Assembly: GCA_032718475.1 (NCBI GenBank) | Contig: JAUCBJ010000474.1 | Span: 1-34,909, forward strand | Length of the DNA stretch: 34,909 nt | Origin: Nemertoderma westbladi | Lineage: Eukaryota; Animalia; Xenacoelomorpha | Reading direction: 5' to 3' | Part shown: positions 1 through 34,909 of the stretch, piece by piece | Layout: each line of letters starts with the position of its first letter | Position numbering within the stretch: the stretch's first letter is position 1 | Program-made: the position numbers and the translations under genes | The notes under the pieces: generated by a model | The model's database searches: none | Told to the model about the DNA's origin: nothing | What the model saw: the letters and a program-made list of their open reading frames with translations, nothing else

Positions 1-735
1 GGGAGAGGCTTTAGTTGACCTGTACTCAAAATTGGTGGTGGCTTTTCCCCTTTCAGCATCCGGTTGCAAACATCCAAAAATGGTCTGTTTAGCACTCCGG
101 TTTTCCATACCTCCGCTGGGATTTAATCTAATCCACTCGCTTTATTATTGGACATGCTTTTAATGCTTCTTTGGAGTTCAGTGGCTGTGAAGTCCCCTGT
201 TTCTATCGGTAGCGTCTTGTCATATATTTTCCTTGTAGGGCTGACTCGATGTTTGGTGGCTGCCCAAGCAAGTTACTGAAGTGATATTTCCATTTCCCAA
301 CACTCTTCAGGACTATCAGCTTTTAGCTTTTAGGTATTAGCTTTTAACTATTCGCTTTTCAGCTATCAGCCCCTTAGCACAACTTTTCCGACCTGGTACC
401 TAATTTACAGTTTGCCAGGTAAGAGATTGTTGATTTTTGATGTAGGTTGGTGAGCAGTTGTGATTTCTTCAATTTTATCCTGTATGTACTTTTCCTGGCT
501 TATGTTGTAGGTCAATTTAAGATATTCCTTAACTTTCTCAACCTTGTTGATGTTTTCGCTTTGCAGTTGTTCGGATTTCACTTTATGGGCTATCTGGTGA
601 TCATCTCTCTTACAAGTAACCTCAGAGTCTTACCATGGCACATACTGTTTTCTTTTGGATTTCTCGGGAATATGCCTCTTGGCTGATTCCTTGTGAGCTT
701 TTATTATATTTGTAATTATATTTTATATTTTTGCT
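1..735 (-). mobile_element. Degenerate RTE-clade LINE fragment (linker/RT N-terminal region), intronic
   Basis: Position 1 aligns with 21549 of the RTE copy further right (GGGAGAGGCTTTAGTTGACC...), with many substitutions and indels. The right boundary is approximate. Confidence 0.85.
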
Positions 736-740
736 CGTTA

Positions 741-2260
741 ATCCAAAGAATTCCTGTTCACCACCATGAATGATCTTCCACAATGAACCTTTCCACTCTG
801 TTTCCTAAAGGAATGCCGGTTCCCCACCATGGGTGATCTTCCACAGTAAACCCTTCCACTCTGTTTCGTAAAGGAATGCCTGTTCCCCACCATGGGTGAT
901 CTTCCACAGTAAACCCTTCCACTCTGTTTTCTAAAGGAATGCCTGTTCCCCACCATGGGTGATCTTCCACAGTAAACCCTTCCACTCTGTTTCCTAAGAG
1001 AATGCCTGTTCCCTACGATGGGTGATCTTCCACAGTAAACCCTTCCACTCTGTTTCTTAAAGGAATGCCTGTTCCCCACCATGGGTGATCTTCCACAGTA
1101 AACCCATCCACTCTGTTTCCCAAAGCAATGCCTGTTCCCCACCATGGGTGATTTTCCACAGTAAACCCTTCCACTCTGTTTCCCATCGGAATGCCTGTTC
1201 ACCACCATGGGTGATTTTCCACAGTAAACCCTTCCACTCTGTTTCCCAAAGCAATGCCTGTTCCCCACCATGGGTGATCTTCCACAGTAAACCCTTCCAC
1301 TCTGTTTCCTAAAGGAATGCCACTTCACCACCATGGATGATCTTCCACAGTAAACCCTTCTACTCTGTTTCCTAAAGGAATGTCTGTTCACCACCATGAA
1401 TGATCTTGCACAATAAACCTTTCCACTCTGTTTCCTAAAGGAATGCCTGTTCACCACCATGGGTGATCTTCCACAGTATACCCTTCCACTCTGTTTTCTA
1501 AAGGAATGCCTGTTCACCACCATGGGTGATCTTCCACAGTAAACACTTCCTTCCACTCTGTTTCCCAAAGGAATGAAATGCCTGTTCACCACCATGGGTG
1601 ATCTTCCACAGTAAACCATTCCACTCTGTTTCCCAAAGGAATGCCTGTTCACCACCATGGGTAATCTTCCACAGTAAACCATTCCACTCTGTTTCCCAAA
1701 TGAATGCCTGTTCATCACCATGGGTGATCTTCCACAGTAAACCCCTCCACTCTGTTTCCCATCGGAATGCCTGTTCACCACCATGGGTGATCTTCCACAG
1801 TAAACACTTCCTTCCACTCTGTTTCCCAAAGGAATGGAATGCCTGTTCACCACCATGGGTGATCTTCCACAGTAAACCCTTCCACTCGGTTTCACAAAGG
1901 AATGCCTATTCACAATCATGGGTGATCTTCCACAGTAAACTCTTCCTTCCACTTTGTTTCCTAAAGGAATGCCTGTTCACCACCATGTGTGATCTTCCAC
2001 AGTAAACCATTCCACTATGTTTCCCAAAGGAATGCCTGTTCACTACCATGGGTGATCTTCCACAGTAAACCCTTCCACTCTGTTTCCCAAAGGAACGCCT
2101 GTTCACCACCATCGGTGATCTTCCACAGTAAACCCATCCACTCTGTTTCCTAAAGGAACGCTTGTTTACCACCATCGGTGATCTTCCACAGTAAACCATT
2201 CCACTCTGTTTTCTAAAGGAATGCCTGTTCACCACCATGGGTGATCTTCCACAGTAAACC
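741..2260. repeat. 63-bp minisatellite, about 24 units
   Basis: Unit is about TTCCACAGTAAACCCTTCCACTCTGTTTCCTAAAGGAATGCCTGTTCACCACCATGGGTGATC. It produces the 21-aa periodic ORFs. Confidence 0.95.
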
Positions 2261-2301
2261 TAGGCTGCAGCTATTAAATAAAGCATTGCACCCAAACAAT
2301 G

Positions 2302-2366
2302 ATGACCCACCTAGGGATCGAACCAGTGCCTCCTGAGCCCAGGAATGTATCCACAAGACCAACCTG
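2302..2366 (-). mobile_element. Possible degenerate tRNA-derived SINE head
   Basis: Minus strand reads ...TGGTCTTGTGG (A-box-like)...GGTTCGATCCC (Pol III B-box). No full cloverleaf. Confidence 0.35.
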
Positions 2367-2557
2367 TTATTTTAGTATTTACTCGATACTGGTATACAAT
2401 TTATTATTTTTTCAAATATTTTGACTTTATGAATCTTATAATTTGGATTTGATAAATATGTTCTATAAATATTAATTTAAATCACAATCGTTATGGATGT
2501 AATAATTCAACTACTTTTCTACTTGTAATATTAATAATAATAAATTTATCATTTTAG

Positions 2558-2743
2558 TTAACAATTGCCCTGAGGGTAAATACGCTACCAATGAAATATC
2601 GACTGGTTGCACGGATTGTGCAGCTGGAAGTTACAATGCCGGGAAATCTTACTGTTTGGGTTGTCCTTACAATACCTACAGTGAATCAGAAGGGGCAACA
2701 TCATGTACAGCATGTGATGATAATAAATACACAATAAATAAAG
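2558..2743 (+). CDS. Internal exon (first visible) of Cys-rich/EGF single-pass membrane protein; GCC2/GCC3-type repeat
   Basis: ttttag|...|GTTGGA, phase 1-1. Translates NNCPEGKYATNEISTGCTDCAAGSYNAGKSYCLGCPYNTYSESEGATSCTACDDNKYTINK. Confidence 0.85.
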
Positions 2744-2757
2744 GTTGGAAATTATTT

Positions 2758-3912
2758 TTGTATTGTATTGTATTGTATTGTATTGTATTGTATTGTATTG
2801 TATTGTATTGTATTGTATTGTATTGTATTGTATTGTATTGTATTGTATTGTATTGTATTGTATTGTATTGTTTTGTATTGTATTGTATTGTATTGTATTG
2901 TATTGTATTGTATTGTATTGTATTGTATTGTATTGTATTGTATTGTATTGTATTGTATTGTATTGTATTGTATTGTATTGTATTGTATTGTATTGTATTG
3001 TATTGTATTGTATTGTATTGTATTGTATTGTATTGTATTGTATTGTATTGTATTGTATTGTATTGTATTGTATTGTATTGTATTGTATTGTATTGTATTG
3101 TATTGTATTGTATTGTATTGTATTGTATTGTATTGTATTGTATTGTATTGTATTGTATTGTATTGTATTGTATTGTATTGTATTGTATTGTATTGTATTG
3201 TATTGTATTGTATTGTATTGTATTGTATTGTATTGTATTGTATTGTATTGTATTGTATTGTATTGTATTGTATTGTATTGTATTGTATTGTATTGTATTG
3301 TATTGTATTGTATTGTATTGTATTGTATTGTATTGTATTGTATTGTATTGTATTGTATTGTATTGTATTGTATTGTATTGTATTGTATTGTATTGTATTG
3401 TATTGTATTGTATTGTATTGTATTGTATTGTATTGTATTGTATTGTATTGTATTGTATTGTATTGTATTGTATTGTATTGTATTGTATTGTATTGTATTG
3501 TATTGTATTGTATTGTATTGTATTGTATTGTATTGTATTGTATTGTATTGTATTGTATTGTATTGTATTGTATTGTATTGTATTGTATTGTATTGTATTG
3601 TATTGTATTGTATTGTATTGTATTGTATTGTATTGTATTGTATTGTATTGTATTGTATTGTATTGTATTGTATTGTATTGTATTGTATTGTATTGTATTG
3701 TATTGTATTGTATTGTATTGTATTGTATTGTATTGTATTGTATTGTATTGTATTGTATTGTATTGTATTGTATTGTATTGTATTGTATTGTATTGTATTG
3801 TATTGTATTGTATTGTATTGTATTGTATTGTATTGTATTGTATTGTATTGTATTGTATTGTATTGTATTGTATTGTATTGTATTGTATTGTATTGTATTG
3901 TATTTGTATTGT
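2758..3912. repeat. (TATTG)n microsatellite, about 230 units
   Basis: Near-perfect pentamer run. The CIVLY ORFs are an artefact of it. Confidence 0.99.
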
Positions 3913-4102
3913 AAAGTACTTTAGAATAACAAAAGTGATGGCATTAATTTAGGTGAATTTCATTTATGGCTACTGCAGTTAAACGTGTAATTTTGTTATA
4001 TTATTATTACTAATGAGTATCCTACTCTACCGTGCTAAAGAAAGTATGATATATTTGTTATTTATTACTATAATATTTTGTAATATAAATTAATTTTTGC
4101 AG

Positions 4103-4252
4103 AAACCTCTGTCTCGAATGATTGCCGGTCGCAATGTAATTCAGGCGAATACTTCGACGTTCGGCAGGGCAGCTGTTTGGACTGCCCATCCGGCACTACT
4201 TACACTAACACTGTCACCAACAGATTGCCTGGGAAAGACGAGGCCTGTATAG
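4103..4252 (+). CDS. Exon 2 (in window), Cys-rich repeat
   Basis: ttttgcag|...|GTTAGT, phase 1-1. ETSVSNDCRSQCNSGEYFDVRQGSCLDCPSGTTYTNTVTNRLPGKDEACI. Confidence 0.85.
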   Translation, partial: KPLSRMIAGRNVIQANTSTFGRAAVWTAHPALLTLTLSPTDCLGKTRPV

Positions 4253-5768
4253 GTTAGTACTTCCCGTTATGTCAGGTGATTGGTAAGTACGTGGTCCAAA
4301 TTTTTCTATAATCTGACTTCCTGAGTGAAATTTAAACTAATGATTTAACAATTTATGCCTCTTTCAAAATATTTTCAAAATTTTTTTAAATATTTAAACT
4401 AGAGCAGATTTGTATCAAGATTCCAAATTTGAAAACCGTCAAACAATTTGGCCTCCCAGACATTGGCTGGCGACGATAAAATTGTTAAATTAAACTAACC
4501 CAAAGTAATGGACATTTAAAAAAAATAATGGCCAGTTCCACTTGGTGGGAATTTTTTAAATGGATGGGTCTGACTTGGTGAAAACTTCGATTTGAGTTCT
4601 CCAAATCCTACTCCCTCTTGGTGGGTCTTTTTTAAGAAGAATTAGTTGACTTGGTGATAATTCATATGAGTTTATGAGCCAACGTCTGGACTTGGTAGAG
4701 ATTATATTTTTTCTGCTATTCTCCACAAATGTACAGTATTTCTGCGCATTGACAATGTTGCCAAAAACTGGAAGTGAACAGTATTTTTTTTGAATAAGAT
4801 TAATTATTTTAAAAGAACTGCGGCGAATTAAGTTTAAAATAGACAATTTTCCCACGCTTTACTACCATGTTGATTAGCCTATACTGATCGTCTGAAACCG
4901 ATTCAACTGTTAATTGTGAAGCTCATCAACAGCCCAATACAATGGGCCTGTTGACGTTGACAGAAAAGTCAATGCTTCCTTCCTGACAGCTGATAAACAA
5001 AAGTTAGCCGAAACTCATACGTGAGTTTGAACCAAGTCACTGATTTTTATAATTGATAGTAACAATGTGTTGGCAAGCTGTATTTTTTTCGAGGTGTTTG
5101 TTATTATACATTTATTATATAGGAAGGGATCTAGGGGTCTTAACCTCGAATGATAAGTTTTATTTTACCGAAAATAACTTATCTTTTATCGGCGCAATTG
5201 TAGGACTAATCCCATCACATGCGTACTTTCCAACCGAGTAGTGTACAAATTTAAGAATCGCGGAATCGCGTTTGGGTTTTCACCAAGTGGAGATGCGTTT
5301 TAGAAAAATCCTCACCAGTTTAAGGGTTAATTGTAATTATTTTGATTAAAATCAGCTAAATACATGAAATATAAAGATTTTTTCAAAATTCTACAAGATA
5401 AATGTTAAAGTACTGCCGAAACCCTTTCGAATGAGCCTAAAATCAGGAGATTTGGTCGAAAAATAATTGCCTTTAAAGTTTGAACCTTCCCGGGCAAAAA
5501 CTGTGATGTAAGAATGTTTGACAATATATATCTAGCAACAAGAAAGCACAAAACCATTAGTAAGATATTTGCAATGTGGTTTTCCTGGAATTCCTGTTAG
5601 ACACTGGCCTTGAAGATGAGAATAATCATGCGAAATATATGATGATAAACGGTTGTGGTGGCTCAATTTTGTAGATCAGTCGGCATAGTGTAGCAATCTC
5701 AATAAGTAGACCGATTCCTAATTTCTCGTTAATCAAATATCATTAAACGATTGAATTATTTTTTGCAG

Positions 5769-5948
5769 GCAACTGTAACCGAGCTGGTTTCTTCTTTAGT
5801 ACCGGTAGTGGTACCTGTTTGCCATGTCCTTTGAATACATTCCAACCTAGCACGGGCCTAGCTACTGCCTGTATGCCTTGCGCGACGTCATCCTATACCG
5901 CAACAATTGCCTCGACCCAGGAAAGCGATTGCAAAAGCTGTCTACCGG
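5769..5948 (+). CDS. Exon 3, GCC2/GCC3-type repeat
   Basis: ttttgcag|...|GTTAGT, phase 1-1. GNCNRAGFFFSTGSGTCLPCPLNTFQPSTGLATACMPCATSSYTATIASTQESDCKSCLP. Confidence 0.9.
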
Positions 5949-6342
5949 GTTAGTTAAACTTAACGAGAATCGGAAATACTTTCATCTGAAAAAATTATTT
6001 ATCAGTTATCTGTCACTGTTAGTCAGTAAAAAACAGAGAGTGAAAGGAATACTTAGAGCTCACACTGTTATCTAAGGTCACTCAGTTAATTACTCTCTCA
6101 GTTTCCATAGCAACTACCGGTCGAAGGTAAACAAAAAACAAAGTGGGCTTGAGTTGAGAAGGATTTTTTGGAGGAAGTGGTGATTTTTTATTTTTTAAAT
6201 GAAATTTCAGAATTCAGTACAAAACTGAGTTTTACATTCGTTTGTCTCGTTGGAAAACCTGCCAATTTGTGCTCAAAACTCAATAGAATTTGACAGAATG
6301 TTAATTTACAAATCTAATTTCTGATACCGATTATTTCTATAG

Positions 6343-6489
6343 GACATTACTTGACGATATCCGGTTGTTTATCTTGTCCGCTGGGTAGTTACAGAGCTGA
6401 AGAAGATGACGTCCAGTACTGCGTTGGTTGTCCGTCAATGACATCCACATCATCTACGGGGTCCATTAAGTTCGGTGATTGCTCCGTAG
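6343..6489 (+). CDS. Exon 4, GCC2/GCC3-type repeat
   Basis: ttctatag|...|GTTAGT, phase 1-1. GHYLTISGCLSCPLGSYRAEEDDVQYCVGCPSMTSTSSTGSIKFGDCSV. Confidence 0.9.
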
Positions 6490-6502
6490 GTTAGTAAACT
6501 GC

Positions 6503-8856
6503 TAGTGTTATTTGTTACTGTTAGGCACTGTTCACTCACACTCATTAGTGTTATTTGTTACTGTTAGGCACTGTTCACTCACACTCATTAGTGTTATTTG
6601 TTACTGTTAGGCACTGTTCACTCACACTCGTTAGTGTTATTTGTTACTGTTAGGCACTGTTCACTCACACTCGTTAGTGTTATTTGTTACTGTTAGGCAC
6701 TGTTCACTCACACTCGGTAGTGTTATTTGTTACTGTTAGGCACTGTTCACTCACACTCGTTAGTGTTATTTGTTACTGTTAGGCACTGTTCACTCACACT
6801 CATTAGTGTTATTTGTTACTGTTAGGCACTGTTCACTCACACTCGTTAGTGTTATTTGTTACTGTTAGGCACTGTTCACTCACACTCGTTAGTGTTATTT
6901 GTTACTGTTAGGCACTGTTCACTCACACTCGTTAGTGTTATTTGTTACTGTTAGGCACTGTTCACTCACACTCGTTAGTGTTATTTGTTACTGTTAGGCA
7001 CTGTTCACTCACACTCGTTACTGTTATTTGTTACTGTTAGGCACTGTTCACTCACACTCATTAGTGTTATTTGTTACTGTTAGGCACTGTTCACTCACAC
7101 TCATTAGTGTTATTTGTTACTGTTAGGCACTGTTCACTCACACTCATTAGTGTTATTTGTTACTGTTAGGCACTGTTCACTCACACTCGTTAGTGTTATT
7201 TGTTACTGTTAGGCACTGTTCACTCACACTCGTTAGTGTTATTTGTTACTGTTAGGCACTGTTCACTCACACTCGTTAGTGTTATTTGTTACTGTTAGGC
7301 ACTGTTCACTCACACTCGTTAGTGTTATTTGTTACTGTTAGGCACTGTTCACTCACACTCGTTACTGTTATTTGTTACTGTTAGGCACTGTTCACTCACA
7401 CTCATTAGTGTTATTTGTTACTGTTAGGCACTGTTCACTCACACTCATTAGTGTTATTTGTTACTGTTAGGCACTGTTCACTCACACTCGTTAGTGTTAT
7501 TTGTTACTGTTAGGCACTGTTCACTCACACTCGTTAGTGTTATTTGTTACTGTTAGGCACTGTTCACTCACACTCGTTAGTGTTATTTGTTACTGTTAGG
7601 CACTGTTCACTCACACTCGTTACTGTTATTTGTTACTGTTAGGCACTGTTCACTCACACTCGTTAGTGTTATTTGTTACTGTTAGGCACTGTTCACTCAC
7701 ACTCGTTAGTGTTATTTGTTACTGCTAGGCACTGTTCACTTACACTCATTAGTGTTATTTGTTACTGCTAGGCACTGTTCACTCACACTCGCTAGTGTTA
7801 TTTGTTACTGCTAGGCACTGTTCACTCACACTCGTTAGTGTTATTTGTTACTGTTAGGCACTGTTCACTCACACTCGTTAGTGTTATTTGTTACTGTTAG
7901 GCACTGTTCACTCACACTCGTTAGTGTTATTTGTTACTGCTAGGCACTGTTCACTCACACTCATTAGTGTTATTTGTTACTGTTAGGCACTGTTCACTCA
8001 CACTCGCTAGTGTTATTTGTTACTGTTAGGCACTGTTCACTCACACTCGTTAGTGTTATTTGTTACTGTTAGGCACTGTTCACTCACACTCGCTAGTGTT
8101 ATTTGTTACTGTTAGGCACTGTTCACTCACACTCCCTAGTGTTATTTGTTACTGTTAGGCACTGTTCACTCACACTCGTTAGTGTTATTTGTTACTGTTA
8201 GGCACTGTTCACTCACACTCGCTAGTGTTATTTGTTACTGTTAGGCACTGTTCACTCACACTCCCTAGTGTTATTTGTTACTGTTAGGCACTGTTCACTC
8301 ACACTCCCTAGTGTTATTTGTTACTGTTAGGCACTGTTCACTCACACTCCCTAGTGTTATTTGTTACTGTTAGGCACTGTTCACTCACACTCGTTAGTGT
8401 TATTTGTTACTGTTAGGCACTGTTCACTCACACTCGCTAGTGTTATTTGTTACTGTTAGGCACTGTTCACTCACACTCCCTAGTGTTATTTGTTACTGTT
8501 AGGCACTGTTCACTCACACTCCCTAGTGTTATTTGTTACTGTTAGGCACTGTTCACTCACACTCGTTAGTGTTATTTGTTACTGTTAGGTACTGTTCACT
8601 CACACTCGTTAGTGGTATTTGTTACTGTTAGGCACTGTTCACTCACACTCGTTAGTGTTATTTGTTACTGTTAGGCACTGTTCACTCTCACTCGTTAGTG
8701 TTATTTGTTACTGTTAGGCACTGTTCACTCACACTCGTTAGTGTTATTTGTTACTGTTAGGCACTGTTCACTCACACTCGTTAGTGTTATTTGTTACTGT
8801 TAGGCACTGTCCACTCACACTCGCTTCGCTATAGTGTTATTTGTTACTGTTAGGCA
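6503..8856. repeat. 43-bp minisatellite, about 54 units
   Basis: Unit TTAGTGTTATTTGTTACTGTTAGGCACTGTTCACTCACACTCG, highly homogeneous. Confidence 0.98.
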
Positions 8857-8857
8857 C

Positions 8858-9551
8858 GCAGTTATTGTTGTAAATCCGTGGTTCCATGATAAAATGGCAG
8901 TTATTATTGTCAATCTGTGGTTATATGATAAACTGTCGGTTATAATTGTAAATCTGTGGTTCTATGATAAACTGGCAGTTATTATTGTAAATCTGTGGTT
9001 CTATGATATAGTGGCAGTTATAATTGTAAATCTGTGGTTCTATGATAAACTGGCGGTTATAATTGTAAATATGTGGTCATATGATAAACTGGCGGTTATT
9101 ATTGTAAATCTGCGGTTCTGTGATAAACTGGCAGTTACAATTGTAAATCTGTGGTTCTGTGATAAACTGGCAGTCATTATTGTAAGTCTGTGGTTCTATG
9201 ATATAGTGGCAGTTATAATTGTAAATCTGTGGTTCTATGATAAACTGGCGGTTATAATTGTAAATCTGTGGTTCTGTGATAAACTGGCGGTTATAATTGT
9301 AAATCTGTGGTTCTATGATAAACTGGCAGTTACAATTGTAAATCTGTGGTTCTGTGATGAACTGGCGGTTATAATTGTAAATCTGTGGTTCTATGATAAA
9401 CTGTCGGTTATAATTGTAAATCTGTGGTTCTATGATAAACTGGCAGTTATAATTGTAAATCTGCGGTTCTATGATAAACTGGCGGTTATAATTGTAAATC
9501 TGTGGTTCTGTGATAAATTGATAAACTAGCAGTTATTATTGTAAATCTGTG
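8858..9551. repeat. 39-bp minisatellite, about 17-18 units
   Basis: Unit GTTATAATTGTAAATCTGTGGTTCTATGATAAACTGGCG. Explains the 13-aa periodic ORF at 8834-9529. Confidence 0.95.
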
Positions 9552-9689
9552 TTTGTATGGTGAACGTTGTTCAATGTATAAGTTTACTTTCAGTTTGTAA
9601 GTCGTAAGTAAATTACATTTCAACCCGTTCTCTACGATTCTCTCATTGGCTAATTTTATCTCAAATATTGTTGGGTTATATTTTTGTAG

Positions 9690-9851
9690 ACCGGTGCCAT
9701 CCGGGCCACTACTATGACGACGATATTACCGATTGCATGCCCTGTCCTATCGGTACATACCAACCAAACTACGGAGAATCCGAGTGTTTCTCTTGTCTCT
9801 CAGGAATGATAACTCTTGGTATCAGGTCTACCAAAGCATCCCAATGTTACC
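9690..9851 (+). CDS. Exon 5, GCC2/GCC3-type repeat
   Basis: ttttgtag|...|GTAAGT, phase 1-1. DRCHPGHYYDDDITDCMPCPIGTYQPNYGESECFSCLSGMITLGIRSTKASQCY. Confidence 0.92.
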
Positions 9852-10326
9852 GTAAGTATCTCCAGTAGACACACCATATCATATTGTATTCAGGTACTAC
9901 AGACTCACCGACCCCTAAATAAGTCACATATGCGTAGAAACATGGACAGTTTAATCTTCATATTTTCATGTGGGTCACTTTTATTTCCACTTTCATACTT
10001 TTTTTACTTGCGTTTGAAAAATGCGTCTGAATTTTGTTCACAATTAATTAAGTATTTACTTTGTTGTGATATGGGTTAGAACATATTTTAGTGTATTGGT
10101 TATTTTTTTTATATTGTTTCGGAATTCCTCCCATTTAGATTCAAAACATACAAACGTCCATATCTAAGTCACATATTTCGTAAAGAAATTTAGAAATCCA
10201 GATTTGGAAATTAATTTTCTCAATCCTGTTAGTAATAATAATAATATGATAAATGAAATTAATATTCTCAATGTAATTCCATATATTTTTGTTTGTTCCA
10301 TTTTTTTTGGTAATATTTTTCCGCAG

Positions 10327-10479
10327 GTCCCAAATCGTGCGATGGCGGTGGGGAATCGATATGCAGCGAGTCGGCAAGTTGTATAGACACTTGGGTTACC
10401 CAGGACAACAAGGAAGTCACTCCCGATTGGTATTGCGACTGCAATACTGGTTACTCAGGCAACGGATATCAGTGTAAAA
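10327..10479 (+). CDS. Exon 6, EGF-like domain
   Basis: ttccgcag|...|GTAGGT, phase 1-1. RPKSCDGGGESICSESASCIDTWVTQDNKEVTPDWYCDCNTGYSGNGYQCK (six Cys, CxCxxGYxGxGxxC). Confidence 0.9.
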
Positions 10480-10519
10480 GTAGGTCGAAACGATTCTAGG
10501 TTACGGTTGTTACGGTTGA

Positions 10520-11095
10520 TACTTAATCAAGCACACGATTTTGCACTGGCTGGTCCTCACGGCGAAAGCAATGTCCTGCAAAGCGGAGGCGATTTTGTTC
10601 TAGTGTCAAGCTTGGGGGAACCAATGAGACACCTCCAACAATGAACACAATGAACCCGGCGTAGCATTCTTGTGAATGTGCCATCCAGAGATTTGGTGTC
10701 CTCAGCAGTTAGAGCCCAGCATGGACTCCCATAGAGGAGTACTGAAGCTACTGCTGCTCTAAATAATCGAACCTTAAGTTTCCGATTAGTTCTCGGTGAC
10801 TATCAAATCCTGGAAAGCCTATTCAAGCCTTTCCCATACGTATTCGAAGGTCCTCATCTGACTTCCGGATCCATGATCCCAGGTAACAGAAGTCGTCCAC
10901 ATGCTCAAGCATACCATCCTTTGAGCTTATGCTCATCCGATCAGAGACTTGCTGAGAACTTTCAAAGTTTACTGTCAAAATTTTGGTCTTTCTGGAGTTA
11001 ATAAAAAGACCAACACTAGAAGCAGCCTGTTCTAATGAGCTGAGGAGCTCTAGTGATTCTGAGAGTACTCCTAAGTCATCAGCAAAGTCTATCTT
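10520..11095 (-). mobile_element. Old, degenerate RTE-clade LINE RT fragment (not in ORF track)
   Basis: Hand translation of the minus strand gives DFADDLGVLS (about 11085), LEHVDDFCYLGSWI (about 10890) and RAAVASVLLYGSPCWALT (about 10740), collinear with the RTE at 32762-33417, with stops and frameshifts. Confidence 0.8.
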
Positions 11096-11269
11096 AATAC
11101 GAACTTAACTTAATAACTATAGTTTAGTTTAATAACTATTACAACAATCCAGTTGAGGATATTGTTGGTATAAATTACATGAATTGCACTAGCACAGAAA
11201 TATTGACAATTAAATTTAACAATCTTTACATTCCTGGCACCGCCAAAATATTGGTAACAACATTGCAGT

Positions 11270-13490
11270 GACCGCTACATTATGTACGACAAAGATATTG
11301 GTTAAACACTTAACCCAACAACAGCTGTGGATCCCGCAGCTCAAACGCTCTCAACAAAAACAAAGCCAAATTGTTGGTTTTATCATCAGTGGAAAGGAAC
11401 TTTGTAAGTATAAAGCGATACTTAAGATTGTTGGATTTTGTGTGAACATAACTGGCAGATATTTGCGCCTTAACTCTACATATAAAGGACACTCTAGTAA
11501 AAAATGGTATTCACTTTCCACCATGTTCAAGTTGCAAACTTTACAGATTCGTTGAGCGCGTGAAGTGCGATACCAACGTCCTACTTCTATTTCGAGTTTA
11601 TGAGAAGTACAAAGAAATCTAGCTAAATTTAAGCGCACTGAGATAAGACTCAGCTTCGAATATTCGTTTCACATAGAAATCACCTTTTGGAGAGTTTTGA
11701 ATAGTAGACCACCAGCTCTGGATATACTGATCTGAATAACTTTTTTTGCCGACAGTAACAGTGTATTTACATTTGAGACCTCCTGCGAGTTCCAAGCCCA
11801 ATTTAACGCCAGCCTATTTACCAAACAACGAATTTTTGATGCCCAGTTAGTTGCACCTTTGGTGATTGTATCATCTAGAAGCATTAAATATGCTTGTTTA
11901 ACTAGCCGGGTATTGGGTAGATTAAGTATTCGTACCCAGAATTTTAGAATAGCAACCATACGGTCAAACACAATTGGATAAGTTGCCGTTTCGCCATGTA
12001 CAAAATCAGGTGTAGACATTTTCAGGGATAAACTTTGTTTGGTGAATCTAAGATATATTTTTTCTGTAACTTTTGAATCCTCAAACCCCCAAACCTCAGC
12101 CCCATATAAGTATTGGTTTAATGAGAGAAGAAAATAAATGATTTTTCAATCCAAAATCTACATGAGTGAAGTAGCTTAGATATCCCCGTATAGAAAAACA
12201 CGCTTTATTTGCCTTATCGGCTAATTGATTCTGGGTGATACTAAAGTAACCAGATGGGAGAACGTTATTCCTAGATATGTATACTCTGACACAATCTTCA
12301 TGGGAGCACCGCTAAAGTCCACTTTTCGTCTGCATACGTAAGGGTCCACCTTTCCTAAAAACTACAATATTTGATTTAGTTCTGTAAGCCCCCAGAAAGT
12401 GCAATAATACTCCAAGATGTCGAGTGACCCCTGGAGGCCTTGAACTGAACTGGATACCAACGCAATATCGTCAGCAAAAAGTAAAACTGAAAGTTCCATA
12501 CCCACACCTAGACCAGTAGAATTTCCCTTAGATAATTATAATTCCAAGTCGCTGATGAACAACGAAAATAATAAAGGAGACATGCACTCACCCTGTCTGA
12601 CCCCAATAAGGCAATCGAAGATCTCAGACACCTCACCGTTCCCTCAAACACGAGATTTCGCTTCATCATACATACTTTTAATGATATCATACAACTTGCC
12701 AGAGAATCCAAGGTTACCTAATTTAATCCATAGAGCACTGCGGTCAATTTTATCAAAAGCTTTTTGCAGGTCAATGAACCCGCAATAGATCTTGGTACCC
12801 TTAGAAGAGCCTATATAATGTTCAATGAGTGCACAAAAAGATGATCCGTGGTCCTGTAGCCGGCCCGAAACGCAGCTTGGGACTCAATCAAAATACCGTT
12901 AACGCTGACACCCATCATGTTAATCTAGCGTTTATTAAAGATGTGATTAATTTGCCTAGCACACTGAGAAGAGAAATACCTCGGTAATTATTTGAGTCAT
13001 TTTTGCTTCCCTTTTGTTTATAATTTGGGATAATTTGAGGGCCATTGCGTGGGAAACATACCAGAATACAGTACTGAGTTAAAAATTAATACTACCACCG
13101 GTGACAGGTTTTCCAACCCTTCGAGAAACATCTCGGGGTCAAGCATGTCCGGCCCAGAAGCCTTACCTCGCTTCATATTGCGCATACCTGCTAAAACCTC
13201 ATCCTCACCAAAAGGCTCAGAAAGGAAGTTTTCAAAAAAATTAAGATTTTGCAGATTAGAATTAAGAATTTTTGCAATATTAAGATCTTGAAAGTTTGAA
13301 GAATTACAATCAGATCCAATGTCGATAAAGTCAGAATTAGTTTCCGAATTTAATTGTCGAAAGTGCGATTCAAAATCGTCTATAGATATGTTATTGGACT
13401 GGGGTTTGCTTCCACCTGCTGATGCCTTTAAACGTTTCCAGAATTGCTTGGTTTCATTTACTTTGGCACGCATCAGCTTATTCGATTGGT
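11270..13490 (-). mobile_element. 5'-truncated, frameshifted non-LTR retrotransposon (RT plus C-terminal CCHC finger; RTEX-like, clade tentative)
   Basis: ORF pieces KASGPDMLDPEMF (13018-13473), LLFADDIAL (about 12470) and SHKLEIEVGRW...RICKVC...ESEYHFLLECPLY (11351-11638). Boundaries approximate. Confidence 0.85.
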
Positions 13491-13593
13491 TAGTTTAAAA
13501 TTGTATTTAAATTCTTAATGAAACATTCCAAAGAATGGGCCCATATGAAGTAGAAATATGCGCTATAAAACATTTCAGAAGGATAAATTTAAA

Positions 13594-13627
<34 letters not shown>

Positions 13628-14368
13628 TGTATAAATAATTATTATTATAATTATAAATAAATATTTATATAAAATTACCAATAAATTTTCGACCAAAAAG
13701 TGAAAACCTGGTATACTTTAGGATGAGGGAAATAAAATGTGTAACTTTATTAACTAAAATTTAATTGGAATTATTGGTCAACATGGAACACGGAAATGTA
13801 GATATGAGTCCCTATAATAATAATGAATATATACTATAATTCTCTCTATAATATACTGTCTACTTGTTGTCTATAATACTGGTTACCATGATTACCCATA
13901 AGGTAGGTGAGCCCAATGACTCTGTAATGCAGGTTGCCATGGTTACCCATAAGGTGCGGCTAATGCTTCCATTCACTTTCTCCCAGAGTTGGATTTAATC
14001 CAGAACTTTTTTTTATTCCATGTCGTAGAAAAGCTACGCCGACAGCAGATAACCGACCAAAAAAAACGACTGCCGTCATAAACGTATAAAGAAGCAGGTC
14101 GCATGTGGCAGGTTGTTATAATCAAAACAATAAACGAGGGTCAAAACCGCAGGCTACAGTTCCATTTTTGTTCAAAATAACCGTTGTCGGTTGTCGGTTG
14201 CAGTATCGTTTAGACTCTAATCACTCCAGATAACCAATGGACATAAAATCTTCTCTTATCATTGTAGTAACTACCCGTATTTCAGTGGAGTTCTTTTTTT
14301 TCACCGTCTCCCCTAATCCATCAACCATTTCTAGAAGGTCGGACGGAGCCCTAGCAAATCAAACCTGG

Positions 14369-14438
14369 CCGAATTTTTAAATTTTCAAATTATTTAGTTA
14401 CCATGTAGCTAAATAATTTTGAAAATTTAAAAATCCGG
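14369..14438. repeat. Imperfect ~70-bp palindrome
   Basis: CCGAATTTTTAAATTTTCAAATTATTTAGTTA / TAGCTAAATAATTTTGAAAATTTAAAAATCCGG are near reverse complements around CCATG. Confidence 0.85.
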
Positions 14439-14566
14439 TGAGGCCGGCAGTGAGAAAATATATCGAACTATCTCCATACCAAATTTCGTAGCTTAAATTC
14501 GTAGCTTAAACCAAATTTACGATTGTAATTTGATATTTTTAAATTTTGTATCATTTTGTTTCTTAG

Positions 14567-14771
14567 ATGATTGCGAGGGAGTTTGCAGCAACGGTGGTGA
14601 ATGCCAGTTCGTATCCATGGGAACGCCCATGTGTATCTGTAAGTCTGGTTACCAAGGCGAGACATGTGACGACGAGGTTGCTATCACCGGTTCCGCCTTG
14701 GCTGGTATTGTCGCCGCTATCCTTAGCGGACTCTGTTTACTCGCCGCCATCGTATACTTCATACACGCCCA
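14567..14771 (+). CDS. Exon 7, EGF-like domain plus transmembrane helix
   Basis: tttcttag|...|GTTAGT, phase 1-2. NDCEGVCSNGGECQFVSMGTPMCICKSGYQGETCDDEVAITGS-ALAGIVAAILSGLCLLAAIVYFI-HA. Confidence 0.93.
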
Positions 14772-15095
14772 GTTAGTGGGATAATATATTTTTTATTTAG
14801 ATTTATTTATTTTATTTATTGCCTGAAAAATCGAAACATATTTTTTGATTACAATTAATTATTATAATTATTATTATGTATGTAGTTCAGGGAGAACTCA
14901 AGAAAACAAAAAAATAATTTTTTGTCACTTTTGTCTTCCCGCTCTACATAATAACACCAGTGACGATAGCGCGTCAGTATTTATAAACTGAAATATTAAA
15001 TTCCTGCTCATTTTATTGGACTTGAGTAGCAAAGTTGCTCAATTGCTTTTCTGTTATACATAGTGTACTTATTTGAAATTATTTTACCTTTTTAG

Positions 15096-15441
15096 TATTG
15101 TTTCAAAGAAGGATAAGGAATTGTCGAAATACAAGAAAATTGTTGAATCTAGAGGTCTACGGGGAAGTGGTGCGCCATCTAGTGGAAAAACCCTGGCAAC
15201 ATATCAAGAAGCAACAAAAGGGTCTTCAGCGCCATCTAGAGAAATCACCTCGGCATACAGTAACATGTCATACGATACCACTGGCGATCGACATGGGGTG
15301 TATATCGTGGAAGATAGTGAGGGGGGATCACCGCGGGATGTGGAGAAAGGGAAGTACAAGATGAACGAGCACTACGAGGATGTACATGTACCGAGTAACG
15401 AGTACAAGTCATCGCCTTACACTGGCAGACATTACTTCCAG
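15096..15441 (+). CDS. Exon 8, cytoplasmic tail
   Basis: ttttag|...|GTTAGT, phase 2-0, joins exon 7 in frame. Basic stop-transfer IVSKKDKELSKYKK, then ...AYSNMSY...NEHYEDV...RHYFQ. Confidence 0.88.
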
Positions 15442-18170
15442 GTTAGTAGATTATTGGACATGAATAGGGGGCAGACACTTACATGTTATTAGATTATTGG
15501 ACATGAATTAATAGGGGGCAGACACTTACATGTTACTAGTAGATTAATGGACATGAATAGGGGGCAGACACTTACATGTTATTAGATTATTGGACATGAA
15601 TTAATAGGGGGCAGACACTTACATGTTACTAGTAGATTAATGGACATTAATAGGGGGCAGACACTTTACATGTTATTATATTATTGGACATGAATTAATA
15701 GGGGGCAGACACTTACATGTTAGTAGTAGATTATTGGACATGAATAGGGGGCAGACACTTCTTCCATGTTAGTATTAGATTATTGGACATGAATTAATAG
15801 GGGGCAGACACTTACATGTTATTAGATTATTGGACATGAATTAATAGGGGGCAGACACTTACATGTTACTAGTAGATTAATGGACATTAATAGGGGGCAG
15901 ACACTTTACATGTTATTATATTATTGGACATGAATTAATAGGGGGCAGACACTTACATGTTACTAGTAGATTAATGGACATTAATAGGGGGCAGACACTT
16001 TACATGTTATTATATTATTGGACATGAATTAATAGGGGGCAGACACTTACATGTTAGTAGTAGATTATTGGACATGAATAGGGGGCAGACACTTCTTCCA
16101 TGTTAGTATTAGATTATTGGACATGAATTAATAGGGGGCAGACACTTACATGTTAGTAGTAGATTATTGGACATGAATAGGGGGCAGACTCTTACATGTT
16201 AGTAGTAGATTATTGGACATGAATAGGGGGCAGACACTTACATGTTATTATATTATTGGACATGAATTAATAGGGGGCAGACACTTACATGTTAGTAGTA
16301 GATTATTGGAAATGAATTAATAGGGGGCAGACACTTACATGTTATTAGATTATTGGACATGAATTAATAGGGGGCAGACACTTACATGTTAGTAGTAGAT
16401 TATTGGACATGAATAGGGGGCAGACACTTACATGTTAGTAGTAGATTATTGGACATGAATAGGGGGCAGACACTTACATGTTATTATATTATTGGACATG
16501 AATTAATAGGGGGCAGACACTTACATGTTAGTAGTAGATTATTGGAAATGAATTAATAGGGGGCAGACACTTACATGTTAGAAGTAGATTATTGGACATG
16601 AATAGGGGGCAGACACTTACATGTTATTAGATTATTGGACATGAATTAATAGGGGGCAGACACTTACATGTTAGTAGTAGATTATTGGACATGAATAGTG
16701 GGCAGACACTTACATGTTATTAGATTATTGGACATGAATTAATAGGGGGCAGACACTTACATGTTACTAGTAGATTAATGGACATTAATAGGGGGCAGAC
16801 ACTTTACATGTTATTATATTATTGGACATGAATTAATAGGGGGCAGACACTTACATGTTACTAGTAGATTAATGGACATTAATAGGGGGCAGACACTTTA
16901 CATGTTATTATATTATTGGACATGAATTAATAGGGGGCAGACACTTACATGTTAGTAGTAGATTATTGGACATGGATAGGGGGCAGACACTTCTTCCATG
17001 TTAGTATTAGATTATTGGACATGAATTAATAGGGGGCAGACACTTACATGTTAGTAGTAGATTATTGGACATGAATAGGGGGCAGACTCTTACATGTTAG
17101 TAGTAGATTATTGGACATGAATAGGGGGCAGACACTTACATGTTATTATATTATTGGACATGAATTAATAGGGGGCAGACACTTACATGTTAGTAGTAGA
17201 TTATTGGAAATGAATTAATAGGGGGCAGACACTTCCATGTTAGTAGTAGATTATTGGACATGAATTAATAGGGGGCAGACATTTACATGATAGTAGTAGA
17301 TTATTGGACATGGATAGGGGGCAGACACTTACATGTTAGTAGTAGATTAATGGACATGAATAGGGGGCAGACACTTACATGTTATTAGATTATTGAACAT
17401 GGATAGGGGGCAGACACTTACATGTAGTAGTATATTATTGGACATGGATAGGGGGCAGACACTTACATGTTATTAGATTATTGGACATGAATTAATAGGG
17501 AGCAGACACTTCCATGTTAGTAGTAGATTATTGGACATGAATAGGGGGCAGACACTTCCATGTTAGTAGTAAATTATTGGACATGAATTAATAGGGGGCA
17601 GACACTTACATGTTAGTAGTAGATTAATGGACATTAATAGGGGGCAGACACTTCCATGTTAGTAGTAGATTATTGGACATGAATAGGGGGCAGACACTTC
17701 CATGTTAGTAGTAAATTATTGGACATGAATTAATAGGGGGCAGACACTTACATGTTAGTAGTAGATTAATGGACATTAATAGGGGGCAGACACTTACATG
17801 TTATTAGATTATTGAACATGAATAGGGGGCAGACACTTACATGTTATTATATTATTGGACATGAATTAATAGGGGGCAGACACTTCCATGTTAGTAGTAG
17901 ATTATTGGACATGAATTAATAGGGGGCAGACATTTACATGATAGTAGTAGATTATTGGACATGGATAGTGGGCAGACACTTACATGTTAGTAGTAGATTA
18001 ATGGACATGAATAGGGGGCAGACACTTACATGTTATTAGATTATTGAACATGAATAGGGGGCAGACACTTACATGTTCTTAGATTATTGAACATGAATTG
18101 GGGGCTCAGACACTTATATATATGTTAGTAAATTATTATTGGACATGAATAATAGGGGTAGACCTTACGT
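15442..18170. repeat. ~43-50-bp minisatellite (roughly 55-60 units) filling almost the whole last intron
   Basis: Unit is about GTTAGTAGTAGATTATTGGACATGAA(TTAA)TAGGGGGCAGACACTTACAT, with block-wise duplications of variants. Confidence 0.97.
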
Positions 18171-18251
18171 AGATAAATAATGATAACCAGAACTAAGGAC
18201 TGTGCAATTTAATTATTTTCACTGCGTTTATATTTATTATATGTCTTTTAG

Positions 18252-18266
18252 GATGCGAGTCTGTGA
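18252..18266 (+). CDS. Probable terminal coding exon (DASL-stop)
   Basis: Strong acceptor (gtcttttag) just after the repeat. In phase 0 it gives GAT GCG AGT CTG TGA, followed by AT-rich UTR-like sequence. Confidence 0.6.
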   Translation, partial: DASL

Positions 18267-18919
18267 TGCTTCTTAGTTGATTTGAATCCAGAACGGAAAG
18301 AGTTGAAGCTATTGTTAACGGAACCTCAGCAAAACAGACTAAATAGACTCCGAAGTACCAAAAATACTATAAGTAACTGCTTTACAAATCTTACATTTTA
18401 ATATTCACTACAATTAATTGTCAATTAGGATATCGAGTTTTCGTCCCCATAATATTGTTGGTCCGTTTATGTCACGGACGAAACGTACTATAGACACTAT
18501 ATACAAAGTCACACAATCGTACATGTGTCACTTTTGACTACTTATAATATCATAATTAATATTTAGTAACTGTATTGTCAATTAAGTATGACGTCATTGC
18601 ATTATGGTCCGGGTGATGCTATTTACTAACGTGCTTAGCGAGCGAGAGTGACAATTAAACGGAGTGGTAATGCAATAATTGACTACTAATTGACAATGCC
18701 GTTAATGTGTTGCATATTATATAGAAATATACAACTTATTGCATTCCATCCGAGTAGTTAAAATTAAACAATTAAAAGTAGTGTACTTTTTAAACTACGT
18801 AACGCTATAGTCTTTGTCAATTTCATTAATGCTCGTCAACATTTTAGCTATTATTTAAAAATATTTTTTTTATTCTAGAATCATACTAGCAATTTTTGTG
18901 ACTTAGAAAAACGTTCTAG

Positions 18920-19090
18920 AATAAACAAAATGTGTTGGCTAATATATGCTAAAAATTGATAATTAATTAATTATTGCTAATAATTATTTCATGAGCGGGT
19001 AATCGAATTATAAGCTACATAAATAAAAATACATTACACACAATAGAACATATAGAACGGAATTCGATTAAGTTGTTGAAATGCAATAAA
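18920..19090 (+). promoter_or_regulatory. Candidate polyadenylation signals
   Basis: AATAAA at 18920, 19022 and 19085. Weak evidence in AT-rich DNA. Confidence 0.3.
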
Positions 19091-19705
19091 ATTTTTAATT
19101 TTACGTTAAATTGTTTTTATACGACAAAAAACGACAAATTGTATCAGGTTGTTTATCATATGTGCTGATCTCAAGGCTATCGCCGTGTCCCACCTGCTCA
19201 AACTTTTTTTGTAATTATTATTTTTTTATAATTAATTGTTTTACAAACAATTAATAACAATATAATATTTTGTTTACAGTCTTTTTACCTCATTGTTATT
19301 CATACGATATCTCCAATGGTTGCACATTATGTCTATAGAATTTTAATTTATTAAAGCAATTCATATTTAACCCCTTTTGTTTTTACTGTTCGTTTCGTAC
19401 AAATAACTAACTATATTTATTGTAACTAACTGTAGATCAATATGTTTTTATAATTTTAGCGTATCGGTTGACATTAATAATGTATATATAAATAATTAAT
19501 AAATTATTGACTTCTTTCTAAAAAAAATACGCAATTTTATATTGGAATTCCTTATTATGCGGCTGATTTAATATCTAAATATTAATTTACACAATAAGGT
19601 TGCACTTAATTTTGTCAATTCTGTTTTATGATCCGAGTATGTTACACGAACGAACTTAGTGAGTGAGTATGAATAAATCAACGAGGTTATAACACAATAA
19701 TCCAG

Positions 19706-20102
19706 TACTTTATACTACTCTATAAATACTACCTACTTTATACTACTCTATAAATACTACCTACTTTATACTACTCTATAAATACTACCTACTTTATACT
19801 ACTGTATATAAATACTACCTACTTTATACTACTCTATAAATACTACCTACTTTATACTACTCTATAAATACTACCTACTTTATACTACTCTATAAATACT
19901 ACCTACTTTATACTACTCTATAAATACTACCTACTTTATACTACTGTATAAATACTACCTACTTTATACTACTGCGTAAATACTACCTACTTTATACTAC
20001 TGTATAAATACTACCTACTTTATACTACTGTATAAATACTACCTACTTTATACTACTGCGTAAATACTACCTACTTTATACTACTCTATAAATACTACCT
20101 AC
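19706..20102. repeat. 28-bp minisatellite, about 14 units (array A)
   Basis: Unit TACTTTATACTACT(C/G)TATAAATACTACC. Confidence 0.97.
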
Positions 20103-20118
20103 ACTATTTTTGTACATT

Positions 20119-20395
20119 ATACTACTACTACTACTAGGTCGAGCGAACTCGGACAGTGGAAATGAGATCCTTCCAGGCTTCCCGATTCTCTATAGTTGTC
20201 GCAATTTCGTTTCTCCCAAGTTCAGTATCCCTTTCAAGTTGATCTATATATGTTATGGCCGGTCGCCCACGACTACGCTTTCCATGAGTTGGTTGCCAGA
20301 GAAGTAGATCTGGTATGACCTCGTCTTTACTTCGCCAACAGTGCCCACTGAATCTTAATCTGCGTTCACGGAGGGTGGCTGATACAGGTGATACA
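20119..20395 (-). mobile_element. 3' end of RTE-clade LINE with (TAG)n tail
   Basis: RRLRFSGHCWR...WQPTHGKRSRGRP...NREAW is an RTE-type C-terminus. The stop runs directly into TAGTAGTAG. Confidence 0.88.
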
Positions 20396-20404
20396 GGTTG
20401 ATAC

Positions 20405-20867
20405 GATGATTTAAGCAAGCAAATGTCCAGTGCTGATGTAGGTTGCGTTATTGATGGAACCAGGATTAATCACCTTGGTTACGCTGATGACTTATGTTTA
20501 ATTTCAAACTCTATTTTTGGTTTACAGTACTTAATAGATATATGTGTTACTTACGCAAAAGGTAATTCTATAACTTTCAATATAAAGAAAAGTAAGTGTT
20601 TATATTTGTATCCTAAGGGGTCGACAATTATTTGTCGCCCTAGTGTTTATCTTAACGGCTCTCCTATTGAAGTCGTTGAGAAGTTTAATTATCTTGGCCA
20701 TATTGTACACAGTACTTTAGATGACGACTACGATATCAGGAATCAAACTTGTAAGCTTTATTCTGGGGGTAATTTTTTGATTCGCAAATTCGGTTCATGC
20801 CCTGTCCCCGTTAAAGTTACTTTATTTCGTGCATATTGTACACCGTTATATTGCAATGCTCTTTGGG
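20405..20867 (+). mobile_element. Internal RT fragment of a different non-LTR family, opposite orientation
   Basis: INHLGYADDLCLI...FNIKKSKC...EKFNYLGH...VKVTLFRAYC. No tail and no TSD. Confidence 0.88.
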
Positions 20868-21976
20868 CATGAATTCGGTCTTTGTAGCATTTATATGCAA
20901 TCCAACCTCCTTAGCAGCCCTCTCCACTTTATTTAGTAGAAACTGTGCATCTGCTAGCGTATTAGAGAGCAGGGCGATGTCATCCGCAAAGTCGGTGTCT
21001 GTGACTGTAGTTGCCAGATATCTACTACTTCTGCGTTCTTGAAGTGTGAATCCCAGATCTTCACCCTTTGTGGCCGTCCTCATTGCGTAATCCAGCACAA
21101 TTACAAATAGTAATGGTGCTAATGTGTCACCTTGCAGTACGCCAGCCAGGATTGAGAAAAACTCAGTTTCACCATCTGGTGTGAGTACCTGCGCTTCTGT
21201 GTCACAATATAACAATCCAATGCCAACAACAATTACTTTGGTATTCCATAAGCTCTTAGGATTTCAAGCATTTTACCTCTATGGATGGAGTCGAATGCCT
21301 TCTTGAACTCCACAAAAGTAATGACTGCGGGGAGATTCTTTGACTTAATTCCTTCAATCAGTCTCCGTAGTGCAAGTATCTGAGCTATTGTTGATCTACT
21401 TGGTCGAAATCCGTTTTGGCTCTTACGCAGTAGTTTCTCTATGTGAGGCCTAATCCTATATAGAATCATTTTATTGTATATTTTGGCAGCTACCACAAGC
21501 AGACAGATCCCACGATAGTTTGTTGGTATGCCGAGGTCTCCTTTCTTGGGGAGAGGCTTTAGTTGACCTTTAGTCCAAATTGGTGGTGGCTTTTCCCCTT
21601 TTAACACCCGGTTGCAAACATTCAATAATGGTCTGTTTAGCACTCCGGTTTTCCATACCTCCGCTGGGATTTCATCTAATCCACTCGCTTTATTATTGGA
21701 CATGCTTTTAATGCTTCTTTGGAGTTCGGCAGGTGTGAAGTCCCCTGTTTCTATAGGTAGTGTCTTGTCATATATTTTCCTCGATGTTTGGTGGCTGCCC
21801 AAGCAAGTTGCTGAAGTGATTTTTCCACTTCCGAACAAGTTCTTCAGGACTATCGGCTTTGAGGCGCCCCTTTGCACAACTTTTCCGACCAGATACCTCA
21901 TTTACAGTTTGCCATGTAAGTCTTCTTGATTGTTGCTGTATGTGAGCAGTTGTAATTGCTTCAGTTTTATCCTGTA
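20868..21976 (-). mobile_element. RTE LINE RT region, duplicate copy 1 (frameshifted); continues at 24512-24602
   Basis: KASGLDEIPAE, NYRGICLL, QNGFR, GVLQGDTLAP, DFADDIALL. Matches 33070-34178 at offset 12202. Confidence 0.95.
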
Positions 21977-23242
21977 CGAGAAAGGCATTTCCTAAAGGAA
22001 ATGCAACCACGAAGCTAAGGAAAATTAAACAAACGGCCACACTTTGGTTCGTTGCTTAGCCTCATTAAGTAGCAATTGTCAATAATTAACTTCTATTCTC
22101 ATGGAAACTAGAGTTCTCTGGAACTGTTGCTTTAACCTTTGAAAAAAGTTCAGTAGAGATTGTGATTCAGATAACACATATACTGAGTTTCAGAAAATAT
22201 TGTAGTTTATGTCCCAATTACCAATTTTCTATCAAAATGCATCTGTTTGCAGTGGTTGTCATGGAAACTGGAAAATAGAACAATGTAATTCGGATGCAGA
22301 ATAAGTCATATAGTGGGGGTAGGGGTTAGTCCCAAGTCATAATACTATTAACTTGTGCTTCAAATTATCATTTTATATATTTTAACATCTGTTTAGACTT
22401 GTTGCTATGGTAACTGTATTTTCTAATTAACCTCAAACGGCTTGGATATGGATCTTATAGATGAGTTGCAAAACCCCAAGTTTATATATATTACAGTTTT
22501 GCTACAAATAGAGTTATCAATATAGATTTGAATGATATAGAGTTTAATAAACTACAGTTACCATGGTAACTAAATTTCTGGAATAATTTAAGTTTCACTA
22601 AAAGTTCCAACTAGTGGTCCAGATAACACATACCCAGTTTTGTAAAATTTTATCGTGAAGTCTATGTCCAAATGAATAAGTTTTGAATAAAAACATCTGT
22701 TTTCAGCGGTTGTCATGGTAATTGAAAAATAGAACAATGTAATTCAGATGCAGAATAAGTTATATAGTGGGGGTAGGGGTTGGTCCCAAGTCATAACACC
22801 TTGCCCTTAGGCCTCAAATTAACATTTTATAAATTTTAACATCTGTTTATCCCGGTTGCCAAGGTAACTGGATTTTCTATTTAGCCTCAATCGGATCTGC
22901 TATGGACCTTATAGTTGTGTTGCGAAACCCCAAGTTTATATCTATTATAGTTTTCCTACAAATAGAGTTATAAATATTGACTTGAAATACATAGACTTTT
23001 TTTGAAGTCCGTTGCCATGGAAACCAGATTTTTCCTGGATATGAGACCCGGCCCAAAAGATGCGCCTTGTCGAGTAGTATATACATGCAAAATTTCAGGG
23101 TACTTTTAAAGGCTAGTTTTTTCCCCGACCAAAAAACCCCAAATCTGCCCCATACAAGTAAAATAGCCCACTATGAATAGACCATCTCAGCTAAGGAAAA
23201 TCTTTCTTAGCGAAAGTAGTTGATTTTCCTTAGCTTCGTGTA
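21977..23242 (-). mobile_element. Non-autonomous Helitron-like element copy 1 (CTCG end, 1266 bp)
   Basis: Minus-strand 3' end is hairpin GCATTTCCTTTAGGAAATGC then CTTTCTCG. Empty site at 34178/34179. The 5' terminus reads TACACG instead of TCCACG. Confidence 0.85.
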
Positions 23243-24511
23243 CTAGAAAGGCATTTCCTAAAGGAAATGCAACCACGAAGCTAAGGAAAATTAAACAAAG
23301 GGCCATAATTTGGTTTGTTGCTTAGCCTAGTTTAGTAGCATTTGCCAATAAATAACTTATATTCCCATGGATACTAGAATTCTCTGGAACTGTTGGTTTT
23401 ACCTTTGAAAAAAGATTCAGTCCAGATTGTGGTTCAGATAACACATACCAAGTTTCAGAAAATATTGTAGTTTATGTCCAAATTACCGATTTTCTATCAT
23501 AATGCATCTGTTTGCAGTGGTTGTCATGGAAACTGAAAAATAGAACAATGTAATTCGGATGCAGAATAAGTCATATAATGGGGGTAGGTCTTGGTCCCAA
23601 GTCATAATACTATTAACTTGTGTTTCAAATTATCATTTTAGAAATTTTAACATCTGTTTAGTCTTGTTGCTATGGTAATTGGATTGTGTAATTAACCTCG
23701 AATGGATTGTATATGGACCTTACAGATGACTTGCAAAACCCCAAATTTAAATTTATTACATTATTTTGCTGCAAATAGAGTATTGAATTTAGACTTGAAT
23801 GATATCGACTTTAATAAACTCCAGTTACCATGGTAACAAGATATTTATGGAATGTTTTAGGTTTTACTAAAAGTTTCAACTAGTGGTCCAGATAACACAT
23901 ATCCAATTTCGTAAAATTTTATCGCGAAGTCTATGTCCAAATGAGTTATTTTTGTATAAAAACATCTGTTTTCAGCGGTTGTCATGGTAACTGCAAAATT
24001 AAACAATGAAATTCGGACGCAGAATAAGTCATATAGTGGGGGTAGGGGTTGGTCCCAAGACATAACACATTAACCTTAGGCTTCAAATTAACATTTTATA
24101 AATTTTAACATCTGTTTAGCCCGGTTGCCAAGGTAACTGGAATTTCTATTTAACCTCAATCGGCTCTGCTATGGACCTTATAGTTGAGTTGAGAAATCCC
24201 AAGTTTATATGTATTATAGTTTTCCTACAAATAGAGTTATAAATATTGACTTGAAATACATAGACTTTTTTCTAAGTCCGTTGCCATGGAAACCAGATTT
24301 TTCCTGAATATGAGACCCATCCCACACGACGCGCCTCGATGAGTAGTACATACATGCAAAATTTCAGGGTACTTTTAAAGGCTAGTTTTTTCCCCGACCA
24401 AAAAAAACCAAATCTGCCTCATACAAGTAAAATAGCCCACTATGAATAGACCATCTCAGCTAAGGAAAATCTTTCTTAGCGAAAGTAGTTGATTTTCCTT
24501 AGCTTCGTGGA
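23243..24511 (-). mobile_element. Helitron-like element copy 2 (CTAG end, 1269 bp)
   Basis: 5' TCCACG...hairpin-CTAG 3' on minus strand. Abuts copy 1. No TSD. Confidence 0.85.
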
Positions 24512-24602
24512 TGTACTTTTCGTGGCTGATGTTGTAGGCCAATTTAAGATCGTCCTTAGCTTTCTCAACCTTGTTAATGTTTTCAGTTGTTGGTTGTTGT
24601 TG
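24512..24602 (-). mobile_element. 5'-most remnant of RTE copy 1
   Basis: Identical by eye to 34179-34269. Confidence 0.9.
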
Positions 24603-24655
24603 TATAAATACTACCTACTTTATACTACTCTATAAATACTACCTACTTTATACTA

Positions 24656-25901
24656 CTAGAAAGGCATTTCCTAAAGGAAATGCAACCACGAAGCTAAGGA
24701 AAATTAAACACTCTTTGACTCATCAGTTCATTGATTTACCGAGTTAAAAGAACTCCCGGTATTGCCAAGGTAACTGGACTTTTCTAGAAATGCTGAGTTT
24801 TACATTAAGATCTAGTTTGTGGTTCCAGGTGATACATCGACTTCAAGGAAGCTTCATTGAGTAGTTTATGTGCAAAATTAATTATTAATTTGTTAAAAAG
24901 TCTGTTTGCAGTGGTTGTCAAGGTAACTGGCAAATAGAACAACGTAGATTGGATGCAGAATAAGTGATATTATGGTGGTAGGGGTTGGTCCCAAGTCATA
25001 ATGCCTTTAACTTGTGTTTCTAATTATAATTTTTTAAATTATAACATCTGTTTAGCCTGGTTACCAAGGTAACTGGATTTTCTAATTAACCACAATTGGC
25101 TCCTCTAAGGACCTTCCTTATAGTTGAGTTGGGAAACCCAATATTTATATCTAATACAGTTTTCCTACAAACAAGAGTTAAAAATATAGACTTGAATGAT
25201 ATTGACTTTAATAAGCTCCAGTTACCATGGTAACTATATATTTCTGGAATGTTTTGAGTTTCACTAAAAGTTCCAACTAGTGATCCAGTAACACATACCC
25301 ATTTTCATAAAATTTTATAATGAAGTCTATGTCCAAATGAGTAATTTTTGCATAGAAACATCTGTTTTCATCGGTTGTCATGGTAACTGCAAAATTAAAC
25401 AATGAAATTCGGACGCAGAATAAGATATATAGTGGGGGTAGGGGTTGGTCCCAAGACATAACACCTTAACCTTAGGCTTCAAATTAACTTTTGCTTGCTT
25501 GCTTTTTAGCCCAGTTGCCAAGGTAACTGGATTTTCTATTTAACCTCAATCGGCTCTGCTATGGACCTTATAGTTGAGTTGCGAAACCCCAAGTTTATAT
25601 CTATTATAATTTTCCTACAAATAGAGTTATAAATATTGACTTGAAATACATAGACTTTTTTCTAAGTCCGTTACCATGGAAACCAGATTTTTCCTGGATA
25701 TGAGACCCATCCCACACGACGCGCCTTGATGAGTAGTATATACATGCAAAATTTTAGGGTACTTTTAAAGGCTAGTTTTTTCACCGGTCAAAAAACACTA
25801 AATCTGCTCCATACAAGTAAAATAGCCCACTATGAATAGACCATATCAGCTAAGGAAAATCTTTCTTAGCGAAAGTAGTTGATTTTCCTTAGCTTCGTGG
25901 A
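24656..25901 (-). mobile_element. Helitron-like element copy 3 (CTAG end, 1246 bp, divergent subfamily)
   Basis: Same termini. Segment 24710-24900 differs strongly from the other copies. Confidence 0.85.
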
Positions 25902-25915
25902 CTGTATAAATACTA

Positions 25916-27182
25916 CGAGAAAGGCATTTCCTAAAGGAAATGCAACCACGAAGCTAAGGAAAATTAAACAAACGGCCACACTTTGGTTCGTTGCTTAGCC
26001 TCGCTTAGTAGCAATTGTCAATAATTAACTTCTATTCCCATGGAAACTAGAGTTCTCTGGAACTGTTGCTTTAACCTTTGAAAAAAAATTCAGTACAGAT
26101 TGTGGTTCAGATAACACATATACTGAGTTTCAGAAAATATTGTAGTTTATGTCCAGATTACCGATTTTCTATCAAATTGCATCTGTTTGCAGTGGTTGTC
26201 ATGGAAACTGAAAAATAGAACAATGTAATTCGGATGCAGAATAAGTCATATTGTGGGGGTAGGGGTTAGTCCCAAGTCATAATACTATTAACTTGTGCTT
26301 CAAATTATCATTTTATAAATTTTAACATCTGTTTAGACTTGTTGCTATGGTAACTGTATTTTCTAATTAACCTCAAACGGCTTGGATATGGATCTTATAG
26401 ATGAGTTGCAAAACCCCAAGTTTATATATATTACAGTTTTGCTACAAATAGAGTTATCAATATAGATTTGAATGATATAGAGTTTAATAAACTACAGTTA
26501 CCATGGTAACTAAATTTCTGGAATAATTTAAGTTTCACTAAAAGTTCCAACTCGTGGTCCAGATAACACATACCCAGTTTTGTAAAATTTTATCGTGAAG
26601 TCTATGTCCAAATGAATAAGTTTTGAATAAAAACATCTGTTTTCAGCGGTTGTCATGGTAACTGAAAAATAGAACAATGTAATTCGGATGCAGAATAAGT
26701 TATATAGTGGGGGTAGGGGTTGGTCCCAAGTCATAACACCTTAACCTTAGGCTTCAAATTAACATTTTATAAATTTTAACATCTGTCTAGCCCGGTTGCC
26801 AAGGTAACTGGATTTTCTATTTAACCTCAATCGGCTCTGCTATGGACCTTATAGTTGTGTTGAGAAACCCCAAGTTTATATCTATTATAGTTTTCCTACA
26901 AATAGAGTTTTAAATATTGACTTGAAATACATAGACTTTTTTCTAAGTCCGTTGCCATGGAAACCAGATTTTTCCTGGATATGAGACCCAGCCCAAAAGA
27001 TGCGCCTCGACGAGTAGTATATACATGCAAAATTTCAGGGTACTTTTAAAGGCTAGTTTTTTCACCTATCAAAAAAAACCAAATCTGCCTCACACAAGTA
27101 AAATAGCCCACTATGAATAGACCATCTCAGCTAAGGAAAATCTTTCTTAGCGAAAGTAGTTGATTTTCCTTAGCTTCGTGGA
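25916..27182 (-). mobile_element. Helitron-like element copy 4 (CTCG end, 1267 bp)
   Basis: Same termini. Identical by eye to copy 7. Confidence 0.85.
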
Positions 27183-27270
27183 CCTACTTTATACTACTGT
27201 ATAAATAATACCTACTTTATACTACTGTATAAATACTACCTACTTTATACTACTGTATATATACTACCTA

Positions 27271-28533
27271 CTAGAAAGGCATTTCCTAAAGGAAATGCAA
27301 CCACGAAGCTAAGGAAAATTAAACAAACGGCCACAATTTGGTTCGTTGCTTAGACTAGTTTAGTAGCATTTGCCAATAAATAACTTCTATTCCCATGGAA
27401 ACTAGAGTTCTCTGGAACTGTTGGTTTTACCTTTGAAAAAAGATTCAGTCCAGATTGTTTTTCAGATAACACATCGAGTTTCAGAAAATATTGTAGTTTA
27501 TGTCCAAATTACAGATTTTCTATCAAAATGCATCTGTTTGCAGTGGTTGTCATGGAAACTGAAAAATAGAACAATGTAATTCGGATGCAGAATAAGTCAT
27601 ATAGTGGGGGTAGGTGTTGGTCCCAAGTCATAATACTATTAAATTGTGCTTCAAATTATCATTTTATTAATTTTAACATCTGTTTACTCTTGTTGCTATG
27701 GTAAATGGATTTTCTAATTAACTTCGAACGGCTTGTATATGGACCTTATAGATGAGTTACAAAACCCCAAGTTTATATATATTACAGTTTTGCTAGAAAT
27801 AGAGTTATCAATATAGACTTGAATGATATAGAGTTTAATAAACTACAGTTACCATGGTAACTAAATTTCTGGAATGATTTAAGTTTCACTAAAAGTTCCA
27901 ACTAGTGGTGCAGATAACACATACCCAGTTTTGTAAAATTTTATCGCGAAGTCTATGTCCAAATGAATAATTTTTGTATAAAAACATCTGTTTTCGGCTG
28001 TTGTCATGGTAACTGAAAAATAGAACAATGTAATTCGGATGCAGAATAAGTTATATAGTGGGGGTAGGGGTTGGTCTCAAGTCATAACACCTTGCCCTTA
28101 GGCCTCAAATTATCATTTTATAAATTTTAACATCTGTTTATCCCGGTTGCCAACGTAACTGGATTTTCTATTTAGCCTCAATCGGATCTGCTATGGACCT
28201 TATAGTTGTGTTGCAAAACCCCAAGTTTAAATCTATTATAGTTTTCCTACAAATAGAGTTATAAATATTGACTTGAAATACATAGACTTTTTTTGAAGTC
28301 CGTTGCCATGGAAACCAGATTTTTCCTGGATATGAGACCCGGCCCAAAAGATGCGCCTCGCCGAGTAGTATATACATGCAAAATTTCAGGGTACTTTTAA
28401 AGGCTAGTTTTTTCGCCTATCAAAAAACCCCAAATCTGCCTCACACAAGTAAAATAGCCCACTATGAATAGACCATCTCAGCTAAGGAAAATCTTTCTTA
28501 GCGAAAGTAGTTGATTTTCCTTAGCTTCGTGGA
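27271..28533 (-). mobile_element. Helitron-like element copy 5 (CTAG end, 1263 bp)
   Basis: Same termini. Identical by eye to copy 6. Confidence 0.85.
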
Positions 28534-28548
28534 CTTTATACTACTGTA

Positions 28549-29811
28549 CTAGAAAGGCATTTCCTAAAGGAAATGCAACCACGAAGCTAAGGAAAATTAA
28601 ACAAACGGCCACAATTTGGTTCGTTGCTTAGACTAGTTTAGTAGCATTTGCCAATAAATAACTTCTATTCCCATGGAAACTAGAGTTCTCTGGAACTGTT
28701 GGTTTTACCTTTGAAAAAAGATTCAGTCCAGATTGTTTTTCAGATAACACATCGAGTTTCAGAAAATATTGTAGTTTATGTCCAAATTACAGATTTTCTA
28801 TCAAAATGCATCTGTTTGCAGTGGTTGTCATGGAAACTGAAAAATAGAACAATGTAATTCGGATGCAGAATAAGTCATATAGTGGGGGTAGGTGTTGGTC
28901 CCAAGTCATAATACTATTAAATTGTGCTTCAAATTATCATTTTATTAATTTTAACATCTGTTTACTCTTGTTGCTATGGTAAATGGATTTTCTAATTAAC
29001 TTCGAACGGCTTGTATATGGACCTTATAGATGAGTTACAAAACCCCAAGTTTATATATATTACAGTTTTGCTAGAAATAGAGTTATCAATATAGACTTGA
29101 ATGATATAGAGTTTAATAAACTACAGTTACCATGGTAACTAAATTTCTGGAATGATTTAAGTTTCACTAAAAGTTCCAACTAGTGGTGCAGATAACACAT
29201 ACCCAGTTTTGTAAAATTTTATCGCGAAGTCTATGTCCAAATGAATAATTTTTGTATAAAAACATCTGTTTTCGGCTGTTGTCATGGTAACTGAAAAATA
29301 GAACAATGTAATTCGGATGCAGAATAAGTTATATAGTGGGGGTAGGGGTTGGTCTCAAGTCATAACACCTTGCCCTTAGGCCTCAAATTATCATTTTATA
29401 AATTTTAACATCTGTTTATCCCGGTTGCCAACGTAACTGGATTTTCTATTTAGCCTCAATCGGATCTGCTATGGACCTTATAGTTGTGTTGCAAAACCCC
29501 AAGTTTAAATCTATTATAGTTTTCCTACAAATAGAGTTATAAATATTGACTTGAAATACATAGACTTTTTTTGAAGTCCGTTGCCATGGAAACCAGATTT
29601 TTCCTGGATATGAGACCCGGCCCAAAAGATGCGCCTCGCCGAGTAGTATATACATGCAAAATTTCAGGGTACTTTTAAAGGCTAGTTTTTTCGCCTATCA
29701 AAAAACCCCAAATCTGCCTCACACAAGTAAAATAGCCCACTATGAATAGACCATCTCAGCTAAGGAAAATCTTTCTTAGCGAAAGTAGTTGATTTTCCTT
29801 AGCTTCGTGGA
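28549..29811 (-). mobile_element. Helitron-like element copy 6 (CTAG end, 1263 bp)
   Basis: Same termini. Lies 15 bp from copy 5. Confidence 0.85.
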
Positions 29812-29983
29812 TATAAATACTACCTACTTTATACTACTGTATATAAATACTACCTACTTTATACTACTGCGTACATACTGCCTACTTTATACTACTGTAT
29901 AAATACTACCTACTTTATACTACTCTATAAATACTACCTACTTTATACTACTGTATAATTACTACCTACTTTATACTACTGTA

Positions 29984-31250
29984 CGAGAAAGGCATTTCCT
30001 AAAGGAAATGCAACCACGAAGCTAAGGAAAATTAAACAAACGGCCACACTTTGGTTCGTTGCTTAGCCTCGCTTAGTAGCAATTGTCAATAATTAACTTC
30101 TATTCCCATGGAAACTAGAGTTCTCTGGAACTGTTGCTTTAACCTTTGAAAAAAAATTCAGTACAGATTGTGGTTCAGATAACACATATACTGAGTTTCA
30201 GAAAATATTGTAGTTTATGTCCAGATTACCGATTTTCTATCAAATTGCATCTGTTTGCAGTGGTTGTCATGGAAACTGAAAAATAGAACAATGTAATTCG
30301 GATGCAGAATAAGTCATATTGTGGGGGTAGGGGTTAGTCCCAAGTCATAATACTATTAACTTGTGCTTCAAATTATCATTTTATAAATTTTAACATCTGT
30401 TTAGACTTGTTGCTATGGTAACTGTATTTTCTAATTAACCTCAAACGGCTTGGATATGGATCTTATAGATGAGTTGCAAAACCCCAAGTTTATATATATT
30501 ACAGTTTTGCTACAAATAGAGTTATCAATATAGATTTGAATGATATAGAGTTTAATAAACTACAGTTACCATGGTAACTAAATTTCTGGAATAATTTAAG
30601 TTTCACTAAAAGTTCCAACTCGTGGTCCAGATAACACATACCCAGTTTTGTAAAATTTTATCGTGAAGTCTATGTCCAAATGAATAAGTTTTGAATAAAA
30701 ACATCTGTTTTCAGCGGTTGTCATGGTAACTGAAAAATAGAACAATGTAATTCGGATGCAGAATAAGTTATATAGTGGGGGTAGGGGTTGGTCCCAAGTC
30801 ATAACACCTTAACCTTAGGCTTCAAATTAACATTTTATAAATTTTAACATCTGTCTAGCCCGGTTGCCAAGGTAACTGGATTTTCTATTTAACCTCAATC
30901 GGCTCTGCTATGGACCTTATAGTTGTGTTGAGAAACCCCAAGTTTATATCTATTATAGTTTTCCTACAAATAGAGTTTTAAATATTGACTTGAAATACAT
31001 AGACTTTTTTCTAAGTCCGTTGCCATGGAAACCAGATTTTTCCTGGATATGAGACCCAGCCCAAAAGATGCGCCTCGACGAGTAGTATATACATGCAAAA
31101 TTTCAGGGTACTTTTAAAGGCTAGTTTTTTCACCTATCAAAAAAAACCAAATCTGCCTCACACAAGTAAAATAGCCCACTATGAATAGACCATCTCAGCT
31201 AAGGAAAATCTTTCTTAGCGAAAGTAGTTGATTTTCCTTAGCTTCGTGGA
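29984..31250 (-). mobile_element. Helitron-like element copy 7 (CTCG end, 1267 bp)
   Basis: Same termini. Identical by eye to copy 4. Confidence 0.85.
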
Positions 31251-31410
31251 TAAATACTACCTACTTTATACTACTCTATAAATACTACCTACTTTATGCT
31301 ACTCTATAAATACTACCTACTTTATACTACTCTATAAATACTACCTACTTTATACTACTGCGTAAATACTGCCTACTTTATACTACTTTATAAATACTAC
31401 CTACTTTATA

Positions 31411-32659
31411 CTAGAAAGGCATTTCCTAAAGGAAATGCAACCACGAAGCTAAGGAAAATTAAACAAAGGGCCACAATTTGGTTTGTTGCTTAGCCTAGTT
31501 TAGTAGCATTTGCCAATAATTAACTTCTATTCCCATGGAAACTAGAGTTCTCTGGAACTGTTGGTTTTACCTTTGAAAAAAAGATTCAGTCCAGATTGTG
31601 GTTTAGATAACACATACCAAGTTTCAGAAAATATTGTAGTTTAGGTCCAAATTACCGATTTTCTATCAAAATGCATCTGTTTGCAGTGGTTGTCATGGAA
31701 ACTGAAAAATAGAACAATGTAATTCGGATGCAGAATAAGTCATATAGTGGGGGTAGGTGTTGGTCCCAAGTCATAATACTATTAAATTGTGCTTCAAATT
31801 ATCATTTTATAAATTTTAACATCTGTTTAGTCTTATTGCTATGGTAACTGGATTTTCTAATTAACCTCGAACGGCTTGGATATGGACCTTATGAGTTGCA
31901 AAACCCCACGTTTATATATATTACAGTTCTGCTACAAATGGAGTTATGAATATAGACTTGAATAAACATCAGTTACCATGGTAACTATATATTTCTGGAA
32001 TGTTTTCAGTTTCACTAAAAGTTCCAACTAATGGTACAGATAACACATTCCCAGTTTCGTAACATTTTATCGCGAAGTCTATGTCCAAATGAGTAATTTT
32101 TATATAAAAACATCTGTTTTCAGCGGTTGTCATGGTAACTGCAAAATATAACAATGAAATTCGGACGCAGAATAAGTAATATAGTGGGGGTAGGGGTTGG
32201 TCCCAAGTCATAACACCTTAACCTTAGGCTTCAAATTAACATTTTATAAATTTTAACATCTGTTTAGCCCGGTTGCCAAGGTAACTGGATTTTCTATTTA
32301 ACCTCAATCGGCTCTGCTATGGACCTTATAGTTGAGTTGAGAAACCCCAAGTTTATATCTATTATAGTTTTCCTACAAATAGAGTTATAAATATTGACTT
32401 TAAATACATAGACGTTTTTCTATGTTCGTTACCATGGAAACCAGATTTTTCCTGGATATGAGACCCAGCCCAAAAGATGCGCCTCGACGAGTAGTATATA
32501 CATGCAAAAATTCAGGGTACTTTTAAAGGCTAGTTTTTTCACCGGTCAAAAAACACTAAATCTGCTCCATACAAGTAAAATAGCCCACTATGAATAGACC
32601 ATCTCAGCTAAGGAAAATCTTTCTTAGCGAAAGTAGTTGATTTTCCTTAGCTTCGTGGA
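31411..32659 (-). mobile_element. Helitron-like element copy 8 (CTAG end, 1249 bp)
   Basis: Same termini. Empty site at 34771/34772. Confidence 0.85.
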
Positions 32660-32761
32660 CTACTCTATAAATACTACCTACTTTATACTACTGTATAAAT
32701 ACTATCTACTTTATACTACTGTATACTACTGTATAAATACTGCCTACTTTATACTACTGTA

Positions 32762-34269
32762 CTTAGTAGTCTTGTGTAGCAACCATGAATTCGTTGTTCA
32801 AGTGATTTAGTCAGTGTCCAGGTCTCACCCCCGTATAAAAATACACTTTCCACTGTGGCTCGAAAGAACTTAGGTGCCTGGTGCAGGTGCCTGGAGAGAT
32901 CTGATTTCCAGATGGTATCCATTTTTGATAGAGCTACCCAAGCCTTTGCTTTCCTAACTTCTATGTCCTTTTTGCTACTCTCTATCCATGATCCAAGGTA
33001 CTGGAAGTCATCGACCTTCCTTAGTTGATTATTATCAATGGTTGTCAAGTTCCCATCAACATTAAAGGTCATGAATTCGGTCTTTGTAGCATTTATATGC
33101 AATCCAACCTCCTTAGCAGCCCTCTCCACTTTATTTAGTAGAAACTGTGCATCTGCTAGCGTATTAGAGAGCAGGGCGATGTCATCCGCAAAGTCGGTGT
33201 CTGTGACTGTAGTTGCCAGATATCTACTACTTCTGCGTTCTTGAAGTGTGAATCCCAGATCTTCACCCTTTGTGGCCGTCCTCATTGCGTAATCCAGCAC
33301 AATTACAAATAGTAATGGTGCTAATGTGTCACCTTGCAGTACGCCAGCCAGGATTGAGAAAAACTCAGTTTCACCATCTGGTGTGAGTACCTGCGCTTCT
33401 GTGTCACAATATAACAATCCAATGCCAACAACAATTACTTTGGTATTCCATAAGCTCTTAGGATTTCAAGCATTTTACCTCTATGGATGGAGTCGAATGC
33501 CTTCTTGAACTCCACAAAAGTAATGACTGCGGGGAGATTCTTTGACTTAATTCCTTCAATCAGTCTCCGTAGTGCAAGTATCTGAGCTATTGTTGATCTA
33601 CTTGGTCGAAATCCGTTTTGGCTCTTACGCAGTAGTTTCTCTATGTGAGGCCTAATCCTATATAGAATCATTTTATTGTATATTTTGGCAGCTACCACAA
33701 GCAGACAGATCCCACGATAGTTTGTTGGTATGCCGAGGTCTCCTTTCTTGGGGAGAGGCTTTAGTTGACCTTTAGTCCAAATTGGTGGTGGCTTTTCCCC
33801 TTTTAACATCCGGTTGCAAACATTCAATAATGGTCTGTTTAGCACTCCGGTTTTCCATACCTCCGCTGGGATTTCATCTAATCCACTCGCTTTATTATTG
33901 GACATGCTTTTAATGCTTCTTTGGAGTTCGGCAGGTGTGAAGTCCCCTGTTTCTATAGGTAGTGTCTTGTCATATATTTTCCTCGATGTTTGGTGGCTGC
34001 CCAAGCAAGTTGCTGAAGTGATTTTTCCACTTCCCAACAAGTTCTTCAGGACTATCGGCTTTGAGGCGCCCCTTTGCACAACTTTTCCGACCAGATACCT
34101 CATTTACAGTTTGCCATGTAAGTCTTCTTGATTGTTGCTGTATGTGAGCAGTTGTAATTGCTTCAGTTTTATCCTGTATGTACTTTTCGTGGCTGATGTT
34201 GTAGGCCAATTTAAGATCGTCCTTAGCTTTCTCAACCTTGTTAATGTTTTCAGTTGTTGGTTGTTGTTG
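32762..34269 (-). mobile_element. RTE LINE RT region, duplicate copy 2 (uninterrupted, same frameshifts)
   Basis: ORFs 33435-34103 and 32749-33417 (DFADD, DDFQYLGSWI, FLYGGETWTLT). Truncated at both ends against the minisatellite. Confidence 0.95.
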
Positions 34270-34909
34270 TATAAATACTACCTACTTTATACTACTCTAT
34301 AAATACTACCTACTTTATACTACTGTATAAATACTACCTACTTTATACTACTGTATAAATAATACCTACTTTATACTACTGTATAAATACTACCTACTTT
34401 ATACTACTGTATATATACTACCTACTTTATACTACTGTATATAAATACTACCTACTTTATACTACTGTATATAAATACTACCTACTTTATACTACTGCGT
34501 ACATACTGCCTACTTTATACTACTGTATAAATACTACCTACTTTATACTACTCTATAAATACTACCTACTTTATACTACTGTATAATTACTACCTACTTT
34601 ATACTACTGTATAAATACTACCTACTTTATACTACTCTATAAATACTACCTACTTTATGCTACTCTATAAATACTACCTACTTTATACTACTCTATAAAT
34701 ACTACCTACTTTATACTACTGCGTAAATACTGCCTACTTTATACTACTTTATAAATACTACCTACTTTATACTACTCTATAAATACTACCTACTTTATAC
34801 TACTGTATAAATACTATCTACTTTATACTACTGTATACTACTGTATAAATACTGCCTACTTTATACTACTGTATAAATACTGCCTACTTTATACTACTTT
34901 ATAAATACT
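34270..34909. repeat. 28-bp minisatellite array C (empty twin of array B), runs off window
   Basis: Same unit and same order of variant units as array B. Confidence 0.97.

Follow-up and report, generated by a model that had tools for sequence, protein, structure and literature searches.

Eight co-oriented Helitron-like insertions in one copy of a recent duplication, and none in its twin

How do Helitrons find and enter their targets? To our knowledge this is an open question, and work with reconstituted elements has mostly concerned the donor side. A locus of Nemertoderma westbladi provides a natural experiment: identical targets lie side by side, and while one of them received eight insertions, all on the same strand, the other received none.

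The window, by which we mean the whole stretch of DNA analysed, is 34,909 nucleotides long (contig JAUCBJ010000474.1). It starts within a repeat, ends within a minisatellite and contains no N. Its features apart from the elements are:

1 to 557, minus strand: older copy of the LINE in X and Y, 80-82% identical; an outgroup in which the E1/E2 site is empty
19706 to 20102, unstranded: array A, of the same 28-bp minisatellite as X and X', with zero insertions; its left flank is found in sample S1
20120 to 20397, minus strand: candidate 3' end and (TAG)n tail of what we take, from RTE-type motifs, to be the LINE family of X and Y; without a Pfam hit
20402 to 20867, plus strand: Z, a fragment of a different LINE (RVT_1), truncated at J1
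20860 to 20912, unstranded: join J1 (20867/20868), where Z meets X'
20868 to 32761, unstranded: X', the invaded copy, 1,804 host bases with E1-E8 inside; a LINE reverse-transcriptase fragment and the 28-bp minisatellite
32757 to 32806, unstranded: join J2 (32761/32762), the minisatellite cut at a CTGTA|T site and fused to Y
32762 to 33069, minus strand: Y, LINE sequence with a reading frame continuous with X; missing from the left copy
33070 to 34873, unstranded: X, the empty twin, LINE up to ~34265 and minisatellite from ~34268

When the eight elements, each of ~1.25 kb and together 10,090 bp, are deleted from 20868-32761, what remains, 1,804 bp, aligns to 33070-34873 without gaps and with only 2 mismatches. 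Around and between the elements lie nine host pieces (1109, 0, 144, 14, 88, 15, 172, 160 and 102 bp), which sum to the same 1,804 bp. This alignment had been proposed in a preliminary description of the locus, and the two substitutions named there (21607/33809 and 21833/34035) turn out to be the only mismatches. Its totals, 10,090 bp added within 593 bp of original DNA, are the same when recomputed, and the absence of target-site duplication and of flank loss that it reported is consistent with the gapless reconstruction. Tandem amplification of element plus spacer, which it had excluded, would have duplicated host bases; the reconstruction shows none, and we rule this out. With its parts in the order Z, X', Y, X, and with Y missing from the left copy, the duplication is no simple tandem.

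The eight elements are:

21977 to 23242, minus strand: E1, non-autonomous Helitron-like element by its ends; 3' end CTCG, atypical 5' end TA; abuts E2 directly
23243 to 24511, minus strand: E2; 5' TC, 3' CTAG; 22-nt asymmetric inverted repeats (23273-23294 and 24489-24510)
24656 to 25901, minus strand: E3, the most divergent copy, 14.6-16.1% from the others
25916 to 27182, minus strand: E4, identical to E7; 3' end CTCG
27271 to 28533, minus strand: E5, identical to E6
28549 to 29811, minus strand: E6, separated from E5 by 15 host bases
29984 to 31250, minus strand: E7
31411 to 32659, minus strand: E8, of the same family

All eight starts and all eight ends lie on one strand, as first described. 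Two of the 28 element pairs, E4/E7 and E5/E6, have 0 differences, which leaves six distinct sequences, not eight. The remaining 26 pairs are 3.1-16.1% divergent; E1 and E2, the sole abutting pair, differ by 8.9%. The earlier claim that the elements differ from each other more than the host duplicates do holds for these 26 pairs and fails for the two identical ones, and the claim of several donors agrees with the six sequences. We also rejected the idea that E1 is a clean recombinant formed locally from E4 and E5, as 12 of its substitutions are private and the family as a whole appears mosaic. An exact-motif search found no further element copies in the window, hence array A and twin X are empty.

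Judged by their sequence, E1-E8 are a non-coding Helitron-like element with ends of the Helitron2/HINE type; the structure of these ends supports the identity first proposed. E2 has inverted repeats of 22 nt, 95% complementary, with one arm terminal and the other 30 nt inside, as well as a 14-nt perfect 5' inverted repeat and an 8-bp 3' hairpin (folds of z=-5.7 and z=-3.7). Tandem units inside the elements lie ~450 bp apart and are 77-81% identical. There is no ORF of at least 100 aa inside 21977-32659, and one frame of E1, read through stops, gave zero Pfam hits. The 5' end is TC in 7/8 elements (TA in E1), and the 3' end is CTAG in 5/8 and CTCG in 3/8, versus the canonical CTRR after a hairpin; the hairpin is present. 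Target-site duplication is absent from the gapless reconstruction, although the terminal TA of E1 could instead be a 2-base duplication. For relatives or an autonomous partner, an exact end-motif search of metagenome contigs gave 0 matches.

One close system is HINE or DINE-1 (non-autonomous Helentrons, HLE2; e.g. Cg_HINE of the Pacific oyster). With HINEs, as portrayed in excerpts of PMC4067079 and PMC7492417, the elements share asymmetric terminal or subterminal inverted repeats, a nested 5' inverted repeat, a 3' stem-loop, central tandem units, lack of coding sequence and lack of target-site duplication. However, the HINEs of those excerpts insert at T|T, while E1-E8 have TA at 7/7 sites and TT at 0/7, cut 5' of T after A or G, which is closer to the rule of FoHeli1/2; they also mostly end in TC...CTAG as canonical Helitrons do, and no microsatellite was noticed near the 5' end. 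The Helitron2 elements FoHeli1/2 and FoHeli4 of Fusarium oxysporum, in excerpts of PMC5148889, are similar: their inverted repeats are asymmetric, each end has a hairpin, the 5' end is TC and insertion is between T and A. One FoHeli4 copy lies 2 bp from another, and self-insertion occurs. Their 3' end is ATTTT, however, and the same excerpts contain single close pairs only, not an eight-member cluster dated by an empty twin. Canonical Helitrons (Helraiser, maize, the head-to-tail arrays of plants and bats) share 5' TC, a hairpin before the 3' end (CTAG, as in 5/8 of E1-E8), lack of target-site duplication, head-to-tail joints and a tendency to neighbour other Helitrons. The inverted repeats of E2 depart from the canonical HLE1 pattern, which has no terminal inverted repeats and inserts at A|T; here 3/7 sites are A|T and 4/7 are G|T on the element strand. 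Arrays that arise as rolling-circle concatemers come from one donor and lack ordered host spacers; in contrast, we find six sequences, host pieces in the order of the twin, and only E1 and E2 abutting. Active P, hobo and R1 families also give same-site or adjacent double insertion dimers, but in excerpts of PMC5932611 these are pairs at one site that keep the target-site duplication in the joint.

Next, the timing relative to the duplication. X' and X diverge by 0.11% (95% interval 0.013-0.40%), and over 606 bp of minisatellite they do not differ at all. The host LINE copy differs from nearly all population contigs at 10 or more positions (at least 0.8%), and these private differences are common to both twins; the locus was therefore long free of insertions and then received eight within 0.11% divergence. 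This agrees with the proposal that insertion came after or during the split of the host copies. The two host substitutions, set against 0 in 2,530 bp of paired elements, hint that the identical pairs may be younger than the duplication (p=0.06), a point against the reading preferred below. At each of the two substituted positions X' has the derived base and X the ancestral one. The reverse order, in which the cluster came first and X arose through the exact loss of all eight elements, for instance by excision and rejoining along a displaced strand, is very improbable. Footprint-free somatic excision of Helitrons is reported in maize (PMC10095026), and elements on one strand might in principle leave in a single pass. 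However, eight clean excisions would be needed, X retains both the ancestral bases and Y, which is missing from the filled copy, and the formation of the cluster would be left unexplained.

In the coordinates of the twin the insertion points are 34178 (E1 and E2), 34322, 34336, 34424, 34439, 34611 and 34771, a span of 593 bp, and TA directly precedes all 7/7 distinct sites. The minisatellite is 28% TA, and the 6/7 sites inside it match what TA density predicts (p=0.31); a gradient of insertion density away from J2 was considered and is unneeded, since TA density accounts for these six. CTGTA|T is favoured (3/7 sites, p=0.007) and in the minisatellite is one-stranded (13 forward, 0 reverse). 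All this would suit a standing hot spot, in which the strand-asymmetric minisatellite fixes orientation and the duplication fused a filled and an empty allele. A precedent is found in Paramecium, where according to excerpts of PMC13085455 Helitrons repeatedly hit telomeric repeats, also strand-asymmetric, with absolute orientation bias. There, however, the target is standing and present at all chromosome ends, while here an identical target next door is untouched: 245 TA sites in twin X and 112 in array A are on offer yet empty. Further, E1 and E2 lie in LINE sequence without strand asymmetry, nothing gathered in the long period before the split, and an 8:0 split between X' and X has p=0.008 under a steady hot spot in two lineages. 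We consider this explanation improbable. That arrays with the same targets are untouched, here by exact-motif search, and that sequence preference alone is insufficient had both been stated before and are upheld by these empty sites. The contrast between X' and X points to DNA state, not sequence, as the targeting signal, and such targeting would account for the clustering of Helitrons with one another that was noted long ago.

The odds of a single orientation, earlier put at 1/128 (0.008), have to be replaced. Weighted for the family's apparent avoidance of G after TA, tallied by eye in 13 flanks from contigs of other individuals, the chance is 0.016-0.037, and by itself the orientation signal at X' is modest.

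The reading we prefer, with a probability of about one half for its parts jointly, is that the elements inserted serially, within one short episode linked to the duplication, into a tract that was single-stranded for a time. A single strand would likely be exposed briefly as the duplication formed, and RepHel transposase would likely deliver elements into it one after another. Candidate sources of this strand are host break repair, first proposed as resection or BIR, fork stalling, and the unwinding activity of the helicase that the element brings. At least six donors, of which two delivered twice, would supply the loaded transposases that join element strands 5' of T in TA sites along the exposed strand, while the empty copy would be made on the intact partner strand as template. 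The unpaired strand would be the minus strand, provided that the hairpin end is, like that of HINEs, the 3' end. Had all events arisen in one cell cycle on one strand, the episode would be kataegis-like, as first suggested; the coordination of strands is observed. HUH nucleases use single-stranded DNA as substrate, have a fixed polarity and make no target duplication. IS200/IS605 elements share the HUH chemistry, the single-stranded target and the setting of orientation by the exposed strand; they target the lagging-strand template and prefer stalled forks (excerpts of the review PMC5371812). Unlike E1-E8 they are bacterial, have no helicase and choose targets by guide, and those excerpts describe no dense multi-donor cluster. 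We found no publication that shows Helitrons integrating, in cells, into long stretches of single-stranded target DNA. Should a single episode be confirmed, transposons can come in showers that share a strand and accompany rearrangements, and insertion counts could then not be read as independent events.

Contigs of runs X1-X4 (three samples from other individuals) were compared with 32400-34330 and 24457-24710. Among the matches listed, same-direction element pairs 0-39 bp apart occur in 2/3 of these samples, and at 10/10 joints the two elements face the same way (X1-X4 contribute 7, 11, 9 and 0 contigs), which bears on a check of the orientation of clusters elsewhere that the preliminary description had suggested. 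Nine distinct spacers of 5-39 bp separate intact ends among the joints listed. Opposite-direction joints are absent from the matches listed for X1-X4; instability of close inverted copies, their loss in libraries or contigs, or the filtering of records may be the reason. Random placement expects ~0.01-1.8 pairs within 40 bp, for an assumed copy number of 400-3,000 and an assumed genome of 200-500 Mb. The family is abundant, and the pairs elsewhere indicate that close co-oriented insertion is its habit, of which the X' cluster is the extreme case. These contigs reveal no neighbouring duplication, so pairs may be able to form without one. One contig of run X2 has a rare E1/E2-type join, which could mean that the E1/E2 pair is present in another individual; its assignment to the X' locus is not possible.

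Such a habit suits the single-strand reading, and it also speaks for self-reinforcing homing, the main rival, in which the first insertion in X' draws later same-direction copies beside it over many generations, the resident copy binding RepHel or exposing nearby single strand whenever it is used as donor. In its favour, 3/9 of the spacers with intact ends correspond to inner parts of the element that lie between TA sites, a number of loose flanks are element-like, maize Helitrons insert near other Helitrons (review PMC12477314), E4/E7 and E5/E6 could be local hops, and the empty twin is explained once the first insertion breaks symmetry. In one spacer the element-internal sequence runs the other way, which means that orientation is not set by a resident copy alone. 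In a preferential-attachment model, a homing fraction of 5% yields clusters of eight at 0.001 per 1,000 clusters and one of ~20% at 1.3 per 1,000; ~20% or more of all insertions would thus have to home, with the short time window not yet counted. Moreover, at least six outside donors had to choose the X' cluster among very many resident copies, the minisatellite is identical between the twins, and Helraiser showed no local hopping in 701 events (PMC4778049). We regard homing as rather unlikely. Together with the identical pairs, the behaviour of Helraiser argues for amplified donors that delivered repeatedly; reuse of Helitron donors, and their amplification via circles, is established (PMC5876387).

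The breakpoints themselves weakly resemble the element 3' end, as far as sequence likeness indicates. J2 has no exact microhomology, and its minisatellite side is of the CTGTA|T class (2% of minisatellite positions). The first 28 bases of Y hold a 10/11 match to the element 3' end, and at J1 the best local match to this end in 1.46 kb of LINE sits just inside the join. By this likeness, compared post hoc, the two breakpoints are in the top 3.7% and 2.0% of LINE positions, and they are equalled by 0/46 interior and 0/120 shuffled queries; with a 35-base window J1 has p ~0.25, and with a 35-base query J2 has 0.17-0.34. The element 5' end and the reverse strand of the 3' end have no likeness to the breakpoints, and hairpins at the two are not significant (z -0.46 and -0.01).

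The position of J2 at a CTGTA|T site without microhomology, the likeness of the breakpoints and the presence of both substitutions in X' suggest a bolder version of the single-strand reading, in which the transposase makes its own target and duplication and shower are one rolling-circle event. RepHel would nick the minisatellite at a favoured CTGTA|T site (34873/34874), its helicase would peel off the minus strand with host synthesis rebuilding the empty copy behind, the displaced strand would receive eight loaded elements, and the duplication would be fixed through joins made by Rep at two cryptic 3' ends that resemble the element's (32762 and 33070). We put this forward tentatively, as unlikely; if true, it would be a Helitron form of kataegis, adding 10 kb of new DNA in one step.

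Finally, two alleles or paralogues could have been fused at J2 in the library or the assembly, which would leave no fresh duplication, or the filled copy could be a rare somatic molecule. Among the matches listed for X1-X4 no contig bridges J2, the E2-LINE join or the LINE-minisatellite join, though contigs cannot show absence and this weighs neither way, and the repeat and minisatellite at the ends of the window would also suit a misjoin. At J2, however, other LINE copies continue with unrelated letters, so there is no overlap for an assembler to use, and the window is without N. We therefore consider such an artefact quite improbable, and the eight precise insertions, set against an empty counterpart, would stay real either way.

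Removal in silico of eight Helitron-like elements (E1-E8 from left to right, 21977-32659, minus strand) from 20868-32761 leaves 1,804 host bases, which align gaplessly to 33070-34873, the only two mismatches being 21607/33809 and 21833/34035, so the preliminary description of the locus is accurate. The elements are 1,246-1,269 bp each and 10,090 bp in total, all eight lie on one strand, and their insertion points cover 593 bp in the twin. TA precedes the insertion point at all seven distinct sites, and an end-motif search found no further copies in the window. The elements had been described as all differing from each other. However, E4 and E7 (1,267 bp) are identical, as are E5 and E6 (1,263 bp), so there are only six sequences among the eight; the remaining 26 pairs differ by 3.1-16.1%. 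The odds of 1/128 proposed for co-orientation become 0.016-0.037 once the family's tendency to avoid G after TA is taken into account, using rough weights from an eye tally of 13 flanks in other individuals' contigs. The six sequences are mosaic: different stretches of a copy have different nearest relatives, which points to recombination or template switching within the family.

Along the locus the order is:

19706-20102, array A, 28-bp minisatellite
20120-20397, likely LINE 3' end with (TAG)n tail, presumed from RTE-type motifs
20402-20867, Z, fragment of a LINE other than that in X
20868-32761, X', the invaded copy (elements on the minus strand)
32762-33069, Y, in frame with X and lacking from X'
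33070-34873, X, the empty twin
34266-34909, array C, 28-bp minisatellite, of which the rest follows X

There is no Pfam match for 20120-20397, which we take to be a LINE 3' end; a 9-bp direct repeat (20379-20401) lies where it meets Z. Other copies of the very abundant LINE diverge before 32762 and after 34265, carrying different letters beyond, and therefore both are true ends of the fragment. Arrays A and C have unit types in common and probably formed one minisatellite that the LINE divided in two. The arrays (19706-20140, 34266-34909) appear to flank one LINE copy, whose (TAG)n tail is similar to the minisatellite's purine-rich strand. This arrangement suggests that the LINE inserted into a single ancestral array.

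At ten listed positions in X the window letter differs from most or all population contigs, and X' has the window letter at all ten. The LINE copy (0.8% or more) is therefore much older than the twin split, whose divergence is 0.11% (95% interval 0.013-0.40%). Comparison with the outgroup LINE copy at 1-557 shows that X' carries the derived base at both substitutions and that no element occupied the E1/E2 site ancestrally. A standing hot spot in the host sequence fits poorly with this history: neither the identical twin nor array A contains an insertion, the old locus had collected no insertions earlier, and the 8:0 split has p=0.008. Emptying of the twin by precise excision has a precedent in maize Helitrons, as described in PMC10095026; however, it would have had to occur eight times and leaves the origin of the cluster unexplained.

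Read on the minus strand, the elements begin with TC (7/8) and end in CTAG (5/8) or CTCG (3/8), with an 8-bp hairpin eight bases before the 3' end. They carry a 22-nt asymmetric pair of inverted repeats, a 14-nt inverted repeat at the 5' end, and diverged internal units spaced ~450 bp; no element has an ORF of 100 codons. This layout is that described for HINE/DINE-1 and Helitron2 elements (PMC4067079, PMC7492417, PMC11417382). That group targets TT, whereas the elements here do not. Their target is cut 5' to the T in TA, with A preceding the cut at three sites and G at four, close to the rule given for FoHeli1/2 (PMC5148889). Judged from its sequence, the element behaves as a Helitron with HLE2-type ends; whether it strictly belongs to HLE2, and which strand is transferred, depends on the autonomous partner. 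The terminus of E1 is TA rather than GA where it adjoins E2 (23241-23244); a join of this rare form is also seen in an X2 contig (depth 33.9), which is not placeable to the locus.

Three other samples of this organism, identified by a search of sequencing runs, contain 0.48-0.70 of the words. Among their contigs aligned to 24457-24710, same-direction joints occur in 7, 11, 9 and 0 contigs of runs X1, X2, X3 and X4 (X2 and X3 are one sample). All ten joint rows listed are same-direction, with the 5' end of one element meeting the 3' end of another. No strand change is found among the joints listed, subject to record filtering; copies lying close together in inverted orientation may be unstable or drop out, according to PMC3855049. 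In the 12 of 15 spacer rows listed there are nine distinct intact-end spacers of 5-39 bp and one truncated-end spacer; direct head-to-tail joins make up three further rows. By eye, three spacers match element-internal sequence between TA sites, two in the same direction and one in the opposite. With assumed copy numbers and genome sizes, random placement would give 0.01-1.8 such pairs; therefore close co-oriented insertion is a habit of the element family. No contig among those listed from X1-X4 spans the joins of this locus.

Homing to an element already in place accounts for close pairs; to reach eight, however, about one fifth of all insertions would have to home, and local hopping is reported as absent in Helraiser (PMC4778049), so that we consider homing unlikely. 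We rank above it a single short episode in which all eight elements would have inserted into an exposed strand. This reading, to which we give a probability of about one half, would account jointly for the asymmetry, the orientation and the identical pairs. HUH nucleases are described as working on single strands with fixed polarity, and Helitron donors as reused via double-stranded circles, a single strand being transferred (PMC5876387). The exposed lagging-strand template sets IS200/IS605 orientation according to a review (PMC5371812), and DNA structure has been proposed as the basis of Helitron target choice (PMC8788227). However, the favoured sites are one-stranded, a source of part of the orientation bias that weakens the case for one episode, and the element pairs may postdate the duplication (p=0.06), which counts against it. 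The locus is a real and striking feature, the work of an element of known kind; the mechanism proposed for it is plausible and testable.

The duplication joins are J1 (20867/20868, Z to X') and J2 (32761/32762, X' to Y). J2 is located at a CTGTA|T site, with no exact microhomology; this class makes up 3/7 insertion sites versus 2% of minisatellite positions (p=0.007). Within 1.46 kb of LINE, likeness to the element 3' end ranks first just inside J1 and third just inside J2, and 0/46 and 0/120 control queries are equally good at both joins, in a post hoc test whose outcome varies with window and query length. Helraiser is reported to read through its end in ~12% of events, then stopping at new ends (PMC4778049). 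Together these suggest a duplication made by the transposase, which would itself have peeled the strand, though the breakpoints do not fold and we hold this to be improbable.

The novelty lies in the behaviour, of a known element kind. Head-to-tail arrays are already known for Helitrons. One FoHeli4 copy is described two bases from another (PMC5148889), Paramecium Helitrons as inserting strand-fixed into telomeric repeats (PMC13085455), maize Helitrons as lying near other Helitrons (cited in review PMC12477314), and double insertions are described for other transposons (PMC5932611). Our literature search, mostly of titles and abstract openings, turned up no Helitron cluster that has several donors, lies on one strand and can be dated by an empty twin.

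Elsewhere in the window, a multi-exon gene with cysteine-rich repeats lies at 2570-15420 (plus strand). Its exon 9695-9850 matches PF07699 (ephrin receptor-like, E=1e-12), and EGF-like and transmembrane-like exons are seen by eye near 10329-10478 and 14570-14770. The rearranged region lies ~4 kb beyond the apparent last coding exon. An additional decayed LINE-like element is intronic (11351-13494, minus strand, ORF pieces), one ORF piece having no Pfam match. Tandem repeats make up about a quarter of the window, including four further long minisatellites (748-2260, 6503-8857, 8858-9517 and 15444-18158; units of 63, 43, 39 and 46/93 bp). A (TTGTA)231 array (2758-3913, 99% pure) is without element insertions. 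In other individuals a single TTGTA unit is flanked by two elements, at raised depth, and such arrays may also be targets of the elements.

Follow-up and report, generated by a model that had tools for sequence, protein, structure and literature searches.

An array of RFX X-box-like boxes in the core of a Helentron-type element of Nemertoderma westbladi, with a possible role in the element's own copying

The stretch of Nemertoderma westbladi DNA analysed here (the window; 34,909 nucleotides) contains an ephrin-receptor-like/EGF transmembrane gene, the only host gene seen in it, and, on the 3' side of that gene, eight copies of an element of about 1.25 kb, all on the minus strand. The eight copies represent six distinct sequences, and each carries seven 14-mers (boxes) resembling the sites recognised by RFX, which in animals controls genes for cilia and sperm. 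Copy c1 (21976..23241, 1,266 bp; boxes at 22095, 22255, 22401, 22557, 22709, 22855 and 23011) is inserted at T^A in a LINE fragment, and c2 (23242..24510; boxes at 23361, 23520, 23666, 23824, 23978, 24124 and 24280) lies head to tail with it. Copy c3 (24655..25900; boxes at 24761, 24914, 25060, 25221, 25374, 25514 and 25670) is divergent, being 84-85% identical to the other copies, and its first half belongs to another subfamily. Copies c4 (25915..27181; boxes at 26034, 26195, 26341, 26497, 26649, 26795 and 26951) and c7 (29983..31249; boxes at 30102, 30263, 30409, 30565, 30717, 30863 and 31019) are identical, as are c5 (27270..28532; boxes at 27389, 27546, 27692, 27848, 28000, 28146 and 28302) and c6 (28548..29810; boxes at 28667, 28824, 28970, 29126, 29278, 29424 and 29580). 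The last copy, c8, occupies 31410..32658, with boxes at 31529, 31689, 31835, 31972, 32126, 32272 and 32428.

The target DNA consists of a decayed LINE reverse-transcriptase fragment (20873..24590, minus strand), interrupted by c1 and c2, and a 28-bp TA-rich minisatellite (24591..32761), interrupted by c3 to c8. An element-free duplicate of this block, LINE fragment and minisatellite included, is present at 33075..34875 and, over the first 1,800 columns of the alignment, differs at 2; the frames of the LINE duplicate match Pfam RVT_1, and the empty site of c1 and c2 lies at 34177/34178. Since the window holds this near-identical element-free duplicate, the eight insertions are probably very recent. 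No filled junction of the LINE copy was found among the loose ends listed for contigs aligned to the empty LINE copy. The family is present in high copy number (5,727 contig records).

The initial annotation placed the cluster about 4 kb from the 3' end of the gene and described it as an enhancer-like block. The distance agrees with our inferred stop codon at about 18264-18266 (splicing was inferred), 3.7 kb before the first element. Helitron-borne MSL sites have been co-opted by hosts, and co-option has also been described for Helitron-borne HSF-1 sites, so that the high density of sites 3.7 kb past the stop codon could be viewed as a host-selected enhancer of the ephrin-receptor-like/EGF gene. 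However, functional X-boxes have been described, for the most part, no more than a few hundred bases from transcription starts, whereas the cluster lies at least 3.7 kb past the inferred stop codon, at the 3' side of the gene, although a further gene may lie past the end of the window; moreover, the family is a high-copy one, and with only 2 differences in 1,800 bases between target and adjoining duplicate, the cluster has probably not existed long enough to have been adapted as an enhancer. An enhancer role for this gene is unlikely, and we regard selection of the 56-box cluster by the host for that purpose as highly improbable.

By its anatomy the element is a non-autonomous Helentron-type (HINE) rolling-circle element with a variant target, an assignment in which we have high confidence. 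In c1, the 3' terminal hairpin (21985..22004, minus strand; 8-bp stem, 4-nt loop) lies 9 bases from the element end; it is kept in all eight copies, as is the end beyond it, CT(A/C)G-T on the minus strand. Internal to the hairpin is the 3' subterminal inverted repeat (subTIR; 22008..22028, minus strand), a 21-nt arm that is 95% complementary to the 5' subTIR (23220..23240, minus strand). A short internal inverted repeat (23189..23202, minus strand) is complementary to positions 23222-23235 of the 5' subTIR and lies 19 nt away from it, within the 3-22 bp described for the equivalent repeats of DINE-1 and Cg_HINE. When the eight copies were excised, the empty duplicate was restored base for base at 7 of 7 sites, so insertion took place without duplication or change of the target. 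The T/T insertion typical of HINEs was not seen; TT is described as the general target preference of HINE/HLE2 elements, and every site in the window was T^A, or R^TA when the 5' T is assigned to the element. TRF reported no microsatellite inside the element, where HINEs commonly, though not universally, have one in the 5' flank. A canonical Helitron (HLE1) has a 5' TC, a 3' hairpin followed by CTRR, and A/T insertion, and lacks terminal inverted repeats. The termini here can be read as TC...CTAG in five copies and TC...CTCG in three, but an A precedes the element at just 3 of the 7 sites, and the element has subTIRs.

The core of the element consists of 2⅓ repeats of a block of three ~150-bp units. 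In c1 (22095..23024) it comprises units A1 (160 bp), B1 (146), C1 (156), A2 (152), B2 (146) and C2 (156), each opening with a 14-bp box, and a seventh box. The eight 14-mers quoted in the initial annotation, including the one in divergent c3, were all correctly placed, its c1 spacings (160/146/156/152/146/156) were exact, and its estimate of about 55 boxes, roughly seven per copy, became a count of 56, exactly seven per copy. The seven boxes of a copy do not mark seven independent units; the arrangement is A-B-C, A-B-C, last box, with spacer identities of 65% (A1/A2), 89% (B1/B2) and 80% (C1/C2). Between unit types the spacers were 42-54% alike, with shuffle z scores no higher than 2.4 in 11 of the 12 cross-type pairs (A, B, C; six full units) and 4.4 in one, whereas the boxes had 10-12 of 14 bases in common; the 14-mer is indeed the most recognisable part of diverged subunits. 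Copy 4 contained six sites within 2 mismatches of GTTRCCATGGYAAC, as opposed to 0.01 on average and 1 at most over 500 dinucleotide shuffles. Under the relaxed consensus it contained seven, compared with 0.56 (maximum 3) after shuffling, and the remaining 24,226 bases of the window contained three such sites.

We compared the boxes with the rest of the subunit, having in mind the possibility, raised at the outset, that motif positions are no more conserved than their surroundings. Among the six distinct copies, 15 of 98 box columns were variable, compared with 241 of 833 spacer columns (Fisher p 0.004); without c3, the figures were 7 of 98 and 140 of 833 (p 0.012). Box variation between copies is about half that of spacers, and the box offset was the least variable of 120 non-overlapping shifted offsets when c3 was included (without c3, 1 of 120 tied). 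Motif positions are therefore more conserved than their surroundings, and we consider it very probable that the box is under purifying constraint.

The boxes resemble the X-box closely. The consensus given in PMC4168999 is RYYNYY-N(1-3)-RRNRAC, and 51 of the 56 boxes fit RYYNYY-N2-RRNRAC. The right half is nearly fixed and the left half degenerate, an asymmetry that has been described for second X-boxes. The likeness to the RFX X-box (PMC4168999, PMC5838959, PMC12311785) lies in this consensus fit and in the strong right and degenerate left halves; the known functional sites are single or paired, in promoters near transcription starts, while those described here form phased transposon arrays. 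The RFX1-DNA crystal contacts listed in a passage of PMC12311785 that does not tell bases from backbone correspond, once shifted by one, to box positions 1-3, 5 and 7-10 and their symmetry mates, leaving out positions 4 and 11. These two are the most variable positions (18 and 22 of 56 minor alleles, in boxes that descend from seven unit types), and position 5, listed as contacted, varies almost as much (17 of 56). A function as single-box hairpins was rejected, given that the folding energies (0 to -1.4 kcal/mol) are too weak; positions 4 and 11 form a Watson-Crick pair in 9 of 56 boxes.

A phased box pair was found in about 9,700 metagenome stretches but only 13 times in 596 Gb of prokaryote genomes, and a slightly narrower pattern had no match in viral contigs. 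From the element anatomy and from how rarely prokaryote genomes carry the pattern, we infer that the metagenome loci are animal DNA; reverse-transcriptase proteins had no match in the 120 loci searched. Complete metagenome examples are HINEs with other termini and with spacers in which no homology to those of the window was detected (no match by blastn or profile search, and pairwise z no higher than 4.0). All 14 subfamily consensuses carry the box, with spacers 41-82% alike. The termini of the window family and of the L042 family, whose element has a 5'-flank microsatellite, are wholly different, and the box is the same. A generic scan of the related loci for Helitron ends returned few (3 loci), and only one family was mapped, with 14 ends in 13 loci. 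These loci were found with the motif, so that box-less relatives fall outside any count. Our search found no paper reporting RFX-like boxes in Helitron-like repeats.

Conservation in the related loci was assessed only in boxes not used for retrieval, taken from slots past the first matching pair or ahead of the last. Such boxes were changed at 5.5-6.9% of positions, compared with 11.6-12.0% in non-CpG spacer; base-matched change ratios were 0.45-0.51, and 115 of 135 and 107 of 131 fitted the X-box consensus; the most changed box positions in the related family were simply the G/C ones. Inherited box changes numbered 30 and 36 where 118.7 and 118.2, respectively, were expected, and private changes were 0.63-0.70 of expectation. 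Because private changes were reduced as well, either the constraint reaches beyond the copies that replicate or conversion plays a part. An earlier form of the test, which gave 11.3% for boxes and 11.6% for spacers (equal decay), was rejected, as dropping all pattern-matched boxes enriches mutated ones.

Subfamily lengths that differ by more than 1 bp do so by 9, 10, 10, 11 and 20 bp, that is, by whole helical turns. A 10-bp AA/TT period within units reached p ≤ 0.05 in 3 of 14 related consensuses and in none of the 6 window units. The A units of the window, at 152-161 bp, are off the 146/156 grid, and the 10-bp length steps elsewhere could stem from slippage in A/T-tract repeats.

Since HINE families with differing termini carry the same box, the data favour a conserved host protein as the reader over a family-specific transposase. 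A constrained cis-acting part could nevertheless be read by a protein other than RFX, such as the partner Rep/Helicase, an accessory protein encoded by the autonomous Helentron or some other host protein that recognises similar sites, the X-box likeness then being incidental. Constraint that is strongest on inherited variants is expected of any transposition signal, whole-turn spacing suits any repeated nucleoprotein assembly, and PMC3879986 and PMC7492417 describe conserved boxes with no ligand known in HINE cores, as well as a different conserved 12-nt palindrome where the core units of clam DTC84 end (PMC3879986). We nonetheless consider a non-RFX reader unlikely, because HINE families are defined by their subTIRs and hairpins and the box is shared by families in which these wholly differ, because the related-family consensus is identical to a published RFX site, and because many HINEs lack the box.

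It is also conceivable, and in our view rather unlikely, that no protein reads the boxes, which would be kept alike by box-to-box pairing in a single-stranded intermediate or by short-patch gene conversion and serve as a junction for adding or swapping units. Any two palindromic boxes can pair, and boxes 3 and 4, together with flanking bases, make up a 22-nt inverted repeat with pairing probabilities of 0.95 and 0.66 in the two folded strands; boxes 1-3 of c3, from three unrelated unit types, all have A at position 8 and T at position 11; private changes are reduced too, and the DTC84 palindrome has been proposed as a hotspot of array change (PMC3879986). However, only one of the box pairs was stable on both strands, a box by itself shows almost no folding, and compensation at positions 4 and 11 is absent. 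Furthermore, conversion homogenises within a family and would not keep unrelated families on the same 14-mer, and it leaves the whole-turn indels unexplained.

RFX proteins can act as repressors, and bound copies might be silenced and so less harmful, be tolerated or escape removal, or the array might titrate RFX as a decoy. All of the motif evidence for RFX applies equally here, and the reduced private change fits some selection on resident copies; yet constraint is much stronger on inherited than on private variants, which points to a benefit in replication, and we consider silencing, tolerance or decoy improbable. The proposal in the initial annotation that the element recruits host RFX keeps the motif fit, the conservation above the rest of the unit, the poor hairpin and the occurrence in HINE families with differing termini, and loses the enhancer role, which is weak, and the near-nucleosomal spacing as a sign of RFX use. 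This spacing is generic by itself: oyster HINE cores are mostly 140-180 bp, and most have no box (64 GTTGCC in 3.3 million characters), from which it follows that HINEs do not, as a rule, depend on the box for their mobility. On the motif evidence RFX is a reasonably likely reader of the box, and we give about even chances to the fuller prediction that the box in each core unit is a host RFX-family site kept for the element's own copying rather than for the neighbouring gene.

If RFX reads the boxes, a dimeric winged-helix RFX protein would bind them in double-stranded DNA, and, when bound, it would loosen the nucleosomes covering the element body or compete with them, because most gaps between boxes offer fewer than 147 free bp (147 bp is free in 3 of 48 gaps). 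The element termini would be left open to Rep/Helicase supplied in trans, and the opening would be of consequence only in cells through which insertions are inherited; in humans, several RFX factors are expressed in the testis. RFX5 has been described as destabilising nucleosomes, and nucleosome binding as particular to RFX5 and not to ciliary RFX factors. That the benefit is chromatin opening for mobilisation is a tentative suggestion, somewhat short of even likelihood. Precedents for the RFX reading as a whole are the HSF-1 sites in Caenorhabditis Helitrons (PMC6927752) and an rfx2 ChIP signal described for the 5' end of a single Xenopus Helitron.

A broader and decidedly more speculative view, which we hold to be possible but on the doubtful side, is that in a widespread, unreported animal Helentron core lineage, helically phased RFX X-boxes have long been retained as functional components. 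Its non-autonomous elements would borrow the host regulator of ciliogenesis and spermatogenesis to free their bodies of nucleosomes in the male germline, and would thereby scatter tens of thousands of RFX sites in invertebrate genomes. If so, the scattered sites could titrate RFX or seed ciliary enhancers. Conserved boxes in satellite-like Helentron cores have been known for years without a ligand; here the box is a recognisable predicted host-factor site, its conservation can be measured within and across families, and the spacing in related families shifts by whole helical turns. This opens the question of how non-coding rolling-circle elements reach germline chromatin, and whether RFX sites feed the ciliary gene network genome-wide.

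The closest known systems share parts of this arrangement. As described in PMC7492417 and PMC4067079, oyster Cg_HINE and HINE/DINE-1 elements likewise have a 5' subTIR with a nearby complementary inverted repeat, a 3' subTIR followed by a hairpin and central satellite-like units of 140-180 bp, and have neither coding capacity nor target-site change; the window element differs in having no microsatellite seen, longer subTIRs (19-21 nt), TA rather than TT as target and, compared with oyster cores, which are mostly without it, an X-box-like 14-mer in every core unit. DTC84 of the clam Donax trunculus (PMC3879986) has ordered core variants of ~160 bp and a conserved palindrome at the unit junction, but this is another 12-mer with no factor proposed there, whereas the box described here conforms to the RFX consensus and reappears across unrelated families. 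The Caenorhabditis heat-shock-element Helitrons (PMC6927752) also represent rolling-circle spread of dense clusters of one host factor's site, and a mobilisation benefit was suggested for them; binding and gene effects were measured in that case, while the present arrays have one predicted site per ~150-bp HINE core unit.

The region 21976-32658 holds eight minus-strand copies of the element (c1 to c8; 1,246-1,269 bp each), and every copy carries seven boxes, the 14-bp X-box-like palindromes that open its core units. The resulting 56 agree with the roughly 55 boxes, about seven per copy, counted in the initial annotation, and the eight 14-mers quoted there were all recovered at their coordinates. 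When up to two mismatches to the palindromic consensus are allowed, copy c4 has six sites and 500 dinucleotide shuffles give a mean of 0.01; the box array is real, beyond chance. The RFX X-box consensus RYYNYY-N2-RRNRAC, as given in a passage of PMC4168999, was matched by 51 of the 56 boxes when either strand was counted. Positions 2, 3, 7, 10 and 13 are invariant throughout the window, and the most variable are positions 11 (22/56), 4 (18/56) and 5 (17/56). When the nucleotides listed as contacted in an RFX1-DNA crystal (PMC12311785, in a passage that does not separate base from backbone contacts) were placed on the window's perfect palindrome with an offset of one and dimer symmetry, only positions 4 and 11 were left uncontacted. 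The variability at position 5 is at odds with this mapping. That the box is read by something other than RFX is unlikely in our judgment.

On the minus strand the element consists of a 5' subterminal inverted repeat (subTIR), a short complementary repeat 19 bases inward, the core array, a second subTIR, a hairpin with an 8-bp stem, and the terminus CT(A/C)G-T. The core is a block of three units, A-B-C, present twice and followed by a final box. Spacers, the remainder of each unit, are 65-89% identical between like units and 42-54% identical between unlike units, the latter near the shuffle level, and the boxes of the compared units have 10-13 of 14 bases in common. Published descriptions of HINE/DINE-1 (PMC4067079), oyster Cg_HINE (PMC7492417) and HLE2 (PMC11417382) show the same layout. 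The window element differs from the described HINE layout in that no microsatellite was found inside it, and its target is TA, whereas the target described there for HINE and HLE2 is TT. The family is abundant in the sequencing runs, with 5,727, 1,522 and 70 contig records in X1, X3 and X5, which are not copy numbers.

The eight copies represent six distinct sequences (c4 = c7, c5 = c6), with c3 only 84-85% like the others. Among the six, the boxes varied in 15 of 98 columns and the spacers in 241 of 833 (p 0.004; p 0.012 without c3; columns are not independent in either comparison), so that the motif varies less than the rest of the unit, as the initial annotation had anticipated. Sets of seven 14-mers taken at 120 shifted, non-overlapping offsets all varied more than the boxes, and one of 120 tied when c3 was omitted. 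Among the best-supported 40 of 169 variant rows from the runs, none of 29 array positions lay in a box (p about 0.04), which lends the constraint weak support. The RFX interpretation put forward in that annotation is partly supported: consensus fit and box constraint both favor it, and RFX is the presumed reader. Alternatively, the box could be kept by pairing or conversion with no protein reader. Boxes 1-3 of c3 (24761, 24914 and 25060) carry the same A at position 8 and the same T at position 11 and head three unrelated unit types, identical changes that box-limited conversion or parallel change could explain. Boxes 3 and 4 pair together in the folded single strand, and single-box hairpins are weak (0 to -1.4 kcal/mol). 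We regard maintenance by pairing or conversion as quite unlikely.

A search for paired boxes at a distance of 139-169 bp gave an estimated 9,700 metagenome stretches, of which we examined 120, from 36 assemblies by name prefix that probably often represent related hosts. The same pattern found 13 stretches in 596 Gb of prokaryote genomes and none in viral contigs. Four of the 13 (L126, L129, L131 and L132) contain AT-rich phased box arrays or units of the window kind; they come from marine-animal symbiont records, and the arrays are probably host DNA contamination. This includes L131 and L132, from a Bathymodiolus mussel symbiont assembly, which are probably host DNA. In two bacterial repeats, L124 499-817 and L123 547-776, a box-like 14-mer recurs every 51 or 27 bases; these are probably coding repeats unrelated to the window element. 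One metagenome locus, L042, contains two complete HINEs in tandem within an AAT microsatellite (780-2740). They show a hairpin, subTIRs, an inverted repeat, a microsatellite and box-bearing units arrayed in order, and their termini are unlike those of the window element. Several relatives are flanked by TAA-rich DNA, echoing the TA-rich target in the window.

The approximately 295 related units formed 71 subclusters, and the 14 subfamilies with at least three units hold 253 of them. The box is present in the consensus of all 14, with spacers 41-82% alike, and no spacer homology was detected between window and metagenome units. The window element is a HINE-type element whose conserved core is an RFX-type box, and that box recurs in unrelated families. 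To avoid bias, scoring was limited to boxes lying past the first matching pair (137 present in 158 slots) or ahead of the last (135 in 153). These departed from their consensus at 5.5% and 6.9% of sites, and non-CpG spacer did so at 11.6% and 12.0%; the base-type-matched ratios of box to spacer change were 0.45 and 0.51. Box changes common to near neighbors numbered 30 against 118.7 expected and 36 against 118.2, and private changes gave ratios of 0.63 and 0.70, where sparse sampling means that "private" includes some inherited change. An X-box-shaped site in every core unit of a mobile HINE-type element is therefore constrained, most strongly in variants that were passed on. Box spacings in the related loci cluster at 143-146, 153-155 and 164; the window B and C units (146 and 156) fall on this grid and the A units (152-161) off it. 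Across 13 aligned subfamily consensuses (S11 was left out as unalignable), five indels were longer than 1 bp (9, 10, 10, 11 and 20 bp), and of these at least four are independent; another four measured 1 bp. The longer differences between subfamilies come to whole helical turns, in an alignment otherwise almost free of gaps.

Because the box is common to families with differing termini, its reader is more plausibly a host protein than a transposase restricted to one family. The box may be read by a conserved host protein, for which RFX, whose consensus it fits, is the candidate. We put the chance that an RFX site has been retained for the element's own spread at about even. Only 3 of the 48 between-box gaps leave 147 bp free, so that full box occupancy would compete with nucleosomes, and RFX could do so over the element body; RFX5 loosens nucleosomes, an ability reported to be peculiar to that factor. 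The element would profit by being open to a Rep/Helicase in cells that pass insertions on. In humans, RFX1-4 make up a testis cluster (PMC5838959). We hold the germline-opening step to be less probable than retention for spread itself. RFX binding with silencing or a decoy role as the outcome seems very doubtful.

Helitrons are said to have spread MSL recognition elements in Drosophila miranda. Helitrons carrying HSF-1 sites are established (PMC6927752), and conserved palindromes are known in HINE cores, described without a ligand in PMC3879986. Among the matches listed for oyster HINE cores the box is mostly missing, whereas every window unit has it. A search of literature lying mostly outside subscription journals and Repbase reports turned up no description of Helitron cores with X-box arrays. 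The closest match was a methods remark that one Xenopus Helitron shows, at its 5' end, enriched ChIP signal for six factors, rfx2 among them. Helitron-borne factor sites and HINE-core palindromes are thus known, and an RFX-type box as a conserved HINE core common to unrelated families appears to be new.

Removing the eight copies from 20873-32760 leaves a LINE fragment plus a 28-bp minisatellite, and together these align with 33075 to about 34875. The window therefore contains the same block twice, once filled and once empty. Over the first 1,800 columns the two show 2 mismatches, and they agree at 1,809 of 1,822 over the entire alignment. The empty block has no element copies; the filled one has eight insertions of six sequence types in about 620 bp of target, all in one orientation, at seven sites that are all precise and all at TA. 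Both window LINE copies have variants missing from the family majority in the runs, as would be expected of a local duplication. Most simply, one of two duplicates received eight insertions very recently; the pair points to a burst into a single exposed strand, to hopping within the locus (c4 = c7, c5 = c6), or to two alleles that were joined in tandem during assembly. Upstream lie a third 28-bp minisatellite array, without insertions (19706-20102), the 3' end of the LINE (20103-20400), and part of another LINE, which runs on the opposite strand (20402-20872).

Upstream of the cluster lies a host gene (2554-18266) whose putative stop codon is about 3.7 kb from c1; that the boxes serve as its enhancer is highly improbable. 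The gene comprises cysteine-rich ephrin-receptor-like exons together with an EGF and transmembrane exon, plus a cytoplasmic tail. Large tandem repeats (5, 39, 43 and 46/93 bp) fill its introns, and several of these repeats begin right at splice donors. The introns also contain a single box-like site at 6101, a short direct repeat that carries two box-like 14-mers at a distance of 51 bp (13882-13946), and a long AT-rich palindrome, imperfect and centered on a box-like sequence (14371-14436).
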